Positions 1 through 64,000 of a stretch of DNA of 64,000 nt are shown here, one piece after another; the stretch's first letter is position 1, and each line of letters starts with the position of its first letter. A program made the translations under genes and the position numbers. The stretch lies in NCBI GenBank assembly GCA_013122435.1, contig WYDT01000025.1, positions 6,535 to 70,534 on the forward strand, in the 5' to 3' direction. Source of the stretch: Chloroflexi bacterium AL-N1. Lineage in GTDB: Bacteria > Chloroflexota > Chloroflexia > Chloroflexales > Roseiflexaceae. The notes beneath the pieces were generated by a model. That model ran no database searches and had not been told where the DNA came from. It was given only the letters and a program-made list of their open reading frames with translations.

Positions 1-1822
1 TCATCGTGTAGAACAGGGATGCGCGGTATTGGTCGCCGAGAGCGATCAACCAAATCAGTATGGCGCGAACGAATTATACATCCTGACTACGATGGCCGAT
101 CACGCAGCGATTGTAATGGAAAATGTTCGTCAATATACGATAGTACGTGATCGCGCAGAACAATTGGAGATCGTAACCAGTATTACACAAGTGATTAGCG
201 CCAGCGACATTAGCCATAATCTACCAGCAACACTGCGGCGTATCATTCATCTTATTCGTCGTATTGTGCTATGCGATTACGCTGCGCTGGCATTGTACAA
301 CGATGTCGATGACACTTTCTTTGTCGAATCTGTGTATGATTTTGCTATTCAAGACTGGGCAGATCTACCGGAAGGCTGGTCGATTGCCGCTAGCGATACC
401 ACCTGGCAAACAGCATGTCGTACTGCCAGCCCGATTGTGCAGTCGAATCTTGCGGAGAGTGCCTTTGCCGAAGATCAAGCTTTGGTTGATAAAGGATTGC
501 ATTCCAGTGTGGTTGTGCCGATCATTGGTGCCAGCCATGTGCTGGGGGCTTTGACATTTGCCACACGAAAACCACGTGCGTATGAGCAAAAACAGGTATC
601 AACGCTGTTGGAATTAGCTCATTATTTAGGGCCAGCCCTTGATAATGCACGCTTGAATAAAGAGCGTGAAGAAGCTTCGATCAAACTGGCCCGCACGCAG
701 GAACATCTCAATCTGGTCGATAAAGTACGGGTAGTCGGCTTGCTGGCATCAGGTGTTGCTCATGATTTTAACAATTTGCTCGCCGGGGTATTGGGCAATG
801 CCCAACTGTTGTTACTTGAAGTAGAAGAAGAAGAGCACCGCACAATGCTCAGGGTGATCGAGCAGGCTGCCAAGGATGGTGCAGAGACGGTACGCCGGTT
901 GCAGGGCTTTGCTCGCATGGAAAATGACTCGCCGATGAGCGATGTACGCCTGGATCTGCTTGCCCGCGATGCCATTGATATCACGCGCCCACGGTGGCGT
1001 GATGTCGCACAGAGTCGCGGGGTTAAAATCGATGTGGTTCGCAAACTTGATCCGGTAACGGCAATTGCTGGTCGACCTGCCGAGTTGCGCGAGGTGTTGA
1101 CAAATCTGATCCTCAATGCCGCCGATGCCATGCCACAGGGAGGACATATTACAGTCACGTCGTACGACGAATTAGACGCTGAGGAGCGTCCATCGGCAGT
1201 CGTCATTGAGATTGCAGATGAGGGGATCGGTATATCATCGGAGATACGAGCACGTATTTTTGAACCCTTCTTTACCACGAAAGGCGAGCAGGGAACCGGC
1301 TTAGGATTAGCCGTCTCACTGGGCATTGTCGAGGGCCATGGCGGACAGATCGAGATACACAGCGAATCAGGATCAGGAGCATGCTTTATGGTGCGGCTGC
1401 CTGTGCGTGACGCAGCGATCATTAGTTCGTCACGTCAGTGCAAACCACGCGAGATTATACCTGGCCATGTGCTGCTGGTACAGAGCGATAACGTGCTGCG
1501 AGAAGCTACTACGCGCCTTCTGGAGCGCTGGGGGAATCGCGTAGAGATGGCTTGTGATGGAACCGAGGCACTCCAGGCATTTATGCCACAACGCTATGAT
1601 GTGGTACTGTCTGATATGGGCATGCCAGACATGAATGGCCAAGCGCTCCTCCAACAGATCAAACAGCAAGATCCTCACGTTCCAACCATTCTCATCACTG
1701 GTTGGGGGCATCACACTGCCGATGGAGCGGTGCAGCTTAGTGGCGTGGACTTTGTGATCGAGAAGCCTTTCGATTTAGAGGATTTACGAGAAGTATTAGC
1801 CGAAGCAATGACATCAACATAA
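1..1822 (+). CDS. Hybrid sensor histidine kinase/response regulator (GAF - HisKA - HATPase_c - C-terminal receiver); 5' end runs off the window. Frame is open from nt 2, so the listed TTG at 29 is probably internal.
   Basis: GAF-like region (VVPIIGASHVLGALTFATRK). H-box at VAHDFNNLLAGVLGNAQLL. ATP-lid motifs DEGIGI, TTKGEQGTGLGL. C-terminal REC with VLSDMGMPDMNG and phospho-acceptor Asp. No stop upstream in frame. Confidence 0.8.
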   Translation, partial: HRVEQGCAVLVAESDQPNQYGANELYILTTMADHAAIVMENVRQYTIVRDRAEQLEIVTSITQVISASDISHNLPATLRRIIHLIRRIVLCDYAALALYNDVDDTFFVESVYDFAIQDWADLPEGWSIAASDTTWQTACRTASPIVQSNLAESAFAEDQALVDKGLHSSVVVPIIGASHVLGALTFATRKPRAYEQKQVSTLLELAHYLGPALDNARLNKEREEASIKLARTQEHLNLVDKVRVVGLLASGVAHDFNNLLAGVLGNAQLLLLEVEEEEHRTMLRVIEQAAKDGAETVRRLQGFARMENDSPMSDVRLDLLARDAIDITRPRWRDVAQSRGVKIDVVRKLDPVTAIAGRPAELREVLTNLILNAADAMPQGGHITVTSYDELDAEERPSAVVIEIADEGIGISSEIRARIFEPFFTTKGEQGTGLGLAVSLGIVEGHGGQIEIHSESGSGACFMVRLPVRDAAIISSSRQCKPREIIPGHVLLVQSDNVLREATTRLLERWGNRVEMACDGTEALQAFMPQRYDVVLSDMGMPDMNGQALLQQIKQQDPHVPTILITGWGHHTADGAVQLSGVDFVIEKPFDLEDLREVLAEAMTST

Positions 1823-1906
1823 CTCCCAGCACCAACTTGCGTTGTAGGTCTGATAATGCTACTATCGGCATAGAACCTGGTTTGAAATGAAAATGAAGGA
1901 ACGCTC

Positions 1907-3043
1907 ATGAAGCTGCATGAATATCAAGCTCGTGACATTTTGGCGCGGTACAAGATTCCTGTAACCGGTGGTGGTGTCGCTAGTACTCCCACAGAAGCCC
2001 GACGTCTCGCTGAGCAGATCGGTGCAAAAGTTGTCGTGAAAGCACAAGTTTTTGTTGGTGGACGCGGTAAGGCCGGTGGTGTGAAGTTGGCCAATACCCC
2101 TGAGCAAACAGAGCAGATCGCTGGACAAATTCTGGGCATGGACATCAAAGGTCTGACAGTGGAAAAAGTGCTCGTCGCTGAGGCAATTACCTATGAGCGT
2201 GAGATTTATCTGGGCGTCGTTATGGATCGTGGTTCTAAGCGTATTACCCTCATGGCCTCATCCGAGGGCGGTGTCGAGATTGAAGAGGTTGCCAAAACAA
2301 ACCCCGATGCCATCGTTCGCATCGCAGCCCATCCAACACTCGGTTTGCTCGACTACCAGGCACGCGAGTTAGCCTTTGGCATTGGCTTGAAAGACGGCAA
2401 ACAGGCTCGTCAGTTCGCCAGCATTGCGATGGCCCTCTATCGTGCGTATATCGAAAACGATGCCGATCTGGCAGAGATCAATCCACTGGTTGTACGCGCA
2501 GATGGATCACTGCAGGCCCTCGACTCAAAGATGGTGCTCGACGAAAGTGCGCTCTACCGCCATCCTGATCTGGCCGCCATGCGCGACTCTTCCGATGAAC
2601 CAGAGGCAGAGCAACAGGCACGCGAGGCTGGCATCACGTTCATCAAGCTCGATGGCAACATCGGATGTATGGTAAATGGGGCTGGTCTGGCCATGGCGAC
2701 CATGGATGTCGTTAAATTGTATGGGGGCGAGCCAGCCAACTTCCTTGACATCGGTGGTGGTGCGGGCAAGGATAAAGTCAAAGCCGCCCTCCAGATTATT
2801 TTGTCTGATACTAATGTTAAGGCAGTGATGTTCAACATCTTTGGTGGCATTACCCGTGTTGATGAAGTCGCACGTGGTATTATCGCAGCACTCGAAGAAG
2901 TCCAGACTGACGTGCCGATGGTCGCACGTCTGGTTGGCACGAACGAAGAAGAAGGTCGCAAATTGCTGGCCCAGTCTTCCCTGATACCGGCAGCAACACT
3001 GGCAGAAGCAGCAGAAAAAGCCGTCGCAGCATCAAAGGGTTAG
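1907..3043 (+). CDS. sucC: Succinyl-CoA synthetase (ADP-forming) beta subunit
   Basis: Collinear with E. coli SucC over its full length: [70 protein letters not shown] Shine-Dalgarno (SD) sequence 8 nt upstream of the ATG. No sucD follows. Confidence 0.85.
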
Positions 3044-3073
3044 AGAGCACAATTACCAGAAACCAATCGATTA

Positions 3074-3131
3074 AGACCTCCGCAATGAGTCAGGATATAT
3101 GATCTGGCTATTAGCGGAGGTCTGTTTGTGT
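3074..3131 (+). terminator. Candidate intrinsic terminator after sucC: 10-bp stem AGACCTCCGC/GCGGAGGTCT with a large loop, then GTTTGTGT.
   Basis: Perfect 10-bp inverted repeat at 3074-3083 and 3114-3123, 30 nt after the sucC stop, followed by a U-rich run. The 30-nt loop lowers confidence. Confidence 0.3.
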
Positions 3132-3843
3132 CCATACCCAATCACTTTTCGCTGGGCACTAAGCATGACGACGGCGAGATGCCACCGAGCTACGAGATCG
3201 ATGAACAAATTGGAAATAATGTGGTTACGAAAGACTGTAATGAAATATTACGTCATAAAAGGCATAAAAGATAACCAATGACACATTTAGGATGTAATGC
3301 TGAAAAAAGGTCATTCGTCAACATAATTGCAAAATTATACTTTTTAATAGTAAGACTCGCAAAATATGTTATGCACATGTATAATCTACAAAACGATCAT
3401 ATCTCCAAAATATCACGTATTTAGCCTTTATAACGTTACAAACGCATGCTTTATCTTATAAAACCACATAAAAAACTACAATGACGGCAAATGATATCCC
3501 TGTCATTGTAACGTACTTTTCTAGCTATTCGGATCACAAAATATATTAATTGGTATTTTTCTACCAAAGCGTTTTAGCCATTCTGATCAAGTAATCTATA
3601 ATTTCAAGCTGTTTTAGCAAGAATATGGATAAAAAGTAAAAAACAGAAAAATCAAACTTAGATTGAGTGAGGAGATGCAGAGTTTTGCAGAAGAGCACCG
3701 GAAATCTTCTAAAAAATAAAAAATCTGTTATACACAGATAAATACTATAACATGAAGTAAATCATGCCTCTTTTTAAACAAGTTACGAATTCTGTTTTGT
3801 CATAAGTATGATCTCCATCAAGTGAAGGCAAACTCTATTTTTT

Positions 3844-3884
3844 AGACCTGAGAGAACTTCGATATTCTTCAGGTCTCTTTTGTA
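3844..3884 (+). terminator. Strong hairpin plus U-tract (intrinsic-terminator-like) 18 nt upstream of the 3902 ATG; possible end of an sRNA or a leader attenuator.
   Basis: AGACCTGAGAGAA-cttcgata-TTCTTCAGGTCT gives a 12-bp stem with one bulge. It is followed by CTTTTGT. Confidence 0.45.
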
Positions 3885-3901
3885 TCTGTGGAATTATACA
3901 C

Positions 3902-4564
3902 ATGAATACGCACAACAACGTGACAGTAATTCCCTGTTATAAATTGTTACGTTCGAACGACTCTTCGCAGGTACGCCTGATCCAGGTGGTGCTGGCGATC
4001 ATCCTGGCACTGGTGGTGTTGCCGGTGCTTGGCCAGGCGATTCTGCGTTACTTTGTACCACAGGAGGTTGATCCATTTCCCCCAGTCGGAGAAACATATC
4101 AACCAGGTGAAGCGCCTCAAACACTCATGGCAGCAACTATGCCTCCAATATCAACGGCAATTTCACTGGACGAAGAGGAAATTGAGCAGATTGAGCAATC
4201 TATCAATTTTTCACTGTTGGTGCCAGGTTACGTACCAAATGAGTGTTACTGGCAATCATATCGTGTCATTCTCAATGGAGTACAACTTTCTTATACATGT
4301 CTCTGCATAAACCAACAACAAGTGCAAAATGTGCAACAGCCACGTTTTGGAGAAGGTTCGACAGAAGAAGTGAGCGTCGGAAACAACCCGGCTTTTTACA
4401 TACGCGGAAATTGGATGCAATTGGAAGGACAAAACGAGCCGATCTGGGTAGGAGATGCTGGATCATGGTTAATATTTGAGCATGATGATATTATTATACG
4501 TTTGCGAACTGGTTCTTTGACTAAAGAAGAGCTGATCAGAATCATTGATTCAATGTTGGAATGA
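3902..4564 (+). CDS. Hypothetical membrane-anchored protein (one N-terminal TM helix, acidic linker, C-terminal globular domain of unknown function)
   Basis: 220-aa ORF with hydrophobic segment VVLAIILALVVLPVLGQAIL. Lies inside an AT-rich islet. No recognisable catalytic motif. Confidence 0.5.
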   Translation: MNTHNNVTVIPCYKLLRSNDSSQVRLIQVVLAIILALVVLPVLGQAILRYFVPQEVDPFPPVGETYQPGEAPQTLMAATMPPISTAISLDEEEIEQIEQSINFSLLVPGYVPNECYWQSYRVILNGVQLSYTCLCINQQQVQNVQQPRFGEGSTEEVSVGNNPAFYIRGNWMQLEGQNEPIWVGDAGSWLIFEHDDIIIRLRTGSLTKEELIRIIDSMLE

Positions 4565-4577
4565 CCTAACAAAAGAA

Positions 4578-4615
4578 AAAGCTGGCCAGATCTTACATAA
4601 TTTCTGGCCAGCTTT
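4578..4615. terminator. Bidirectional hairpin terminator between convergent genes. T-tract is on the minus-strand side, so it mainly serves the 4647-4970 minus gene.
   Basis: Perfect 13-bp inverted repeat AAAGCTGGCCAGA / TCTGGCCAGCTTT with a 12-nt loop. The minus-strand reading is followed by TTTTTCTTTTGTT. Confidence 0.5.
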
Positions 4616-4646
4616 CCAGATTGATTATCGTTTAGCGTTCATGATC

Positions 4647-4970
4647 TTAAGCTACTGCTTTGCCAATCAATGAGCTACCAATAGCGATTAACTCATTACG
4701 TGAGAGCAGCGCACCTTGCATTTCGAGCAAAAATGGTCCATACTCCCACAAGAACACCTGTATATCGAGCATACCACCGGGTTGATTGTCGACAGGTACT
4801 GTAAAGGTGTAAAAAGCTGCCGGATGCCTTCCTATTGTAGCTGTTTCAAGGGCAAATGGAACGTCTCTCGTTTCCGGCTTATCATAGAACTGTTTTAATG
4901 ATAAACCACCATCCATTAGTACCTTTGTAATGGACAATAGTGCCAAGAACGTCATCGGACGATGACGCAA
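4647..4970 (-). CDS. Hypothetical protein (107 aa); may be the 3' part of a frameshifted gene whose 5' part is the overlapping 61-aa ORF 4882..5067
   Basis: Both ORFs are on the minus strand in adjacent frames and overlap by 89 nt. The 107-aa frame opens immediately after a TAA and starts on TTG. Neither has a convincing SD. Confidence 0.3.
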   Translation of the reverse strand: MRHRPMTFLALLSITKVLMDGGLSLKQFYDKPETRDVPFALETATIGRHPAAFYTFTVPVDNQPGGMLDIQVFLWEYGPFLLEMQGALLSRNELIAIGSSLIGKAVA

Positions 4971-5067
4971 TCCTTAGCACACGAGCCAGCTTCATATCAA
5001 ACGACTGAAGTTGAGCAGGTTGTAGCAACGTAGGCTCCGATAGTTGCCGCATCTCTGCCTGGAACAT
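4882..5067 (-). CDS. Hypothetical 61-aa ORF; possibly the N-terminal fragment of a frameshifted gene together with 4647..4970
   Basis: ATG-initiated ORF that overlaps the following ORF in the -1 frame. No family recognised. Confidence 0.2.
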   Translation of the reverse strand: MFQAEMRQLSEPTLLQPAQLQSFDMKLARVLRIASSSDDVLGTIVHYKGTNGWWFIIKTVL

Positions 5068-5090
5068 AGGGCGTGACTCGTAGACAGATC

Positions 5091-5168
5091 CTACATTGCC
5101 TGATTGGGCTTGAACTCCATTAGTTGCGCTTTGAATAATCTTAACACTACCAGGTTTATGATGGTCAT
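5091..5168 (-). CDS. Candidate 25-aa small protein MTIINLVVLRLFKAQLMEFKPNQAM with a near-perfect SD
   Basis: AAGGAGA lies 8 nt upstream of the ATG on the minus strand (rc of 5176-5182). The ORF sits directly downstream of the Cys-rich protein gene. Not in the supplied ORF track because it is under 60 aa. Confidence 0.25.
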   Translation of the reverse strand: MTIINLVVLRLFKAQLMEFKPNQAM

Positions 5169-5219
5169 AATTTACGTTCTCCTTCTATATAATTTAAGTA
5201 AGATCTCATACTGATGTAT

Positions 5220-5630
5220 TTAACATCCTGCGGCATTACAGCTTAGATACGTTTTTGTATAGCAAAATCTGCCATCTGAACTATCATAGCAATCGTAAGC
5301 TACCAATTTGTCAGGAATACCTTGATTGCAATGTGAAGGCCTGGGACAAGATCCACAACTTCTCCTACACATTGTAACAGAGCCACCATAGTGACAATTA
5401 ACCGACTCACACCCAACTCCAGCTAGCGCTTCCCTGGTGTTTTGCCTACTCAGCAGTCCTGCACCTGCCAACACACCACTTAGTTTGAGCAACCACCGTC
5501 GGGAAGGACTGCTGGGCGGAAGAAGTTTGTAGGCCAACTGCGTGTGAGTACCCTCGCGGTGCATCAGTTGCCACACCTGCCATGCCGAACGGGGGCCAAT
5601 GAGTAACCCAAGGTGGAGGGCAGCATGCAT
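5220..5630 (-). CDS. Small secreted cysteine-rich protein with a twin-arginine (Tat) signal peptide; the true start is probably an internal Met (MHREG...)
   Basis: Tat signal: SRRWLLK consensus, then hydrophobic LSGVLAGAGLL and an ALA-G cleavage site. The ~66-aa mature part carries 12 Cys (CESVNCHY..CRRSCGSCPRPSHC..DCYDSSDGRFCYTKTYLSCNAAGC). It shares a frame with the upstream DCC-fragment gene, separated by one TAG. Confidence 0.45.
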   Translation of the reverse strand: MHAALHLGLLIGPRSAWQVWQLMHREGTHTQLAYKLLPPSSPSRRWLLKLSGVLAGAGLLSRQNTREALAGVGCESVNCHYGGSVTMCRRSCGSCPRPSHCNQGIPDKLVAYDCYDSSDGRFCYTKTYLSCNAAGC

Positions 5631-5651
5631 CCCACGCCACGCCTGAACCTG

Positions 5652-5834
5652 CTACGCGTCTACAAAGACAAGATAGGTGCCATGGTCCGCAGGATACACA
5701 CGATCGAGCAATGTCCTGGCTGTGTCATCGTGAATACTCACCACAGTGATTTGATCGCCAACCACCGCTTGCACCTGTCTGGCGAGTCGGCTACAAACAG
5801 AACATCCCGCGTCGAACACTAAGTAGCGTTCCAT
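5652..5834 (-). CDS. DCC-family (DUF393) thiol-disulfide oxidoreductase-like protein, N-terminal half only (60 aa)
   Basis: MERYLVFDAGCSVCSRLARQV... fits the DUF393 N-terminal consensus (vvfYDGdCplC..., then ITVVSIHDD...). AAGGAAAGGAA SD upstream of the ATG at 5834. The ORF stops after ~60 aa, whereas family members run 110-140 aa. Confidence 0.45.
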   Translation of the reverse strand: MERYLVFDAGCSVCSRLARQVQAVVGDQITVVSIHDDTARTLLDRVYPADHGTYLVFVDA

Positions 5835-6106
5835 GATTCCTTTCCTTTCATGTAAAAATAGATTATCTACATACCTAAACACACTAAATCGTATAAATTC
5901 AGCGTAAGTAAGCCATTTTTATATAGACATCATATTTTGAAATAAATACACATTTTCCACATCAAATATGATCAAATAGCAGTAAAGTAATGATATAACA
6001 ATGAAGAACAAATGATAAGGAGATAATCGTAACAACTCACGAGAGAGAAACAATCTTCATTATTAGTACGAGGGTTTAGCCTCGTGCAGCTTCAGTCCCG
6101 TGTAAC

Positions 6107-6136
6107 AGGAAAAAACGCCCGAGGGGAAACCCTCGG
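6107..6136 (-). terminator. Rho-independent terminator of the acc-mcr-pcs transcript
   Basis: Minus strand, 40 nt after the pcs stop: CCGAGGG-TTTC-CCCTCGG then GCGTTTTTTCC. A 7-bp GC stem with a tetraloop and a U6 tract. Confidence 0.7.
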
Positions 6137-6175
6137 ACGCATGTGTTCTCAAACATCTTGTCAGATTGTGGAAGA

Positions 6176-9100
6176 CTACGTGGCGTTGGTCATTTCTTCC
6201 CAGGCTGCGTAAAGATCGTCCTTCGTCTTCAAACCAGCACGTGGCAAGGCATGATTGACGATGTATGTTGCACCGGCGTGACGGTTGTCCCACATCTCCT
6301 GGTGGGCCCGTGCCAATTCATCCCACTCAACCAACTCTGGCTCGGTGATGCTGAGGAGACCTGCGCTGATTTCGTCGTTCAGCCGCAGAATTTCGTGGGC
6401 ATTACAGAGGTGTGTTCCCCAGATATTGGCCGTCGGCATGTAAATGCGCCGTTGACGCATCCAGATCTGTGGTGCAAAGAATGAATAGCGCTGGTTATCC
6501 ATGTTTTCGTAGTATATAATCCGACCAGTGTAAGGTTTCACCAGCATCGAACTTACTGCTAATGTATCATGGCCAGCACGCTCAATGATGAGATCAGGAT
6601 ATCCACGTGGGTTTTCTGCGCTACGCAACAACGATCCAACCGCACCCCCCAGAGGTTTGAAGGTTAGGTCATTGAAGTCCCGTATCGCATCCTTGAATCC
6701 TTGGAGATCGACACGCGCTTCAGGCAATTCCGGCATAGTTTCAGGCCAATCAAATTCATCACCATAACGGCGCTTAAGCGTCTCTACACTGACCACACCC
6801 TTGAGTGAAGCACCAAAGCCAAGACTTAGCACAAACTCACGTTGAGCATCAGTATAGGTAGCCACAACAATACGCGCGCCTTTGACACGAGCCGCTTCAA
6901 TGGCTTCCAGCCCGACCTGATCAACCAGATGATCCGCCTGTGTGGCGCTTGTTTGACCTGGTTTCACATCTTTGGCATCTACACCATAGTAAATCAAGAC
7001 CGCTTCACCGGCACGAAGATTGGCTCGCTGGAGCATCTCAATCGGGTCTACGGCGCCTGGCTTACCTAAAAATGTAAAGTGATAGCCACTACTCGCACCG
7101 TAGAATGTCAACGTTGGAATATGGCCATCGTGTGGTTCGCCAAGTATTTGGAAGCTACGAGGGAAGGCTTGCTCACCTGCGTGTGAGACGGCATAGTCAG
7201 CCAGATGTCCATCATTCTGAGCACGGAAGTCATCGAGCAATGCACGCCCGGCCTGTTCCCATGCCCGCCACTGCGCCGGATTTGCAGGAACCCGTGTAAA
7301 GCAATCCTTGTAACGTGGATCTTTCCGGTTAAGGCTCCCCTGTGCCCCAGCCTGGCGAATCGTCTCGGCCCGTGCAGGACTACTCACCATACCCATTGCA
7401 CGAAGACCATTACGCGTTGAGGAGTGTACCGCATCCAGTCCGGTACCTGTGGCTGCACCTTCAATGAAGATCGTACGTCCTGGCTGGATTTGCAGGATCG
7501 TGAACAGTGCGCGATAAATAGTTCCCAGATTCAGAATATAGCTTCCGGCTGACTCAAGCGACAGGTCGGGCGGCAATGGCATACACTGTGGTGCCTGGGC
7601 AAGCATAAACTGTTGATGGGAGCCATCTGGTGTATTGTAGCCCTGAATACCGAAGTCGGCAAACATCGGATCGAGGCCCTGCATTGGCGAAAGGAGATCG
7701 CTCTGACCACTATAGATCGTGACCAGATTACCAACCTTGAGACGGCCCTGCCGACGCGCCTCTTCGCCGAGTGCCGCGATGAGGCCAATCCCACCACTAC
7801 CACTAACATGCCAATCACGATCGTGTTCGTCAAACTGCGACACCGGTATGCCGGTAATGGCCCAAATGTCGTTAAAGTTGACTTCGCTGGCAAGCACATA
7901 GATCAGCGCCTCATTAGGACTCGGGCTTTCCACAGGAATCACAATCTGATGTTCGGTTTCCTCTGGATCGCCATGCATGTAGGCACCAGTCTGTTCATCA
8001 CGAACAATGGCCTGTGCATACTGCCAATTTGGCATGGGGGTAATCCCAGGGAAGAAAGGTGTCCCAATCGGTAACAGTTCGCCATCTTCGATAAACTGTC
8101 GTTCGTCCTGTGTGCCAAGGAGCGCACGACGTGTTGGGAGCGGCGCACTGCGCTTGTCGAGGAAGTCTTGAATCCCACGTTTGCCGCCTTCAGGATCGAC
8201 GACTGCCTCAGCAAACAGATACGCTTCTCGCCCCAGGCCCTGCACCAATCCGTTGGTCAAACCAAAGCGCATGGCTTCGAGCGCACGATCAACCGCTTTG
8301 GTACGGCCTGCCCTGTGTGACTGCTGCACAATACGCTCGATCCGAGGATGCCGTAACAGCGGTTCAAATTCCTCTGTCACAAACTGTTGGGCAGGAGCCT
8401 CCCACGAAGCTGTGCGTGTTTTGCGGCGCTCAAAAGCGTTGGCAAGCACTGATGCTTTCTGTGTGGGGCCATGCGCTGATCCGTTGGTTGCTTGTGCGGT
8501 ATCGCCAAGCTGCTTGCCATATTCGCGCACATACGCGGTAGCCACCGAAAGCGAATCCTGGTTGGCCTGTGCAACAATATCCACCAACCCAATGTCATGG
8601 GCTTCCTGCGCGCTGATATTGCGTCCACCAAGAATGAGTTCGAGTGCGGTTAACAACCCGTCGGTGCTGCTATTGGCGTGGAGCAAACGTGGCAGACGTT
8701 GCGTGCCACCATACCCCGGCAGCAGGCGCAGATTAATCTCTGGCTGACCAAATTCGGCGTGCATATCTGCAACACGATAGTGGCATGCAAGCGCAAACTC
8801 GAGACCACCACCCAGAGCAACACCGTTGATTGCCGCAATACAAGGCTTGTTCATCTGCTCAATCTTGCGGAAAGCCGGATGGGCGTTGTTCGGCAACGCG
8901 ATGGCATCCTCGACCGAGTGCGTCTCCTCGAGAAGCTGGCGGATATCAGCACCGGCCACAAAACTCTTGGTTCCCTGACCCGTGAAGACGATGGCTTTCA
9001 CCTCATCACGCCGCGCAAGATGGTCGACAATGGTATTGAGTTCATCAAGCGAGCGCTCATTTAAGGCATTGACCGGCGGGTTCGTAATCGTTACCACCGC

Positions 9101-11767
9101 CATTTTGGCCTGGCGTTGCGATCGCTTGGCACCAATGGGATGATACTCGATCAGGAAGTAGCGGTAGCGTTCGAAAATCTTCTGCTCCGCAGCCAGAGTC
9201 TGGAGTCGTTTCCAGTCATCGATCTTACGCTTGATCTCCTCCAGGATCTCTGGATTCCGCAGCGATGTCGTGTCTCCCAGATCTTCATCAAGCATCATGT
9301 TGCGGAGAAAGCGCCGCATGTACTTGCCGCTGCGTGTTTCGGGAAATGCGCTTATCTCGATATAATCTTCGGGCACGGCAACCACACCCTTTTCCGCACG
9401 TACCAGTTCACTGAGTCGACGACGATCCTCAATCGACAACTTGCGGCTGGCGGGCGTCAGGATAAATGCGACTGGTGTCAGACCTTTCTCACGGTGTGGA
9501 GCACCCACCACAATACAGTTACCCACCGGCGAGTCGGCGTTTTGTTGCTTGTCGCGGAGGATCGCCCCCTCGATTTCTTCGGTTCCCATACGATGGCCAC
9601 TGACGTTGATCACATCGTCGCTGCGTCCGTGGAGCGAGAAACTGCCATCTTCGTATTTCATAGCAAAGTCGCCCTGAATGTAGGCCCACTTGCCATCCGG
9701 CCCCTTGCGCCAATAGGTCTGTTCAAAACGCTCCGAGTCGCCATGCCACGCTGGGATCACCCCATCCCCAGTCATCCTGAAATTCTCTGTATCGCCCCAG
9801 ATCGTACGTGCAAGATAGGGATAGGGCGTGGTGATCACGATCTCACCTTTTTCCTCATAATCAGCAACACGATACTGATGGCTGGTCTGATCTGTGTCTG
9901 TTGCGCCGTCGTTCGTCCATACATCACCGACAACCCAGGGCAGCGGATAGGTGCGGGCATCGGCGCGTAAAGGGAAGTCGGCATTACCAAAGAAATGCGT
10001 CCAGACAATACCACCGTGCTCAGTGGCCCAGTAAGAATTGATATATTGTGGCGACATGACGTCCATACCGAATTGCTGGACCGCCGGACTGACGGGTTCC
10101 GCGCAGAAGGTACATACACGCAGCGTACTCATATCGTACTGACGCACATCAGCAACATTCTGCGAGTCGGTCATCACGCTTTTGAGAAAGGTGACACCGG
10201 CTTTAAAGATGTTGACACCGTAGCGTTCGATAATGCTGGAAAATCGACCAGAACTGGGGAAAACTGGTGCGCCCTCTGCAATAATACCAGTGCAACGGCT
10301 ACTGAGTGTGGCCGTAATCATATAACTCTGACCAGTAATCCAGCCCGGATCGGCAATCACATAGACGACATCGCCTGGTTCCGCATCAAAACTAACACCC
10401 ATTGTGTGGGTCAGGCCCGCCGTGTAGCCACCGTGTACATGGACAACCCCCTTCGGCTTGCCGGTACTACCACTGGTGTAGATGATAAACAGCGGGAAAT
10501 CGGCATCAAGTGGTTCTACCGGACTGGTGGCATACAGGGCTTTGATAAATTCAGCAGTTGGAAGATTGAGCAATTCCTGCTCATTCTGAACCTGAACCCC
10601 CGCGAGACGCGCTTGCTCCAGAATACCCTGCATCGCCGTCTCAAGCAGATCGTGGCTCCAGACATCGCGCTCAGGCCGCCACAAAATATCGTGGCCAGTG
10701 TGGCGCACCACAATGACCTTGTCGACTCGCGGCGGTGCACCAACCAACGCCTGTGCAATGGCTGTACGAATACGTGATTGTGTGGCCGCATCGAGCGTAC
10801 TCAAATGATCGAGGGCCCGCCCGACGCCGCGCATCACATCGCTGCGTTCAATCGTTACTTCGCCCTTGATGGTGCGATCAACCTCTGCCAGGATATGTTC
10901 AGCGGCCTGCTTGTCGACAAGCATTGTGGCATCACTATGCAGCGTTGTACGAACCATCTCCAGCGCAACCTCAACGGGAATAAACTTGTCGAGCGCCTGG
11001 TCGGTGTACACCTCTTTGTACGTCACGATCTGGGCATTACGATAACCACCATCACTGGTGATGATGACACGTGCACCTGCGTTGTGGATGCGGTCGCTCA
11101 ACGTTTTATCGCTAAACCCACCAAAGACCGGCGTGTAGATAATACCCAGGCGTTTGGCTGCCTCTGTGTAATAAATCTGCTCAACGATGTTCGGCATGTT
11201 CAGCGCGATACGATCACCCCGCTGTAGCCCAAGGTTACGTAATACCTGAGCCGCCTTCACGACTTCGAGCAAAAGGCGCTTGCGGGTAACCGGGTAACTC
11301 ACCAGCGGACCACCACGCCCCTCATTAAGCGAGGAGTCCCAGCGGTCACCCTCAAAGTAGAAGGCCGCTTCGTCACCATGGCCCATCAGCACATGGCGAT
11401 CTACCTCGTTGAAACAGGCGTTGGTCAATCCACCCTCAAACCAGCGATAGAATGGCGCAGCATCGTCATTGAGCGACCTTTTCCATGGAAGATGGTTTGC
11501 ATTGTATGGAACATCAACTTCGGCCCCAGTTTTGGCATGCAGTCCGGTCCAGCGTTGTTGTTTTTCATCCCAGGTAATCCAGGCATCAAGTGTGCGGTCG
11601 TACCAGTGGATGGCCGAGCGAGCAATGGCACCCTGAAATACACCGGGGTTGTCCACAAATGCCTGGCGTTGTGCTTCCCAATCAGCGCGTGTACGAATTG
11701 TATTGATACGGGGTGAACGTAAGCGTTCAGCCCGTTCTTGTTCAAAAGAAGAAGTGGTTTTACTCAT
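6176..11767 (-). CDS. pcs: Propionyl-CoA synthase, trifunctional (acyl-CoA synthetase - enoyl-CoA hydratase - enoyl-CoA reductase), 3-hydroxypropionate bicycle
   Basis: 1863-aa ORF. AMP-binding motif IIYTSGSTGKPKGVVHVHGGY. Central crotonase segment VVTITNPPVNALN...FVAGADI...GVALGGGLEFA. C-terminal MDR-type reductase. Near-collinear with Chloroflexus aurantiacus Pcs from memory (WATEHGGIVWTHF, GRSDDVINVSGHRMGTEEIEGAIL). Confidence 0.9.
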   Translation of the reverse strand: MSKTTSSFEQERAERLRSPRINTIRTRADWEAQRQAFVDNPGVFQGAIARSAIHWYDRTLDAWITWDEKQQRWTGLHAKTGAEVDVPYNANHLPWKRSLNDDAAPFYRWFEGGLTNACFNEVDRHVLMGHGDEAAFYFEGDRWDSSLNEGRGGPLVSYPVTRKRLLLEVVKAAQVLRNLGLQRGDRIALNMPNIVEQIYYTEAAKRLGIIYTPVFGGFSDKTLSDRIHNAGARVIITSDGGYRNAQIVTYKEVYTDQALDKFIPVEVALEMVRTTLHSDATMLVDKQAAEHILAEVDRTIKGEVTIERSDVMRGVGRALDHLSTLDAATQSRIRTAIAQALVGAPPRVDKVIVVRHTGHDILWRPERDVWSHDLLETAMQGILEQARLAGVQVQNEQELLNLPTAEFIKALYATSPVEPLDADFPLFIIYTSGSTGKPKGVVHVHGGYTAGLTHTMGVSFDAEPGDVVYVIADPGWITGQSYMITATLSSRCTGIIAEGAPVFPSSGRFSSIIERYGVNIFKAGVTFLKSVMTDSQNVADVRQYDMSTLRVCTFCAEPVSPAVQQFGMDVMSPQYINSYWATEHGGIVWTHFFGNADFPLRADARTYPLPWVVGDVWTNDGATDTDQTSHQYRVADYEEKGEIVITTPYPYLARTIWGDTENFRMTGDGVIPAWHGDSERFEQTYWRKGPDGKWAYIQGDFAMKYEDGSFSLHGRSDDVINVSGHRMGTEEIEGAILRDKQQNADSPVGNCIVVGAPHREKGLTPVAFILTPASRKLSIEDRRRLSELVRAEKGVVAVPEDYIEISAFPETRSGKYMRRFLRNMMLDEDLGDTTSLRNPEILEEIKRKIDDWKRLQTLAAEQKIFERYRYFLIEYHPIGAKRSQRQAKMAVVTITNPPVNALNERSLDELNTIVDHLARRDEVKAIVFTGQGTKSFVAGADIRQLLEETHSVEDAIALPNNAHPAFRKIEQMNKPCIAAINGVALGGGLEFALACHYRVADMHAEFGQPEINLRLLPGYGGTQRLPRLLHANSSTDGLLTALELILGGRNISAQEAHDIGLVDIVAQANQDSLSVATAYVREYGKQLGDTAQATNGSAHGPTQKASVLANAFERRKTRTASWEAPAQQFVTEEFEPLLRHPRIERIVQQSHRAGRTKAVDRALEAMRFGLTNGLVQGLGREAYLFAEAVVDPEGGKRGIQDFLDKRSAPLPTRRALLGTQDERQFIEDGELLPIGTPFFPGITPMPNWQYAQAIVRDEQTGAYMHGDPEETEHQIVIPVESPSPNEALIYVLASEVNFNDIWAITGIPVSQFDEHDRDWHVSGSGGIGLIAALGEEARRQGRLKVGNLVTIYSGQSDLLSPMQGLDPMFADFGIQGYNTPDGSHQQFMLAQAPQCMPLPPDLSLESAGSYILNLGTIYRALFTILQIQPGRTIFIEGAATGTGLDAVHSSTRNGLRAMGMVSSPARAETIRQAGAQGSLNRKDPRYKDCFTRVPANPAQWRAWEQAGRALLDDFRAQNDGHLADYAVSHAGEQAFPRSFQILGEPHDGHIPTLTFYGASSGYHFTFLGKPGAVDPIEMLQRANLRAGEAVLIYYGVDAKDVKPGQTSATQADHLVDQVGLEAIEAARVKGARIVVATYTDAQREFVLSLGFGASLKGVVSVETLKRRYGDEFDWPETMPELPEARVDLQGFKDAIRDFNDLTFKPLGGAVGSLLRSAENPRGYPDLIIERAGHDTLAVSSMLVKPYTGRIIYYENMDNQRYSFFAPQIWMRQRRIYMPTANIWGTHLCNAHEILRLNDEISAGLLSITEPELVEWDELARAHQEMWDNRHAGATYIVNHALPRAGLKTKDDLYAAWEEMTNAT

Positions 11768-11919
11768 AGTTATGTGACCTACTTTTTTCTTATCTCTTGG
11801 CTATCACATCTGTAAATCTAATCATATTTTAGGATCGTGTTTTCACAACATACAGAGGCATAACAGTAGCTTGTATACTGCTACAGCCCCTGTAAATTGT
11901 AGCTAAGCAGCCTGTAACA

Positions 11920-14900
11920 TTACACCGTAATCGCATTCCCACGATAAATACGTGCACGATAACGACTATCACTTGGCTTTGGTAACGGTGCGCTTGTAAG
12001 CAGCACAGCGTGTACAAAACGGATCAACTCCTCTTCTTCCTCAACCGCATTCCGTGGCTCCTCGCTGCGGGCACGTCGCGTGAGATCAACCTGATTGACG
12101 GGGACGTGTGGCATGGTTCGTTCACTTTCCGCTCCAACTGTTGCAGTCAATGCGTGCAATGTGGTCTTGACAAAGTTGGCCAGCGCAAACTCTTCCTCGG
12201 TGGAGCGTGCCGTCGTTTCCGGTGTGATTAAGACCAGTTGAGCGCCATCCATCAGTGAGATTTTCTGGGTGACCCGAAAATGGTGGGTGATTTGATCTTC
12301 CACCAGATCACTGAATTCCTGCTCGCTCAATACATCGGACCAATCGCCATCTTTCGCTACCAGCGCACGCTGTGGTATAGAGCGAAAGGGCATGCTTATC
12401 ACCGGGCCAGGGCTCCCGAAAGTCGCACGGGCAGCATCAATGCCCTGCTCAATATTGCCATTGGTCGCAATAGCGCACAACCGCCCACTATCGCGATGCG
12501 CTGGCATTGTCGCCATGATGGCATCAGCAGCTTCAGCGGTCTCGGTGAGCAACACAACCCGTTTGGCATTCAAATCATCCAGATAGACCTGCGTGAGCCG
12601 TATTAAATGCTTTTGCATATGCTCACCAATAAGATACACAACATTATCACGGAAACGAGCAATACGTTCTGGACGACCTTTGCCGAATAACTCACCCTCA
12701 GTCACCGTACGCTCAAATCGTAGTCCACCAGACGGATGGAATGTTTCACCACTGACATTATGATCGGCCAGATAGTAAATCGTTGCCTTGGCCACTTCCA
12801 GTTCAGTGGGCATACGCTGCAGATAGAGCATGCCAATAATCCCTTTGTGCACCTTCTGCGCCTCTCGCTCAATTTGCTCAAAGGTAAAGAATGGCTCCGT
12901 CGGGATGTTGGTAAGTTGTGGGATAGGAATAGATGTCGTCGTAAATGACTGTTCAGAGATCGTTTCAGTACGTCGACCGGAGGTTGTGTCAGGTGGAGAG
13001 GATGGGGTTGCTACCGCCACGGCTTCTTTCGGCAAGATCTCCATTGTGACACCCTCTTTGGCATTGTTTTCCTGACTGTAGTGGAGATAGCCACTGGTTT
13101 CCAGTCGGCGTATCAACTTTTGGGCAATCTTTTCGTTCATGAGGTACATACGCGATGATCCAGATGGATCACTACGTTCCCAGATGGTTGCGGCCATACG
13201 CTGTAACGAATCAGGGATATCGCCAACGCTACGCATCAACATCATCACATCATTGGCAAATATGAGCGGGAGCATATCAGCAATAGAACGACCAGTTGAG
13301 CTATGTGCCTCAACTATCGCAGCATAGAGCTCGTTCAAACGCTTGTTTTGCAGAATCAGCCGTCCTCGACGGGCGAACAAGCCCGGTCGCTCACCGGTGC
13401 CGCGCAAACGGTCTCCTTCAACTGGACCAGGGGCAAGGGCATTGATCTGGACTTGCGGTCCCAGGAAGCGCGCGAGTGTTTCAACCATGGCACGCTGCCC
13501 AGCTTTACTCACGGCATAATCAGACCGGTTTGGATAAGGGATGGCGACATATTTTTCCCCACCAAAATAGGACGAAACGTTCAAAATATAGCCACGTTCC
13601 TGAGCTTTCATCAATGGCGCCAGTTTGCGAATTAGGGTGTAATTGCTAATGAGATTGGCCTGCAGTGTGTGCCGCCAACTTTCCAACGGCATGTCGATCA
13701 CCATCTCTTCCGCACCAGAAATTCCAGCATTATTAAAGAGGTAATCCACATGACCAAATGTTTCGATAGTGTACTCCGCTAAGCGCTCAAGGTCCTTTGA
13801 GTCAGCCACGTCACAGTTCGCAATCACCCGCACACGTTTTTCAGCATTGGGATAACCTGCATCGTGTACTTCACGCACAATCGCCTCACGAGCTTCATTC
13901 AATTGGTCGGCACCACGCGCCGCAAGCATGACATAGGCACCACTGAGAGCCAACAGTCGCCCAATCTCACCACCAATACCAGAACTGCCCCCTGTAACCA
14001 GAGCAACCTTATCACGATGCAGATTGTAGAGATTCTCCGCCCAATCAGGAAGCGATCGGTGTGCACCTCTCATCGGTGCAATCTGTTTTGGCAAGACCAG
14101 GTTGATTTCTTCAATATCACGTTGGTTTGCCAACAGATCAGCAATCCACATGTGAGCATAGTCGCGACTCTTATCGCCATCGTTAGTGTAACGAATAAGC
14201 TGATGAGCACGAATCGCGGTCGATGTTTGCGTTCCATTAGACGCATGGCGAGCCGCGTCAAGCGTAGACTCATGGCGCCATACACGTACTAATTGCTCCA
14301 GAGCTGCACTCAGCACTTTGGCGTAGACATTATTGTGTCCATCATCACCATTGCTCGCAAAGATGATGTGTGGTGTCTGCACTGGTGGTCTGTTCTGCCA
14401 GTGTCGCATCAACTGACTCGCCAGACTCATTACACCAGTAATTTCATCTTCGAGAAATTGACTGATGCTAGTGTCATCAGCCTCGGTAAGGTGTGCTGAG
14501 TTTTTCGATGATACCGTGTGATAGTGCGAAATGTTATGTGCGGGTAACACCACCACATGATTTGGATCACCACAGGTGGCACGCACGCGATCAAGCGCAA
14601 TGCCCACACTCGATGGATCGTGTGGTGAGAGGCAGCACAATAGCAATTCCTGTGAGTCCATTGACTCCTCGACTGCATCCAGCGTGGTACCATCACGGAA
14701 GGCCAATGCTACTTTGGCACCATAGGTCTTGAGTGTTTGTGCAAGGTGCAACGAATCATCGATTTGATCACCAGCACAGATAAGCACAACCTCATCGACA
14801 AATTGAATGTTGCGTCGTTCTGGCCATGCCACCAGCGTGGTGCGACTCTCGACAGGCACATCCATTCCGTTCGTCACCTCGAATATATGGCCACTGTATG

Positions 14901-15720
14901 CGGCAGCCTCATCACTCCCAAGGAAAACAACGCTATCTGCTACATCAACCGGCTTGGGAAAGCCTTTCTCCAACTCACCTGTACTACCTGTCCGGCTGAG
15001 ACGCATAATGTCGAAAAAACCATTGGCTGTCGTCCCATCAGGAATGCCTTTAAGTTCATCCATCGACTTGAAGACGGTACGGATACGCTCGCTGTCAATC
15101 GGACCTGGGTAGATAGTATTCACACGGATGCCCTGAGCACCAAGTTCACGTGCACACTGCTCACTCAATGCGTTAAGTGCCGCTTTGGGGACAACGTAGG
15201 GGATACGTCCATAGTAATCCGTCCTTGAAAAAATCGTTGAGACATTCACAATGCTGCTGCCAGGTTGCATATGAGGGGCAACTGCACGCGTCATATTCCA
15301 GGTGATACTGAGCAGATTACCCACTGCCTGGCTGAGTGTTTCTGTGTCGGGGCTTCGGAGATCGTTCGGTTGTATCGGAACATCAATAAGACGACGACGA
15401 GGTCCAGCAGTTCCAGCATTGTTCACCAGAATATCAATACGGCCCGCCTTCGCGATGATGGTATCAATGCCCATACGTACCTGCTGCATATTACTTCCAT
15501 CAAACGCAACAGTAATGATCCGTTCGGGTGAAATCTGTTCACCCTCGATCAGCCGGTGGCGATACTGCTCCAACTTAGCTTCCGTACGTCCTGTAATAAC
15601 GACTGTGGCACCTTCAGCAAGGTAGCACCGCGTAATGATTTCACCGATATTACCAGCACCGCCGGTAATGATAGCAACTTTGCCGTTTAGTCGCCCTTGA
15701 CGACCTTCTTGTTGTGACAT
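11920..15720 (-). CDS. mcr: Malonyl-CoA reductase, bifunctional (NADPH-dependent malonyl-CoA to 3-hydroxypropionate), 3-hydroxypropionate bicycle
   Basis: 1266-aa ORF. N-terminus GKVAIITGGAGNIGEIITRCYLAEGATVVITGRT (SDR Rossmann). Second SDR at KVALVTGGSSGIGGEIGRLLALSGAYVMLAARG. C-terminal end ...RYRARIYRGNAITV matches the C. aurantiacus Mcr terminus. Strong SD GGTGAGGAGG upstream. Confidence 0.9.
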   Translation of the reverse strand: MSQQEGRQGRLNGKVAIITGGAGNIGEIITRCYLAEGATVVITGRTEAKLEQYRHRLIEGEQISPERIITVAFDGSNMQQVRMGIDTIIAKAGRIDILVNNAGTAGPRRRLIDVPIQPNDLRSPDTETLSQAVGNLLSITWNMTRAVAPHMQPGSSIVNVSTIFSRTDYYGRIPYVVPKAALNALSEQCARELGAQGIRVNTIYPGPIDSERIRTVFKSMDELKGIPDGTTANGFFDIMRLSRTGSTGELEKGFPKPVDVADSVVFLGSDEAAAYSGHIFEVTNGMDVPVESRTTLVAWPERRNIQFVDEVVLICAGDQIDDSLHLAQTLKTYGAKVALAFRDGTTLDAVEESMDSQELLLCCLSPHDPSSVGIALDRVRATCGDPNHVVVLPAHNISHYHTVSSKNSAHLTEADDTSISQFLEDEITGVMSLASQLMRHWQNRPPVQTPHIIFASNGDDGHNNVYAKVLSAALEQLVRVWRHESTLDAARHASNGTQTSTAIRAHQLIRYTNDGDKSRDYAHMWIADLLANQRDIEEINLVLPKQIAPMRGAHRSLPDWAENLYNLHRDKVALVTGGSSGIGGEIGRLLALSGAYVMLAARGADQLNEAREAIVREVHDAGYPNAEKRVRVIANCDVADSKDLERLAEYTIETFGHVDYLFNNAGISGAEEMVIDMPLESWRHTLQANLISNYTLIRKLAPLMKAQERGYILNVSSYFGGEKYVAIPYPNRSDYAVSKAGQRAMVETLARFLGPQVQINALAPGPVEGDRLRGTGERPGLFARRGRLILQNKRLNELYAAIVEAHSSTGRSIADMLPLIFANDVMMLMRSVGDIPDSLQRMAATIWERSDPSGSSRMYLMNEKIAQKLIRRLETSGYLHYSQENNAKEGVTMEILPKEAVAVATPSSPPDTTSGRRTETISEQSFTTTSIPIPQLTNIPTEPFFTFEQIEREAQKVHKGIIGMLYLQRMPTELEVAKATIYYLADHNVSGETFHPSGGLRFERTVTEGELFGKGRPERIARFRDNVVYLIGEHMQKHLIRLTQVYLDDLNAKRVVLLTETAEAADAIMATMPAHRDSGRLCAIATNGNIEQGIDAARATFGSPGPVISMPFRSIPQRALVAKDGDWSDVLSEQEFSDLVEDQITHHFRVTQKISLMDGAQLVLITPETTARSTEEEFALANFVKTTLHALTATVGAESERTMPHVPVNQVDLTRRARSEEPRNAVEEEEELIRFVHAVLLTSAPLPKPSDSRYRARIYRGNAITV

Positions 15721-15824
15721 TATAGGACCTCCTCACCATAATTTATGAGGTATACAAAAATGTAAGGAATCTCATTTTTACGAAGTGAAATGACTGCTAA
15801 AACGAAAGTGTGTTGCTTGGTAAA

Positions 15825-16694
15825 CTAACTTGCAAACCCGGATACGCTCGCCAATGAATAATGTGCAGTATCTTGATAATGCCCAATTGCACGATACTTT
15901 GCGTATCGTAACGATAAAAGTGCTGACATACTGAGCTCTTGAAGTTCTTGAAGGTTGTCGACAATCGCTCGCCGCAACGAAGTCATCGTGGACACATAAT
16001 CAGTGTGTGCACCCCCCGGCGGTTCGGGGATCACCTGATCAACAATGTGAAGTTCATGCAACTCTGGTGCTGTAATCCGCATCACCTGAGCAGCTTCCGG
16101 CGCTTTAGTGGCATCACGCCAGAGAATAGAGGCCGCTGCTTCCGGTGATGCCACCGAATAGATTGCGTTTTCGAGCATGAATAATGTATCAGCGACACCA
16201 ATAGCCAGTGCCCCACCACTACCGCCTTCACCAATCACACAGGCAATAATCGCTGTTTGTAGTTTGGCCATGGTCCAGATACTCTCAGCAATGGCATTGG
16301 CCTGTCCGCGTTGCTCTGAGTCTTGGTTAGGATTGGCACCCGGCGTATCAATCAGACATAAGACCGGGAAACCAAATTTTTCAGCGTGCTGAAAGAGCCG
16401 CAAGGCTTTACGATATCCTTCAGGATGCGCCATGCCAAAATTATGCTGAACATTTTCGCAGGTGTGACGACCTTTCTGATGACCAATGATCAAGATAGTC
16501 TGGGTATCAAAGGTAGCAATACCACCAATAATGGCTTGATCGTCACCAAAACGACGGTCACCATGAAGTTCGACAAAATCCTCACATAATCCGTGGATGT
16601 AATCCAACGCCCGTGGCCGTTGAGGATGGCGTGCCAACTGAACGCGGTCCCACGGACTGAGGGTCTGGTATTCCATATTTGTTACTGCATTCAT
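15825..16694 (-). CDS. accA: Acetyl-CoA carboxylase carboxyltransferase alpha subunit
   Basis: Collinear with E. coli AccA: LARHPQRP..DYI, IIGHQKGR, NFGMAHPEGYRKALRL, VIGEGGSGGALAIGV, SVASPEAAASILW. Start chosen at ATG (MNAVTN...), 31 nt after the accD stop. The track's upstream TTG at 16793 would overlap accD. Confidence 0.85.
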   Translation of the reverse strand: MNAVTNMEYQTLSPWDRVQLARHPQRPRALDYIHGLCEDFVELHGDRRFGDDQAIIGGIATFDTQTILIIGHQKGRHTCENVQHNFGMAHPEGYRKALRLFQHAEKFGFPVLCLIDTPGANPNQDSEQRGQANAIAESIWTMAKLQTAIIACVIGEGGSGGALAIGVADTLFMLENAIYSVASPEAAASILWRDATKAPEAAQVMRITAPELHELHIVDQVIPEPPGGAHTDYVSTMTSLRRAIVDNLQELQELSMSALLSLRYAKYRAIGHYQDTAHYSLASVSGFAS

Positions 16695-16725
16695 ACAATC
16701 AAATTTCTTTTTATTTCCACAATGA

Positions 16726-17673
16726 TTAGGCCACTGAACGCACTGCCGGCAAACGCCCTTCTCGATTTCTGAGGTTTGTAGTTTCCAGAACACGGTCGGT
16801 ATGGCTGTACATGCGCGCTAACCTGGCTAGCGTCACACGGATGTCGTTGCGTGACACAATCATATCGACCATGCCATTTTGCAACATGAACTCAGCCGTT
16901 TGGAAGTCGGCAGGCAGTTTTTGACGAATGGTTTGTTCAATCACTCGTTTACCAGCAAACCCGATGTTAGCACCTGGTTCAGCAATGATAATATCGGCAA
17001 CAGATACATAGGATGCCCTCACCCCATCATAACAAGGATCGACCAGAAGCGAGATATGTGGTTGGTGGGCATCGGCAAGTCGCGTGAGCGCCATGGTCAT
17101 TTTGGTCATCTGCATCAGCGAAATGAGCCCCTCTTGCATACGGGTACCACCACTGGAATTAATCGTCAACAAGGGTATTTCACGGTGTGCAGCCCGTTCG
17201 GCTGCTCGCGCTGTCTTTTCACTATAGACACTTCCCATGGAAGCGCCCATGAAACGAAAATCACAGATAGCGACCACCATGGTAAACCCATTAATGGTCC
17301 CCTGTCCACTGAGCACTACATCAGAAAGAGACGTTCGATCCTGAGCTTCACGCAACTTATCGGCATATGACGCATCAAGTGAGACAAATCCTAACGGATC
17401 AGTCGGTCGCAGACCTGTGTCATATTCCTGAAACGAACCCTCATCGAACAGACGCAACCATTCATGTCCCTTCAAGCGCATGTGATAGTTGCAATGGGGA
17501 CATACACCGAAATGGTCATCAAGTTGCTTGCGATAGATGAGTTCACGACACGAGGAGCACTTGACCCACAGGTTATCGGGCAGGTCAGACAGCGGTGATT
17601 GTTGGACCACCGTAAAGCTCTTGCGTGTACGCTGAATAAGCTCTTTCAAAGTAGCCTCCTCAAAGTCTATCAA
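16726..17673 (-). CDS. accD: Acetyl-CoA carboxylase carboxyltransferase beta subunit
   Basis: N-terminal Zn ribbon CSSCRELIYRKQLDDHFGVCPHCNYHMRL. Carboxyltransferase fold with SMGSV, GGTRMQEG. TTG start. Confidence 0.85.
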   Translation of the reverse strand: MIDFEEATLKELIQRTRKSFTVVQQSPLSDLPDNLWVKCSSCRELIYRKQLDDHFGVCPHCNYHMRLKGHEWLRLFDEGSFQEYDTGLRPTDPLGFVSLDASYADKLREAQDRTSLSDVVLSGQGTINGFTMVVAICDFRFMGASMGSVYSEKTARAAERAAHREIPLLTINSSGGTRMQEGLISLMQMTKMTMALTRLADAHQPHISLLVDPCYDGVRASYVSVADIIIAEPGANIGFAGKRVIEQTIRQKLPADFQTAEFMLQNGMVDMIVSRNDIRVTLARLARMYSHTDRVLETTNLRNREGRLPAVRSVA

Positions 17674-18052
17674 GTGCCTGACTAATCTGAGGCATCCGAG
17701 CCTCGGGTCACAAAACTAGAAAAACGTTGGAAAAACGCTTGGTGATCTGGTAACGATTATAAAATTCCGATTTCAACTTTCTTCACAAAGTGTACCAATA
17801 TCCGTTTGTGAAAGAGACCACCAGAAGGATAGGTTTTAGAACAACATCGGAGGGGAAGTTCCCCGTCTTTTGGGGGGGATGCACATGGAAACAAAAAGAG
17901 GTTACGAAAAAAAGCCCTTTGTTATGCGGTATCTATGGACAAGGTGTGGTTAGTGCTAATTGTGCAACAACCCATCATCGGTTCACTATACCTATCGAAA
18001 CGGAGGTTTGAGACGCATACACGCAGCAGCCTTGTGATCCTCTTAGACAACT

Positions 18053-18967
18053 TTATGAGAATGGCACAACCTTGATGGTCGTGCCTAGATGATGCTCATG
18101 CGCTGCTGTAACAGTGATGGCGTCATCATAAGCATTACTTGTTTCGACACACACCATCTCTGTGTACTCCTGCTCGCCAAAGTCACGCATGCGCTGCGCT
18201 TTTGCACTTCAGGGGTTCCACACAACCGTCGATTGGCTCCCCGTCTTAACGATATGAATATGTCGTTGTAACTCTGAGTCATCAATACGACACGTGGCAT
18301 CGGTTGCAAGATAGACCTTATCTATTTCGTGAGAGATAGCAATAGGACCATCCTGTACTTTCCGTTGTCCCGAGTCAAGCTGATCGATATAAGTGGTTGC
18401 TTCCAGACCATGGATGGTGATGTGCGAAATATGGCTAACAGTAAAATAACTATGCAATGCGCCGCTGTAGGAAAAAGTCGTGGTCCCTGTGTTCCGTACG
18501 CATAGCTCAATCTCGAGTGATGCTCCAACCGTGATGGTAATCTCAAGTTCAAAGACATGGGGCCAGAGTGTTTGTGTTTCGTTGGTATCACGTAATCCCA
18601 GTCGTATACGGGTTGCTTCGTTCGCGACAACAACGGTTTCCAGAACTGACCAGATCGATGTGCGTGCAAATCCGTGAGATGGTTTGTATGTATCTGTTGG
18701 ATGTGGCCCGAACCATGGCCAACACACCGGCACACCACCACGCATAGGCTTGCCGACTTCGTAAAAACTCTGTGCGCTTGACCACAGTACTGGTGCTTGG
18801 TCATGTGGTTGGTATGACAAGACGTGGCCACCATAAAGCGCAACAGTTGCGTGGGCATGTGTATTTCGAATAGCGGCTACTGGTAGTCCACCAGGGCCAT
18901 CGACAAAAGAGAGTTGGTGCTCAACACCAAACTGCCTGTTCAGTTCTTCTAGCTGTGGAAAAAGCAT
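18053..18967 (-). pseudogene. D-hexose-6-phosphate mutarotase / aldose-1-epimerase family (YeaD-like) gene interrupted by an in-frame TGA at the conserved Trp of the WNPW motif
   Basis: The track ORF 18209..18967 (252 aa) ends ...STVVWNP-TGA. The same frame stays open 52 more codons to a TAA at 18053, encoding ...SAKAQRMRDFGEQEYTEMVCVETSNAYDD..., which matches the YeaD C-terminus (WNPW...YKTMVCVEAANA). The TGA occupies the conserved W codon. Confidence 0.6.
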
Positions 18968-19054
18968 GTGCTACCTTATCACTTGGCTGACTTGCACACT
19001 CAATTCTACCATATTGCAAAGAGGGACCAACAATACACTCTGTTTATCATATTA

Positions 19055-20947
19055 CTATGACAAGCTTGATTGGCTATCAGACGCAGATGGCTGTAGAAGT
19101 GGCTGTGAGGGGGGATGAAAATCGTCCTGATCAACGGCCAACAACGATTGAGAGTCAAAAGAACAGGAAAGGCTATTTGGCAATCGGACGGTAAATGTTG
19201 ATCCTTCTCCCATGGTACTAACAACCGTAATGTCACCATCCAGCATCTGACAAAGATGACGACTGAGCGAAAGTCCGAGACCTGTTCCACCATACCTGCG
19301 GGTAGTTGATGAATCGGCCTGTGTGAATGCCTCGAAAAGATAGGAGATTTTGGCGGGATCGATGCCGATACCAGTGTCAGTAATGTTGAACATGATCCAC
19401 GCTGTGCCATTCATCTCTTCACGTTGCACCTCAAGCGTTACTGTACCACGCTCAGTAAATTTGGCTGCATTACTCAATAAATTGAACAGAATCTGGCGAA
19501 TCTTGGTGGGGTCACTTGACATCGTACCAATATCTAATGAGCAGTTGACGATAAATGTATTTGCATACGATTCGACAATTGGGCGAGTTGTCGTGATGAT
19601 TTCGTCCACAAGCATACTAATATCAAACTCATCGATAAAAAGTGCCATTTGCCCAGCCTCAATCTTGGAAAGGTCGAGCAAGTTGTTAACCAGTGCCAGA
19701 AGATGGTGTCCGGCAGACCAGATAGCAGAGAGATCTTCGGTGAGTTGTACGGTTTCAAGATCATCGGCCTGTCGTTGCAGCAGTTCACAATAACCAATGA
19801 TAGTTGTCAACGGGGTACGCAATTCGTGGCTCATCGTACCGATAAAAGAATTTTTGGCAATGTTGGCCGCTTCAGCCATCTCCTTGGCTTGGTAGAGGAT
19901 TTGTTCATTCTGCTTTCGTTCGGTGATATCACGTACAACAATGAGATATCCTGTGTGCACCCCTCGTTTATCCTGAAGCTGGGTAATGCGCGTGTCGAAT
20001 ATAAGCGGTTGCGAACCATGGTCTATCTGCAATTCCACGCGTGCATCTTGTGTGCCCCACAGGTAGTCGAATCTGTCATGATAGCGTGCAAACAACAGCT
20101 CTGCTGGTTTCCCAATCATACTTCGGTTGGGCTGTCTCAGGATAGTGATGGCTGCTGGATTGATGTCAACCACGCGCTTCTGTGGATCGAGAACGATGAC
20201 ACCATCACGAATATTTTCAATAACCACCTCACGTGCAATTGGTATGATGTCAAATAATTGATAGCGAAACAAGCCCCACCCCAGAATAATGGCGGTTAAC
20301 GTGAATGCAAAGGGTGTCATATCAATTGAGTCAATAGGACTTAGACCAACAAGATAGATCATATTCCCAAGCCAGGGAATGCACCCACCTATAAGCAGTG
20401 TACCCGCTTGTTTGCGTTGTTGGGGTGTTGATCGCATAAACGTTTGAGCAATAGTAACTGTGCCATACAGAAATAGGATGTATGAATACGCCGTGTGAAC
20501 CCAGAACAAAGGCCCCATCTGAGCATCTAGTATGGTTAACTCACCACTGTTTACCAGGCTGATATTACTGCGAAATAATCCGTGAAAGCTATTTGTCCAG
20601 ACACATAACAAAGTCACAATGGGCATAATTGATAGCAGAATAATAGTTCGCCGCGTCAATTGCTGCCGATCATCTGCGTATTGCATTGCCAGAGTCACCC
20701 ACGCTACCGGAACAACCACAATTCCTATATAAATGACATCTGTCCAAAAAAGCTTTGTGGTGAGATCGCCACTTACCAAACTCAAAGCATATCCCAACGT
20801 CCATACAGTTATGGCGAGGGTTAAGATCGCAAATGGGCGCGACCCCAGTGCTGATCGATAGCGACTTGCGATCAGTGTAAGACCGAGTGATATAAGTGCT
20901 GCACCCATAAGTGGAATAATAACCAGAAAGTACTGCCAGTACATCAT
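19055..20947 (-). CDS. Sensor histidine kinase with an N-terminal multi-pass (7TM-type) membrane sensor, PAS domain, HisKA and HATPase_c
   Basis: About six N-terminal hydrophobic helices. PAS-like REVVIENIRDGVIVLD. H-box SHELRTPLTTIIGYCELL. N/G-boxes LLSNAAKFT, DTGIGI, GGTGLGLSL. Confidence 0.8.
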   Translation of the reverse strand: MMYWQYFLVIIPLMGAALISLGLTLIASRYRSALGSRPFAILTLAITVWTLGYALSLVSGDLTTKLFWTDVIYIGIVVVPVAWVTLAMQYADDRQQLTRRTIILLSIMPIVTLLCVWTNSFHGLFRSNISLVNSGELTILDAQMGPLFWVHTAYSYILFLYGTVTIAQTFMRSTPQQRKQAGTLLIGGCIPWLGNMIYLVGLSPIDSIDMTPFAFTLTAIILGWGLFRYQLFDIIPIAREVVIENIRDGVIVLDPQKRVVDINPAAITILRQPNRSMIGKPAELLFARYHDRFDYLWGTQDARVELQIDHGSQPLIFDTRITQLQDKRGVHTGYLIVVRDITERKQNEQILYQAKEMAEAANIAKNSFIGTMSHELRTPLTTIIGYCELLQRQADDLETVQLTEDLSAIWSAGHHLLALVNNLLDLSKIEAGQMALFIDEFDISMLVDEIITTTRPIVESYANTFIVNCSLDIGTMSSDPTKIRQILFNLLSNAAKFTERGTVTLEVQREEMNGTAWIMFNITDTGIGIDPAKISYLFEAFTQADSSTTRRYGGTGLGLSLSRHLCQMLDGDITVVSTMGEGSTFTVRLPNSLSCSFDSQSLLAVDQDDFHPPSQPLLQPSASDSQSSLS

Positions 20948-21142
20948 GTACCCTTCACGCGACTATACAAGTTTTACAGTCATAATAATACTGCGACCTG
21001 ACCTTATTATTCATTATGGTATGTGAGCAGATCCTTCATGATGCTGTACAATATGTGCAATATAAAAACGATACTGCAACGTTTTTTTGCATAACACGTA
21101 TATTGTGACAACGACGTACACTATAGTTATGGGGCTGGAACA

Positions 21143-21853
21143 ATGAGAAACACACGCGTTATGCAAACGTTGGCAGAGTTTGTCAAAATCTGGCTATTGT
21201 GTATCTGTGCGTCCGTTTTGTATGGCATTCTGCATGATCAGGTAACCGTGCGAGTCAGCCTGGAGTATTTTACAGTTGGCCATCCCCCGGTGTTTGATAC
21301 AACATCACTAACGCTCCTTGCTTTTGGATGGGGTGTGATAGCAACCTGGTGGGTTGGTGCATTGCTTGGTTTCCCCACGTCTATGGTTGCGCTGGCAGGA
21401 CGACGTGAAAAGTTGGTGGCACACGATCTTGTGCGACCGATTGGGGTACTGTTTGCGGTTGCAGCAGGGGCAGCGATGCTCTTTGGTATGATTGGTTTTG
21501 TCCTCGCCGTAGCAGGATGGGTAAATTTACCTCAAAAAGATATCATTTTGTTACCATCTGGAGGCGATTTGGGCTATATTGCTGCTAGTTGGGCACACCA
21601 TACATCATATGCTACTGGCGTGGTTGGTGGGGTTGTGCTTTGGATATGGCTCTGGCACAGACGTAAGCACATGTCGCAAACTCCAGCCTCTATCCCCTCC
21701 CAGATTCGTTTTGTAAGAGGCGTTGTTATCAGTGGTGTTCTATGTGCAATTGTATGGGGATTTGGGCTTTATCTGGGATATATAACCTATCAAGGTTTTA
21801 CGGATACCTACTTTCCAGTTAATGGCTTTCTAATGGATCCAAGATTGTCATAG
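21143..21853 (+). CDS. Hypothetical integral membrane protein
   Basis: 236 aa with 5-6 predicted TM helices. No recognisable motif. Confidence 0.5.
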   Translation: MRNTRVMQTLAEFVKIWLLCICASVLYGILHDQVTVRVSLEYFTVGHPPVFDTTSLTLLAFGWGVIATWWVGALLGFPTSMVALAGRREKLVAHDLVRPIGVLFAVAAGAAMLFGMIGFVLAVAGWVNLPQKDIILLPSGGDLGYIAASWAHHTSYATGVVGGVVLWIWLWHRRKHMSQTPASIPSQIRFVRGVVISGVLCAIVWGFGLYLGYITYQGFTDTYFPVNGFLMDPRLS

Positions 21854-21868
21854 ATCGGGATTTTCATC

Positions 21869-22804
21869 ATGCAACGACATTCTCTATTGCTCACAAGCCC
21901 ACACCAATTAACATGGTTCGCGGAAGAACTGCCTCCTCCTGGCCCCAATGACATACTCGTACGCACACGCATGGGAGCAATCAGTGTTGGTACCGAATTG
22001 CCACAATATCGCGGCGATGCGCGTGTGAGTGAGCCCCCAAGGTACCCAGTTATGACCGGGTACGAAAACGTTGCAGAAGTTATTGACTGTGGTACAGAGG
22101 TTCAGCATATTGTAACGGGAGATCGTATCGTGGCGTTTTACGGGCATCGCACAGCGGCGATGTTGCCTCATTCGCGCGTTATTCGCGTTCCCGACAATAT
22201 CGATGATGCGTTGGCTCTTCTGGTTATTCTGGCGTGTGATACAGCGAAAGGGGTGTCCAAACTCAACCCTGCCAGCGATGATACCGTACTGGTTACTGGG
22301 GCAGGAACCATCGGACTGTTGACGGTGTTCAATCTACGGGCGCAGAGGATAGACAAGATTGATGTAGTAGACCCCCTACCACAACGCCGAGAACTGGCAC
22401 TCCAGTTTGGTGCGCGCCACGCAGGAGCCCTCGCAGATATGCACCTGCTTTCTTCTGCATACACAAAAGGGTTTGAGTGTTCGAGTCGTAATGAGGCGTT
22501 TGCCTTGTTACAAAACAAACTCAAACCCGGAGGAAGCATATGTATCCTTGCAGATGGTAATGTGGAACCGTTGACATTACAACCAGCGTTTCATCACAAG
22601 GAATTGACCGTAGTCGGCTCAAGCGATGGTCTAAACTATCAAGACTATGCACATTGGTTTTGGGAACATGCTCGCCCTGCCACCAGTACACTACTCGACT
22701 TGTTTGATCTGCACACATCTGTGGATCATATACCCAATACGTTTGCGCGTATGGTAAATAGGGAGATTTATCCTACTAAAGTATTGATACATTATAAATT
22801 TTAG
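21869..22804 (+). CDS. Medium-chain dehydrogenase/reductase family oxidoreductase, BchC-like (resembles 2-desacetyl-2-hydroxyethyl bacteriochlorophyllide a dehydrogenase)
   Basis: ISVGTELPQYRG...YPVMTGYENVAEV mirrors the BchC signature SGISTGTERLL...YPLVPGYEAVG. Rossmann VLVTGAGTIGLL. 311 aa. Confidence 0.5.
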   Translation: MQRHSLLLTSPHQLTWFAEELPPPGPNDILVRTRMGAISVGTELPQYRGDARVSEPPRYPVMTGYENVAEVIDCGTEVQHIVTGDRIVAFYGHRTAAMLPHSRVIRVPDNIDDALALLVILACDTAKGVSKLNPASDDTVLVTGAGTIGLLTVFNLRAQRIDKIDVVDPLPQRRELALQFGARHAGALADMHLLSSAYTKGFECSSRNEAFALLQNKLKPGGSICILADGNVEPLTLQPAFHHKELTVVGSSDGLNYQDYAHWFWEHARPATSTLLDLFDLHTSVDHIPNTFARMVNREIYPTKVLIHYKF

Positions 22805-22907
22805 ATGTTTCCTGATTTTCTGAACGGCAATCTCCAAAATACGTTATAATACAAAAGGTTACAAACTAGTACTAAAAATAATAGTTATGATCCCTGACTG
22901 ATCATCA

Positions 22908-23791
22908 GTGTTTGGCTATCTCCAGGCCGGTTTTTACTCTGGAGTGTGGTGCGGGTGTTGTATGAATCGATTTGCGACCTGGATACATTCAAATTCCCTC
23001 CAAGACCCTATCGAGCAAGAACAAGCTGTCGCCTGTCAGATGACAGGGATTATCTTAAGTATTGGAGCAATTGCATGGCTCCCGATTTCCCTCTCGGCAT
23101 TCAGTGATCCTACTGCACAACTACTCGCGCTTGGTTCTTCTATCTCTGTATGGTTATTCTCGATCCTCGCAACTATTGCACTACAGCGTGGCCATTTTAA
23201 GTCTGCGGTGGTCCTCATCCTCACTACGATAGGCATTTTCTCAGCCGTTACACTGGTGCTTAGTGCAACTGGACTGCGTTTTAGTGGTGACCTTATCTTT
23301 GTGTATGCTCTGCCACTTGTACTGGTGGGGCTTACCTGGGGTCGACGTGGATTGGTCATCTTTGGTGGTCTCTGCTATGGGGTACTCATCACACTCACGA
23401 TCACTGATAGCCATACGCAACTCTTTGGAAACGACAGTTACCGAACGTACCACCAAGCTAGCAGAAGCACTCCATACCTTTGAACAACGCGAAGCACGGC
23501 TTACTCAAGTACTCCACAAACTACACTCAAGTCAGAATATTATTCGCGATTTTCGATATTACTGGTGTGCCAGTGGTTGATACACAGGTTGCCCAAACCT
23601 TATTGGAGATTACCAAAGCGATCCGCTTACTGGGCGCGCAAGCCATCCTGGTTGGTATTCGGCCCGAAGTGGCTCAGACCTTAGTAGGGTTACATGTTAG
23701 CCTTGACTCGATGACCACTTATGCCGATCTTCAGGAAGCCATTGTGACTTTGTTGCGACGTGCGGGTTGGCAGACAGTAAACCGCGTATAA
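22908..23791 (+). pseudogene. Decayed membrane-sensor/STAS-domain (RsbR-like) gene split across three frames
   Basis: Frame 1 is a multi-TM domain (22908-23483). Frame 2 is a coiled-coil linker ...TERTTKLAEALHTFEQREARLTQVLHKL. Frame 3 is a STAS domain ILFAIFDITGVPVVDTQVAQTLLEITKAIRLLGAQAILVGIRPEVAQTL. The intact paralog at 55314-56567 shows the same domain order in one frame. About 40 aa between linker and STAS are missing. Confidence 0.4.
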
Positions 23792-23830
23792 TATCGACAT
23801 AGCAATCCACTCCCGAAAGTTGAGGTTTTT

Positions 23831-24928
23831 ATGCCAAGTCGTTATGCACTGCTCATTGGTAGCCTGCCATTTACCGACGAAGAAGACGCGATGACTCATG
23901 CCATCGATAGGTTGGGAACACATCTCTTGTGCCTTCCCGACAGTGAAATCGGCGAGAAGACCGATGCTTATCCCAATGGGAAACGATCTGCCTGGGTTAT
24001 GACTGCCATCAATATCTGTTCCGAGGATACCGAGAGTTGGGAAGTCGTGAGAGAGGGTGTTCGCGATGAAAGCGGCTTTCCCGTTGATTATGCCCATGTT
24101 CAGAAACTACGTCCAAAACGACCTACCTCTGAAATGCATAAGCATCTGGATTTTGGGTATCACACCTATTTCAACGCCAGTTACCCTATTTTCAAACGGT
24201 TACGCGAAGAAAGCGGCTTAACCAACCTTAAATTTCAGGTGGGTATTCCAACTGGTCTGGGGATCACTTTTTCAATGATGGCCCCTATGGATGCGTTGTG
24301 CTACGCTGAGGCATTCAGTAAGCGTCTGGCATTTGAAGTCAATGAAATTATCAAAGTTGCCGGTGATGATGTTGTCATTCAGATTGAAATTCCAGGTGAG
24401 TTAGCCTTCGCCTACAAGTTACCAAAGTTGTTGGTACAGGTTGCAACACACAGTATTTATAGCCTCGTAAAAAAGTTACATCCGTCGGCAGATATCGGTA
24501 TTCATATCTGTTTTGGCGATCTCAACAATGAGGCGCTGGTGCAAGCCGAAACCCTGGAAAAAATGGTGCATTTCTCAAACTCGCTGGTAGCACACTGGCC
24601 CGACAGCCACCGTTTGGCATATATCCATTATCCGCTTGCTGAAGCAGCCCAGCCACCTTCACTTAATCCAGCATTTTATACTCCGCTGGCACATATCGAT
24701 CTTCCCGCACATGTACGTTTTGTGGCTGGTTTTGTCCACGAGAAATGTTCCGTGGAAGAGCATCAACAACTTTTGCGTATCATCGAGGGGTTTCGCGGGC
24801 ATTCTGTTGATGTCGCATGTTCGTGTGGGCTAGGTCGTCGCCCTACCGATGTGGCCCAATCACTTATGATGATGACCCGCTATGTGTTAGAAGGTTCGAA
24901 AGAGACACAACGCGAAGTAAGTGTATAA
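23831..24928 (+). CDS. Cobalamin-independent methionine synthase C-terminal-domain family protein (MetE-like/YxjG-like methyltransferase)
   Basis: Zn-ligand pattern of the family: VIQIEIPGE (IQIDEP-like), HICFGD (H-x-C), ...CSCGLGRR (C-G-L). 365 aa, the size of single-domain MetE-like proteins. Confidence 0.5.
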   Translation: MPSRYALLIGSLPFTDEEDAMTHAIDRLGTHLLCLPDSEIGEKTDAYPNGKRSAWVMTAINICSEDTESWEVVREGVRDESGFPVDYAHVQKLRPKRPTSEMHKHLDFGYHTYFNASYPIFKRLREESGLTNLKFQVGIPTGLGITFSMMAPMDALCYAEAFSKRLAFEVNEIIKVAGDDVVIQIEIPGELAFAYKLPKLLVQVATHSIYSLVKKLHPSADIGIHICFGDLNNEALVQAETLEKMVHFSNSLVAHWPDSHRLAYIHYPLAEAAQPPSLNPAFYTPLAHIDLPAHVRFVAGFVHEKCSVEEHQQLLRIIEGFRGHSVDVACSCGLGRRPTDVAQSLMMMTRYVLEGSKETQREVSV

Positions 24929-24955
24929 CAGATGCTAGCATAAAGGACCTATAAC

Positions 24956-25567
24956 GTGAATACCCCCATACAATCGATCCTGCAGTTGTTGCAGTTATCC
25001 GAACGTCTCAAATTCGAGTTACGACATAGCTGGTTATCGAGCGGGCGTCAGGAAAGTGTCGCAGAACACACCTGGCAGATGGCCCTGATGGCCATTCTCG
25101 CAGCGCGCCAACTGGAACATCCCGTTAATCTCGAACGGGTGCTCAAAATGATACTCATTCACGATCTGGTAGAGGCAGACGCAGGTGATGTGCCCTTCTT
25201 CGAAGTGAGCGAACGACGAGCCACCAAAACCCAGCGAGAACAGGCTGCAATTGACCATATTCGTGATCTGCTTGACGATGAGACAGGTCAAGAGATCTAT
25301 GATCTGTGGTATGAGTTTGAGGAACGGCAAACCAATGAAGCAAAGTTTGCCACGGCTTTAGACCATCTGGAAGTACAGATCCAACATAATCATGCCAATA
25401 TCTCGACGTGGGAAACGCTAGAATATGGCTTGGTTTATACCAAGATGGATGTCCCCTGTGAACATGATGCCTTTCTCCAGAAGTTATGTGTAGCCGTCAA
25501 GCAACAATCGGAAGAGAAACTACGACGCGCAGGTGTTGATATCGAGTCCGTCAAAGCCAATTTGTAA
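24956..25567 (+). CDS. HD-domain phosphohydrolase (YfbR-like 5'-deoxynucleotidase family)
   Basis: ESVAEHTWQMALMA...ILIHDLVEADAGDVP carries the H...HD...D metal-binding pattern of HD_3 proteins. Confidence 0.7.
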   Translation: MNTPIQSILQLLQLSERLKFELRHSWLSSGRQESVAEHTWQMALMAILAARQLEHPVNLERVLKMILIHDLVEADAGDVPFFEVSERRATKTQREQAAIDHIRDLLDDETGQEIYDLWYEFEERQTNEAKFATALDHLEVQIQHNHANISTWETLEYGLVYTKMDVPCEHDAFLQKLCVAVKQQSEEKLRRAGVDIESVKANL

Positions 25568-25621
25568 TGTGCAATGACGTTGTGCGCTTGCAAAAAGCTG
25601 TTTGGATATCAGGAGCATCCT

Positions 25622-26041
25622 ATGTTTGATGTAAGTACAGAGTTTGGTGCACGAGTTGTACATCGACTACAAAATGACTATATCATCTGGCTGACAACTG
25701 TTCGTGCTGATGGAACACCTCAACCAAGCCCTATCTGGTTTTTGTGGGCAGATGAGACCATTATATTCTACAGCAAACCCGATACACCCAAAATACGCAA
25801 CATCACCCCAAACCCGAGGGTAGCACTCAACTTTGATGGCGATGGTCAGGGCGGCAACATCGTGGTCTTTACGGGAGAAGCAGCCATTGATCAGCAGATA
25901 CCACCAGCCAATCAGTTTTCTGTGTACCTTACCAAATATGGAGAAGGAATGACCACACGTCTTGGAATGAGTCCGGCACAACTCGCACAGATATACGCAA
26001 TACCAGTGCGCGTTACGTTATTGCGTATTCGTGGGCATTAA
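25622..26041 (+). CDS. Pyridoxamine 5'-phosphate oxidase-like split-barrel protein (PPOX-class, possibly F420/FMN-dependent)
   Basis: About 140 aa. IIWLTTVRADGTPQPSPIWFLWADETIIFYS..PKIRNITPNPRVAL is typical of PPOX-class flavin/F420-binding proteins. AGGAG SD before the ATG at 25622. Confidence 0.5.
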   Translation: MFDVSTEFGARVVHRLQNDYIIWLTTVRADGTPQPSPIWFLWADETIIFYSKPDTPKIRNITPNPRVALNFDGDGQGGNIVVFTGEAAIDQQIPPANQFSVYLTKYGEGMTTRLGMSPAQLAQIYAIPVRVTLLRIRGH

Positions 26042-26048
26042 AGTCAAC

Positions 26049-26744
26049 CTATGCGAAGTCAAACTGCGGTTGTGTGGCAGTCAGCATCGACTGCTGCACA
26101 TCGGTCTTCCACACAGCAGCAATAGTCTTGACTAAATCCGCTAACATTGCACGCACATCATCGTTTGCTGTAGCATGTAACCCTTCACACACGATAAGTA
26201 CCTGGGCCGTGGTATGACTCACCGTTGATTGACGACTCTGTCGAAAAGTCCAGCGACGTGCATGGACCTGCTGTTGTGCATCAACAAAAATGACCTCCTG
26301 CGGATCAGGATGTTCAGTTTCGCCACTAAAAGCCAGATAACTTTCCGTACCTGTGGCGTGACAGACTTCAATGAATGACGCAACTCTGGCAATGTCAAAC
26401 ACCGCAATGGGTAACGCATAGGTGAGTGATACCGCATTACACAGATCAACAAGTGGATGTAAACGGGGCAAATCATCTTCCTTGCGAAATCGCCGTAGCA
26501 GGGCCTCGGCAGCCGAACGATACTGCGTAGGCTTTAAGCCCATCTTTGCGAATGCTCGCCGCCATGCGGCAATCTCAGGCATATCGGCTTCTGTGCCTGT
26601 TTGTATGCGCGTGCGTGCACGTTGGAAGAACGGATCGAGATACTGCTCAACGTTGGCCTGAGCAGCAACATGTGGCACGAACAGGGTACCAGCAACCAGT
26701 TCGGGAAACTGTTGCCATAGCTGTGGTGTGTGTCGAAAATACAT
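26049..26744 (-). CDS. B3/4 domain-containing protein (solo PheT-like tRNA-binding fold)
   Basis: 231 aa. Pattern AWRRAFAKMGLKPTQYRSAAEALLRR...LHPLVDLCNAVSL resembles stand-alone B3_4 domain proteins. Family call is from memory. Confidence 0.4.
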   Translation of the reverse strand: MYFRHTPQLWQQFPELVAGTLFVPHVAAQANVEQYLDPFFQRARTRIQTGTEADMPEIAAWRRAFAKMGLKPTQYRSAAEALLRRFRKEDDLPRLHPLVDLCNAVSLTYALPIAVFDIARVASFIEVCHATGTESYLAFSGETEHPDPQEVIFVDAQQQVHARRWTFRQSRQSTVSHTTAQVLIVCEGLHATANDDVRAMLADLVKTIAAVWKTDVQQSMLTATQPQFDFA

Positions 26745-26755
26745 AATGTTGTGTG

Positions 26756-27691
26756 TTACCTGTTATGAAGATTGGTCTCTGACATCGAAACTGTTGGCGT
26801 ATATCCAAAGTTATCAGGAGGGGTTGAAATTGAACTAGTGGGCTGTTGACAACGCTGTGCTATCCACGTAATAGCCTCAGCCCAGACCGACTCACGTTCG
26901 ACATCCAACGGGAGCATGTGGCCGCTGCGCTCAAACCAGACAGTCCGTTGCTCCTCCGAGTTTATGTGGGTTGCAATTTCCCGTATGCTTGAAGGCTGGA
27001 CGGTTGGGTCGTGATGGCCATGCATGAACAAAATGGGGTTGGTAATCCGAGAGAGACGCCCTTTGACGGTATCACGAAGGCGTATAAGTTCATACAGTGA
27101 ATCAACCGGGATACGTACCGTCTGCCGGATATATTCCACAACCTTGGAATCATCCAGATTTGCCTCTGGCGTGCGTTCATAGATACTTGCGCGAACTTTC
27201 GGGTCGGTAAAGTCGGCTTTGGCAAAGGGGTAATACCAGGGCATCACAAATTTCAGTAACCCAGTCAGGCGTAGTTGTGTTTCTCCATACAGATGGAGTG
27301 CAGGCGCCATTGCAATGATTCCGGCAACCGGGTGGTGCATTGCCAGATGAAGAGCGAGCAAGCCCCCCATGGAGAAACCACACACAAAGACGGTATCACA
27401 TTGTTCTGTCAGTTGTTGGAGGCCGATCACCACCGACTCAGCCCATTTCTCCCAGCGCACGCCTTTAAGCTCTTCTGGCATACCACCATGCCCTGCAAGC
27501 AAAGGTATATGAACCGTATAGCCAGCATCTACAAGTGCCTGCCCCATCGGTTGAAGTTCAGTCGGTGAGCCACTATACCCATGCAACATCAGAACACCCG
27601 TCGAACTGCGCCACTCAAAAAACGGAGCATCCGCTGGGTGTTTTGATATGGTAGTAGTTTCTGATAATGAGTCAGTATTTGGTGATGCCAT
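26756..27691 (-). CDS. Alpha/beta-hydrolase fold esterase/lipase
   Basis: LMLHGYSGSP oxyanion region. Nucleophile elbow GFSMGG. Catalytic His near the C-terminus (SGHMLP). Confidence 0.7.
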   Translation of the reverse strand: MASPNTDSLSETTTISKHPADAPFFEWRSSTGVLMLHGYSGSPTELQPMGQALVDAGYTVHIPLLAGHGGMPEELKGVRWEKWAESVVIGLQQLTEQCDTVFVCGFSMGGLLALHLAMHHPVAGIIAMAPALHLYGETQLRLTGLLKFVMPWYYPFAKADFTDPKVRASIYERTPEANLDDSKVVEYIRQTVRIPVDSLYELIRLRDTVKGRLSRITNPILFMHGHHDPTVQPSSIREIATHINSEEQRTVWFERSGHMLPLDVERESVWAEAITWIAQRCQQPTSSISTPPDNFGYTPTVSMSETNLHNR

Positions 27692-27780
27692 TGGGTTTCT
27701 TTTCTACTTTACAGTTTTACGGTAGGATTTGCAACCTATACGGAAGGTTGCAGCAATAGGATGGCATCACCATGCGCGAT

Positions 27781-29049
27781 TTATTCATTGTTCTGTTGGG
27801 CAACTTCTTCTCGCACCACCTCAAAGGCACGTGCTAGCTGGGCATCTTCACTTTCCTGAAGAGCCAATGCACTCAATTCGGCTGCTTCCTCGGGTGAGAG
27901 TGCAATAGTTTGCGGTGGTAGGGTCACAATCTCATCTGGCTCGATCCCAACCCCCCGTACTTGCTTACCGTTGGGTGTCAGCCATTCAGTGGTGCCAAGC
28001 AAGATCTGTGCACCATCATTCAGCTCAAAACGTCGCAAGACTGTGGCAGTACCAAATGTCGGGGTGCCGATCACTGTCGCACGATCTTGTTCTTTTAGTG
28101 CACCTGCCAGAATCTCCGCTGAACTCGCACTACCGCCATTAACCAGAACAACCATTGGCAGATCCGTTGCTAGGCCATCGCCGCTTGTGCGGTACGGATT
28201 TTGCTCACCATCACGATTTTGTTCCAAAAGTACCGTGGTGTTTTCAGGGAGGAATTCACTGGCAATAGAAATAAGTTCGTCGACCAGACCACCGGGATTG
28301 TTCCGCAAATCCAGAATAAGAGCTGTTGCACCTGCTGCTTGTGCCCCTGTGAGGGCTTCTTCGATATCTTCAGATGAAGGCTCCGAAAACTGGGTTAGTT
28401 CGATCAGTGCGACATCCTCTGGCAACATGGCCCAGGTAACACTAGGAATCTGCACTTCATCACGTTGTACCTCAACCTCGAGGGTCTCTTCACCACGTTG
28501 GATTGTCAGGAAAACACTGGTGCCCTTCGGCCCGCGCACTTTGCTCTGTAACTCTTCGACGGTCACACCCCGTACATCTTCACCATCAACTTCCATGATG
28601 AGATCGTCGGCCAGCAAACCAGCGGCTTCCGCAGGCGAATTTCTAATCGGCGCGATAATCAGCGGCTGCCCATCGCGGACATCGATAAATGCGCCAATAC
28701 CTTCAAAGCGGCCTGCCAAGGACTCACGTTCGGCTGCCGCCGCTTCCGCAGGCAGATAACGGGTATGACCTTGATCTCCCAGGCTGTTGATCATACCAGC
28801 GATGGCGCCGTCCGTCATTGTTTGCGGATCGATTGCCTCTGGATCAACAAAATGGGCAGACGCAACATCCCAGGCGCGCCAGAAGTTGGCAAAACCTGTA
28901 CATACCTCAGACGATTGAGGACAGGCAGTAGTAAACTGTGAATTGATAAAATAGCCACCGCCGAAGCCTAATACAAGAACAACCCCTAAAAATGGTGTAA
29001 CTAACCAAATAGGCACTTGTACCCGTAAAATGTTTCCTAAATGTCGCAT
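27781..29049 (-). CDS. ctpA: Carboxyl-terminal processing protease (S41A tail-specific protease) with PDZ domain and N-terminal membrane anchor
   Basis: N-terminal TM helix. PDZ segment. S41 motifs LDLRNNPGG and VVLVNGGSASSAEILAGALKE. Confidence 0.8.
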   Translation of the reverse strand: MRHLGNILRVQVPIWLVTPFLGVVLVLGFGGGYFINSQFTTACPQSSEVCTGFANFWRAWDVASAHFVDPEAIDPQTMTDGAIAGMINSLGDQGHTRYLPAEAAAAERESLAGRFEGIGAFIDVRDGQPLIIAPIRNSPAEAAGLLADDLIMEVDGEDVRGVTVEELQSKVRGPKGTSVFLTIQRGEETLEVEVQRDEVQIPSVTWAMLPEDVALIELTQFSEPSSEDIEEALTGAQAAGATALILDLRNNPGGLVDELISIASEFLPENTTVLLEQNRDGEQNPYRTSGDGLATDLPMVVLVNGGSASSAEILAGALKEQDRATVIGTPTFGTATVLRRFELNDGAQILLGTTEWLTPNGKQVRGVGIEPDEIVTLPPQTIALSPEEAAELSALALQESEDAQLARAFEVVREEVAQQNNE

Positions 29050-29306
29050 GTGTTCTCTCTAATACTTCTTAGTTGATAAAGATGATATAAATAACCATAT
29101 AACTAGCAAATATCTCAACTTTTCCATTCTATCGTTACGGTGTGCATGCTATACAACTGTTACGTTATAGACCATTACAGTGTAGTATACCAATGATAGA
29201 ACTAGCACAGAATGAGTGTATGATGAAAATGTAGCTATGGTAGTGCTTCCTTTTGACGAATTTCCATCTTTAGAACCATATAGATCTGTCATATCTCTTG
29301 ACCTGC

Positions 29307-30242
29307 TTAGGTTCCCAGACATATCTCTGTAACACCCCTCAATCCACGATACCATGAATCTGCTAGCATGTTTTGTTTGCCACTTGGTTGTACCGAGAAC
29401 AGTTGTAATGCTCCCCTTCCAGTGGCAACACAGATCATTTTTTGATCTACAAACAGGGTTCCTGGCGTCTCATTGCCAACCCAATCAGGAATAGGCTGTG
29501 CTTGAATAATCTTGAGTGTTTGCCCATTCCAATTTGTATACGCACTCGGCCACGGATCGTATGCGCGAATCATGCGTTCGATCTGAATTGCAGAGCTATG
29601 CCAGTCAATAAGACCGTCCGTTCGATTGAGCATCCGGGTATAGCTGGCTTGTGAGTCATCCTGTGGGATTAGCTCAATAGTACCTGCGGCGTAGCTGGCC
29701 AGTACCTCAACTAAACGCTCGGATCCTGAATGGAAGAGTTCATTGGTGAGTTGTTCTGTACGTGCATCAGGTGCAAGTGGTACACGCTGCTGCGACAGGA
29801 TCGGCCCTGCATCCATTTTGGATACAAGTTGCATAATCGTCATTCCTGTTTCGGTATCACCAGAGAGAATGGCGCCAATGACCGGAGTGGGTCCACGATG
29901 AAGCGGCAAGAGTGATGGATGCAGATTAATATATCCCAGTGGTGGAATGGCCAACACCTGTTTGCGGAGAATCTCACCGTATGCCGCTACGACGCCTACG
30001 TCAGGCCGAAAGGCGGCAAGTTGTTCAATAGCATCCGCATCACGCAGCGTTTCTGGCTGAAACACCGGGATACCATACTCAACCGCAAGCTCTTTCACTG
30101 GAGGAGGTTGGATTGTTCGTCGACGACCGGTTGGACGGTCTGGCTGTGTGACAACGCCAACTACCTCATACCGGGAATCGTGAATGAGTGCGCGAAGTGG
30201 GATAGTAGCAAACAATGGGGTGCCTAAAAATACGACTCGCAT
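29307..30242 (-). CDS. fmt: Methionyl-tRNA formyltransferase
   Basis: MRVVFLGTP..F; HPSLLPLHRGPTPV; N- and C-terminal Fmt domains; 311 aa. Confidence 0.85.
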   Translation of the reverse strand: MRVVFLGTPLFATIPLRALIHDSRYEVVGVVTQPDRPTGRRRTIQPPPVKELAVEYGIPVFQPETLRDADAIEQLAAFRPDVGVVAAYGEILRKQVLAIPPLGYINLHPSLLPLHRGPTPVIGAILSGDTETGMTIMQLVSKMDAGPILSQQRVPLAPDARTEQLTNELFHSGSERLVEVLASYAAGTIELIPQDDSQASYTRMLNRTDGLIDWHSSAIQIERMIRAYDPWPSAYTNWNGQTLKIIQAQPIPDWVGNETPGTLFVDQKMICVATGRGALQLFSVQPSGKQNMLADSWYRGLRGVTEICLGT

Positions 30243-30346
30243 AAACGGCTAACCTCCTTTATACTATAAAACATCGTTACGTTAAGTATGTCCACGTTAT
30301 GCAGGATTTGAAGTGTCAACAAGCAGTGATATGAGCTTTGAATGTA

Positions 30347-30376
30347 TTGCCTTTCACATACGCCGTGTAGTATAAT
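30347..30376 (+). promoter_or_regulatory. Candidate sigma70-type promoter (TTGCCT - 18 nt - TATAAT) about 100 nt upstream of the dehydrogenase gene
   Basis: -35-like hexamer at 30347-30352 and a perfect TATAAT at 30371-30376. Sequence reading only. Confidence 0.25.
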
Positions 30377-30479
30377 GCAGCATAGCCTGACTCGCTAGTT
30401 TTATATCAATGGTATCGCGTCATATAGTATTGTAATCGAATAAAAACATATTTTAGTATCTTTTGTGAATGGTATAGCG

Positions 30480-31415
30480 ATGCTGGCACTCCTCTTTGAT
30501 AAACAACTCCGACTGGTGAGCAATTACCCTGAACCAAACGTTCAGCCTAACGAAGCACTCATTCGGCCTCACCTTGTCGGTATTTGTAATACAGATATTG
30601 AGATAACCCGTGGCTACAAAGATTTTTGTGGCATACTGGGTCATGAGTTTGTTGGAACAGTGGTAGCGTGTGCAGATCCACAGTGGATGGGGGTGCGGGT
30701 GGTTGGTGAGATCAACAGCGCTTGCCAACAGTGTGATACCTGTCGACGTGGAGATACATCACACTGTATCTCACGTACTACTTTAGGTATCAATGGACGT
30801 GATGGAGCTATGGCTGAGAGGTTTAGCCTCCCAATTGCTTGTTTGCATGCCGTTCCTTCATCCATGCCAGATGAGGCTGCTATCTTTGTTGAACCACTTG
30901 CTGCCGCACTGGAGATACTTGAAGAAACACATCTACGTCCCAGTGACCGAGTTGCGGTAGTCGGTGATGGGAAACTAGGGTTGCTCTGTGCACAGGTACT
31001 CCGTTTACCTGGTTGTGATGTGACAGTCGTGGGTCGACATCCAGAACGCTGGGAGACATTACACACCCGTGGTATTCGGACTATCACAAAGAATAGTGAA
31101 CAGTTTGATGTCGTTGTTGATTGTACTGGTCAACCTGATGGGTTTGTTATAGCGTCTCAGTTAGTGCGTCCACGTGGTCGGTTGATCCTCAAAAGCACAT
31201 TTGCGTCTGAGGCATCTGTGAATCTAAGTACGCTGGTGGTGAACGAAATTCGCTTGATTGGCTCACGATGCGGACCATTTGCCCCGGCATTACGGTTATT
31301 AGAGCAAGGGCTTGTCGATACACGCCCACTTATTGCAAAACGATACACGCTACGCCATGCAATAAATGCATTTCAAGCCGTACCAAATCAGCTTAAAATA
31401 CTTCTGGAGGTCTGA
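30480..31415 (+). CDS. Zinc-dependent alcohol dehydrogenase family (threonine-dehydrogenase-like MDR)
   Basis: Catalytic Zn ligands GICNTD...GHEFVG. Structural Zn C-x2-C-x2-C-x7-C (CQQCDTCRRGDTSHC). Rossmann VVGDGKLGLL. ATG at 30480 preferred over the upstream GTG. Confidence 0.7.
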   Translation: MLALLFDKQLRLVSNYPEPNVQPNEALIRPHLVGICNTDIEITRGYKDFCGILGHEFVGTVVACADPQWMGVRVVGEINSACQQCDTCRRGDTSHCISRTTLGINGRDGAMAERFSLPIACLHAVPSSMPDEAAIFVEPLAAALEILEETHLRPSDRVAVVGDGKLGLLCAQVLRLPGCDVTVVGRHPERWETLHTRGIRTITKNSEQFDVVVDCTGQPDGFVIASQLVRPRGRLILKSTFASEASVNLSTLVVNEIRLIGSRCGPFAPALRLLEQGLVDTRPLIAKRYTLRHAINAFQAVPNQLKILLEV

Positions 31416-32585
31416 ATGTCAATCAAGAACACCGTTACATCTCTCGTTCTAACCCTACTGTTCTTCTCTCTCATCGCCATCTTTCTGGCGACATCCCAGA
31501 ATGCGCTTGTCACTGGTTTAAGTGTGATTATTTTAGCAGTCAGTCTGATCATTGGTCTCACTGGCAGTTGGCGTGAACTTGGTATTATGGCTGGGTTTAC
31601 TGGTCTTGTATCTCTCGTTGCCGCATCATTGGTTGGTGGCGCAATGTTTAACAATATAGGGGCCTTCCTTTTTACATTAATCTGGGGAGTTGTGCTGCTT
31701 TTCATTGCATTGTGGGTACAGCGAAACATGCTTTTTGTCTCTAGTGATCGTGATGTGTTAGTTACCAACACCTATACTGGTATTACCCACATCGCCCCCA
31801 AACCCGTGGCACCACCACTTATGCCTTTTCTTGAGGTGAAAGTTGCTGAAATCCCACTTTATACCATGCTGCTGACAGTCTCTGTCGACACAATAAACAC
31901 TGCACCTGGCTACAATCTGAATCGGATTGATTTTGCGGTTGCCTATAAGATCGTTGATCCACGTCAGGCACGACGCAGTATCGCTAATCGTGGAAGTGCA
32001 CAACAAGAGGTCGCCAAGCAACTTGGACAAGATGTCAATCAGGCACGCAATAACGTTGTTTTCTGGGAACGCTTGATAGGTAAGCAACTCAGTGGCACCA
32101 TGGATGGTATTGTCCGTGAGGTTGTGTATGAGAGTAAGCTGGGTCCAGTTGATGCGTATAAGAATCGGCACCAGCTCTTAGGAAAAATAACCGATGATTT
32201 GACCGATTCGTTGGCAGCCCGAGGCATCGAAATCATCGCTGTGGAATTTGACTTCTTCGATGTTGATCGTGAAAGCTTCCGCCGTGCGAATCGTGAGCGA
32301 TATTGGGAGCGTGATACCAAACTGAAGCGGATTGAAGCTGAACGGGAAGCTGAGCGGATACGTATTGTTGGTGAAGCACAAGCAGAAGCAGAGGCCGACC
32401 GTGTCGCAATGCTGGTACGCTCATTGCGCGAGTCTGGTATCGATCTATCACCTGAGGATCTTGAAGACATCGTTATTAGTGCAATACGTGCATCTTCGGA
32501 ATTTGAGGGCGATTATGTACGACTGTTACCAGAGCCACTCCCGAATGCAAAACCCGCTGATAAAAAAGTAAGTGCAGGTAAGTAA
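31416..32585 (+). CDS. SPFH/band-7 (stomatin/flotillin-like) membrane protein
   Basis: Four N-terminal TM helices. SPFH core (RIDFAVAYKIVDPRQA). C-terminal EA-rich coiled coil EAEREAERIRIVGEAQAEAEADR. Start overlaps the upstream stop. Confidence 0.7.
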   Translation: MSIKNTVTSLVLTLLFFSLIAIFLATSQNALVTGLSVIILAVSLIIGLTGSWRELGIMAGFTGLVSLVAASLVGGAMFNNIGAFLFTLIWGVVLLFIALWVQRNMLFVSSDRDVLVTNTYTGITHIAPKPVAPPLMPFLEVKVAEIPLYTMLLTVSVDTINTAPGYNLNRIDFAVAYKIVDPRQARRSIANRGSAQQEVAKQLGQDVNQARNNVVFWERLIGKQLSGTMDGIVREVVYESKLGPVDAYKNRHQLLGKITDDLTDSLAARGIEIIAVEFDFFDVDRESFRRANRERYWERDTKLKRIEAEREAERIRIVGEAQAEAEADRVAMLVRSLRESGIDLSPEDLEDIVISAIRASSEFEGDYVRLLPEPLPNAKPADKKVSAGK

Positions 32586-33517
32586 TGACGGATGATATAG
32601 CTGATATTGTCGTGGTTGGGGCTGCGTGTCTTGATGTCAAAGGACGCTTAAACGGTGATATTGTTGCAGGAACATCCAACCCTGGTATGGTGCAAATTAG
32701 CGTGGGGGGATGTGCGCGCAACATTGCGGAGAATCTTGCGCGTCTGGGGTTGCCCACAGCACTTTTAACGGCTGTATGTCAGGACGATTTTGGTCGTACC
32801 ATTGTCCATCAAACAGAGAATGCTGGCGTGAACACCGATCATGTGCTCATTACCTGTGATCGACATTCAGCAGCTTATATGGCATTACTAAATCCGCAGG
32901 GGAATCTCCTGGTCGGTCTTGATGATACCGAAGCAACCTTAGCCATTACGCCAGAGTATATCAACGAACATGCATCATTGCTCGCCAATGCCAGAATGGT
33001 CATGATGGATGCCAATGTTCCAATCGAAAGCACTAAACGCTTACTCGATATTTGTAGTATTGCTGGCGTGCCGGTTGGGCTTGATCCAGTCGCTTTTGCT
33101 CCAGCACAACGATATCGAAACCAGATCGGTGCATTTGCATTGGTTACGCCAAACGCTGTCGAAGCCCAAGCATTAACGGGAATGCCTATCAGCAATGTTG
33201 AGCAAGCTATTCGTGCAGCCAAACAACTTATTGCCCAGGGGGTAGAGATTGCCATCATCACGATGGCAGACCAAGGATTGGTTTATGCAACATCTGATCT
33301 GAGTGGACACATCCCGGCTATATCGATGGAAATTGTTGACGCGACTGGTGCTAGCGATGCACTTACCTCAACCGTTCTGTATGCACTTGTCAATGATATA
33401 TCGATTGACGAGGCTGTTCGGTTAGGGGCCAGTGCAGCGGCACTGACGCTCAGTTCAACGGAAACTGTGCGTCAGGATTTGAGTTTAGAAAGCTTATACG
33501 AACAGCTTGTATTGTAG
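32585..33517 (+). CDS. PfkB-family carbohydrate kinase (ribokinase-like)
   Basis: N-terminal VVVGAACLDV. GG motif SVGGCARN. C-terminal DATGASDA anion-hole motif. Start overlaps the upstream stop (ATGA). Confidence 0.75.
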   Translation: MTDDIADIVVVGAACLDVKGRLNGDIVAGTSNPGMVQISVGGCARNIAENLARLGLPTALLTAVCQDDFGRTIVHQTENAGVNTDHVLITCDRHSAAYMALLNPQGNLLVGLDDTEATLAITPEYINEHASLLANARMVMMDANVPIESTKRLLDICSIAGVPVGLDPVAFAPAQRYRNQIGAFALVTPNAVEAQALTGMPISNVEQAIRAAKQLIAQGVEIAIITMADQGLVYATSDLSGHIPAISMEIVDATGASDALTSTVLYALVNDISIDEAVRLGASAAALTLSSTETVRQDLSLESLYEQLVL

Positions 33518-33619
33518 TGGTTTTAAGCACTGCTAGTTGCACGGCATTTTGCAGGTTGTACGTTCTGGTAGCACTTTATCGACTCTTATAGAGAAACCCT
33601 GCAAACAGTGACCTGACCT

Positions 33620-34942
33620 ATGAAACGTATTCTCATCGCAGATGACGAACTGGCTGTGCGGCAACTTCTAGACCTGGTTCTTCGTGGCCAGGGATATGAG
33701 GTCATGACTGCACAAAATGGTGATGAATTGGTCCGTATGGCCCAAGACCATGTACCAGATTTGATGCTGGTGGATCTTATGATGCCAGTATTAGATGGGT
33801 ATGAGGCAATTCGACAGATGCGTAACGACACACGTACCGCACACGTCCCAATGGTCATTTTGACTGCTCGATCCACGCCAAACGATGTCGTGGTAGGCTT
33901 TGAGAGTGGGGCTGACGATTACGTAACGAAACCATTTAATATTCCTGAACTGCTTGCGCGTATCAAAGGACATTTGCGACGTGCCTCACAACGTCCGGTC
34001 CGAAGCCCTCTGACAGATTTACCAGGGAATGTGCTGCTCACGGAAGAACTAAAATTTCGTCTTAAAAAAGATGAACCGTTTGCCTTACTCTATCTTGATC
34101 TTGATAATTTTAAGGCTTTTAACGATACATATGGCTTTGCACGAGGAGATCGAGTGATTAAACTTGTTGCTGAGGTGGTGACAAATGAGGTGCATAGGCT
34201 AGCTACTGAACACGATTTCATCGGCCACATCGGTGGTGATGATTTTGCCATCCTGACCCACCCAGATATGGTTGCACAATTATGTAAAAGTGTCATCGAA
34301 ACGTTTGATCAGCGTATAAGAATGCTTTATGATCCTAAAGATCTTGAATTGGGGTATCTGCCCGGCCATGATCGACAAGGCGTTCCTCGGCGTTTTCCGA
34401 TTGTGTCAATTTCGATAGGTGTTGTTGATACCAACCGTCGTATATTTGCTAATCATGAAGAGGTTAGTCGCACTGCCGCTGAAATGAAGCAATTTGCGAA
34501 ACAACAGGTGGGTAGTAGTTATGCAATCGATGTACGTGGTAGTGATCAAGCATATACGGAACTTGAAAGACGTGGTCAGAATCAACCACCAATCTTGTTG
34601 CTAAGCGTCAACGATACATTTCTTGACACACTGCATGCCCCGCTAGAAGAATACGGCTATCGAACACTTGAAGCTCACACTATTCTTGATGCGAATGCCC
34701 TGCTAGCCCATGATTTGCGACCTCAACTCATTTGTGCTGATGCGCGGTTAGGCTCCCCATTGTGGGAGTTTGCTCAGACATTAATGTCTGATACACCATC
34801 AACAGTGTTGATTGTCCTCTCTGAGGATGCGGAAGATGAGGAGCTCGCTTTCACCCATGGCGCACGTGCGTTCATCCAACTACCGTTTCAGGTCCAACGA
34901 TTTTTGTCATGCATCGTCCAGTTTGTGCGGCGTGAGGAATAA
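33620..34942 (+). CDS. Response regulator with receiver - GGDEF (variant GGDDF) - second degenerate receiver-like domain; putative diguanylate cyclase
   Basis: REC: ILIADDE...DLMMPVLDG...K. GGDEF: LYLDLDNFKAFNDTYG..RGD...HIGGDDFAIL. The C-terminal 120 aa show a receiver-like fold (LLLSVND...ICADARLG) lacking an obvious phospho-Asp. Confidence 0.8.
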   Translation: MKRILIADDELAVRQLLDLVLRGQGYEVMTAQNGDELVRMAQDHVPDLMLVDLMMPVLDGYEAIRQMRNDTRTAHVPMVILTARSTPNDVVVGFESGADDYVTKPFNIPELLARIKGHLRRASQRPVRSPLTDLPGNVLLTEELKFRLKKDEPFALLYLDLDNFKAFNDTYGFARGDRVIKLVAEVVTNEVHRLATEHDFIGHIGGDDFAILTHPDMVAQLCKSVIETFDQRIRMLYDPKDLELGYLPGHDRQGVPRRFPIVSISIGVVDTNRRIFANHEEVSRTAAEMKQFAKQQVGSSYAIDVRGSDQAYTELERRGQNQPPILLLSVNDTFLDTLHAPLEEYGYRTLEAHTILDANALLAHDLRPQLICADARLGSPLWEFAQTLMSDTPSTVLIVLSEDAEDEELAFTHGARAFIQLPFQVQRFLSCIVQFVRREE

Positions 34943-34944
34943 AT

Positions 34945-37900
34945 ATGCTCTATCTGCTCATCTTTGTCATCATTCTGGTTTGTCTGGGAGTCGGGTATGT
35001 ACGCTTTCGTCCGGAAGCCCGAAAACGGGTTATGAATATAGTAGATCGGTTTCGCAAAAAAAACCACCCCAAACCAACTAGTTCTGCAGGCACTGTCACC
35101 GTTATCCAGGATGGTGAGGAGATTCAGGCGCCTATTCAACGTGCCGAAGCACCACAAAAACAACGTCTATCGTTTCGGACCATGCTAAACCAACATATGC
35201 GACAAGCCCCCCGAACCTTTGCAATAGCGACAGTTATTCTTGTAAGTCTTGTTGCATTGTGGCTTGTACCCGGCTTGCTCCCAGCACCTGCTGATCAGTT
35301 TGTCGTGATTGTCGCTCCTTTTCAGGACCCGGATGGTCAGATAAGTCAATCCGGTCGGACAGTCGCACGCCAGTTAGCCGATCAATTGCCCACTGCCAGC
35401 GGCAATCGAGTCACCTCACAGTTTGTCAACGACCCACCAGGTGATCCCAACCAGGCATTGCGGATGCTCGAACGCTATGGGGCAGATGCGCTAATATGGG
35501 GCGAAATTGAGCCAGGTGGCATTCTCAATCAGGAATCATTACGTCCCTTACTCGCCTATCAATCGAACGGAGCATTTGCACCAGCCGGCTGGGATGGGTA
35601 TGTCGGTCGATTTACCATGCCAACTGTCTACACACTGTCAACGGCTCCGATTAATGGACAAGTCGTGTTGCCTGATCTTCTGGGTGCCTTGGCCGACTAT
35701 GGGAATGGCGAATCCGATGCGGCTTTTGCAACATTGGGTCAACTCATTGATGATTATCCAGCACTTTCCCCGGTTCTGACATATGCAGTGCGGGGCAATG
35801 TACTGTGGGCGCGCGGCGAATATACCACAGCAGCAGAGCAATACCGTCGGACTGGTGTGATGGAAGCAGTAGACGAATCATCACAAATGGCATTACTAGC
35901 CAATAATCTCGGTGCTATTTTGCAAGACGCGAACGACTCAGATGCACAGGAGGCCTTTAGACAAGCTGCTAAATTGCTGGGAGGCCGCGATTTAGTTGAG
36001 CTACGATTGAATTGGGGGATTGAGCACATACGCCTGTGGGAACCAGAAGAGGCGATCAGTCAACTCGAAGCTGGTCGCAATTTGTTAGAACGCGAACTAT
36101 TACCAACCTCCTTCTTGCTCACTCTTGCAGAAGCCTATCGTATGGATGGCCAATTTACCCTGGCGCAGCAATCGCTTGATCGTGCTGAACTACAAGTGCA
36201 GATAGATTCCGAAAAAACGACACCCGATCAACGAAATCTTGTGACACATCGGTTACGTGCACATATGGCAGAAGAGCAAGCAAAACTAACACTGGCACAA
36301 GCACTGGATGTTCCAGGGCGCCTGGATTGGTCCTTACAGAGAGATGAGACGCTATTCTCTAATACAGATGAGTCAATTGATATCCTCAACACAGCCCAAC
36401 GTTTCTTTGATGAGTCACTAAGTGAGACGGAGTTGCTTATGGGTGATTGGGGACGGCGTGCTGCCGCAGAAGATGCCGCTGAGAACCCGATCACCAGCCT
36501 TGTCGCTACCGGACAGTCACGGCGTGCGGAAATACACATGCGTGAACGTCAGCGTTGGCAGGCAATTACCAACTACACTATTTCACAAACCCGTGGGATA
36601 CGTGGCCCAGAAGGCTTTGCAGCTTTCTGGGCCATGTTTGCTGGTGATCAGACACCCGTGGGGCGATCACGCACAACACTACAAACCCTGGTCGAAACCC
36701 AGTCCGAAGATATAGATTCACGCATTTGGTTAGGCCGTACCTGGCGGTTAAGCGGTGAGTTGGAGCAGGCCCGTGAGCAATTTATTACTGCGACAGAACT
36801 CGAGTCCCAGCGGCCAGAGCCATGGTATCATCAAGCGCTTGTTGAACTTCCTCGTGATCGTGCAGAGGGGTGGAATCTCCTCGAGCAGGCTATTGATCAA
36901 GACTCAAGTTACTACCCGGCCCGCAAAAAACTTGCCGAAGTTGCAATTGAAGATCAACAGTGGGCTGTGGCATTGGAACAATGTCGATGGTTGGCACGTG
37001 AACAATCCAGTGACTCTGCAACAGTCACACTTGCACACGTCCTGCGGCTTAGTGGTCCCTCAGGCTATGTCGAAGCAGAACAGCTATTGCTGCCTTTAGC
37101 AAATATAAATCAGGTTGATGCTTTACTGGAATTAAATCAGTTGTATCAAGCAAACGGACAAATAGCTGCAGCAATGGAAGCCTTACAAAGTGCGAATCAG
37201 GTTAGTCCGAATCGTGCTGAGATTGCGTATGAAATGGGCAATTTGTATGTGCTTCAAGAAAGTCCGGCAGAGGCGGAAACACAATACCGCCGTGCCATCG
37301 ATTTACAGCCTTTGTATGTAGAAGCACATCTCGCACTTGGACAACTCTACACACATGTGGGGCGTCTTAACGATGCTGCACAAGAGTACCGTGCGGCCCT
37401 CGACGCGGGAACCAGTGACCCTGATGAACTCAAGCAAATTGGCATCGTACTTTTAGCTAATAATGAAGTAGACTCAGCCATCTCGGCCTTTGAGCGTGCC
37501 CGTGACAGTTCTCCTGAAGACCCAGAAGTATACTATCATCTTGGTCGTGCACACATACAAGATGGCCAACTGGCTACAGCACAGGAAGAGGTCCAACAAG
37601 CGATTGAGTTACGGAATGGGATGTATCCAGAAGCCCACGCTCAGTTGGGTGATATTGCTTTAATACAAGGCGATTTCCAAATGGCAAATGAAGAGTTCAA
37701 CATAGCATTAGACCAGAATCCGACCTTAGTTAATGCTCATATCGGATTAGGTCGTGTAGCAGGAGCACAGGGCAACTGGGCAGTGGCTCAAGGTCATTTC
37801 CAAAACGCTATCGCACAATCACCCGAATCGGCGCAAGCCCACCTGTGGCTCGGTGAAGCGCTGGTGCGTCAAGATCGTGGCAATGATGCAATTGCAGCCT

Positions 37901-38496
37901 ATAATCACACATTAGAACTCGTCCCAAATTACCCAGAGGCGTATTTTGGTCTGGCTCAAGCACAAGCCGCCGAAGGACAACTTGCTGAGGCATCTACCAA
38001 TATTGAACAGGCATTGTTCCTGCAACCAAACTATGCCGACGCTTTACTGTTGCATGCAAAAGTGTACGAACAACAGGATCAGGTTACTGACGCCATCCAA
38101 GCCTACGGCGATACTATTGAGGCCAATGAAGACCTAGCTGAACCGCGCTATCGGCGTGCTTTGCTCTATATTCGTACCGATCGCATACCTGAGGCGCGGG
38201 ACGATTTAGAGCGGGCAGTTCGTCTTCAGCCCAACTTTCCTGAGGCACATTATTGGTTGGGACGTACGTATCTTATTGATAACCGCGCAGCTATCGCACG
38301 CGATCAATTTGAACAGGCAGTTGAACAACGTGGTGGAAATTATCCCGAAGCACGGTTTTATCAAGGCGTCGCGGAGGAGCAACTTGGGCAACGCGATAAC
38401 GCAATTACGTCATTTCGGATTGCCCTTCAGCAAGGGCAGGATCGTCCCTGGAGCCGAGAAGCGCAGGCCGCACTTACTCGACTTGAGTCGCAATAA
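34945..38496 (+). CDS. Large tetratricopeptide-repeat (TPR) protein with an N-terminal transmembrane anchor; coupled to the upstream GGDEF regulator
   Basis: 1183 aa. N-terminal TM helix. At least 15 TPR-like units (AxxYxxAL..P/N..A repeats). Its ATG lies 2 nt after the upstream TAA. Confidence 0.75.
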   Translation: MLYLLIFVIILVCLGVGYVRFRPEARKRVMNIVDRFRKKNHPKPTSSAGTVTVIQDGEEIQAPIQRAEAPQKQRLSFRTMLNQHMRQAPRTFAIATVILVSLVALWLVPGLLPAPADQFVVIVAPFQDPDGQISQSGRTVARQLADQLPTASGNRVTSQFVNDPPGDPNQALRMLERYGADALIWGEIEPGGILNQESLRPLLAYQSNGAFAPAGWDGYVGRFTMPTVYTLSTAPINGQVVLPDLLGALADYGNGESDAAFATLGQLIDDYPALSPVLTYAVRGNVLWARGEYTTAAEQYRRTGVMEAVDESSQMALLANNLGAILQDANDSDAQEAFRQAAKLLGGRDLVELRLNWGIEHIRLWEPEEAISQLEAGRNLLERELLPTSFLLTLAEAYRMDGQFTLAQQSLDRAELQVQIDSEKTTPDQRNLVTHRLRAHMAEEQAKLTLAQALDVPGRLDWSLQRDETLFSNTDESIDILNTAQRFFDESLSETELLMGDWGRRAAAEDAAENPITSLVATGQSRRAEIHMRERQRWQAITNYTISQTRGIRGPEGFAAFWAMFAGDQTPVGRSRTTLQTLVETQSEDIDSRIWLGRTWRLSGELEQAREQFITATELESQRPEPWYHQALVELPRDRAEGWNLLEQAIDQDSSYYPARKKLAEVAIEDQQWAVALEQCRWLAREQSSDSATVTLAHVLRLSGPSGYVEAEQLLLPLANINQVDALLELNQLYQANGQIAAAMEALQSANQVSPNRAEIAYEMGNLYVLQESPAEAETQYRRAIDLQPLYVEAHLALGQLYTHVGRLNDAAQEYRAALDAGTSDPDELKQIGIVLLANNEVDSAISAFERARDSSPEDPEVYYHLGRAHIQDGQLATAQEEVQQAIELRNGMYPEAHAQLGDIALIQGDFQMANEEFNIALDQNPTLVNAHIGLGRVAGAQGNWAVAQGHFQNAIAQSPESAQAHLWLGEALVRQDRGNDAIAAYNHTLELVPNYPEAYFGLAQAQAAEGQLAEASTNIEQALFLQPNYADALLLHAKVYEQQDQVTDAIQAYGDTIEANEDLAEPRYRRALLYIRTDRIPEARDDLERAVRLQPNFPEAHYWLGRTYLIDNRAAIARDQFEQAVEQRGGNYPEARFYQGVAEEQLGQRDNAITSFRIALQQGQDRPWSREAQAALTRLESQ

Positions 38497-38719
38497 TATA
38501 TAATATGATGATATAATGTAGAAAGATTTTGGAGATAGTAACAGCTACGTAGAGTTTGTTATAGAGGTAGTGTTGTAACATCTCATACATACTCCTGGTA
38601 TGTTATATGCTATTATGGTCAAAGGTTATAGTTAGGTACGGTATTGGTCAAAGAATATTCTCTTGAGAGGGTTTTGAGAGTTTAAAGCAATGTCTACGGC
38701 AGAGTAGCCGTGTCATTCA

Positions 38720-39364
38720 TTGTTGATTATTATGCCATCACATCAAGATTACAAAATCAAACTACAGGTACTACAGTCAGAACGCCTGCGTCGAGATCAT
38801 GGCGATCTGGCTTCTGAACGCCAGTACGAAGAAATTTCAACTTTCTTCTTCGAGGAAATGTATGGACCACGTGACTTTAGTAACCGTGATGAACAAGCCC
38901 ATCGTTTACGCCAATTTGTGCACATAGCACCTGGTTTGGGTGTTCGTGATGTTGAGCAGATCCTCGATCTGCTTGAAATGACGAAGAAGTTGGATGATTC
39001 CGTGGTTGCCGAACTGATCGCATTGAATGCACCACTCGACTACGATGAAGAATTGTATGAACAAGCTTATCGTCTCGCCGATAACTATGATGAGCGAGTT
39101 GAGCAACTCGATTTGATACGTGGCTCACTCAATAATGTCTATCGACTTGCCAAAAATCCGGTCTTAAAAATCGTACTCCATCGCACTGCCGGATTGGCAC
39201 AGGTAGCTGGTATGGCCGATATCCATCGATTCTTACTAAACGGCTATCAAGCTATTCAGCCTGTTAAAGACATTCATCGCTTCATCGAGACCATCGTTAT
39301 TCGAGAACGGGTGCGGCTTGATCGCATTTATGAAGTAAAACGACCGGCCAGGAAAACTGCCTGA
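38720..39364 (+). CDS. Hypothetical protein
   Basis: 214-aa ORF, acidic and helical, with no recognisable motif. The AT-rich upstream region suggests its own promoter. Confidence 0.4.
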   Translation: MLIIMPSHQDYKIKLQVLQSERLRRDHGDLASERQYEEISTFFFEEMYGPRDFSNRDEQAHRLRQFVHIAPGLGVRDVEQILDLLEMTKKLDDSVVAELIALNAPLDYDEELYEQAYRLADNYDERVEQLDLIRGSLNNVYRLAKNPVLKIVLHRTAGLAQVAGMADIHRFLLNGYQAIQPVKDIHRFIETIVIRERVRLDRIYEVKRPARKTA

Positions 39365-39370
39365 TCGCTG

Positions 39371-39402
39371 AGGAGTGGCGGTGCTTTGTTCTTTCCACTC
39401 CT
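39371..39402. terminator. Hairpin between convergent genes (38720-39364 + and gmd -): AGGAGTGG/CCACTCCT 8-bp stem
   Basis: Inverted repeat at 39371-39378 and 39395-39402 with a U-rich loop. Weak flanking T-tract. Confidence 0.3.
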
Positions 39403-39414
39403 TTCGTGAGTGTG

Positions 39415-40395
<981 letters not shown>

Positions 40396-40947
40396 TTATC
40401 CATATAATGTAACGCGGACACGAAGCATCAGCGGTATATGATCATACCGCAATATCTGCCATGTGTCTGCTAAGTAGGTTAGCTAGGGCATGTGTACATT
40501 CATGCGACAATCAGCATATGATACCACAAACTCTGCTATTACTCATGTGCTTCATTACCCATGGATTTAGTCTCTTTACACACAGATCCATCTCCATAGT
40601 AACAAACGATCTTTGTTGGTCAATAACAGCATATTTTTACTACCATAGGTCGTGATATAGGAGATAGACAGTACGCTGGTACGTGGTACAATAAAATGTA
40701 GCAGATATACTATGAGCAATATAACGGCTCACAAAGAATAAGAATCGTTAATGGATACAACGTTTCACATGATTGCCCACTCCTTCCCAGAAACGTTTAT
40801 TGTTACTTAACTGTAATCGGTATTCATATCTGACACACTATTTAACAACTAATCACAATAACCTCAATCTTATAAATCTATCCATGAGCATAAAATATAG
40901 CTCATAAGTACAGAACAGAACAAATTCAAACATAAGGTGGTATTACC

Positions 40948-41307
40948 ATGATGTCGGAACAAGCTTCGACAGATACACTTATTGATATTCTTGATGCCGC
41001 TCAGAATGCGACGCAGTTCATTCAGGGCATGACCTTTGATACGTTTGCCGCTGATGAAAAAACCGTCTATGCTGTTGTGCACGCCCTGGAACTGCTTGGC
41101 AGAACAACCCACGATATCCCACAGGCTGTACAAGAGCGCTACTTTAATGTACCCTGGAAGACCTTTGCTGAGTTGCCCCGCACATTGACCGCTAATTACA
41201 TGCGCGGACATCTGGCCTCGATTTGGAAACTTACATCAGAAGAACTGCCTTCGCTGATACCGATATTTCGGCTAATGGTTGAAGATGCTCGCGTACGCAC
41301 CCCATAA
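40948..41307 (+). CDS. HepT-like (DUF86) nucleotidyltransferase-substrate-binding family protein, apparently solo and with a degenerate Rx4HxY motif
   Basis: AVVHALELLGRT...NVPWKTFAELPRTLTANYMRGHLASIWKLTSEELPSL matches the DUF86 consensus (ElIGEA..ipW..i.glRN.liHeY...iW...LP.L). The catalytic His position reads Asn (RTLTANY). No MntA-like gene on either side. Confidence 0.5.
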   Translation: MMSEQASTDTLIDILDAAQNATQFIQGMTFDTFAADEKTVYAVVHALELLGRTTHDIPQAVQERYFNVPWKTFAELPRTLTANYMRGHLASIWKLTSEELPSLIPIFRLMVEDARVRTP

Positions 41308-41533
41308 TGCGTGAAACAGCGATAGAGTCTGTGCATCCACACTATACCCTTCCTGCATACATAGTAGCTAGATAGTGGTACAATGCAGCACGCATATTTG
41401 CAATGCAAAGACTGAAAGTGAATTTCTTGTCTGCTTTGTATAGTGATGTGGCAGCTATGATGCTACTCCGTTCGTAATTCTAGCTGTCTCTTACAAAATG
41501 TAAATGAACTATTGTGCATGATTGGTTTTTATT

Positions 41534-43669
41534 ATGAGTTATGCCCAACGTATTGCCACTCAATTCAACATCCAACCAGAAAAAGTCGCAGCAACCATTA
41601 CCCTACTCGACGATGGCAACACATTGCCCTTTATCGCACGTTATCGCAAGGAAAGAACAGGCGGCCTTGATGAGGAGCAAATTCGTCAGATTAGCTCCAT
41701 GTTAGAAAGCCTGCGTGCGCTCGACGAACGGCGCGAAACCATCATTGCATCGATTGAAGAGCAAGGCAAGCTAACGACTGAATTGCATCAACAACTCCTC
41801 GCCGCCGAAACACGTACCGCTCTTGAGGATCTCTATCAACCTTATAAGCCGAAACGACGCACCCGTGCCAGTATCGCCCGCGAGAAAGGGTTACAACCAC
41901 TGGCCGAACTTATCCTTGAGCAACCACATACACGTCAAAATCCAGAACAGCTTGCAGAGGCGTTTGTGAACGAAGAGGTACCAAGCCTTGACGAGGCACT
42001 CGCTGGGGCTCGCGATATTGTCGCCGAGACTATCAGCGACCATCCCGATGTACGGCGTGTCACCCGTGAAAAGGCACTCCAATGGGCTGTGCTGAACAGC
42101 GAAAAGAGCGACAAAGCAGAAGATCCACGTAGTGTCTATCAGACCTATTATGAGTTTGAAGGACTGGTGAATCGACTACGCCCACATCAGGTGTTGGCCC
42201 TCAACCGTGGTGAGGCCGAAAACGTGCTGCGGATCAACATCACCGTGCAGGAACGCGATTGGCGGGGTGCCATTGCGACAGTCTTCCGCGCCAATCCGCG
42301 TTCACCTCTGGCCGAACAACTGCAGTTGGCTATCACAGATTCTGCGGAGCGCCTGCTGCTCCCTGCTATCGAACGTGACGTGCGCCGTACCCTAACTGAA
42401 ACTGCCGAGGAACACGCTATTGATGTCTTTGCCTCCAATCTGCGTGCGCTCCTTAACCAACCACCGATGGCTGGCAATACAGTGATGGGGATCGATCCTG
42501 GCTTTCGTACCGGCTGCAAAGTGATCGTGGCTGATCCAACTGGGAAGGTACTTACAATCAGCACTATCTATCCGCACGAGCCACAAAAACGCCGTAGCGA
42601 AGCATTGCAGACATTAGCCAATCTTATTGACCAACATAATGTTACTCTGATTGCGATTGGGAACGGTACGGCTTCTCGTGAGACTGAACAGCTGGTGGCA
42701 GAATTAACTCGGAAGTTAGCTGCCGTGCATTACTTAATTGTCAATGAAGCGGGAGCAAGTGTCTACAGCGCCAGTCCACTCGCACGGGCTGAACTCCCGG
42801 ATATGGATGTGAGCATACGGGGTGCCGTATCGATTGCGCGACGTGTGCAGGACCCCCTCGCGGAGTTGGTCAAGATTGACCCACAATCGATTGGTGTGGG
42901 GCTCTACCAACACGACGTTGATCAACCTCGTCTGACCTATGCGCTGGCCAGCGTAGTGGAAAGTGTGGTCAACAATGTAGGTGTAGATGTGAATACCGCA
43001 TCACCGGCACTCCTGACTTACGTTGCTGGTATCGGTCCCAAACTTTCTGAGCGTATTGTGGCCTATCGTGATGAGCATGGCCCCTTCCCTAATCGCAAGG
43101 CATTGAAAAAAGTTTCTGGTCTTGGACCAAAAGCCTTTGAACAGTCGGCAGGGTTCCTACGTATTCGAGAAGGTGATACGCCTCTTGATAGTAGCGCTAT
43201 TCACCCTGAGAGTTATGCTGTAGCAGAGAAAGTGCTTACCCATGCCAAAATAACGCTTCAGATGTCGACCGATGAACGACAGACATCTTTACACACTTTA
43301 CAACAAAATCATTCTATCGATGAATTAGCAACGACATTGGGAACCGGTGTTCCCACACTCACCGACATTTTTGAGCAACTCATCAGACCGGGGCGCGACC
43401 CGCGTGAGGATCTGCCGACGCCGATTCTCCGTAGCGATATCCTATCACTCGAAGATCTCCAACCTGGCTTACGGCTGAATGGCACCGTCCGCAATGTCGT
43501 CGATTTTGGCGCGTTTGTGGATATTGGTGTCAAACAGGATGGTCTCCTGCATCGGAGTCAGATGCCACGTGGCACGGTGGTTAATGTAGGTGATGTCATT
43601 GAGATAGAGATTATCAAAGTGGAAGCTGAACGGGGGCGCATCGCACTGGGCTGGCCGAATCAGAGCTAG
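41534..43669 (+). CDS. tex: Transcription accessory protein Tex (S1 RNA-binding domain protein)
   Basis: N-terminal Tex HTH (QPEKVAATITLLDDGNTLPFIARYRKE). YqgF/RNaseH-like core, HhH, C-terminal S1 domain (GTVRNVVDFGAFVDIG...GLLH). 712 aa. Confidence 0.85.
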   Translation: MSYAQRIATQFNIQPEKVAATITLLDDGNTLPFIARYRKERTGGLDEEQIRQISSMLESLRALDERRETIIASIEEQGKLTTELHQQLLAAETRTALEDLYQPYKPKRRTRASIAREKGLQPLAELILEQPHTRQNPEQLAEAFVNEEVPSLDEALAGARDIVAETISDHPDVRRVTREKALQWAVLNSEKSDKAEDPRSVYQTYYEFEGLVNRLRPHQVLALNRGEAENVLRINITVQERDWRGAIATVFRANPRSPLAEQLQLAITDSAERLLLPAIERDVRRTLTETAEEHAIDVFASNLRALLNQPPMAGNTVMGIDPGFRTGCKVIVADPTGKVLTISTIYPHEPQKRRSEALQTLANLIDQHNVTLIAIGNGTASRETEQLVAELTRKLAAVHYLIVNEAGASVYSASPLARAELPDMDVSIRGAVSIARRVQDPLAELVKIDPQSIGVGLYQHDVDQPRLTYALASVVESVVNNVGVDVNTASPALLTYVAGIGPKLSERIVAYRDEHGPFPNRKALKKVSGLGPKAFEQSAGFLRIREGDTPLDSSAIHPESYAVAEKVLTHAKITLQMSTDERQTSLHTLQQNHSIDELATTLGTGVPTLTDIFEQLIRPGRDPREDLPTPILRSDILSLEDLQPGLRLNGTVRNVVDFGAFVDIGVKQDGLLHRSQMPRGTVVNVGDVIEIEIIKVEAERGRIALGWPNQS

Positions 43670-43781
43670 CAGCTTAACTACCGGAAGGACAATACTTCAC
43701 TTCCGGTAACAACAATACAATCACCACATAAAACCCCACACAATGAGCGGAGAGCTCACGTATGGGGCATGTTTATCAGCT

Positions 43782-44123
43782 TTATACCATATCGTCGAAT
43801 TCAAGCTCGGCAAAAACCTGTCTTGCTTCTTCGGCCTGTGAGGCTGGCACGTAAAGCTGAACGACAGCTAATGGCCCCATTATTAAACCATAAACTTTAC
43901 CAGCAGCCTCAGATTGAAGGTAGACCGTCAGCCCGGCATCCTCAAGATAGGTTCGAGCAATTTCAGCACGGAGTGGGCCCTCTACAGATCCAATACAAAC
44001 AGGACCCATATCATCACCGCCAGTTGTCTCTTGTGTATCCGTATCAGCTTCCGTAGTCCGCTTACGGCGTAAACCAGGCCAGGAAAGAATTGAACCGAAC
44101 ACGGTTACCTCCATATCCTGCAT
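43782..44123 (-). CDS. Hypothetical small protein (DUF2007-like putative signal-transduction fold)
   Basis: 113 aa. Weak resemblance to DUF2007 small proteins. Low certainty. Confidence 0.35.
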   Translation of the reverse strand: MQDMEVTVFGSILSWPGLRRKRTTEADTDTQETTGGDDMGPVCIGSVEGPLRAEIARTYLEDAGLTVYLQSEAAGKVYGLIMGPLAVVQLYVPASQAEEARQVFAELEFDDMV

Positions 44124-44162
44124 AAAATAACTGTGTCTTTACAGATACGTAGTGTATGTACC

Positions 44163-45128
44163 TTAGGATGCTGGAGCCGGTTCTTCACGTCTTCCAAACC
44201 AACGTTGCCATTCTTGGTGCTCCCAGATAACCAACAATTGGGCTGCGTTGAAGATTGATGAATACGTCCCACTGATCAGGCCAATCATCAAAATCAGCAC
44301 AAAGTTAAAGATCGTTTCGCCACCAAAGAGTAACAACGCCGTGAGCGTAAATAATGTGGTCAACTGAGTGTTCACCGAGCGCGGGATGGTTTGCACAATG
44401 CTCCGATTGACGATATCATCAAATTCCTCTTCGGGTTGGCGCGCAATCAAATTTTCGCGGATACGGTCAAACACCACAATGGTATCGTGTACCGAGAAGC
44501 TGATAATCGTCAACAGTGCGGTAAGGAAGAGCGCATCGACCTCAAGACCGATGGTAAGACCAAGTATGGCTGCCACACCCATCACTAGAACAACATCGTG
44601 GAGCATCGCCAGAATAGCACAAATACCGTAGCGAACCGGATGTGGTGCACGACGAAAGGCGATAGTAAGATAAATGAGAATAACCAGACAAGCACCAGCA
44701 ACTGCTATAAATGCGCTACGGGTCGAGTCCTGACTCACGGTTGGACCAACACTGCGGATGGACTCCCGCTGGACTTCACCATACTCTGCAGCAAGTGCAG
44801 CAACCAACTGCTGTTGCTGATCGGTAGCAGTCTGTTCATCAAGCGAAGGTGTACGAACCAGTGCCCTTGGAATCTCCTGCTCACCGATAGTCACACTACT
44901 CAACTGGACCAGTGCACTTTCAAAACCCTGTACTGCAAAGATATTAGCAATCTCGCTGGTACTTAACTCATCGCTCGTACGCTCAAGAAACTGAATATCC
45001 CACAGAGTACCTCCCGCAAAATCAATCCCGGGACGTAAACCAAAGATAGCAAGGCATATCAGTCCTGGAATGATCAAAGCAGCTGACAGGGCAATCCACC
45101 AATAGCGCCAGCGAACCAAATTTTCCAT
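44163..45128 (-). CDS. secF: Protein translocase subunit SecF
   Basis: Six TM helices. Conserved SecF segments (DFAGGT, HDVVLVMGV, VFDRIREN). Immediately downstream of secD. Confidence 0.85.
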   Translation of the reverse strand: MENLVRWRYWWIALSAALIIPGLICLAIFGLRPGIDFAGGTLWDIQFLERTSDELSTSEIANIFAVQGFESALVQLSSVTIGEQEIPRALVRTPSLDEQTATDQQQQLVAALAAEYGEVQRESIRSVGPTVSQDSTRSAFIAVAGACLVILIYLTIAFRRAPHPVRYGICAILAMLHDVVLVMGVAAILGLTIGLEVDALFLTALLTIISFSVHDTIVVFDRIRENLIARQPEEEFDDIVNRSIVQTIPRSVNTQLTTLFTLTALLLFGGETIFNFVLILMIGLISGTYSSIFNAAQLLVIWEHQEWQRWFGRREEPAPAS

Positions 45129-45189
45129 CGAAGTATGCTCCTCTGTTTATGCGTTAGCCCTCATACATAATGTCCCATGTGCCACACAA

Positions 45190-46710
45190 CTATGCGGTAA
45201 CTGCTCCACGTTCTCCTCGTTTCTTGCGGTCAAGTTCCAGACCAGGGGCTTCCTCAACACCATACATCCACGGTGAGTGGGCAAAACCGAAGGGTACGAT
45301 CAAACGTAAGAAGGTACGTGTAATTGTTACCGCGGTAAAGAGACTGATGAGAATTCCAATACCTAGTGTCAATGCAAAACCCTGAATAATACTCACACCA
45401 AAGCTATTACCAAACAGGAAGAGAATAGCACTCGTAATAAGGGTCGCCACACTTGAGTCACGAATGGCAGGCCATGATTCTTTAACCCCATTTTCGACAG
45501 CTACACGCAACTTTTTCCCGTGCCGCAACTCTTCCTTCAGACGGCCAAAGATTAACACATTGGCATCAACCGCCACACCAATCGAAAGAATAAAGCCAGC
45601 AATACCAGGGAGCGTCAGGGTAACCGGGACAAGTTTATAGAACGCAAAGACCAATGCGGTATAGATAAGGAGCGCAATCGTGGCCAGAACACCAGGTAGA
45701 CGATAGTAGAGGATCATGAAGAGCACCACGACTATAAGACCAAGAATACCAGCAACCACACTCGCAGCGACGGAATCATCGCCGAGTGAGGCTGACACCG
45801 TACTATTGGACTCAATGACCAGGCCGATTGGCAAAGCACCGAATTTGAGCTGATTAAAGATACGTTCAGCGTCCTCCTGTGTATTGGTCGTAATCTCTCC
45901 AGCACCATCAAGTAATGGGCTGTCTATACGAGGACAGCTTGTTACTTCGTTATCGATGACAATACACATGGGGTTGCCCACATTATTTCTGGTAAATTCG
46001 GCCAGACGCGTGGCCGACTCGCCACGGAAGGCAAAGCTTACACCAAATGGGCTGTTCAAACTACCTTGTTGAGCCCCGAAACGTGGCTGAACAGACGTTA
46101 GGTCAAGGTCTGAGCCAACCGTGATACTCTCATAGATCGGGCCTTCTGCTTCCACGGGCAGTTGCCCATCGCCAGCAGGTGTCGCTGTATCCGTAACTGG
46201 CTCTGTATCAGTGATAGGCTCTGTATCGGTCAAGGTCGCCGTATCAGTCGGCGTGGTAGGCAGGAGTGCAGCAGGATTGGGATGTGTAGAAGTTCGTACA
46301 ACCGCACCTGGCGGTAATGCCTGGCCCTGCGTGTCAATAAACTCCAGACTTCCGGTGCCACGCAAGATATTAATGGCTTCCTCTGGATTTGTCACACCGG
46401 GGAGTTCGACAATAATACGATCCTCGCCCGATTGTTGTACCACGGATTCACTAACACCTAAGCCATTTACACGCCGATTGATCACCCCAACGACAGCCTC
46501 CATCTGCTCTTCCGTCGGTGGCTCCTCTGTTCGTAGTAGCACCTGTGTACCACCCTGAAGATCCAACCCGAGACGAGTCGTCACATCACGGCCAAGCCAG
46601 AACTGTCGTGCTTCATTATCAATCATTTCAACCGGGGCAAAATTAATCCACAACGACAATCCAGTTAGTACTGTCACCAAAATAAGCAGCAATATTTCTC
46701 GAGTACGCAC
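45190..46710 (-). CDS. secD: Protein translocase subunit SecD (with a T/D/P-rich repeat insertion in the periplasmic domain)
   Basis: LGLDLQGGT motif. 12-TM SecDF architecture. Insertion PTTPTDTATLTDTEPITDTEPVTDTATPAGDG. Confidence 0.85.
   Translation of the reverse strand: MRTREILLLILVTVLTGLSLWINFAPVEMIDNEARQFWLGRDVTTRLGLDLQGGTQVLLRTEEPPTEEQMEAVVGVINRRVNGLGVSESVVQQSGEDRIIVELPGVTNPEEAINILRGTGSLEFIDTQGQALPPGAVVRTSTHPNPAALLPTTPTDTATLTDTEPITDTEPVTDTATPAGDGQLPVEAEGPIYESITVGSDLDLTSVQPRFGAQQGSLNSPFGVSFAFRGESATRLAEFTRNNVGNPMCIVIDNEVTSCPRIDSPLLDGAGEITTNTQEDAERIFNQLKFGALPIGLVIESNSTVSASLGDDSVAASVVAGILGLIVVVLFMILYYRLPGVLATIALLIYTALVFAFYKLVPVTLTLPGIAGFILSIGVAVDANVLIFGRLKEELRHGKKLRVAVENGVKESWPAIRDSSVATLITSAILFLFGNSFGVSIIQGFALTLGIGILISLFTAVTITRTFLRLIVPFGFAHSPWMYGVEEAPGLELDRKKRGERGAVTA
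46140..46260 (-). repeat. Short imperfect tandem DNA repeats (GGCTCTGTATC(A/G)GT-like) encoding the TDTEP low-complexity linker of SecD
   Basis: Direct repeats visible in the sequence at 46195-46245. Confidence 0.4.
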
Positions 46711-46898
46711 GTCCTGTGTTCTCCACGCTCGGTACAGCTATATTGTTATACCAAAGCTTAATACTATCAGTTAGCGGCTGCATTATAGGCTTGTCAGCAG
46801 CACCTGTCAATGTCGTAACAACCATTAACCTGAGAAACGGTTCACAGAATAATGCAAGCGCCCATATCTCGGGCGCTTGGGCATCCTTGTACTGATAA

Positions 46899-47639
46899 CT
46901 ATTCGCTCGGTGCTTCGGTCTCACCTGATCCATCAGCTGTATCTGATTCGCCTTCAGTATCAGCAGCAGCCAGTGCCGCATCAATAGCTGCAACTAACCC
47001 ATCAGAGTTATATTGCTGACCGTTAATGACGAAGGTGGGAGTAGCTGGAATCTCGGCTGAACGCGCAGCTTGCTCCGCACCTAAAATCTCGGGAAGGTGC
47101 TGATCCTCTTCCAAACACTGTTGAAACTGGTCCGTATTCAATCCAAGTTGCTGGGCATACAGAGTAAACTGGCCATCCGGTTCCGGTAGTCGTGACCATT
47201 GTTGTTGATTTTGAAACAACAGGTCGTGCATGGGCCAGAATGACTCCTGATCTGCGGCACACCGACCGGCCTCTGCTGCAAGTACACCATTTGGACCAGT
47301 TACCGGATATTCGTGATACACAAAATGAACCTGGCCTGTTTCAATATACTGTTGTTCAATCTGTGGTCCTAATCCCAGTGCATAAGCGGCACAACCGCCA
47401 CACCCAAAATCAGAATACTTGACCACCGTGACAGGTGCATCCGGATCACCTTTTGACTCAAATTGATCAAGCGACGTCATCGCTACTGGTTCGGCAGTCT
47501 GGCCTCCGGTAGCACGGAGCAGCAGTCCTACAACGACAACACCTACCACAGCGACCACACCGATGATGATATAGAAAGGCATCATCGAATTCTTTTTGGC
47601 TTCGACTGTGCGTCCACGTCTTTGCGCCCGAGTACTCAT
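46899..47639 (-). CDS. DsbA-like thioredoxin-fold thiol:disulfide oxidoreductase, membrane-anchored
   Basis: N-terminal TM helix. Active site CGGC inside the thioredoxin fold (VVKYSDFGCGGCAAY). Conserved cis-Pro region. Confidence 0.7.
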   Translation of the reverse strand: MSTRAQRRGRTVEAKKNSMMPFYIIIGVVAVVGVVVVGLLLRATGGQTAEPVAMTSLDQFESKGDPDAPVTVVKYSDFGCGGCAAYALGLGPQIEQQYIETGQVHFVYHEYPVTGPNGVLAAEAGRCAADQESFWPMHDLLFQNQQQWSRLPEPDGQFTLYAQQLGLNTDQFQQCLEEDQHLPEILGAEQAARSAEIPATPTFVINGQQYNSDGLVAAIDAALAAADTEGESDTADGSGETEAPSE

Positions 47640-47885
47640 AATTTACCTCCACAAAAGCTTTCTGTGAAGCTACCCGAGTCGGAGTAGCAGACGCGAGCAG
47701 CCAGTAACAATAATGCTTACATTTAACGTTAGCCATTATACAGAGGAGAGGCAAGTTGCGTCAATGATGTCATTTACATTCTCTGTTAAAAAACCATTAG
47801 AGAGGGTGATAAGTCTTAAACATAATCAGGGCTGTGTTATACTTCTGACAATATTCACATTGATAAAATAAGTTATAGGTACATT

Positions 47886-48848
47886 ATGAACTATCGCCGA
47901 TTAGGCCGTACCGGTCTGCAGGTTTCGCCGCTTTGTCTTGGAACAATGCAGTTTGGCTGGACTGCCGATGAAGTAACGTCTTTTGCCGTGATGGATGCTT
48001 TTGTAGAGCAGGGCGGCAATTTTATTGATACAGCAGATATATACTCACGTTGGGTGGAAGGGAATGCTGGTGGTGTTTCCGAAGAAATTATCGGTCGCTG
48101 GATGCAACAGCACAACAATCGGCGCAACATCGTGCTGGCCACTAAAGCACGCGGTCGCATGTGGGATGGACCCAATGGTGAAGGACTCAACCGTGCTCAC
48201 ATTATGCAAGCCTGTGATGACAGCCTGCGTCGGCTGCAAACGGATTATATTGACCTGTACCAAACCCACGCCTATGATGCGAACACGCCTATCGAAGAGA
48301 CTCTTGATGCACTCAACGATCTGGTTCGTGCAGGCAAAGTACGCTATATTGGCTGCTCCAATTACCCGGCCTGGCGACTCGCCCTGGCACTGGGCGCGAG
48401 CGAACGACAACACTTTGCTCGTTATGAATCGCTCCAACCGCACTACAATCTGGCTAACCGTGCCGAGTTTGAACGCGAACTGGAACCTCTTTGCCTGGAT
48501 CAAGGAGTGGGCGTTATTCCCTATAGCCCACTGGCAGGTGGCTTTCTCACCGGGAAATATCGACGAGATCAAGACCTTCCTGAAAGCGTGCGTTCAAGCG
48601 GCATTCAAGAACGTTATTTCAATGAGCAGGGATGGAATACGGTTGATGCATTGGTAACGGTCGCAAAGGACCTCGATACCGAGCCCACCCAGGTGGCGCT
48701 GGCTTGGCTGCTCTCACGGCCCAACATTACCGCCCCCATTATTGGTGCTAACTCAACCGAACAACTCAACACCAGCCTCGCGGCAATCAACGTAAAGCTG
48801 AGCGATGAACAGATACAGCAATTAGAAAAAGCCAGTGCGTGGAGCTGA
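47886..48848 (+). CDS. Aldo/keto reductase family oxidoreductase
   Basis: [24 protein letters not shown]; FIDTADIY; catalytic tetrad D..Y..K..H; 320 aa. Confidence 0.85.
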
Positions 48849-48995
48849 TAGCAGATAAACAATGTAGTCTAGGCAGAATTGGTTTTATATAGAGATGTAA
48901 TAATCCATAACTACCATCCTTAATTAATTTTGAAGAAATGAGGATGGTGCTGTTCTTATTCAATTACACGACATCAACTGAATGGTTTATCAACG

Positions 48996-49832
48996 ATGAT
49001 TAACGATCCTTTTAAGCACGTTCCAGGGTTGGAACGTATCAATCTTACAATAGTAGATCCATCAGATAAGATGCGTCTATTGAATACCAAATTTCCATCT
49101 GCACTCACCAAACATCCCTTGAGTGGCAGACCTGATACTGGTAGCGTACTACCCGACTTAGCAGATCTGCTTGTACACCTTACTACTGGACCCGCACCTG
49201 AACATGTGTACCAGTTATTTCCTAAACCTTTCTCGGAATATGTACGCATCTTTCCACGTATCCAGTTTGTTAACCATAAAGAGCTGCACATATCACGATG
49301 GGATCAGCTTATACAAGATGTCGGAATAGAACTTTCCCCGGCAACCAGTGCAGTCAATCAACTTCTTAAAGCCATAAACAATGCCTTCAGAGCACGTAAC
49401 CAGAACACACGTGTAGGTTATTCCTCCCAAGGGGGCTTTCAGGGGTTATGTATTGGAACACTTGATCCGTTAACCACTGCTGCTTTGTCTCATGTGCTGC
49501 AACAAGTACATCCACATCCTCGACAAACGTACTTTGTCTTTCGTGGCAATAGTGCCCTTGGTCCTGACTCCATACTGGCCTATCGTGGAGGTGCTGCACT
49601 CTTTGCACAGCTTTGTCCAGATCAGTCATCAAGTTTAGAAACACCCGCTATGTGGTGGGCTGAAGATTGGAGGTGGTGTTTGACTATGACACAAGATGCA
49701 CCAACAGCGTATCTGGGAGGATCATCTGAGGTCATTCATGCCATACTCAACGATACTTCTATTGAGGCATACAAAGTTTCTCATACAGATATTGTTGATG
49801 CCATCTTTAACATAGATAACGAAGATATTTAA
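48996..49832 (+). CDS. Hypothetical protein
   Basis: 278-aa ORF with no recognisable motif. Trp-rich segment AMWWAEDWRWC. Confidence 0.4.
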   Translation: MINDPFKHVPGLERINLTIVDPSDKMRLLNTKFPSALTKHPLSGRPDTGSVLPDLADLLVHLTTGPAPEHVYQLFPKPFSEYVRIFPRIQFVNHKELHISRWDQLIQDVGIELSPATSAVNQLLKAINNAFRARNQNTRVGYSSQGGFQGLCIGTLDPLTTAALSHVLQQVHPHPRQTYFVFRGNSALGPDSILAYRGGAALFAQLCPDQSSSLETPAMWWAEDWRWCLTMTQDAPTAYLGGSSEVIHAILNDTSIEAYKVSHTDIVDAIFNIDNEDI

Positions 49833-49897
49833 TAGAAAGTGTCATCAGAATAAGTCAGCACGTGGCGTTTTGCAGAAATCGCACAACTCGTCTCCGC

Positions 49898-50746
49898 TTA
49901 TGACATCCAGACACGCTGGCCAAGTCCCCATTTAATCAGAAGCAACACCGCAAATGAAACGACCAGTAAAATAACGGCCAGGGTCAATGCAACATTAAAA
50001 TCTAACTCAAACCCGAGATAGATCGCCAGTGGCATGGTCTGGGTACGTCCGGGGAAGTTGCCCGCAAAAATAATCGTTGCACCAAACTCACCCAGCGCAC
50101 GGGCCCATGTCATAACCAGCCCACTCAAAAGCCCCACACTCGCCAGAGGCAGCGTCACATAGCGAAACACCAGCAATGGGGAAGCACCATCGATAGCTGC
50201 GGCAGCCTCCAGATCGACATCAATACGCATAAAACTTGCCGTAGCTGCCTTGATATAAAACGGTGCTGCGACAAACGTCTGAGCCAGCACCACGGCCAAT
50301 GGCGTAAAAGGAATTTCAATCCCCCACTGTCGTAGATAACTCCCAATCCATCCATCGCGTCCAAATGTCACCAGCAAGGCAATCCCGGCAACTGCCGGTG
50401 GTAAAACCATCGGCAGGTCGATCAGTGTATCCAGAATAGCACGACCACGAAAACGCCAGCGAGCGAGGACATAGGCCAGTGGTGTACCAACAATCAACGT
50501 CATCAGCGTCGAAATACCTGTGGTTCGCAGACTAAGCTCGATCGCCTGGAGGGTCTCATGTTCTAAAGCATGTGTCGTCAGAAGATTCGGAGATACATGC
50601 CACACCAATGCCAGTAATGGCGTGAGGAAAAAAAGAAATGCAGGTAACGCCACCACGGCCAAGAGCCCGCGCTGCCGCCATCGATACCACGAACGCCAAT
50701 TGCTCATCTGATTTTGCTCTGAGCGATGAAGCGGGGTCTTCGCCAT
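49898..50746 (-). CDS. modB: Molybdate ABC transporter permease
   Basis: EFGATIIFAGNFPGRTQTMPLAIY matches the ModB signature EFGATITFVSNIPGETRTIP. Six TM helices. Confidence 0.8.
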   Translation of the reverse strand: MAKTPLHRSEQNQMSNWRSWYRWRQRGLLAVVALPAFLFFLTPLLALVWHVSPNLLTTHALEHETLQAIELSLRTTGISTLMTLIVGTPLAYVLARWRFRGRAILDTLIDLPMVLPPAVAGIALLVTFGRDGWIGSYLRQWGIEIPFTPLAVVLAQTFVAAPFYIKAATASFMRIDVDLEAAAAIDGASPLLVFRYVTLPLASVGLLSGLVMTWARALGEFGATIIFAGNFPGRTQTMPLAIYLGFELDFNVALTLAVILLVVSFAVLLLIKWGLGQRVWMS

Positions 50747-50774
50747 ATGTGTTCCATCTGTCTATCATGGTGTT

Positions 50775-51662
50775 TCATTCCAGTGGCACAAATCCATAGG
50801 ATTCAAGAATAGCCTGTCCTGCTGGGGAGAGCACCGTGTCCACAAACTGGCGGGATAGCGAAGTGTCTCGGACAGGAGCAATATAATAAGCGGCCTGGAC
50901 ATTTAAATGCTCAGGAATCTCTAAGATTGCTATCGCGGTTTGATCAACATTGGCAAACACATCGGAGCGATAGACTACCCCAGCATCGGCCTCGCCTAGC
51001 ATCACCTTGTTGAGCACAGCCCGCACATTTTGCTCGTAAGACACTATGTTTTCAAGCACATCAGTTTTGTAGGAAGGCGAAAATGCCGAATCACGACTTG
51101 CATTATCAAGGAATGTCTGTGTGTATGAGCCTACAGGCACCTCTTCTGCCGCGACAACGAGCTTAACCTCTGGACGTGACAGATCTGTTAACGTCATCAA
51201 CTGGGCCAGATTGGCGCGGGGGTAGACGACAACAAGCTCATTGTAGGCGAAAAGCTCTACCTGCTGGCGATCAAGCACTCCGGCATCGACCACCACATCC
51301 ATCTGTGTACGATTAGCCGATGCAAAAACATCGGCAGGAGCCCCACGAATGATTTGCTGGGACAATTGCGATGAACCGGCAATGTTTAATTCCACAGCTA
51401 TGTTGGTATGGTTGTTTTCAAACTGCTGGCCGATTTCCTCAAATGCATCCGTCAACGATGCTGCGGTGAAGAGCGTTAGTTCCTCATTCGCCGGATTATC
51501 GGATGATTCCATTGATAGAACACCACAGGCAGTAAGAGCAGAACTCATAGATAAGCAGCTGAAAAAAAAGCATATTCGTAATGCATTTCTCCAACAGATC
51601 ACTCTTTTGAGAGAGATAATCACAGCCAACGCATCGCTGCGGCACCCGCCAGAATAGCGCAT
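50775..51662 (-). CDS. modA: Molybdate ABC transporter substrate-binding protein; the true start is probably downstream of the listed alternative start
   Basis: TLFTAASLTDAFEEIGQQFE...ADVFASANRTQMD...LVVVYP matches ModA (ITVFAAASLTNA...ADLFISADQKWMD). Signal region ends LTAC. Confidence 0.75.
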   Translation of the reverse strand: MRYSGGCRSDALAVIISLKRVICWRNALRICFFFSCLSMSSALTACGVLSMESSDNPANEELTLFTAASLTDAFEEIGQQFENNHTNIAVELNIAGSSQLSQQIIRGAPADVFASANRTQMDVVVDAGVLDRQQVELFAYNELVVVYPRANLAQLMTLTDLSRPEVKLVVAAEEVPVGSYTQTFLDNASRDSAFSPSYKTDVLENIVSYEQNVRAVLNKVMLGEADAGVVYRSDVFANVDQTAIAILEIPEHLNVQAAYYIAPVRDTSLSRQFVDTVLSPAGQAILESYGFVPLE

Positions 51663-52462
51663 GCTAGCAACGCCGCAAGTGCCGATGGAGCAACAATATA
51701 TCGCATATGGGTCACTCGCCCGGCCATCCCCCCAAGAGTCAGTACCAACAAGAGTAAACCCATTGTTAAGGCCCCTACCACACCAATCGTGCTAACCAGC
51801 GCAATCGGATAATAGAATAGCGTTTGTTCCTGCATCACCAGAAAAGCAAACAGCAGATTGAGTGTGACAAGTATTCCCAGATTCCACCACGTCTGAAGTA
51901 CATAACGTGTCGATTCATCGGTACGTGGTCGACCGACCATCCCCACCAACCAGATGAGCGAACAGGCCATTGCCGTACCAAACAAGACACCAGTAAACAA
52001 ACGCAGTGGATTGGTGGGCGTGTACAGATGTGGCCAGCCAAGTGTTGCGAGCGTTGAATTAACGCCATCAAAAATCATAATCGCAAAAAAAGTCGCGATA
52101 ACTCTGTTCATGCGAGGAGATCCCAAACGACGCGCACCCACACGGCGTAGCACAGCCAGCGACACAAAGGCAAGGGTAAACCCACCATACATGCCTGTGG
52201 TACGCGCCTCCAACGGTAATCGCATGTCACCGGCTACAAAAGAATGCGCTGGACGCAAACCAGATACACCACCCATGGCGAGAAATAATTTCTCGGGTAA
52301 AGCCCCTGGTGCCAGGAGAAAAGCTACCAACACAGATGACAGCAATGCCAGAAACAGCCAGGACCAAACACCGCCCCAGCGTTGCTGCACCGTTTCTACA
52401 CGTCGTGCAGCCACTTCTCGTTGTGCGCGTTCGACAATTTGTTGAGCACTTTTCTGACTCAT
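51620..52462 (-). CDS. Hypothetical polytopic membrane protein (DUF2085-like)
   Basis: 280 aa with 6-7 hydrophobic helices. Overlaps the modA 5' region. Confidence 0.45.
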   Translation of the reverse strand: MSQKSAQQIVERAQREVAARRVETVQQRWGGVWSWLFLALLSSVLVAFLLAPGALPEKLFLAMGGVSGLRPAHSFVAGDMRLPLEARTTGMYGGFTLAFVSLAVLRRVGARRLGSPRMNRVIATFFAIMIFDGVNSTLATLGWPHLYTPTNPLRLFTGVLFGTAMACSLIWLVGMVGRPRTDESTRYVLQTWWNLGILVTLNLLFAFLVMQEQTLFYYPIALVSTIGVVGALTMGLLLLVLTLGGMAGRVTHMRYIVAPSALAALLACAILAGAAAMRWL

Positions 52463-52620
52463 ATCACCACCTCAAAAGAGTAGTATTAGGTAGTAGATTG
52501 AAAAAGTAACTTCTCATTCTTCCGCTCTAATGATACCTCAATACGAGTCCTAACGCCAAGCAATCCCAACTTGCAGAGACTATCAAGATATGCTACAAGT
52601 GCAAAAAATACTTCACCATA

Positions 52621-53985
52621 ATGGACAATCATTTAATTATGTCAATACAACACCCAGTACACAAAGCATCTTTTATATTGTTGCTTATAGCTGTATTCTT
52701 TGATTTAACTCATCTGGCAACGCCACGGATCACACAGGCAAACGAGCCACAGGAATCTGTGATCGGCACATCTACTGAGGGCCGCCCCATCAACGCAATA
52801 CGCTTTGGCGACGGAAAACGAAAACTTGTGGTGGTTGGCGACACGCATGGCGGGGCAGAAGCAAACACGTATACACTCACCCTACAGTTAATTGACTACT
52901 TCAATACCAATACAGAACAGATTCCCGCATCAGTCAGCCTTTACTTCATTCCCACCTTAAACCCGGATGGTCTTGAACTCGGCTGGCGTTTTAATGCCAA
53001 CGGTGTTGATCTGAACCGCAACATGAACACCAATATCGATGAGTGCTCTGAAAATGACTGGCGGGTGCGCGTCTATGGTGCCTACGGCACCGAGTCGGAC
53101 ACAGGTGGACCGTATGCCGAATCCGAAGCCGAAAGTCGTGTGATACGCGATTTTCTTCTCGATGCGAGCGGTGCCATCTTTTTGCATAGCGCCGCCGGTC
53201 TTGTATTTCCTGCCTTCTGCGAGCATACACCGTCTATCGAGATGGCACAGGTCTATGCGGAGGCTGCCGACTACACCTACGAACGCTACTGGGACGCTTA
53301 TTTTATTACTGGTGGAATGCACGATTGGGCCGGAAGCCTGGGCATTGCTGCCATTACCCCAGAACTGATCAGCGGTACCGAGAGTGAGTTTGAGCAAAAT
53401 CTGGCTGGATTGCTGGCTGTACTGGCGAATGACACCCAACTGCTCCCTTTGCCTGAGGATCAGGAAGAAGCAAACATCGAGATCCCTGCGTTGATCTGGC
53501 GCTACTGGCAGGCCCATGGTGGAGCAGATCTCTTTGGTGCACCGCTGGCCCCGGCAGAGCAAGACGGCGCGATTACCCGACAGGTGTTCGAGCGGGCCAT
53601 TCTGGAGCACCGCCCCAATCAGGCCGGAACACCACGTATGGTGCAACCCCTACCACTGGGACGTGAGGTACTGGCAGGACGTGAATTTGCCACAGTAGAG
53701 CCAACGCCAGACGCGCGGTTTTTCCCTGAAACAGGCCACACCATCCGCGAGTCATTTCAGAGTTTCTGGGAGCAGCATAGCGGTGAATATCTCTTTGGGG
53801 CACCACTCTCCGAAGAACACGAAGAATGGACCGCAGATGGGCAACGACGCATCGTGCAGTACTTTGAGCATGCGGTGTTTGCCTACTACCCGGAAGATGA
53901 CAGCGTACAACTTGAGCCGTTGGGTTGGCAGCGCCTAATCCACACGGAATTTGAACAAACGACCGCAGTGCAACAAATTCGATAG
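52621..53985 (+). CDS. M14-family zinc carboxypeptidase-like protein with two C-terminal LGFP-type repeats
   Basis: Signal/TM at the N-terminus. M14 core motifs VVVGDTHGGAE and NPDGLELGWRFNANGVDLNRNMN. Two ~45-aa repeats (W..HGG..LFGAPL...R.V.YFE.A). Confidence 0.65.
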   Translation: MDNHLIMSIQHPVHKASFILLLIAVFFDLTHLATPRITQANEPQESVIGTSTEGRPINAIRFGDGKRKLVVVGDTHGGAEANTYTLTLQLIDYFNTNTEQIPASVSLYFIPTLNPDGLELGWRFNANGVDLNRNMNTNIDECSENDWRVRVYGAYGTESDTGGPYAESEAESRVIRDFLLDASGAIFLHSAAGLVFPAFCEHTPSIEMAQVYAEAADYTYERYWDAYFITGGMHDWAGSLGIAAITPELISGTESEFEQNLAGLLAVLANDTQLLPLPEDQEEANIEIPALIWRYWQAHGGADLFGAPLAPAEQDGAITRQVFERAILEHRPNQAGTPRMVQPLPLGREVLAGREFATVEPTPDARFFPETGHTIRESFQSFWEQHSGEYLFGAPLSEEHEEWTADGQRRIVQYFEHAVFAYYPEDDSVQLEPLGWQRLIHTEFEQTTAVQQIR

Positions 53986-53997
53986 GAGCAATCACTC

Positions 53998-55275
53998 ATG
54001 GAATTGTTAGAAATTCCCACGTTCAGTGGAACACTTGATGCCACAGTCGACATTCCTGGCTCCAAAAGCATCACCAATCGGGCCCTGCTGGTTGCTGCGC
54101 TGGCCAATAGCGAGTCAACGATCTCCGGAGCACTGTTTAGCGAAGACACGCACTGGTTCTCAAAATGTCTTGGAGATCTGGGCATACCGATTACAGGAGA
54201 CGCCGATCAAGCAACATTCACTATAATCGGCAAAGGTGGTGCCATTCCACAGCCACAGGCCGATCTCTTCGTTGGTAACGCTGGTACTGCGGCCCGCTTT
54301 ATTACGGCAATGCTCGCCCTGGGCCATGGTACCTACCGCGTTGATGGCATCGCACGCATGCGCGAACGACCAATGGGCGAATTGTTGACAGTCCTTGAAC
54401 AGATGGGTCCCCAGATGTCCTTTGAAAATCAACCAGGATGTATGCCGTACGTGCTGCATAGCAATGGGCTCAACGGCGGCACCATCCGCATGCGCGCCCA
54501 CCAGACCAGTCAGCAACTCTCCGCACTGTTGATGGTCGCACCTTATGCTCAACATAATACTATTATTAATATTGACGGAGAACTTGTCTCCCGCTCCTAC
54601 ATCGAAATCACGCGCCGGGTGATGGCTGATTTTGGCGTAACGTTTGAGCAACAGGGAGACCAGCGTTTTCTGATCCACGCCGGGCAACAGTATCAGCCAC
54701 GAACATACCACGTTGAACCTGATGCCTCAAATGCATCATACTTCTTCGCAGCGGCTGCAATTACGAGAGGTCGCATTCGTGTCAAGCACCTGTCTGGCAA
54801 TTCGTGTCAGGGCGACTTTGGGTTTGTAGAGGTACTGGCAAAGATGGGCTGTCAGATACACACTACCGAGGATTACACGGAAGTGGTAGGCCCAGAAACA
54901 TTACGTGGTATCGAGGTTGACATGAACGACATCTCCGATACTGTTCAGACACTTGCTGCCATCGCACCATTTGCCGATGCACCAGTAACGATTCGAAATG
55001 TGGCACATATTCGGGTCAAGGAGACCGATCGTATTCATGCTGTGGTAACCGAACTACAGCGCTTAGGGGTACAGGTTGATGAATTTCAGGACGGTCTGCG
55101 TATCTACCCAAGCCAACCACATCCCACCAGTATTCAAACCTACAACGACCATCGGATGGCTATGGCGTTTGCTGTTCTGGGGCTCAGAGTCCCAGGAGTT
55201 GTCATTAACGATTCTGACTGTACGCACAAGACATTTCCAACGTTCTTTGATACATTCCTGGGGTTGTGGGAATAA
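53998..55275 (+). CDS. aroA: 3-phosphoshikimate 1-carboxyvinyltransferase (EPSP synthase)
   Basis: DIPGSKSITNRALLVAALA; LFVGNAGTAARF; RMRERPM; full-length 425 aa. Confidence 0.9.
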   Translation: MELLEIPTFSGTLDATVDIPGSKSITNRALLVAALANSESTISGALFSEDTHWFSKCLGDLGIPITGDADQATFTIIGKGGAIPQPQADLFVGNAGTAARFITAMLALGHGTYRVDGIARMRERPMGELLTVLEQMGPQMSFENQPGCMPYVLHSNGLNGGTIRMRAHQTSQQLSALLMVAPYAQHNTIINIDGELVSRSYIEITRRVMADFGVTFEQQGDQRFLIHAGQQYQPRTYHVEPDASNASYFFAAAAITRGRIRVKHLSGNSCQGDFGFVEVLAKMGCQIHTTEDYTEVVGPETLRGIEVDMNDISDTVQTLAAIAPFADAPVTIRNVAHIRVKETDRIHAVVTELQRLGVQVDEFQDGLRIYPSQPHPTSIQTYNDHRMAMAFAVLGLRVPGVVINDSDCTHKTFPTFFDTFLGLWE

Positions 55276-55313
55276 AAGGGGAAGAATATCAGAAGTGCAC
55301 CGGATTAGCTGTT

Positions 55314-56567
55314 CTAGTTGTAAGAGCGCTGATATGCAACATGCCGTAAGACCTCCACTACACCATCCTGTAGCGAGCCATAGGTAGTGATACCCTGAAA
55401 TGATATCTTTAACTCAATCATTGTTTGTGCCAGTGATGCAGTAATACCTGTAAGCAATACCCGTGCTCCTAATAATTGCAGAGACATAGCCAACTGTTGA
55501 ATATACTGTGCAGTTGTCGTATCAATCCCAGAAATACCTGTGACATCGACAATAACCGTCTGAGTTTTATTCGTATGCGCTGTTTGTAGAATAACATCAT
55601 TAATACGTTGTGCACGACCAGAGTCTAGATAGCCCACCAATGGAACTAACAAAACACCATTGAGGAGAGGTACAGCAGGAGTTTCAAGCTCTTGAATTAG
55701 ATTCAATAATGCTTGTAATTGTTCATTTTGTTTACGCACTAATGCTGTTTGATCAAGTTCAATAATCTGTGCTTTAATCGTATCTGCCATATGATTAAAA
55801 CTTTCCGACAATAGACCGAATTCATCCCGACGTCGTACAGTAACTCGTGCATCAAGATCACCATCCGATAGGCGTTTTGTAGCATTTTGTAGTGCTATGA
55901 GTGGACGAACAAAACGTACAGGAAACAATAGACTCCATGTAAGCGCTATGACCATAGCTACTATTCCTAAAGCTACCATTATTTGTAAAGTATTTCTACT
56001 AATAACAGCAAGCTCCTGACTCGCTACCTGAACCTGTCTACCCTTACTGTTAGCTACATTAGCTGCTGAACTGGTCAGACTCCGAATTGTATCCTTAAAT
56101 GGCGACATAGCCTGATTAGCAGTATCGGGATTCTGGATTTGACCAGCCTCAATCGCTTGTTTTACATCGAGAAAAGCAACTCTATAATTAACTAGATTCT
56201 CTTGCCACTCTAAACCTTGTTGACGATCAAGTTCTGTCGTTGCGGCGGCATTAAAAGTAGCAACAGCACGTTCAAGATCAGCATAAGCGTTTTGCCACAA
56301 AAACACATAATTTTCACGAATTGTACTATCGCTAAGATTAAGAAATGTATCTTTCTCATATCTACGGCACTGCAAAGTAGCCAGCGCAACTTCGCTTGCA
56401 ACACGACTAAGGTAGGCATCGACTTCAATAACTTCTTGCGCTGTTGTACGCACCTGTAGAAATCCAAACAAAGTTATTATAAAGACTGCAAGGATTAACA
56501 AGCTAAGCACACTCATAGCCGCGACAAGCTGAAAACGAATATTATAGCGAGATGGAGTATTGCTCAT
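55314..56567 (-). CDS. Membrane sensor protein with HAMP and C-terminal STAS domains (RsbR-like)
   Basis: N-terminal TM, periplasmic-type sensor, second TM, then HAMP (PLIALQNATKRLSDGDLDARV) and coiled coil. STAS segment ETPAVPLLNGVLLVPLVGYLDSGRAQ...VIVDVTGISGID. Confidence 0.65.
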   Translation of the reverse strand: MSNTPSRYNIRFQLVAAMSVLSLLILAVFIITLFGFLQVRTTAQEVIEVDAYLSRVASEVALATLQCRRYEKDTFLNLSDSTIRENYVFLWQNAYADLERAVATFNAAATTELDRQQGLEWQENLVNYRVAFLDVKQAIEAGQIQNPDTANQAMSPFKDTIRSLTSSAANVANSKGRQVQVASQELAVISRNTLQIMVALGIVAMVIALTWSLLFPVRFVRPLIALQNATKRLSDGDLDARVTVRRRDEFGLLSESFNHMADTIKAQIIELDQTALVRKQNEQLQALLNLIQELETPAVPLLNGVLLVPLVGYLDSGRAQRINDVILQTAHTNKTQTVIVDVTGISGIDTTTAQYIQQLAMSLQLLGARVLLTGITASLAQTMIELKISFQGITTYGSLQDGVVEVLRHVAYQRSYN

Positions 56568-56910
56568 TGACAGAGTCTTTCAATAACATATGATCGGCAT
56601 TGCACTCCCCGTATTATAGAGCACTGTACACGTGTACTTCTTATATAACATAATCTTTCTTTATTCTAAAAAGCATCAACTTTGAGAGTATCTATAGCTA
56701 AAGCAGATAGATGAATATGCCGGGATTAATTAAACTGAAGGCTGTCATCACACGAATCTATGAGCAGGTTAGCAATAAGATTGTTAGTAGTGGGGAACAA
56801 AACACAGAGGCGCTGTATAAGGCAATAGATGAACCAAAACAGCTCTTCATCAATCAGACAGATCATCTCAAATGAGGATCAGATTGAGAGATTACTGACC
56901 CTATCCATAT

Positions 56911-57633
56911 TCAGGTAATATCAGAACAAACAGATAATCTTTGTTCCCAATCCCGCTGCGCTTGCTCATATGCCTCAGGTGTGCCAATGTCTAACAGATA
57001 CCCTTGTAATTCACGTCCGTATACCGTTGCGCCCAACTGTAGCAATGTGGGGATAATATCATGTCCGAAATCGCTTACACCATGTGGGATGTGTGCGAGT
57101 ACCTCCGGATTACATACATACACACCTGCATTGGCGGTTGTTCCGCTATCCCATACCATGGGTTTCTCCACAAAGCGCAGGACACGCCCTTTACGACTTA
57201 GCTCAATCATCCCTTGTGAGTGTGGTGTGGTTGTGTGCTTCAAGGCAATGGTCATTAATGCATGTTGTTGTTGATGAAAGTTGATCAGATCATCAAGATC
57301 AAAATCCATCAGCAGATCGCCATATATTACCAGGAATGGCGTATCGAAAAAGCCTGGAAAGTTGCGTACGGCCCCCGCAGTGCCACGAAGTTCTGGCTCA
57401 TAAGCATAATGCAGCTGCATATCGAACTGTGAACCATCGCCCAAACCCTCTCGCACAACATGTGGAAAATGATGCAGATTAAGGGCAGCTTCCTGCACAC
57501 CATAGCGCCGCAACCAGCGCAGTGTCCACGTTAGGAGGGGTACACCTGCAACAGACAACATAGGCTTTGGACATGTATTTGTAAGCGGGCGTAAACGTGT
57601 GCCAGCACCCGCAGCAAGAATCAATGCTTTCAT
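56911..57633 (-). CDS. Sugar-phosphate nucleotidyltransferase (NTP_transferase family, short form)
   Basis: MKALILAAGAGTRLRPLTNTCPKPML; YGDLL; 240 aa. Confidence 0.7.
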   Translation of the reverse strand: MKALILAAGAGTRLRPLTNTCPKPMLSVAGVPLLTWTLRWLRRYGVQEAALNLHHFPHVVREGLGDGSQFDMQLHYAYEPELRGTAGAVRNFPGFFDTPFLVIYGDLLMDFDLDDLINFHQQQHALMTIALKHTTTPHSQGMIELSRKGRVLRFVEKPMVWDSGTTANAGVYVCNPEVLAHIPHGVSDFGHDIIPTLLQLGATVYGRELQGYLLDIGTPEAYEQAQRDWEQRLSVCSDIT

Positions 57634-57805
57634 GCATAACTCCAGTACATAGTTTCCTTTCTAATATGAACGCAATTCCATAGACTAAAGATACCCTCGT
57701 CAAGCACTTATGTGAGTTCTCCCACTGGCTTCAAAACATAGATATATATCAATATGTGGTATATGCTGCTCTCAAACACGTTAACAACGCCATCTGGAGG
57801 ACATT

Positions 57806-58060
57806 ATGCCTATCATCATTATTCTGGCACTCAGTGTTGTTACTGCCTATATGAGCAGTTATGTAGATCACCTCAAGATCTTCACTTTAACCAACGCAGT
57901 TATCGGGCTTTTTAGTGGGTGTCTTGGAATAGGTATTGTACAATTGCTGGGGAATGCAAACATGAGTGGGAATGAAGCAGGTTTTGCACTCTTTATTGGC
58001 TGTAGTTTCGCATTGGGTCTGAAATCACTACAGCGAGACTTATACTTGGACAAAGACTAG
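57806..58060 (+). CDS. Small hypothetical membrane protein
   Basis: 84 aa with two hydrophobic helices. No SD evident. Confidence 0.3.
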   Translation: MPIIIILALSVVTAYMSSYVDHLKIFTLTNAVIGLFSGCLGIGIVQLLGNANMSGNEAGFALFIGCSFALGLKSLQRDLYLDKD

Positions 58061-58063
58061 CTG

Positions 58064-58699
58064 TTATTGTGGATCATTAGCAAGAGCGACATACGTACCC
58101 AGAGCAATTAATGCACAACCTGAAAAAATACGTTGGCCACGTCGAAAGCGAACACGTTCCTGCAAACGCTGTCCAATGGGTCCAGCAAATGTAGCAACAA
58201 CTAAATCAACGCTGGTATTGAGCCCTACCGAAATACTGCCTAAAACGAGGAATTGCAACACAATCGGACCATATGGATTAATAAATTGGGGTAAAAATGC
58301 GAGGAAGAAGAGGGCCGTTTTAGGATTTAAGACTTCAGTCAAGATACCCTGCATAAAGATATACCGCGTGCTGGTACGCTCAATGAGTTCACTGCGAAAC
58401 TCAACTTTCTGGCTCATGAGCATATGAATTCCCAGATACATAAGATATGCCGCCCCCATCCATTTGATGACGCCGAAGGCCAACGCCGATGTAGCCAGAA
58501 TCGCAGATAAGCCAAGCGCTGCCGCCAGCACATGACCTAATCCACCCACCGCCGTACCAAACGACGAAGCAATCCCATCACAACGCCCACCGCTCAAACT
58601 TCGTGTCAAAACATACAAAATACCGGGACCGGGTGTCACAGCGAGAATAAGAGCAGCGGAAAAAAAGAGGCCAAATGAATGAGCAGAGGGCATATACAT
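58064..58699 (-). CDS. LysE/RhtB-family amino-acid exporter
   Basis: Six TM helices. N-terminal LILAVTPGPGILYVLTRS is typical of the family. Confidence 0.75.
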   Translation of the reverse strand: MYMPSAHSFGLFFSAALILAVTPGPGILYVLTRSLSGGRCDGIASSFGTAVGGLGHVLAAALGLSAILATSALAFGVIKWMGAAYLMYLGIHMLMSQKVEFRSELIERTSTRYIFMQGILTEVLNPKTALFFLAFLPQFINPYGPIVLQFLVLGSISVGLNTSVDLVVATFAGPIGQRLQERVRFRRGQRIFSGCALIALGTYVALANDPQ

Positions 58700-58893
58700 A
58701 TCCTGACACTACGTGCTTTCTGCCTCATCATACGACTATACATTCAGCACATACAAGAGCCAATGTAGATTGTGAGGACAGGTCCATTTTCACCGCACTA
58801 TGCAAAGCCACTGACACACAAAGCAATCTCAACAGAACGTGGTACAATTGTGCGTAATAGCAAGAAGACGTTTAGCACCACAGATAGATATCG

Positions 58894-60036
58894 ATGAGTA
58901 GTTTACGAGAAACATTTACCATCTTAGCAATTGAAACCTCGTGCGATGAGACCGCCGCCGCTATCGTACGTGATGGCACCGAGATCGTCACCAATGTCGT
59001 CGCCTCACAGATCGACGAACATCGACGCTACGGCGGCATTGTCCCAGAAGTCGCATCTCGACAACACATTCTCACCATGGTACCCGTCATAGAAGAAGCA
59101 TTAAGCATCTTACCTGATGGGCTAGACTCAGTTGATGCCATTGCTGCAACGTATGGCCCAGGTCTTTCTGGTGCGCTATTGACGGGGCTCAATATTGCGA
59201 AAGCCATCGCATGGGGGCGCAACTTGCCTTTTGTAGGGGTCAATCATATCGAGGCCCACATCTATGCAAACTGGCTTACAACCACCCCAACGAACAACGA
59301 TCAAGCCACAAAGGCACCTGAACCACCCCAATTTCCGATCATAGCGCTCGTGGTTTCTGGTGGACATACAATGCTCGTGTTGCTTGAGGATCATGGGCGT
59401 TATCAGATACTGGGGCAAACACGCGATGATGCAGCCGGGGAAGCATTTGACAAGGTCGCACGTATTATGGGGCTTAGCTTCCCTGGAGGTCCGGCCATTC
59501 AAGAGGCCGCCGCGAACGCACCTGGGGGTGTCACCCTGCCCCGCGCATGGCTACGTGATACTTATGATTTTTCATTTAGCGGATTAAAAACGGCAGCACT
59601 GCATCACGTCCAGAACTGGCAAGAACGTGAGGCACGCCTGACCACTCCTCAGCGAACGCCCAAGAATGATAATGTTCCTCCAAAGGCCAAGGGTATCTCA
59701 CCACACATAGCCCTTTCTGAGCGCTATGTAGCCCAACTCGCCTACGCATTTCAGGAGTCGGTCGTCGATGTGTTGGTCACGAAAACAATCAACGCTGCCC
59801 GTGCTTTTGCAGCAACTGAGATCTTATTGGCGGGCGGGGTAGCAGCAAACCAACGTCTGCGCGAAGAGATGAGTCGGCGAGCCAGTGTGCCAGTGCGGTA
59901 TCCACCAGTTTCGCTCTGTACAGACAACGCCGCGATGGTGGCTGCTGCAGCTTTCTATCGTTTCGATGCCGGGCTGCAGAGCGGATGGGATCTGGATGTC
60001 CAGCCCAATCTCAAATTAGCCTCATCAGGAGATTGA
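58894..60036 (+). CDS. tsaD: tRNA N6-adenosine threonylcarbamoyltransferase
   Basis: ILAIETSCDETAAAIV; HIEAHIYAN; VVSGGHT; GEAFDKVARIMGL; CTDNAAMVA. Collinear with E. coli TsaD, with two insertions. Confidence 0.85.
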   Translation: MSSLRETFTILAIETSCDETAAAIVRDGTEIVTNVVASQIDEHRRYGGIVPEVASRQHILTMVPVIEEALSILPDGLDSVDAIAATYGPGLSGALLTGLNIAKAIAWGRNLPFVGVNHIEAHIYANWLTTTPTNNDQATKAPEPPQFPIIALVVSGGHTMLVLLEDHGRYQILGQTRDDAAGEAFDKVARIMGLSFPGGPAIQEAAANAPGGVTLPRAWLRDTYDFSFSGLKTAALHHVQNWQEREARLTTPQRTPKNDNVPPKAKGISPHIALSERYVAQLAYAFQESVVDVLVTKTINAARAFAATEILLAGGVAANQRLREEMSRRASVPVRYPPVSLCTDNAAMVAAAAFYRFDAGLQSGWDLDVQPNLKLASSGD

Positions 60037-60049
60037 AGTGGTGAGATAA

Positions 60050-60415
60050 CTACTTTTTCGGCTCACCTGCAACCCACAAACCATCTTCCCGTTGATGACT
60101 CAATATATGCAAGCCATCAAGTGGGCCATCGAGTTCAACTGCACCGAGCGCTGCCCGCAACTCGGTGTGGGTTGTCGCACCAAGCAACGTGGCCTGTTCC
60201 ACACGAGCACCAACAAACTTGATTTCCAGCAACATTCCTATGGTAATAGTGTAACGATCTGAGACATTGCTGAAGGCTTGCTCATCAACGGTCAATTCTT
60301 CTTCTGCATCTGGTGCATCTGCTGGTACTGCGGTGAATGTTACCGTATCACCACCAAAAAACCCTCCAAAGTTATGAACTTCTTTTACCAGATACTGTTT
60401 GATCTGTTCACTCAT
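60050..60415 (-). CDS. Hypothetical protein
   Basis: 121-aa ORF convergent with tsaD. No motif recognised. Confidence 0.35.
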   Translation of the reverse strand: MSEQIKQYLVKEVHNFGGFFGGDTVTFTAVPADAPDAEEELTVDEQAFSNVSDRYTITIGMLLEIKFVGARVEQATLLGATTHTELRAALGAVELDGPLDGLHILSHQREDGLWVAGEPKK

Positions 60416-60605
60416 GTAGCCACTTCCTAAATTATCCTATCACCGGATGGTGCACACCCATTATAACAAACACAGCCGCTCCAAAAGAACGAATACAAAC
60501 GTTTATGTATAGCAACAACATACTGTGTTGACACAACACGACGCTGTGCTACACTCTAGCACACAAATGACCTGCTTACATACTGACTGATTTTTGGAGA
60601 AACTA

Positions 60606-61637
60606 ATGCACAACTTGCTTATTACGGGAGGCGCGGGCTTTATTGGTAGCAACTTTGTTGAATATCTATTCAATCGATACCCAGACTATCGCGTTGTTGT
60701 CTACGATAAACTGACATATGCCGGACGGCTGGAAAACCTGGAGCGATTTCAGAGTCATCACCATTTTACCTTTGTTCAAGGGGACATCGCAGACCCAGAT
60801 ACACTTGGTAAAACTATTGAAATCTATGCTATTGACACATTGGTCAACTTTGCAGCAGAAACCCACGTTGATCGCTCGATTATGGCGCCAGATGCATTTA
60901 TTCATACAGATGTCCATGGCACCTATGTCTTGTTAGAAGCAGTCAAAGCCTACCAGCTTGAACGAGCCCTTTTTGTCAGTACCGATGAGGTGTATGGACA
61001 CATTCCTCATGGTATGTCATCGGTCGAAGACGATGCACTTAAGCCACGATCTCCCTACGCAGCATCAAAAGCTGGTGGCGAGCATCTGGTGTATGCCTAT
61101 CATATCACGTACAACCTCCCGGTGATTGTAACGCGTGGTACGAACAATATTGGCCCCTACCAGTACCCAGAAAAAGCAGTTCCTTTGTTTATCACCAATG
61201 CGATTGATGATATCCCGTTACCCATTTATGGTGATGGCCGACAGATGCGTGATTATCAATACGTTATGGATCATTGTGAGGGAATCGATGTCGCTTTACA
61301 TCACGGACACTTTGGCGAGGCGTACAATATAGGTTCGGGGGTGGAGACCGAAAACATGGTGATGGCACATGCGATCCTCGATCTCCTTGGCAAACCACAC
61401 AGTCTGATCCAACATGTCACGGACCGCGCAGGCCACGACCGACGTTACTCGGTTAAAACAGATAAAATCAGCACACTGGGATGGCAATCACAACATACGT
61501 TTGAGGAAGCTATTGAAAAAACAGTTCGCTGGTACGTCGGGAATCAAGATTGGTGGCGCCCCCTCAAAAGTGGCGAATACTTAGACTATTACCGTAAACA
61601 ATATGTTGAGCGTGGATCAGGATCTCTTACCGCATAA
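60606..61637 (+). CDS. rfbB: dTDP-glucose 4,6-dehydratase
   Basis: LLITGGAGFIGSNFV; YDKLTYAG; catalytic TDEVYG...YAASKA; 343 aa from the ATG at 60606. Confidence 0.85.
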   Translation: MHNLLITGGAGFIGSNFVEYLFNRYPDYRVVVYDKLTYAGRLENLERFQSHHHFTFVQGDIADPDTLGKTIEIYAIDTLVNFAAETHVDRSIMAPDAFIHTDVHGTYVLLEAVKAYQLERALFVSTDEVYGHIPHGMSSVEDDALKPRSPYAASKAGGEHLVYAYHITYNLPVIVTRGTNNIGPYQYPEKAVPLFITNAIDDIPLPIYGDGRQMRDYQYVMDHCEGIDVALHHGHFGEAYNIGSGVETENMVMAHAILDLLGKPHSLIQHVTDRAGHDRRYSVKTDKISTLGWQSQHTFEEAIEKTVRWYVGNQDWWRPLKSGEYLDYYRKQYVERGSGSLTA

Positions 61638-61811
61638 GTATTGACAGCAAACCACGTAGTACATCTTCTGTTTGCAGATTTTGCATTATCTCTGTCAATA
61701 GCCTGGGACTCGTAGTAAAAGCTATCTATGCTATAATGCAAGCGGAATATATGTTAAGATCACAAATTGCTGCATAACAATCAAACTTTACAGCTTACAA
61801 GGATTTGTATC

Positions 61812-62372
61812 ATGATTTCGACCGGAGACCTACGTAAAGGACTAACTATTGTTCTTGATAATGAACTCTTGCGTATTGTGGAGTATAACCACGTGAAACA
61901 GGGTCGTGGCAGTGCCTTTGTGCGCCTTGGGTTACGCAACGTACGCACAGGTACTACCACCACCAAGACCTTTCAGGCAGGGGAGAAATTTACCCCGGCA
62001 CGCCTTGAAACACGCAGCGTCCAATTTCTTTACCGCGATGGTGATGATTTTTACTTTATGGACAATGAAACCTACGACCAACCAGTAGTTAATAGCTCAA
62101 TTATAGGAAATGCAGAAAATTATCTGGTCGAAAATCAAACGGTTGACTTACTGACCTATGAAAATGAAGTGCTCGATATCGAATTGCCACCAAATGTTGT
62201 TCTGCAAGTTGCCGAAACCGAACCTGGCTTCAAGGGTGATACTGCTTCTGGCGGCGGAAAACCAGCCATAATGTCTACAGGACTGCGTGTCAACGTGCCC
62301 TTTTTTGTCAACATCGATGACCAGCTACGTATTGACACACGGAGCGGGGAATACATCGAACGTGTAACATAG
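61812..62372 (+). CDS. efp: Elongation factor P
   Basis: Collinear with E. coli EF-P: KPGKG-like VKQGRGSAFVR, GDTASGGGKPA, VDTRSGEYIERV. AAGGA SD. ATG at 61812 preferred over the listed upstream start. Confidence 0.9.
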   Translation: MISTGDLRKGLTIVLDNELLRIVEYNHVKQGRGSAFVRLGLRNVRTGTTTTKTFQAGEKFTPARLETRSVQFLYRDGDDFYFMDNETYDQPVVNSSIIGNAENYLVENQTVDLLTYENEVLDIELPPNVVLQVAETEPGFKGDTASGGGKPAIMSTGLRVNVPFFVNIDDQLRIDTRSGEYIERVT

Positions 62373-62451
62373 GGATCGTCTGGTGGTATTCACACATATG
62401 TCGAATGCTATGGATGGGGACATATACATAGCATAAAACAAGAGGGACATT

Positions 62452-63018
62452 ATGGCTGAGGCCGATTCTAACGAACAAACGCAGACATCACACGATGATT
62501 TTGGTTTGAGTGCGGTCAAAGAACTGCTTAGCCTACTCCATCAAACAGATGTGACAGAGGTGAAGATTGAGCGCGGAGATATGAAGCTCCATGTCAAACG
62601 GGGAACCGCACCACAGAGTCCGACCCCACTACTGGTGACGCCATCGCTTCCATCAGCGATTCCGGCCACACCACAAGAATTGCTACCACCACCACCCTCA
62701 TTCCAATCAACAGCAACTCTAGGCGAAACACCAATGATGTCAGCCTCTGATAGCGATGTGCCACCGGGAAGCACAACTATTACTGCACCTATGGTGGGAA
62801 CATTCTATACTACACCATCGCCAAAAGATCAGCCCTTTATCCACGAGGGCGATATCATCAGTCCCAATGATGCAGTAGGTATTATTGAGGCCATGAAAAT
62901 CATGAATGAGATCGTCTTTGAAGGAGAAACGGTGGGAAAGGTCACACGTATTCTGGTATCCAATGGTCAACCAGTAGAGTATGGTCAGATTCTTATGATT
63001 GTCGAACCAGCAGTATAG
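62452..63018 (+). CDS. accB: Biotin carboxyl carrier protein of acetyl-CoA carboxylase
   Basis: Pro/Ala-rich linker, then a biotinyl domain carrying IEAMKIMNEI (the EAMKMMN biotin-attachment motif). AAGAGGGA SD. Confidence 0.8.
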   Translation: MAEADSNEQTQTSHDDFGLSAVKELLSLLHQTDVTEVKIERGDMKLHVKRGTAPQSPTPLLVTPSLPSAIPATPQELLPPPPSFQSTATLGETPMMSASDSDVPPGSTTITAPMVGTFYTTPSPKDQPFIHEGDIISPNDAVGIIEAMKIMNEIVFEGETVGKVTRILVSNGQPVEYGQILMIVEPAV

Positions 63019-63034
63019 TCTGACACATACCACC

Positions 63035-64000
63035 ATGCATCTACTCACGGTCTCTCAACTTAATACCTATCTTCGAGAACTGCTTGATGTTGATGAAATT
63101 CTGCGGGATATCTGGGTTGAAGGAGAAATCTTCGACTTTAAGCGCGCTACCTCTGGACACTGGTATTTTGCATTAAAAGAAGGCGAAGCGCTGCTCAACG
63201 CAGTGTGCTGGCGCTCAAGCGCAAGTCGTATCCCCCTGAGACCCGGCAACGGCGACAGTGTACTGGCACATGGGCGTATTGGTTTCTATGAAGCAAATGG
63301 AAGACTCCAATTATATGTCGACTCAATGCAACCAGTCGGTGTAGGCATCCTCCACGCGCGCTTTGAAGAGCTAAAAACACGCCTTGATGCAGAAGGGCTG
63401 TTCGATGAGTCGCGTAAGCGCCCATTGCCAGTACTACCACATCGGATTGGTGTGGCAACTTCACCAACTGGTGCCGCGATTCGTGATATTCTCAATGTGT
63501 TAGCCCGTCGCTACCCTCTTGCTGATGTTGAGATTGCGCCATGTCAGGTACAGGGAGAAGGGTCCGCACAAACAGTAGTCGATGCATTACACACGCTCTA
63601 CAAACGTGATCTGGATGTTATCATCGTTGCACGCGGAGGGGGCTCAACCGAAGATTTGTGGACCTTCAATGAAGAGATAGTTGCGCGGGCCGCCTTTGCC
63701 AGCCCTGTTCCACTTGTAAGTGGGGTCGGCCATGAGGTTGATACTACCATCATTGACTACGTGGCCGATGTACGGGCACCAACACCATCAGCTGCAGCAG
63801 AACTGGTTACGCCTGAACGAGACGAACTCCATACACGGATACAGGATCTGCACACACGCCTTCTGACAAGCACATATGCAACGCTACAGTACACACAAGA
63901 CATGTTAAGTGACCAAAAGCAACGACTCACCATGTATACGCCACATACACGCATCCAGCGGGATCGCCAAACACTCGATAGCCTGGTACGTCGCACCAAT
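63035..64000 (+). CDS. xseA: Exodeoxyribonuclease VII large subunit; 3' end runs off the window
   Basis: MHLLTVSQLNTYLRELL... N-terminal OB fold (GEIFDFKRATSGHWYFALKEG). Catalytic core GVATSPTGAAIRDIL...ARGGGS.EDLW.FN. The ORF is absent from the track because no stop is reached. Confidence 0.8.
   Translation, partial: MHLLTVSQLNTYLRELLDVDEILRDIWVEGEIFDFKRATSGHWYFALKEGEALLNAVCWRSSASRIPLRPGNGDSVLAHGRIGFYEANGRLQLYVDSMQPVGVGILHARFEELKTRLDAEGLFDESRKRPLPVLPHRIGVATSPTGAAIRDILNVLARRYPLADVEIAPCQVQGEGSAQTVVDALHTLYKRDLDVIIVARGGGSTEDLWTFNEEIVARAAFASPVPLVSGVGHEVDTTIIDYVADVRAPTPSAAAELVTPERDELHTRIQDLHTRLLTSTYATLQYTQDMLSDQKQRLTMYTPHTRIQRDRQTLDSLVRRTN

Follow-up and report, generated by a model that had tools for sequence, protein, structure and literature searches.

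A Chloroflexota pseudogene and its intact relatives point to a rare protein family that joins a DCC-like domain, a Tat-type signal and a cysteine-rich tail

Introduction

Ordinary DCC proteins (DCC1-like or DUF393, Pfam PF04134) are stand-alone, cytoplasmic and about 120–140 aa long; they carry an N-terminal DxxCxxC motif in a predicted thioredoxin-like fold, and in the DUF393/DCC literature we found nothing of mechanistic use. Thioredoxin-like proteins also serve as dedicated accessory proteins of disulfide-containing bacteriocins, such as PedC for pediocin, BdbA/BdbB for sublancin and the bacteriocin transport accessory protein of S. pneumoniae (PDB 1zma). These act in trans, usually outside the membrane, and the bacteriocins leave the cell by ABC transporters or Sec. 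In the Tat pathway proofreading is carried out by the REMPs (TorD, DmsD, NapD), chaperones that are separate proteins and bind the signal peptides of molybdoenzymes. Tat signals themselves are defined by an RR motif, an h-region, a basic c-region and an AxA site (PMC7317946). A twin-arginine signal that is not N-terminal has been described for dual Sec-Tat membrane proteins, e.g. the actinobacterial Rieske protein Sco2149 (Keller 2012, PMC3471235; Tooke 2017, PMC5449189), in which Sec-inserted TM helices lie upstream, the domains are cofactor-bearing and the Tat-dependent helix stays in the membrane to anchor the protein (PMC3471235, PMC5449189).

The locus considered here lies in a 64-kb stretch of DNA, which as a whole is termed the window. 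Its protein family shares with DCC1-like proteins the N-terminal DxxCxxC motif and the predicted fold, but its members extend further, with a Tat-type signal and then a Cys-rich tail, and in the window copy a stop codon divides the frame. As in the dual Sec-Tat proteins, the RR motif and a weakly hydrophobic segment are found far from the N-terminus, in front of a C-terminal globular domain that would cross the membrane folded; unlike in those proteins, a soluble thioredoxin-fold domain comes first, an AxA site lies after the signal, the cargo is tiny and Cys-rich, and Tat dependence is predicted. Compared with the bacteriocin accessory proteins, the thioredoxin-like domain is fused in cis, ahead of the signal, and its site of action would be the cytoplasm. 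The REMPs are similar in concept, as a cytoplasmic factor would engage the Tat precursor prior to export and only matured cargo would be transported; with no relationship in sequence or fold, this is an analogy only. With regard to the genomic setting, the relatives carry a canonical ECF sigma factor and a DUF4367 anti-sigma factor beside the gene pair, as in known modules of this kind, whereas the window has no sigma gene and a truncated anti-sigma gene.

Results

The reading frame at positions 5220–5834 on the minus strand comprises 204 codons including an in-frame TAG, which codon alignment with the relatives places at codon 61 (5652–5654). ORF A runs from the ATG at 5834 to this TAG, encodes 60 aa and begins MERYLVFDAGCSVCS; ORF B shares the frame, starts 21 nt further on with the ATG at 5630 and reaches its stop at 5220–5222 after 136 aa. 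Both ORFs, and a strong SD sequence in front of the first, had been described in an original prediction for this DNA, which read them as a two-gene unit. The SD sequence is present as GAAAGGAAAGGAATC-ATG and is identical in four lineages, but the relatives contradict the two-gene reading. Three related Chloroflexota contigs (L001, L002 and L005) encode one uninterrupted protein of 206–207 aa (intact orthologues P0002, P0003 and L005:8001–8621), and at the position of the TAG they have a Glu codon, GAG in L001 and L002 and GAA in L005. The prediction itself had proposed looking for a single full-length protein at this locus in other genomes, and its presence speaks against two genes. In a tblastn comparison residues 1–207 of P0003 cover window positions 5834–5223 at 71% identity. 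Across the four lineages the frame shows a dN/dS of 0.16–0.28 at a dS of about 0.7, so it is a real coding sequence and no chance ORF, and because the window copy falls in the same range as the intact copies among each other, its inactivation is taken to be recent. Reassignment or read-through of TAG was rejected, since TAG is an ordinary stop codon here and ends 14 of the 41 long ORFs of the window, including those of pcs and sucC. Taken together, the alignments demonstrate at the sequence level a single gene, in which a recent GAG-to-TAG change turned codon 61 into a stop and thereby inactivated it. Elsewhere in the 64-kb window we found no further copy of the fusion gene, its partner or the sigma factor.

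A search of 5.8 billion proteins yielded seven intact clusters in addition to the 136-aa ORF B fragment of the window itself. All intact members (186–213 aa) have one common layout, with the DxxCxxC domain followed by the Tat-type signal at about residue 113 and a hypervariable tail, which by sequence marks the fused architecture as a very rare and undescribed protein family. When the tail region, from the RR motif to the end, was used in an exhaustive HMMER search of 1.84 billion representatives, the real matches were P0002 and P0006, both of them fused; three further candidates (P0004, P0005 and P0007) turned out on inspection to be repetitive low-complexity proteins and were dropped as homologues. 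A stand-alone Cys-rich Tat mini-protein, as had been predicted for the second gene, had no homologue among the 1.84 billion representatives or the 5.8 billion clustered proteins. A conserved N-terminal part is combined with a hypervariable Cys-rich C-terminal part, a pattern that a RiPP or bacteriocin precursor would also show. We recognised no modification enzyme, peptidase or transporter consistently adjoining the family genes, and their consistent neighbours are limited to a DUF4367-like partner and the anti-sigma factor.

The DCC-like domain, predicted to adopt a thioredoxin-like fold, occupies positions 5556–5834 on the minus strand and is interrupted by the TAG. Its DxxCxxC motif near the N-terminus (D8-A-G-C11-S-V-C14, with DAGCSVC encoded at 5793–5813) contains three residues, D8, C11 and C14, which are invariant in all eight family members. 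PF04134 is the sole Pfam family to match this domain. It does so in six of the seven members (best E 3.9e-5, positions 1–86), with all family scores below the gathering cut-off of 27.8 bits. ORF A covers only positions 1–42 of the 113 positions of the model (E 0.008, 17.9 bits, thus below gathering), in agreement with the predicted truncated N-terminal piece of a DCC-like protein. If the TAG is read through, the match widens to positions 1–86 and reaches 23.7 bits, the same score as for P0003. The stop codon hence separates profile positions 1–42 from 43–86, so that neither window polypeptide holds a complete domain, and by profile alignment the second half of the DCC domain is the start of ORF B. 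The window copy carries further lesions: a 6-bp deletion in the YPADH codons (5682–5696) took out the Gly-Trp pair (G50, W51) that is invariant in the family, and A46, P55 and R76, likewise invariant among the eight members, are substituted.

The Tat-type signal of the window copy, SRRWLLK-LSGVLAGAGLLS-RQNTREALA, is encoded at 5421–5504 on the minus strand and was recognised by its motif and by a match to the Pfam model TAT_signal (PF10518; E 8e-4 on ORF B, 19.7 bits against a cut-off of 22.7). The predicted Tat leader with SRRWLLK, a hydrophobic stretch and ALA is therefore present, with a sub-threshold profile match. PF10518 matches five of the seven members, always below threshold, and TIGR01409 matches two of the seven (best E 0.005, under the curated cut-off); weak matches to the Tat regions of formate dehydrogenase and DmsA/YnfF also occur in several members. 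All eight members have the two arginines and the K at +5, e.g. SRRRFLK in P0006. In all intact members the RR lies at residue 112–114, after the folded domain and away from the N-terminus, as it did in the ancestral protein of the window; only in the truncated ORF B does it come to lie near an N-terminus. The uncharged stretch of the h-region measures 11–16 residues in seven of the eight members, with a mean Kyte-Doolittle hydropathy of 0.7–2.2, the c-region contains an Arg in 7/8, and a small-x-small motif for cleavage is found in each of the eight (ALA, AFA, TSA, VSA or VLA). We found no experimentally studied precedent in the literature for a Tat signal about 110 residues into a protein, behind a soluble folded domain.

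The Cys-rich tail is encoded at 5223–5411 on the minus strand, directly next to the stop codon at 5220–5222, and contains 10 Cys. The 12 Cys originally attributed to the second gene are those of the whole read-through protein including the CxxC pair, and the mature peptide, put at about 66 aa, has 67 aa if counted from behind ALA and 63 aa if counted from the first Cys on. Homologues down to 38–44% identity keep the RR motif, the AxA site and each of the ten Cys positions, so out-of-frame debris lacking conservation is not what this segment represents. Across the whole family the tails contain an even number of Cys in 8/8 members (10–16, or 16–31% of residues), 4–14 aromatic residues and nearly no His. 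Merely six Cys columns align family-wide; CxC and CC motifs are common in P0008, P0009 and P0011. The proposed HiPIP-type or metal-cluster ligation found no counterpart, as neither HiPIP nor other Fe-S proteins matched in Pfam (E<=1 for ORF B, E<=0.1 for the family), NCBIfam or a PDB sequence search, and the even Cys count also argues against it. The Pfam, NCBIfam and PDB sequence searches equally gave no match of the tail to metallothioneins or any other Cys-rich family. With a pLDDT of 35–53, AF2 gave no reliable model of the tail, and a fold comparison would have had no meaning.

In related Chloroflexota the fusion gene is part of a four-gene module between pcs and sucC, a position that is conserved. 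The fusion gene is followed by the DUF4367-like partner, and these two are convergent with the genes of the DUF4367 anti-sigma factor and the ECF sigma factor. Both regulators are encoded in L001 and L005, the ECF sigma factor with matches to Sigma70_r2/r4 and Sigma70_ECF and the anti-sigma factor as a protein that spans the membrane once and has DUF4367 as its ectodomain. The partner, called with 171–176 aa in the relatives, resembles this ectodomain (hhalign E 1.4e-5) and adjoins the fusion gene on its downstream side in two distant lineages at 28–29% identity. In the window it is a pseudogene at 4647–5168 on the minus strand: one base pair is missing at 5151/5152, one is inserted at 4896, and the frame from its ATG reaches a stop after 25 codons. 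On the plus strand, 3902–4564 holds a remnant of the DUF4367 anti-sigma gene, consisting of the TM segment and the ectodomain (residues 112–315 of the 314-aa orthologue). A deletion (about 957 bp, junction near 3961) removed the N-domain of the anti-sigma factor along with the entire ECF sigma gene; tblastn detected no remnant of the sigma gene in the window, and anti-sigma matches begin only at residue 112. Between the convergent anti-sigma remnant and partner pseudogene lies a hairpin (4578–4615), probably a bidirectional terminator. Sequence comparison thus documents damage to all four module genes in this genome, while the neighbouring 5.6-kb pcs ORF and sucC are intact and the remaining window is densely coding. 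From the nonsense codon together with the damage to the whole module, ORF A and ORF B are established as fragments of one pseudogene and not as a two-gene operon.

Upstream of the fusion gene, the leader or promoter region at 5835–6000 (minus strand, SD GAAAGGAAAGGA) is more strongly conserved than the synonymous sites of the gene itself. The window leader has a 46-bp deletion upstream and a mutated putative anti-SD element. Evidence for a structured leader RNA consists of a weak fold (z -1.8 to -2.4) with no covariation, and Rfam searches over 2900–6300 gave chance-level matches only. The predicted pcs terminator was located as a hairpin at 6115–6140. The description of the locus as an AT-rich islet is correct for the spacers (34–38% GC) but not for the reading frame, whose 52% GC exceeds the window mean of 48.5%. 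Of the two origins that had been offered, decay agrees with the nonsense codon, the lost invariant residues and the damaged neighbour genes, whereas recent acquisition is contradicted by the conserved synteny between pcs and sucC in the relatives; on this comparative evidence the locus is a decaying, recently inactivated module and no acquired islet. Separately, GC falls to 29–32% along 3200–3700; the surrounding AT-rich segment (3125–3745) contained no repeat, ORF or RNA match and had no counterpart in the relatives.

Discussion

We regard one inactivated gene within a damaged four-gene module as the best overall explanation of this locus (probability about 0.78); the mechanism of the intact protein is graded separately below. 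It is very unlikely that ORF B is instead a functional stand-alone gene, translated from the ATG at 5630 or 5564 into a Tat-exported Cys-rich mini-protein, with the DCC half as debris. Such a gene would profit from usable ATGs, the one at 5564 with an SD-like AGGTG 9 nt on its 5’ side, from a retained RR motif, h-region, ALA and all 10 Cys, from a dN/dS that is not raised and from an upstream leader that is still well conserved. With its ATGs, Tat features and ten Cys in place, ORF B may retain some residual expression. Against this, every relative among the 1.84 billion representatives and the 5.8 billion clustered proteins is fused, the internal Met with which ORF B begins is not kept across the family, the three neighbouring module genes are all destroyed, and the leader has suffered the 46-bp deletion and the mutation in the putative anti-SD element. 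Moreover, comparison with L004, a separately assembled contig that is 99.99% identical to the window and hence no truly independent genome, reveals one difference in 11.6 kb, and this sole polymorphism (position 5270, Gly to Arg) is nonsynonymous and located in the tail. L004 shares the TAG, the 6-bp deletion, the partner indels and the other lesions with the window, which also bears on whether the organism has an intact gene and the TAG and frameshifts arose as errors of sequencing or assembly. The sequence probably comes from a metagenome-assembled genome, and L004, being nearly identical, may stem from the same population; yet an error would have had to produce the same substitution and both indels in a separate assembly, as well as four kinds of lesion within 3 kb (nonsense, 6-bp in-frame deletion, two indels, ~957-bp deletion) next to an undamaged 5.6-kb pcs ORF and sucC, and consensus assemblies rarely hold substitution errors. 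We therefore consider an artefact extremely improbable.

For the intact ancestral protein we propose a chain of steps which, taken jointly, we advance tentatively and at appreciably less than even odds. The 105-residue DxxCxxC thioredoxin-fold domain would remain in the cytoplasm, and the segment after it would be a genuine Tat-type signal, consisting of RRxhhK, a weakly hydrophobic Gly/Ala-rich h-region of 11–16 residues and AxA, with a basic residue that may serve Sec avoidance. The 10–16 Cys of the C-terminal tail (45–71 residues) would pair into 5–8 disulfides, which the tethered CxxC domain may make or check prior to export, and the signal would then take the tail across the membrane in pre-folded form. 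Signal peptidase would free a small, hypervariable, disulfide-rich peptide, for which the soluble DUF4367-like partner and the homologous anti-sigma ectodomain are candidate binders; such binding would tie the peptide to the ECF sigma factor. Regulation by this sigma factor is a candidate suggested by gene adjacency. A more far-reaching version, which we think quite unlikely, is that of a new class of self-maturing Tat cargo, in which the oxidoreductase leader would oxidise or proofread its own tail and the peptide would be read by DUF4367 domains, as part of an unknown signalling or antimicrobial circuit of Chloroflexota.

The RR-hydrophobic segment might also be an uncleaved signal anchor, in which case the product would be a bitopic membrane protein, its thioredoxin-like domain in the cytoplasm and its Cys-rich part outside, and no peptide would be released; it might, for instance, sense redox state or envelope stress together with the ECF sigma/anti-sigma pair. 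The segment is internal (residue 112–130), AF2 gives a helix at 114–128, the ECF sigma/anti-sigma pair adjoins the gene, and membrane-retained internal Tat-dependent TM segments are known in dual Sec-Tat proteins (PMC5449189). However, with 11–16 residues, as found in 7/8 members, the uncharged stretch is too short to span the membrane stably, a small-x-small motif follows 8–14 residues further on in all members, and a hypervariable tail suits a released effector or ligand better than a sensor, which makes an anchor unlikely. Alternatively, the tail might bind a metal or a cluster (as a metallothionein-like, Fe-S or Cu module) and depend on Tat because it is loaded before export, in the cytoplasm. 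Tat substrates are often cofactor proteins (PMC7317946), and the Cys content of 16–31% as well as the frequent CxC/CC motifs in P0008, P0009 and P0011 would fit. Against it stand the searches, which at E<=1 or E<=0.1 matched no HiPIP, ferredoxin or metallothionein, together with the even Cys count in all eight members, the 4–14 aromatics with His almost absent and the fact that only six Cys columns can be aligned; disulfide chemistry would also be the more direct use of a tethered thiol-disulfide oxidoreductase domain. We judge metal binding to be rather improbable.

For the window locus, our results mean that it is properly annotated as one pseudogene in a decaying ECF-sigma module, instead of two small genes. 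The relatives reveal a very rare architecture, in which a Tat-type signal and a hypervariable tail, always with an even Cys count, come after a folded thioredoxin-like enzyme domain. If Tat does handle this family, a natural Tat signal would be workable about 110 residues into a protein, behind a soluble folded domain. The fusion would then also represent a built-in answer to the task of exporting disulfide-rich peptides in folded form, and the under-studied phylum Chloroflexota would harbour a candidate new family of secreted peptides together with their DUF4367 receptors.

A single gene split by a stop codon

The minus-strand frame 5220-5834 is divided into two ORFs. ORF A (60 aa, ATG at 5834 to TAG at 5652-5654) starts MERYLVFDAGCSVCS and is preceded by GAAAGGAAAGGAATC, and ORF B (136 aa, ATG at 5630 to stop at 5220-5222) begins 21 nt past this TAG in the same frame. 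In Pfam the DCC1-like model (113 positions) matched ORF A over positions 1-42 only (E 0.008) and TAT_signal matched ORF B (E 8e-4), both under the curated cut-off. With X in place of the TAG, the DCC match covered positions 1-86 of the profile (E 1.2e-4), which places the domain's second half at the start of ORF B.

ORF B was searched against 5.8 billion proteins, and three clusters were returned: a 136-aa ORF with 99% identity, and two proteins without an interruption, 206 and 207 aa long, which start MERYLVFDAGCSVCS and share 76% and 69% identity with ORF B. A third intact copy is present in a Chloroflexota MAG (locus L005, JBCDFA010000003.1). The codon alignment places the window TAG opposite GAG, GAG and GAA in relatives, so that the stop arose by a single G-to-T change, and the original prediction of a two-gene unit is wrong. 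In the same alignment a 6-bp deletion has cost the window copy a Gly-Trp, and five residues that are invariant in the 8-member family alignment (A46, G50, W51, P55, R76) are all deleted or substituted in it. Of the window's 41 long ORFs, 14 end at an ordinary TAG, pcs and sucC among them. The dN/dS of the window copy against its relatives (0.16-0.28, dS about 0.7; intact copies among themselves about 0.2) indicates that purifying selection acted on the frame until recently. The locus is an ordinary pseudogene of recent origin. The earlier observation is partly confirmed. Relatives preserve the Tat-like and Cys-rich character that it described. ORF B contains 10 cysteines rather than 12.

Decay of the module between pcs and sucC

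In the loci L001 and L005, which carry intact copies, the gene order is pcs, fusion gene, partner (171-176 aa as called), a DUF4367 anti-sigma factor (313-314 aa) and an ECF sigma factor (197 aa), the last two convergent to the fusion gene and partner, and sucC. Relatives hold the module between these two genes, pcs and sucC, as well, so that the recent acquisition suggested originally as an alternative to decay did not take place. In the window the partner is a pseudogene (4647-5168, minus strand) that has lost one base at 5151/5152 and gained one at 4896, reading 25 codons from the ATG to an in-frame stop. The ECF sigma gene is absent, the anti-sigma match begins only at residue 112, and blastn revealed that about 957 bp are missing in this region, with the junction near 3961. 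What was the 5' region of the sigma gene now runs into the part of the anti-sigma gene that encodes the transmembrane segment and DUF4367; the open ORF left behind (3902-4564, plus strand, 220 aa, new N-terminus MNTHNNVTVIPCYKLLRSND) might be an orphan membrane DUF4367 protein, possibly still expressed. The neighbourhood decays as one unit, and coding density is high in the rest of the 64-kb window. Every lesion of the module is also present in L004, a separately assembled Logan contig (SRR3311153), which differs from window positions 1-11630 only at base 5270, a nonsynonymous Gly-to-Arg difference within the Cys-rich tail of the pseudogene.

Bordering the decayed module, the propionyl-CoA synthase-type fusion pcs (6176-11767, minus strand, 1863 aa, with ACS, enoyl-CoA hydratase and reductase domains) is intact, and both it and sucC (1907-3043, plus strand) are under strong purifying selection (dN/dS 0.02-0.05 against relatives). 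The AT-rich islet noted originally holds only for the spacers, but the reading frame itself has 52% GC. In the spacer that separates sucC from the site of the lost sigma gene, about 620 bp at 29-32% GC (3125-3745) form the minimum-GC stretch of the window; this stretch has no counterpart in L001 or L005, and no ORF, Rfam match or repeat elsewhere in the window was found for it. The spacer separating the pcs terminator from the fusion gene carries a 46-bp deletion at 6047/6048 relative to L001, L002 and L005, where relatives read TTTTCACGCGACGTGGAAGCTCACACCACAATTGTTTATTTGCTCA, and the promoter of the fusion-partner operon might have been in the lost 46 bp. The roughly 165 nt preceding the fusion gene (5835-6000, minus strand) show higher conservation than its synonymous sites. 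In the predicted fold of L001:5835-6000, CUUUCUUU pairs with the Shine-Dalgarno sequence AAAGGAAAGG (z -1.8, no covariation); the window counterpart of CUUUCUUU is mutated and this pairing is gone. The leader could be a translational control element.

The intact family

A profile search gave eight clusters, namely seven intact proteins (186-213 aa) and the 136-aa ORF B fragment of the window. When the region from the RR motif to the end was run exhaustively with HMMER against 1.84 billion representatives, the only matches were fused proteins and three low-complexity false positives. In all members a DxxCxxC domain (about 95 residues) is followed by a linker and, at residue 111-114, by an [S/G/A]RRxhhK motif. 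Next come an uncharged stretch rich in Gly and Ala (11-16 residues in 7 of 8 members), an Arg in the c-region (7 of 8) and, in all, a small-x-small site; with the RR motif, these make up the feature set by which Tat signal peptides are defined (PMC7317946). Tat-signal models, as well as the Tat regions of formate dehydrogenase and of DmsA/YnfF, were matched weakly by several members. The tail (45-71 residues) is hypervariable in sequence, with an even number of cysteines in every member (10, 10, 10, 14, 14, 14, 16, 14).

In two distant lineages the fusion gene is again followed by the partner gene (28-29% identity, E 1e-18 to 8e-21); the L009 copy, uncalled as a gene, was found by tblastn. The partner and the DUF4367 ectodomain of the anti-sigma factor are related by hhalign (E 1.4e-5). 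The partner has no signal peptide or transmembrane segment (L006:5167-5664; L009:1403-1855), unlike the anti-sigma factor, whose homologous domain is extracytoplasmic; it may work within the cytoplasm or leave it together with the fusion protein.

Proposed mechanism and known systems

Since the N-domain cannot pass the membrane ahead of its own signal, it would be kept in the cytoplasm. Judging by the even cysteine counts and the tethered CxxC domain, the tail would be oxidised and folded ahead of Tat export and then set free as a disulfide-rich peptide. A metal-binding tail is a less likely alternative. Release would fail if the signal were an uncleaved anchor, but the segment is short and weakly hydrophobic and carries an AxA site, more like a cleavable Tat signal than a stable anchor, and we consider anchoring the less likely reading. 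That ORF B alone keeps a residual function is improbable; neither the profile search nor the HMMER scan contained a stand-alone Cys-rich homologue.

The N-domain resembles the DCC family in motif, fold and best HMM match, although it scores under the curated threshold. Twin-arginine signals away from the N-terminus have their nearest precedents in dual Sec-Tat membrane proteins, where the signal comes after transmembrane helices and the cargo is a cofactor-containing domain (PMC3471235, PMC5449189). The thioredoxin-like accessory proteins of disulfide-bonded bacteriocins offer a functional analogy, acting in trans. Limited literature searches turned up no account of a Tat signal with a thioredoxin-fold domain fused in front of it.

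Given its hypervariable sequence and the two DUF4367 domains encoded close by, the released peptide may serve as an extracellular ligand or effector tied to ECF-sigma signalling. What makes the locus interesting is the rare architecture seen in its intact relatives.

Follow-up and report, generated by a model that had tools for sequence, protein, structure and literature searches.

Four genes lie head to tail on the minus strand of the window (the whole 64-kb stretch of DNA analysed here), followed by a terminator, as listed below.

16726..17649, minus strand: accD, carboxyltransferase beta subunit of acetyl-CoA carboxylase, 307 aa if started at TTG 17649, in an ORF beginning at 17673
15825..16694, minus strand: accA, carboxyltransferase alpha subunit of acetyl-CoA carboxylase, 289 aa
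11920..15720, minus strand: mcr, bifunctional malonyl-CoA reductase, 1266 aa, four tandem SDR domains
6176..11767, minus strand: pcs, trifunctional propionyl-CoA synthase, 1863 aa (acyl-CoA ligase, enoyl-CoA hydratase, enoyl-CoA reductase)
6105..6140, minus strand: rho-independent terminator closing the unit after pcs (stem 6140-6115, U-tract 6114-6109)

The initial annotation had described this head-to-tail arrangement, and an ORF check found the four genes where it had placed them, with refinement of the accD and accA starts. The accD ORF starts at TTG 17673, and an alternative TTG at 17649 sits 5 nt past a GAGGAGG Shine-Dalgarno sequence; because of this motif and of independent gene calls that give a 307-aa product, 17649 is the likelier start. 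For accA, the mechanical ORF opens at GTG 16793, and ATG 16694 (289 aa) fits both the start of the Pfam/NCBIfam profile and the independent calls. Gaps of 31 nt (accD-accA), 104 nt (accA-mcr) and 152 nt (mcr-pcs) separate the genes, and independent assemblies of other sequencing runs, of which 14 contigs were read (e.g. L081 and L082), have the same four-gene arrangement. In-frame stop codons occur in the neighbouring genes on either side of the block.

AccD scored above the cutoff of the TIGR00515 accD equivalog (332.8 vs 317.45 bits) and contained the Pfam domains Zn_ribbon_ACC and Carboxyl_trans, and AccA matched NF004344 (415.9 bits, cutoff 357), TIGR00513 (383.2 bits, cutoff 319.3) and Pfam ACCA (E = 3e-123). 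These two subunits are the carboxyltransferase component only of heteromeric acetyl-CoA carboxylase. A gene for the carrier protein lies elsewhere in the window.

62452..63018, plus strand: accB, biotin carboxyl carrier protein, after efp, 45 kb from the cluster

Its product scored 126.8 bits against TIGR00531 BCCP (cutoff 115.2) and has the EAMKIM biotinylation motif; this carrier is a functional part of the same carboxylase as AccA and AccD. A tblastn search of the 64-kb window, with the Roseiflexus-type accC from L008 as query, found no accC. A complete acetyl-CoA carboxylase is not encoded within the cluster, as the AccB and AccC genes are both outside the unit, and the earlier claim that the unit holds the CO2-fixing carboxylase subunits is correct for AccA and AccD but not for AccB or AccC.

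Each of the two large ORFs aligned end to end with its characterised counterpart, Mcr or Pcs, confirming the gene identities originally proposed. Mcr aligned with PDB 8hi4 over residues 10-880 and 936-1266 (1538 bits) and along its full length with PDB 8hjw (1219 aa, 1322 bits), which we take to be the C. aurantiacus MCR. Pfam identified two adh_short stretches, and the whole was 100% identical to a protein of 'Chloroflexi bacterium AL-W' (= Ca. Lithoflexus mexicanus). We take 8hi4 to be the Roseiflexus castenholzii MCR (RfxMCR) of PMC10470521, as its length (1229 aa) and the residue numbers in that paper suggest. SDR1 of RfxMCR has the triad T165/Y178/K182 and the malonate-semialdehyde-binding residues Y172 and R175, SDR3 has the triad S731/Y749/K753 and the proton relay Y743/R746, and R785, L795, R799 and R1164 are also listed, among them the arginines of the extra domain and of SDR4 by which malonyl-CoA is held (PMC10470521). 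In the alignment to 8hi4, the SDR1 equivalents were T162, Y175, K179, Y169 and R172 (offset +3), and those in SDR3/SDR4 were S717, Y735, K739, Y729, R732, R771, L781, R785 and R1201 (offsets +14 and -37), all of them invariant across 16 aligned Mcr sequences. Judged by this alignment, Mcr keeps every experimentally defined catalytic and substrate-binding residue named in PMC10470521. The two stretches aligned with 8hi4 are separated by an insert.

12916..13080, minus strand: lineage-specific Ser/Thr/Pro-rich insert in Mcr, 55 residues (881-935)

The insert stands in place of 6 residues (893-898) of the Roseiflexus enzyme; among the 16 aligned sequences it was common only to the 89%-identical P0002, and a few others had shorter inserts at the same site. 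The site is a hypervariable loop, and the additional length is ordinary family variation.

Pcs aligned in a single stretch (residues 27-1857 on 26-1840, 2274 bits) with PDB 6eqo, presumably the PCS from Erythrobacter sp. NAP1, and its Pfam domains occurred in the order AMP-binding, AMP-binding_C, ECH_1 and ADH_N/ADH_zinc_N. The ligase motifs SGSTGKPK (432), GRSDD (714) and PETRSGK (809), the crotonase GGGLE and QPE glutamates, and the glycine-rich NADPH-type motif GAATGTG could all be read in the sequence; these motifs are defined by general knowledge of the superfamilies, not by PCS mutagenesis. Homologues of Pcs ranged from 1823 to 1917 aa, and comparison with them revealed no window-specific insertion. 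Mcr and Pcs are indeed longer than the C. aurantiacus versions, as had been pointed out, but the difference is ordinary for the family.

An 11-pair stem, in which 8 pairs are G-C, a 4-nt loop and a U6 tract make up the terminator, which folds at -21.1 kcal/mol (z = -4.66), with none of 200 shuffles folding as well. It is kept in L018, where the stem is fully paired despite changed bases in the loop and arms (-21.8 kcal/mol, z = -5.03). A strong intrinsic terminator had been placed at 6107-6136; the element exists, with its stem and U-tract at the positions listed above rather than at those coordinates. Terminator-like matches over 5000-19500 were not commoner than in shuffles (15 vs 12.3 +/- 4.0), the weaker minus-strand matches inside the unit (6889, 10411, 15851 and 17027) all fell within coding sequence, and the scan found no canonical intrinsic terminator in the three intergenic gaps. 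Non-coding elements were also found upstream of accD and in the mcr-pcs spacer.

17781..17881, minus strand: conserved promoter-proximal block upstream of accD
17881-17861, minus strand: hairpin CATCCCC..GGGGA, part of the block
17836-17822, minus strand: box AAACCTATCCTTCTG, part of the block
17813-17805 and 17789-17781, minus strand: inverted repeat TTTCACAAA / TTTGTGAAG, part of the block
17797-17789, minus strand: extended -10-like element TGGTACACT, part of the block
11845..11900, minus strand: intercistronic stem-loop in the mcr-pcs spacer

The block aligned between the window, L018, three Roseiflexus MAGs (L004, L005 and L008) and L006, despite a different upstream gene. A single copy of the box AAACCTRTMCTTCYG was present in the window and in every cluster-bearing locus having upstream sequence, always upstream of accD, with no further occurrence across 82 loci; L007 ends inside accD, and its upstream region is outside the comparison of box and block. 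This conservation suggests that the block may act as a promoter, and the -35 region of the proposed accD promoter is poor. When the entire mcr-pcs gap is folded (z = -1.83), the stem-loop shows both its 18-pair core and outer pairs. A counterpart hairpin is present in the L018 gap (-25.7 kcal/mol, z = -4.43), L002, L009 and L054 have strong non-homologous hairpins at the same place, and none was found in the Roseiflexus-type loci L004, L005, L007 and L008, in which the gap is 29-35 nt.

Synteny analysis by tblastn across 80 loci demonstrated the identical order accD-accA-mcr-pcs in L004, L005, L007 and L008 (Roseiflexus), where the genes likewise share one strand, and in L006 and L018, which are Chloroflexota MAGs other than Roseiflexus. 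In Roseiflexus sp. RS-1, RoseRS_3199-3203, with the ACC, mcr and pcs genes, have been described as an apparent operon (Klatt et al. 2007, cited in PMC5459899) whose transcripts increase by day; both co-transcription and diel induction are reported for Roseiflexus only (PMC5459899). Taken across Chloroflexales as a whole, such linkage is not unusual: it is not new, having been described in Roseiflexus since 2007, and the window is an ordinary further example, from a published genome. Besides gene order, the Roseiflexus loci resemble the window in protein sequence (Mcr ~57% and Pcs 72% identity) and, in L004, L005 and L008, in the promoter-proximal block. They differ at the 3' end, where Roseiflexus-type loci (L004, L005 and L008, and also L006) have accC directly after pcs, making five genes that may correspond to the five RoseRS_3199-3203 locus tags, whereas the window and L018 have the terminator after pcs and lack accC. 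The spacers differ as well, with 29-35 nt between mcr and pcs in Roseiflexus-type loci compared to 152 nt with a hairpin in the window, and ~277 nt between accA and mcr in L008 compared to 104 nt, and so does the upstream neighbour gene of the cluster.

C. aurantiacus has the same enzymes and pathway steps, and its Mcr is ~51-52% identical (aligned end to end with 8hjw). Its 3-HP genes, however, are dispersed (accA/accD, Caur_1647/1648; mcr, Caur_2614; pcs, Caur_0613; PMC3150298), in agreement with the earlier statement that mcr and pcs are not adjacent in that species. Loci of Chloroflexus, Oscillochloris and Chloroploca have mcr without pcs or accDA within 10 kb. The pcs-mcr pairs of Gemmatimonadota and Proteobacteria, of which the PCS of 6eqo is an example, also place both signature enzymes side by side as full-length homologues (Mcr 45-48% and Pcs ~60% identity), but in reversed order, pcs before mcr, and without ACC genes within 10 kb. 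In the Chloroflexia MAG Co_metawrap_2249 (L019), accD and accA are linked with both signature enzymes on one strand, but the order is accD-accA-pcs-mcr and the conserved AAACCT box is absent.

It is most likely that accD, accA, mcr and pcs are co-transcribed, from the conserved promoter region ~130 nt upstream of accD, giving a transcript of ~11.7 kb that would end at the hairpin after pcs. We consider it unlikely that the genes are instead separately regulated, with mcr and/or pcs expressed from promoters of their own in the two longer spacers (104 and 152 nt) and true termination at the hairpin that follows mcr. Both spacers are long enough for promoters, and at 11848-11821, immediately after the hairpin, there is a TTGTGA-16-TATGAT match (9/12), but the 88%-identical L018 does not conserve it, and promoter-like matches in the region are at chance frequency (16 vs 16.5 in shuffles). 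An internal promoter had been proposed in this gap, and these results speak against it; what is conserved there is the hairpin. That hairpin is stable, but it lacks a U-tract, and the terminator scan did not call it. Independent expression appears workable in other Chloroflexales, in which loci have mcr-pcs without accDA, or mcr alone, but the short gap of L004, L005, L007 and L008 leaves little between mcr and pcs, and the genes are reported to be operon-like (PMC5459899). Within a co-transcribed unit, the stem-loop would probably adjust the mcr:pcs ratio, either by stopping part of the transcription or by acting on mRNA stability.

Because the promoter-proximal DNA upstream of accD is common to the window and the Roseiflexus loci, the whole unit appears to have been inherited vertically; unit and upstream DNA together would descend from a common ancestor with Roseiflexus, differing by the absence of accC at the 3' end. 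Ca. Lithoflexus mexicanus is sister to Roseiflexineae (PMC7486959), and sequence identity declines from L018 to Roseiflexus, Chloroflexus and other phyla, in the order of the species relationships. This ranking and the shared non-coding block argue against recent acquisition of the block as a mobile cassette or by horizontal transfer, an origin that is disfavoured and that we regard as highly improbable. The GC and GC3 of pcs are the highest of 40 genes, ~1.8-2 sd over the means (GC 0.54 vs mean 0.49), as might be expected of foreign DNA, but those of accD, accA and mcr are near the window means. Stop codons in the genes on either side could also fit such an acquisition, but no tRNA, flanking repeat, integrase, transposase or other mobility gene was found.

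On the evidence of their sequences, the four genes almost certainly make the enzymes for the first three steps of the 3-hydroxypropionate bicycle, a CO2-fixation pathway, leading from acetyl-CoA to propionyl-CoA. AccD and AccA would form the carboxyltransferase of the acetyl-CoA carboxylase that produces malonyl-CoA, Mcr would reduce malonyl-CoA to 3-hydroxypropionate as a bifunctional NADPH enzyme, and the trifunctional Pcs would convert 3-hydroxypropionate to propionyl-CoA. It is conceivable, though doubtful, that the genes have no part in autotrophic CO2 fixation and instead form a partial pathway that supports mixotrophic assimilation or redox balancing (metabolism of acetate, 3-hydroxypropionate or propionate). 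The 64-kb window contains no genes for propionyl-CoA carboxylase, epimerase, mutase, SmtAB, Mcl, Mch, Mct or Meh, and many Gemmatimonadota and Proteobacteria have the pcs-mcr pair alone, which is widespread in their MAGs. When Ca. Lithoflexus mexicanus was published in 2020, first-cycle 3-HP genes were found in its MAGs and second-cycle homologues in bulk metagenomes only, and the organism was described as a mixotroph, but the 3HP bicycle was scored present and Calvin-cycle genes absent (PMC7486959). Since the second-cycle genes were seen outside the MAGs only (PMC7486959), a complete bicycle is no more than putative for this organism. Linkage to the ACC carboxyltransferase genes, and the promoter block shared with Roseiflexus, nevertheless point to a role like that in Roseiflexus. 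The window thus very probably carries the Ca. Lithoflexus mexicanus copy of the Roseiflexus-type 3-HP cluster, which would be expressed as one transcription unit and would have been inherited vertically.

The cluster in the window is a Roseiflexus-type 3-hydroxypropionate (3-HP) gene cluster of four minus-strand genes, which were recovered together with two structural elements:

16726-17673 (ORF), minus strand, accD, 307 aa in independent gene calls
15825-16694, minus strand, accA, 289 aa in independent gene calls
11920-15720, minus strand, mcr, ORF of 1266 aa
11845-11900, minus strand, long stem-loop immediately 3' of the mcr stop codon
6176-11767, minus strand, pcs, ORF of 1863 aa
6140-6115, minus strand, pcs terminator, a stem of 11 pairs followed by U6

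Pfam and NCBIfam searches and structural comparisons indicated that the identities of all four genes are sound. AccD scored 332.8 bits against TIGR00515 (cutoff 317.45) and carries the ACC zinc ribbon, while AccA scored 415.9 bits against NF004344 (cutoff 357). Mcr contains two catalytic-type SDR stretches, and the domains of Pcs follow the order AMP-binding ligase, enoyl-CoA hydratase and zinc-type dehydrogenase/reductase. Judging from the sequence, accD most probably starts with the TTG at 17649, 5 nt 3' of a GAGGAGG motif, and the gene calls of independent assemblies (307, 289, 1266 and 1863 aa) match the starts adopted here. [quoted passage not shown] Pcs matched the propionyl-CoA synthase 6eqo in one stretch (residues 27-1857 against 26-1840; 2274 bits), with its ligase, crotonase and nucleotide-binding motifs intact. 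Mcr matched the full-length structure 8hjw (1219 aa; 1322 bits), which we take to be the C. aurantiacus malonyl-CoA reductase. It also matched the full-length structure 8hi4 (1229 aa; 1538 bits), with an alignment split into residues 10-880 and residues 936-1266; on the basis of a length and numbering consistent with the published description (PMC10470521), we take 8hi4 to be the enzyme of Roseiflexus castenholzii. Residue-level alignment mapped the window protein onto the Roseiflexus enzyme (RfxMCR), and every mapped catalytic or ligand residue was invariant across a 16-sequence Mcr alignment.

Residues of RfxMCR probed by mutagenesis (PMC10470521) and their counterparts in the window protein
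SDR1 catalytic triad: RfxMCR T165/Y178/K182; window T162/Y175/K179
Malonate-semialdehyde ligands: RfxMCR Y172, R175; window Y169, R172
SDR3 catalytic triad: RfxMCR S731/Y749/K753; window S717/Y735/K739
Proton relay: RfxMCR Y743-R746; window Y729-R732
CoA/malonyl-CoA ligands: RfxMCR R785, L795, R799, R1164; window R771, L781, R785, R1201

The extra length of Mcr is due to a 55-residue Ser/Thr/Pro-rich insert (residues 881-935) that takes the place of six residues of the Roseiflexus enzyme. In the 16-sequence alignment this insert was common only to an 89%-identical relative, and its site is a loop whose length also varies in a few other Mcr sequences. The length of Pcs was ruled out as a peculiarity of the window, since homologues at related loci measure between 1823 and 1917 aa, and comparison with them revealed no insertion unique to the window. 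These results suggest that neither length difference points to a new function.

The initial annotation read the four genes as a single terminated unit, a reading that our analysis makes plausible and that agrees with reports on Roseiflexus. Within 5000-19500, the sole strong terminator-like site lies directly 3' of pcs; its fold (-21.1 kcal/mol, z = -4.66) was not equalled in stability by any of 200 shuffles, and in L018, an 88%-identical relative, the stem is fully paired despite changed loop and arm bases. Terminator-like matches over the same region occur at chance density (15, against 12.3 +/- 4.0 expected), and the few weaker minus-strand matches within the unit all lie inside coding sequence, with none in the intergenic gaps of 31 nt (accD-accA), 104 nt (accA-mcr) and 152 nt (mcr-pcs). 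About 35 nt 3' of the pcs terminator is a second small hairpin without a U-tract (6040-6085, minus strand; ACGAGG..CCTCGT), the pairing of which is kept in L018 (about 19590-19620) by a two-sided change to ACGGGG..CCCCGT.

The initial annotation also suggested that the mcr-pcs gap could hold an internal promoter. The gap does contain a promoter-like match (11848-11821; 9/12), but this match is not kept in L018, and such matches occur in the region at chance density (16 found, 16.5 expected), so that such a promoter, though conceivable, is not supported. The same gap holds the conserved stem-loop at 11845-11900. The gap as a whole folds with z = -1.83, the L018 equivalent of the stem-loop reaches -25.7 kcal/mol (z = -4.43), and at L002, L009 and L054, Chloroflexales MAGs that likewise have long mcr-pcs spacers, unrelated strong hairpins are similarly placed. 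Because the stem-loop lacks a U-tract, we favour two possible roles for it, partial termination of transcription or protection of processed mRNA at its 3' end, either of which would tune the mcr:pcs ratio. A small hairpin over the mcr Shine-Dalgarno sequence was not significant (z = -0.6 and -1.0) and was rejected.

Conservation upstream of accD is uneven. The 535-nt region shows little conservation with L018 near the upstream gene, whereas from about 17890 onward, over roughly the final 200 nt preceding accD, it is near-identical. Part of this block can be aligned with the accD-upstream DNA of Roseiflexus and of L006 (Chloroflexota L.E.CH.5), despite a different neighbour gene there (an ABC ATPase), and the alignment revealed the following shared elements:

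17881-17861, minus strand, hairpin CATCCCC..GGGGA
17836-17822, minus strand, box AAACCTRTMCTTCYG
upstream of accD, minus strand, TTCAnAAA element
17797-17789, minus strand, TGnTAYACT, extended -10-like element

A single copy of the box AAACCTRTMCTTCYG is present in the window and in each cluster-bearing locus for which upstream sequence is available, with no further copies elsewhere among 82 loci. In the Lithoflexus lineage, an inverted repeat (TTTCACAAA / TTTGTGAAG) flanks the -10-like element on both sides. Because the block is conserved, we infer that it probably represents the promoter/operator of the unit. The proposed promoter has a weak -35 region, and a generic promoter scan made no call at it. 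A structured 5' leader was considered and rejected: the leader, which would be about 130 nt long, has neither conserved nor unusually stable structure, its fold in the window being no better than shuffles (z = +1.17) and the six-sequence consensus reaching only -1.84 kcal/mol, and an Rfam scan of the whole window found no families at threshold. We tentatively propose, while regarding it as rather doubtful, that the block is the operator and promoter for a putative dedicated 3-HP regulator, and that lineage-specific intercistronic hairpins set the mcr:pcs ratio. If true, the block and hairpins would be the first defined cis-regulatory element of 3-HP carbon fixation.

To place the gene order in context, 80 loci from an Mcr-alignment scan of a genome collection were screened by tblastn with the four window proteins.

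Gene order at 3-HP loci
accD-accA-mcr-pcs, same as window: Roseiflexus MAGs L004, L005, L007 and L008; Chloroflexota L.E.CH.5 (L006); L018
mcr-pcs, ACC genes not nearby: three Chloroflexales MAGs (L002, L009, L054)
accD-accA-pcs-mcr: one Chloroflexia MAG (L019)
mcr alone: Chloroflexus, Oscillochloris and Chloroploca loci
pcs-mcr: Gemmatimonadota, Proteobacteria

The genes are dispersed in C. aurantiacus (Caur_1647/1648, Caur_2614 and Caur_0613; PMC3150298), in agreement with the initial annotation, which gave mcr and pcs as not adjacent in that organism. The linkage is not special, however, within the suborder nearest to the source organism, as both the Roseiflexus loci and the literature demonstrate; one report describes RoseRS_3199-3203 of Roseiflexus sp. 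RS-1 as an apparent operon with ACC, mcr and pcs (PMC5459899, citing Klatt et al. 2007). The accD-accA-mcr-pcs linkage is therefore already known and carries no novelty.

The window differs from Roseiflexus-type loci 3' of pcs and in the mcr-pcs spacer. In those loci a biotin carboxylase gene, accC (Biotin_carb_N, CPSase_L_D2 and Biotin_carb_C in Pfam), lies directly 3' of pcs (L004 12911-14302; L005 17653-19047; L006 18167-19528; L008 19804-21207) and presumably accounts for the five Roseiflexus locus tags, whereas the window and L018 have no accC after pcs and a strong terminator instead. The mcr-pcs spacer is 29-35 nt without a hairpin in L004, L005, L007 and L008, compared to 152 nt with a hairpin in the window. 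In L008, an aldehyde dehydrogenase gene comes next after accC. The upstream aldose-1-epimerase-like gene was rejected as a fifth operon gene, being unrelated to the upstream gene of Roseiflexus, an ABC ATPase.

A recently moved cassette would be an alternative explanation for the compact unit. Of the 40 genes, none exceeds pcs in GC (0.54; mean 0.49) or GC3 (0.55; mean 0.45), and both values lie about 1.8-2 sd higher than the window means; accD, accA and mcr are close to those means. No tRNAs were found, the cluster has no meaningful flanking repeats, and its flanks contain no mobility genes, so that the composition, tRNA, repeat and mobility-gene tests for a foreign island were all negative. 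Protein identity was highest to L018, followed by Roseiflexus, Chloroflexus and other phyla. Because the non-coding upstream block is common to the window and Roseiflexus, sequence comparison also argues for vertical descent of the unit from an ancestor shared with Roseiflexus rather than for a recent move.

Both genes flanking the cluster are interrupted, indicating recent pseudogenes or read-through. Upstream, an aldose-1-epimerase/mutarotase-like gene (18055-18967, minus strand) has an in-frame TGA at 18211-18209 where L018 has TGG (Trp), and the 51 codons past it are still conserved relative to L018, the differences being largely synonymous. Independent assemblies give an identical 252-aa call, which indicates that this TGA is not an assembly error, and TGA closes 8 of the 40 window genes, indicating a normal stop codon. 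Right after the pcs terminator, a Cys-rich gene with an N-terminal CxxC (5220-5834, minus strand) is split by TAG at 5654-5652 into 60-aa and 136-aa parts, as it also is in the independent assembly L081; its L018 homologue is a single unbroken ORF to which the post-stop part is still highly similar.

Several other genes of the window were recorded. A 7TM-PAS sensor histidine kinase gene (19055-20947, minus strand) lies ~1.4 kb upstream of accD, beyond the mutarotase-like gene; L018 has an ORF of matching size and position, and L008 has ABC-transporter genes there. A GAF hybrid sensor histidine kinase gene (29-1822, plus strand) lies ~4.3 kb downstream of pcs. At 1907-3900 (plus strand), sucC, scoring above its equivalog cutoff, precedes ~860 nt of AT-rich DNA in which no forward frame contains an ORF, and sucD does not adjoin sucC. 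A HAMP-STAS gene (55314-56567, minus strand) is a strong compositional outlier (GC 0.41, window mean 0.49; GC3 0.28, window mean 0.45).

The accB gene (62452-63018, plus strand; TIGR00531 above cutoff) follows efp and precedes an xseA-like gene; accC is absent from the whole window and hence not adjacent to accB. With accB far from the cluster and no accC in the window, the genes for acetyl-CoA carboxylase are spread across three or more sites. Of the carboxylase, the cluster therefore encodes just the carboxyltransferase half, and the initial wording of CO2-fixing subunits was imprecise. The 64-kb window likewise contained no gene for propionyl-CoA carboxylase and none of the other bicycle genes.

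The MAG Chloroflexi bacterium AL-W, one of five Lake Alchichica microbialite bins named Candidatus Lithoflexus mexicanus (PMC7486959), encodes a protein with 100% identity to the window Mcr. The genome size of Ca. Lithoflexus is about 8.3 Mb, with 49% GC; the lineage has no chlorosomes and is the sister group of Roseiflexineae plus Kouleothrix (PMC7486959). First-cycle 3-HP genes have already been reported in Lithoflexus MAGs, with second-cycle homologues in bulk metagenomes only, and Ca. L. mexicanus was described as a mixotroph with the bicycle scored as present (PMC7486959). The cluster is thus a four-gene, accC-less form of the Roseiflexus 3-HP operon, in a published genome whose 3-HP potential had been noted. 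Modestly new are the putative promoter block shared across lineages, the hairpin between mcr and pcs, and the insert in the Mcr loop; none would surprise a specialist.

The current view of the 3-HP pathway and its evolution is unchanged by these findings. The accD-upstream block is a concrete cis-element candidate for the regulation of 3-HP CO2 fixation, and accDA-mcr-pcs offers pathway engineers a natural, moderate-GC, mesophilic cassette. Ca. Lithoflexus, mesophilic and microbialite-dwelling, joins the lineages with the entry steps of the 3-HP bicycle in a single compact unit, and the non-coding block shared with Roseiflexus indicates that this unit is older than the split of both lineages.

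What the first reader, a model, noticed from the sequence alone, without database searches (positions are those of the whole stretch)
18053..18967. In-frame TGA replacing the conserved tryptophan (WNPW) of a YeaD-like aldose-1-epimerase gene
The ORF stops at ...STVVWNP-TGA (18209-18211). The same frame then continues for 52 codons (...SAKAQRMRDFGEQEYTEMVCVETSNAYDD...) to a TAA at 18053, and that tail matches the family C-terminus. The stop sits exactly where homologues have Trp (TGG). So this is a single-nucleotide TGG>TGA nonsense change, a sequencing error, or a read-through/recoding site. It gives a ~304-aa product if read through, versus a 252-aa truncation lacking the last beta-strands.
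Basis: seen in the sequence. Interest (0 to 1): 0.55.

Follow-up and report, generated by a model that had tools for sequence, protein, structure and literature searches.

The report
Recent nonsense mutation in mutarotase gene
A sugar-phosphate mutarotase gene in an uncultured phototrophic Chloroflexi bacterium carries a real single-base TGG-to-TGA change that cuts off the catalytic end of the enzyme; this is an ordinary, recent gene inactivation, not a change in how the genetic code is read.

Summary
The minus-strand ORF 18967..18209 (252 aa) ends ...VVWNP-TGA. The same frame stays open for 51 more codons to TAA at 18055..18053. The 304-aa conceptual product is a full-length Aldose_epim / D-hexose-6-phosphate mutarotase.

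Of 118 homologues, 116 have Trp at the stop position, 2 have Gly, and all continue past it.

The window comes from 'Candidatus Lithoflexus mexicanus' (Lake Alchichica microbialite MAGs). The identical truncated protein has at least four GenBank accessions from separately assembled metagenomes, so a one-off sequencing error is unlikely.

A 99.5%-identical sister contig has TGG at this site. It carries its own 1-bp frameshift and substitutions at invariant residues (D230E, W250R) in the same gene. No intact allele from this species was found.

TGA is a normal stop for 10 other ORFs in the window. There is no hairpin after the stop, no Rfam hit and no tRNA in the window.

The lost tail holds the invariant catalytic Glu275 and three beta-strands, so the 252-aa product should be inactive.

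Apart from the stop, the window allele is unblemished, and its tail has dN/dS 0.09 against the nearest intact relative. The lesion is therefore recent. Incidental Trp read-through could give a trace of wild-type enzyme. Interest is low.

The parts
18209..18967 (-). Truncated ORF (252 aa plus TGA) of a D-hexose-6-phosphate mutarotase (Aldose_epim) gene. It retains the conserved His98 and His172.
   Evidence: Identical to P0001 / NOK62974.1 and others, annotated 'D-hexose-6-phosphate mutarotase [Chloroflexi bacterium AL-W / AL-N1]'.
18209..18211 (-). Premature TGA at codon 253, derived from TGG (Trp) by a G>A transition at window position 18209.
   Evidence: DNA alignment; A in window, G in L002; W in 116 of 118 homologues, G in 2.
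18053..18208 (-). Orphaned 3' part of the gene: 51 sense codons plus TAA. It encodes helices 255-259 and 267-270 and strands 271-278, 284-286 and 291-302 of the beta-sandwich.
   Evidence: dN/dS 0.09 against L003.
18143..18145 (-). GAA codon for Glu275 (motif CVET). This is the invariant catalytic general acid/base Glu of mutarotases, and it lies downstream of the stop.
   Evidence: E in 118 of 118 homologues. It aligns with E264 of yeast Ymr099c in 2CIQ. The role of the equivalent Glu is described in PMC5902678.
18053..18190 (-). In-frame ATG-initiated 45-aa ORF inside the tail (Met260). It is the only conceivable re-initiation product. The Met is ancestral (AKAQRMRDFG in relatives), not a new start.
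   Evidence: Nothing suggests it is used.

Best explanation
This is a genuine, evolutionarily recent nonsense mutation (TGG Trp253 to TGA) in the YeaD/Ymr099c-type D-hexose-6-phosphate mutarotase gene of 'Candidatus Lithoflexus mexicanus'. It appears fixed, or nearly so, in the quasi-clonal Lake Alchichica population.

Translation terminates at codon 253 by the normal route, since TGA is an ordinary stop in this genome. The resulting 252-aa fragment lacks three beta-strands of the sandwich and the catalytic Glu275, so it is expected to be inactive and probably unstable (inferred).

The gene appears dispensable in this species. The only other allele found, in a 99.5%-identical strain, is independently broken by a 1-bp deletion and carries substitutions at invariant residues. 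Spontaneous anomerisation of glucose-6-phosphate may be enough for the organism (inferred).

UGA is near-cognate for Trp-tRNA(Trp), so occasional unprogrammed read-through would insert exactly the ancestral residue. That would give a small amount of wild-type enzyme and make the allele a leaky null (inferred).
For: 1. The lesion is one G>A transition relative to the sister strain and outgroups.

2. The same truncated protein occurs in at least 4 GenBank records (NOK62974, NOK70566, NOK77558, NOK84409; AL-W, AL-N1 and others) and on 8-14 contigs, including an independent Logan assembly that is 100% identical over 3.5 kb. The MAGs were assembled separately from five Illumina data sets.

3. No intact conspecific allele turned up among 5.8 billion clustered proteins. 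After P0001 (nonsense) and P0005 (frameshift), the next hit is 79% identical.

4. The sister contig L002 has TGG here but also a 1-bp deletion at window 18702 (CACATCC to CACTCC, not a homopolymer), plus D230E and W250R at positions invariant in 118 of 118 homologues.

5. Differences between the two strains cluster in this gene: 13 per 915 bp against 27 per 7120 bp in the flanks (p = 3e-4). Nonsynonymous density is 10/699 sites against 11/4859 (p = 9e-5). pN/pS is about 1.5 against 0.28.

6. TGA is a normal stop: 10 other ORFs end in TGA, and in all five that have a Pfam match the profile is complete before the stop.

7. There is no hairpin after the stop (z = +0.95), no Rfam family in the window and no tRNA gene in the window.

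8. The tail holds invariant Glu275 and strands 271-278, 284-286 and 291-302. The equivalent Glu is the general acid/base of mutarotases (PMC5902678).

9. Recency: the window allele breaks none of the other 64 columns that are at least 95% conserved, and the tail has dN/dS 0.09 against L003.

10. Background UGA read-through by Trp-tRNA(Trp) is about 2-4% in E. coli K-12 reporters (PMC10570021).
Against: - Raw reads were not inspected, so a systematic error, or a polymorphism that each assembler resolved the same way, is not strictly excluded.
- On the window's own branch there are only 2 nonsynonymous changes besides the stop, both at variable positions (K217, E232). Relaxed constraint is therefore shown for the sister lineage and for the gene overall, not for this allele itself. 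The unblemished sequence also fits an allele kept useful by read-through.
- L002 is a single Logan contig of unknown provenance (SRR11470444) and could contain assembly errors.
- Only 64 kb of the genome was available, so a paralogue, a suppressor tRNA or an RF2 defect elsewhere cannot be excluded.
Confidence: 0.85

Rival explanations
1. Functionally meaningful read-through. The UGA, in the context Pro-UGA-A, is decoded as Trp by Trp-tRNA(Trp) often enough to supply the needed enzyme. The allele would then be a maintained low-expression hypomorph rather than a dead gene.
For: - UGA at a Trp codon is the one nonsense change whose near-cognate read-through restores the wild-type sequence.
- E. 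coli K-12 reporters show about 2-4% UGA read-through.
- Apart from the stop, the allele breaks no conserved column, and the tail is identical in the two strains.
- From my own knowledge, not tested here: a C-terminal Pro slows termination in E. coli.
Against: - The stop is absent from a 99.5%-identical strain and from all 118 homologues, so it is not a conserved feature.
- That sister allele is itself frameshifted and mutated at invariant residues, which argues that the enzyme is dispensable.
- There is no stimulatory structure downstream.
- Four of the 10 other TGA stops in the window have the same +4 base, A.
- The intact appearance is equally explained by recency.
Confidence: 0.07
2. Sequencing, assembly or consensus artefact. 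The real genome has TGG and the gene is intact.
For: The sequence is a metagenome-assembled genome. The closest strain has TGG. Apart from the stop the ORF is perfect.
Against: - The identical TGA-terminated product occurs in at least 4 separately assembled bins from different depths and sites, and in an independent Logan assembly.
- A G>A substitution outside any homopolymer is not a typical Illumina systematic error (my own knowledge).
- No intact version is in the protein collection.
Confidence: 0.04
3. Genome-wide or local recoding: UGA reassigned to Trp (table 4) or Gly (table 25), or selenocysteine insertion.
For: The stop sits exactly at a Trp column, and 2 of 118 homologues and Salmonella YeaD have Gly there.
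Against: - 10 other ORFs in the window end with TGA. All five of them that have a Pfam match show a complete profile before the stop, and the extensions beyond the stop have no Pfam match.
- No other in-frame TGA splits a gene in the 64 kb.
- There is no SECIS-like hairpin.
- Homologues have Trp, not Cys or Sec, at the site.
- A 42,109-genome survey of UGA-to-Trp reassignment does not mention Chloroflexi.
Confidence: 0.01
4. Split or truncated but functional. Either the 252-aa fragment works alone, or it reassembles with a 45-aa peptide re-initiated at ATG 18190.
For: An in-frame ATG lies 18 nt after the stop.
Against: - The Met is ancestral and no Shine-Dalgarno-like sequence is visible ahead of it.
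- The fragment lacks the invariant catalytic Glu275 and three core strands.
- None of the 118 homologues is split or ends here.
Confidence: 0.02

Closest known systems
YeaD / Ymr099c-type D-hexose-6-phosphate mutarotase (glucose-6-phosphate 1-epimerase, EC 5.1.3.15). Structures: 2HTA (Salmonella YeaD), 2CIQ (yeast Ymr099c), 1JOV (HI1317).
   Same: The conceptual 304-aa product is a full-length member. It matches PF01263 at E 2.7e-43 and 2HTA at E 8.7e-42. It has invariant H98, H172 and E275 and the WNPW motif of Ymr099c and HI1317. Its relatives share the kinase-mutarotase-accD gene order.
   Different: The gene is interrupted at codon 253, so the encoded ORF product lacks Glu275 and the last three strands. 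Salmonella YeaD itself has Gly, not Trp, at the affected position.
Ordinary bacterial nonsense pseudogenes and leaky UGA nonsense alleles read by wild-type Trp-tRNA(Trp)
   Same: A single-base stop in an otherwise intact gene. A sister strain carries an independent frameshift in the same gene. UGA competes between RF2 and Trp-tRNA(Trp) (PMC10570021).
   Different: No essential difference. The only unusual point is that the nonsense codon replaces Trp, so any read-through would restore the exact ancestral protein.
UGA-to-Trp genetic code reassignment (table 4: Mycoplasmatales, some endosymbionts, some Patescibacteriota)
   Same: A TGA at a conserved Trp column.
   Different: TGA is used as a true stop throughout the window. 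There is only one such site, and its closest relative has TGG there.

Membership tests
Aldose 1-epimerase superfamily / D-hexose-6-phosphate mutarotase (YeaD, Ymr099c) | Sequence match to the family profile above the curated threshold, over the whole domain | tested here: met
   PF01263: 148.9 bits (cut-off 27), profile positions 5-295 of 299, spanning the stop. PDB 2HTA E 8.7e-42, 2CIQ E 2.6e-26. The 252-aa ORF alone is annotated as this family by NCBI.
Aldose 1-epimerase superfamily / D-hexose-6-phosphate mutarotase (YeaD, Ymr099c) | Conserved catalytic His / His / Glu residues present in the translated product | tested here: not met
   H98 and H172 are in the ORF. The invariant E275 (118 of 118 homologues) is encoded only downstream of the TGA. 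The feature is met for the conceptual 304-aa read-through product and not met for the 252-aa product actually specified.
Aldose 1-epimerase superfamily / D-hexose-6-phosphate mutarotase (YeaD, Ymr099c) | Complete beta-sandwich fold | tested here: not met
   The AlphaFold2 model of the 304-aa conceptual product has mean pLDDT 85.9 and pTM 0.88. Residues 253-304 form helices 255-259 and 267-270 and strands 271-278, 284-286 and 291-302. All of these are missing from the ORF product.
Aldose 1-epimerase superfamily / D-hexose-6-phosphate mutarotase (YeaD, Ymr099c) | Two conserved arginines clamping the 6-phosphate (Graille 2006, as summarised in PMC10666784) | tested here: inconclusive
   R76 (nearly invariant) and R102 (invariant) are present in the alignment. 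That these are the clamp residues is inferred, not checked on a structure.
Aldose 1-epimerase superfamily / D-hexose-6-phosphate mutarotase (YeaD, Ymr099c) | Glc-6-P mutarotase activity | not testable with these tools
   Needs an enzyme assay, for example EXSY NMR as in PMC5902678.
UGA-to-Trp (or Gly) reassigned genetic code | TGA not used as a stop at gene ends; many in-frame TGA at conserved Trp (or Gly) columns | tested here: not met
   11 of 44 long ORFs in the window end in TGA. In all five tested that have a Pfam match, the profile is complete before the TGA. The extensions beyond the stop are short, without a Pfam match, or simply the next gene. No other split gene was found in the six-frame scan.
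UGA-to-Trp (or Gly) reassigned genetic code | tRNA with UCA anticodon or a modified tRNA-Trp; loss of RF2 | not testable with these tools
   There are no tRNA genes in the 64-kb window, and the rest of the genome was not available.
Selenoprotein (Sec-UGA) | SECIS hairpin just 3' of the UGA; Cys or Sec at the homologous position | tested here: not met
   The 96-nt fold has MFE -22.1 kcal/mol and z = +0.95 against shuffles. Homologues have W (116) or G (2) at the site.
Programmed stop-codon read-through | The stop codon is conserved among relatives and has a stimulatory context or structure | tested here: not met
   The sister strain at 99.5% identity and all other relatives have TGG. There is no downstream structure and no Rfam element.
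Pseudogene by nonsense mutation | A disabling lesion relative to all homologues that is reproducible across independent assemblies | tested here: met
Pseudogene by nonsense mutation | Relaxed selective constraint on the locus | tested here: inconclusive
   For the gene overall, pN/pS is about 1.5 against 0.28 in the flanking genes, and nonsynonymous density differs at p = 9e-5. Seven of the 10 nonsynonymous changes and the frameshift lie on the sister branch. The window allele has only 2 changes plus the stop, and breaks no other conserved column.

The most novel reading that the evidence does not exclude
The Trp-to-UGA allele is not dead but a selected 'dimmer switch'. In the Pro-UGA-A context, Trp-tRNA(Trp) reads through at a physiologically tuned rate and regenerates the exact wild-type mutarotase at low level. 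The rate could vary with growth state, as cAMP- and tRNA-Trp-dependent UGA read-through does in E. coli. The allele swept the quasi-clonal Alchichica population because reduced mutarotase dosage is advantageous next to the 3-hydroxypropionate-bicycle genes.
Probability: 0.04. Interest if true: 0.5.

Novelty: already known. Interest (0 to 1): 0.12.

Why it matters
Its importance is mostly practical.

- GenBank names the 252-aa product 'D-hexose-6-phosphate mutarotase' as if it were a normal protein. It should be flagged as a truncated product or pseudogene. Metabolic reconstructions of 'Ca. Lithoflexus mexicanus' should not count this activity.
- The case is a clean small example of parallel loss. 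Two near-identical strains have broken the same gene in different ways, which suggests that enzymatic Glc-6-P anomerisation is dispensable for this mixotrophic phototroph.
- The nonsense allele gives a single-site marker that separates the quasi-clonal Alchichica population from its closest relative.
- It has no bearing on genetic-code evolution.

Tried and rejected
- **JGI metagenome scan.** An exact-pattern search for the site, allowing TGG or TGA and the W250R variant, found nothing. No further alleles could be obtained.
- **Genome collection scan.** Whether a second, intact paralogue exists in this genome is therefore not answered.
- **Rfam.** The gathering-threshold scan of the whole window gave 0 hits.
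- **Promoter and terminator scan, 17600-19200.** No promoter-like site was found, and the terminator-like matches were weak and mostly inside the ORF. This was uninformative.
- **Run accessions.** A literature search for SRR11470444 and SRR10436665 found nothing, so the provenance of the sister contig is unknown.
- **NCBIfam.** No family was returned for the 252-aa fragment. Pfam was used instead.
- **Selenocysteine, table 4/25 recoding and a split two-piece enzyme** were considered and rejected, as set out under rival explanations.
- **Relaxed selection on the window allele itself** could not be shown. Polarising the changes with 118 homologues puts most of them on the sister branch.

Full report
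**1. What is in the sequence**

On the minus strand an ATG at 18967 opens a 252-codon ORF that ends ...GSQSTVVWNP-TGA at 18211..18209. The same frame continues without a stop for 51 codons (SAKAQRMRDFGEQEYTEMVCVETSNAYDDAITVTAAHEHHLGTTIKVVPFS) to TAA at 18055..18053. Its '52 codons' includes the TAA.

**2. The tail belongs to the gene**

With the stop written as X, Pfam Aldose_epim (PF01263) aligns in one stretch over residues 33-295, covering profile positions 5-295 of 299 (E 2.7e-43).

The solved structures of Salmonella YeaD (2HTA, E 8.7e-42), yeast Ymr099c (2CIQ) and H. influenzae HI1317 (1JOV) also align straight across the stop.

Among the 118 best database homologues, excluding the two conspecific alleles:
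- the column of the stop is W in 116 and G in 2;
- every one continues past it;
- H98, H172, D230, W250, N251, P252 and E275 are invariant.

Salmonella YeaD itself has Gly at the site (WNPG). The 'conserved Trp' therefore holds for the Chloroflexi clade, yeast and Haemophilus, but not for the protein the gene was named after.

**3. Source and reproducibility**

The exact 252-aa product is P0001. It has GenBank accessions NOK62974.1, NOK70566.1, NOK77558.1 and NOK84409.1, and is named 'D-hexose-6-phosphate mutarotase [Chloroflexi bacterium AL-W / AL-N1]'.

These are the 'Candidatus Lithoflexus mexicanus' MAGs from Lake Alchichica microbialites. Five bins were assembled separately from five Illumina data sets. 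They have ANI above 99% and are described as quasi-clonal (Saghai et al. 2020, PMC7486959).

The protein sits on 8-14 contigs. An independent Logan assembly (L001, SRR10436665) is 100% identical to the window over 3.5 kb. A one-off sequencing or assembly error is therefore unlikely, although raw reads could not be inspected.

**4. The sister allele**

The only other close relative is P0005, on Logan contig L002 (SRR11470444). It is 99.5% identical to the window over 8 kb and has the same gene order.

At the site it has TGG. The more distant relatives L003 and L004 (75% amino-acid identity, same kinase-mutarotase-accD-accA-mcr order) also have TGG. The window's TGA is therefore a derived G>A transition at position 18209.

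L002 is broken in a different way:
- One base is deleted at window 18702 (CACATCC to CACTCC, not a homopolymer). This shifts the frame at codon 89.
- It carries D230E and W250R at positions invariant in 118 of 118 homologues.
- It also carries V15F, P25S, G47R, V81M and S181L.

Differences between the two strains cluster in this gene:

| Measure | Mutarotase gene | Flanks (kinase, accD, accA, mcr) | p |
|---|---|---|---|
| All differences | 13 per 915 bp | 27 per 7120 bp | 3e-4 |
| Nonsynonymous changes per nonsynonymous sites | 10/699 | 11/4859 | 9e-5 |
| pN/pS | about 1.5 | 0.28 | n/a |

No intact conspecific allele exists in the 5.8-billion-protein collection. The next hit is 79% identical. 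Two independent disabling lesions in near-identical strains are the classic signature of a dispensable gene.

**5. How old is the window's lesion?**

Polarising the changes with the 118 homologues puts seven of the ten amino-acid differences and the frameshift on the L002 branch. The window branch has only K217 and E232, both at variable columns, plus the stop.

The window's conceptual product breaks none of the 65 columns that are at least 95% conserved, apart from the stop itself.

Against L003 the orphaned tail has dN/dS 0.09 and the head 0.19. The tail was therefore under purifying selection for essentially all of that divergence.

The nonsense mutation is recent. Relaxed constraint cannot be shown for this allele on its own.

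**6. Recoding tested and rejected**

- TGA terminates 10 other long ORFs in the window.
- Beyond those stops the frame gives short peptides, peptides with no Pfam match, or the next gene.
- For GDP-mannose dehydratase, a solute-binding protein, TsaD, an aldo-keto reductase and a nucleotidyl transferase, the Pfam profile is complete before the TGA.
- A six-frame scan for stops flanked by long open stretches shows no other split gene.
- The 96 nt around and after the stop fold no better than shuffles (z = +0.95).
- Rfam finds nothing in the window, and there are no tRNA genes in it.
- A 42,109-genome survey of UGA-to-Trp reassignment does not mention Chloroflexi.

**7. Consequence for the protein**

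An AlphaFold2 model of the 304-aa conceptual product (mean pLDDT 85.9, pTM 0.88) places helices 255-259 and 267-270 and strands 271-278, 284-286 and 291-302 after the stop.

Strand 271-278 carries Glu275 (CVET). It is invariant and aligns with E264 of yeast Ymr099c. The equivalent Glu is the general acid/base of mutarotases (PMC5902678).

The 252-aa product therefore lacks a catalytic residue and part of the sandwich core. Inactivity and instability are inferred, not shown.

**8. Residual function**

UGA is decoded at a low rate by Trp-tRNA(Trp) in competition with RF2, at about 2-4% in E. coli K-12 reporters (PMC10570021). Here that would restore the ancestral residue, so the allele may be a leaky null.

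Nothing indicates that this is programmed. The stop is not conserved, the +4 base (A) is shared by four ordinary TGA stops in the window, and there is no downstream structure.

**9. Verdict**

It is an ordinary recent nonsense mutation in a dispensable housekeeping gene of a metagenome-assembled genome. It is already present in GenBank as a truncated protein that is not flagged as such.

It is useful for annotation hygiene and as a small example of parallel gene loss. It is not a recoding event.

Noticed in passing
window 6176-17649 (minus strand): A 3-hydroxypropionate-bicycle gene cluster lies directly downstream of the mutarotase gene. It comprises a 1863-aa acyl-CoA synthetase / enoyl-CoA hydratase / enoyl reductase fusion (propionyl-CoA synthase-like, 6176-11767), a 1266-aa double-SDR malonyl-CoA reductase-like protein (11920-15720), accA (15825-16694) and accD (16726-17649). 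The order kinase-mutarotase-accD-accA-mcr is conserved in a 75%-identical relative (L003, GCA_039178835.1).
   Followed up: partly
L002 2303-3034 (window equivalent 18702, 18220, 18278): The sister-strain contig (Logan SRR11470444) has TGG at the window's stop site. In the same gene it has a 1-bp deletion (frameshift at codon 89) and the substitutions W250R and D230E at invariant positions. This is an independent inactivation of the same gene.
   Followed up: yes
window 16726-17649 (accD) vs L002: Between the two 99.5%-identical strains, accD shows 5 nonsynonymous and 0 synonymous differences (V14A, K30N, T182A, R211T, R294G). Over the compared regions, accA shows 0 nonsynonymous and 1 synonymous, and mcr 1 and 6. 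The numbers are small, but the pattern is odd for a core carboxylase subunit.
   Followed up: no
window 17650-18052: A spacer of about 400 nt without a long ORF separates the mutarotase TAA from the accD start. It has no Rfam match and only weak terminator-like hairpins near 17850. A spacer of similar length is present in L003.
   Followed up: no
window 18209-18967 as annotated in GenBank (NOK62974.1 and others): The truncated 252-aa product is deposited under the normal product name 'D-hexose-6-phosphate mutarotase', with nothing in that name marking it as truncated or a pseudogene.
   Followed up: partly
PDB 2HTA (Salmonella YeaD), aligned to window codon 253: The family's name-giving protein YeaD has Gly (WNPG) where the Chloroflexi, yeast and Haemophilus proteins have Trp (WNPW). 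The same is true of 2 of the 118 close homologues. The residue is therefore not strictly essential for the fold.
   Followed up: partly
window 47886-48848 (+): The aldo-keto reductase ORF ends with tandem stops, TGA immediately followed by TAG. This fits TGA being a somewhat leaky but genuine terminator in this genome.
   Followed up: no
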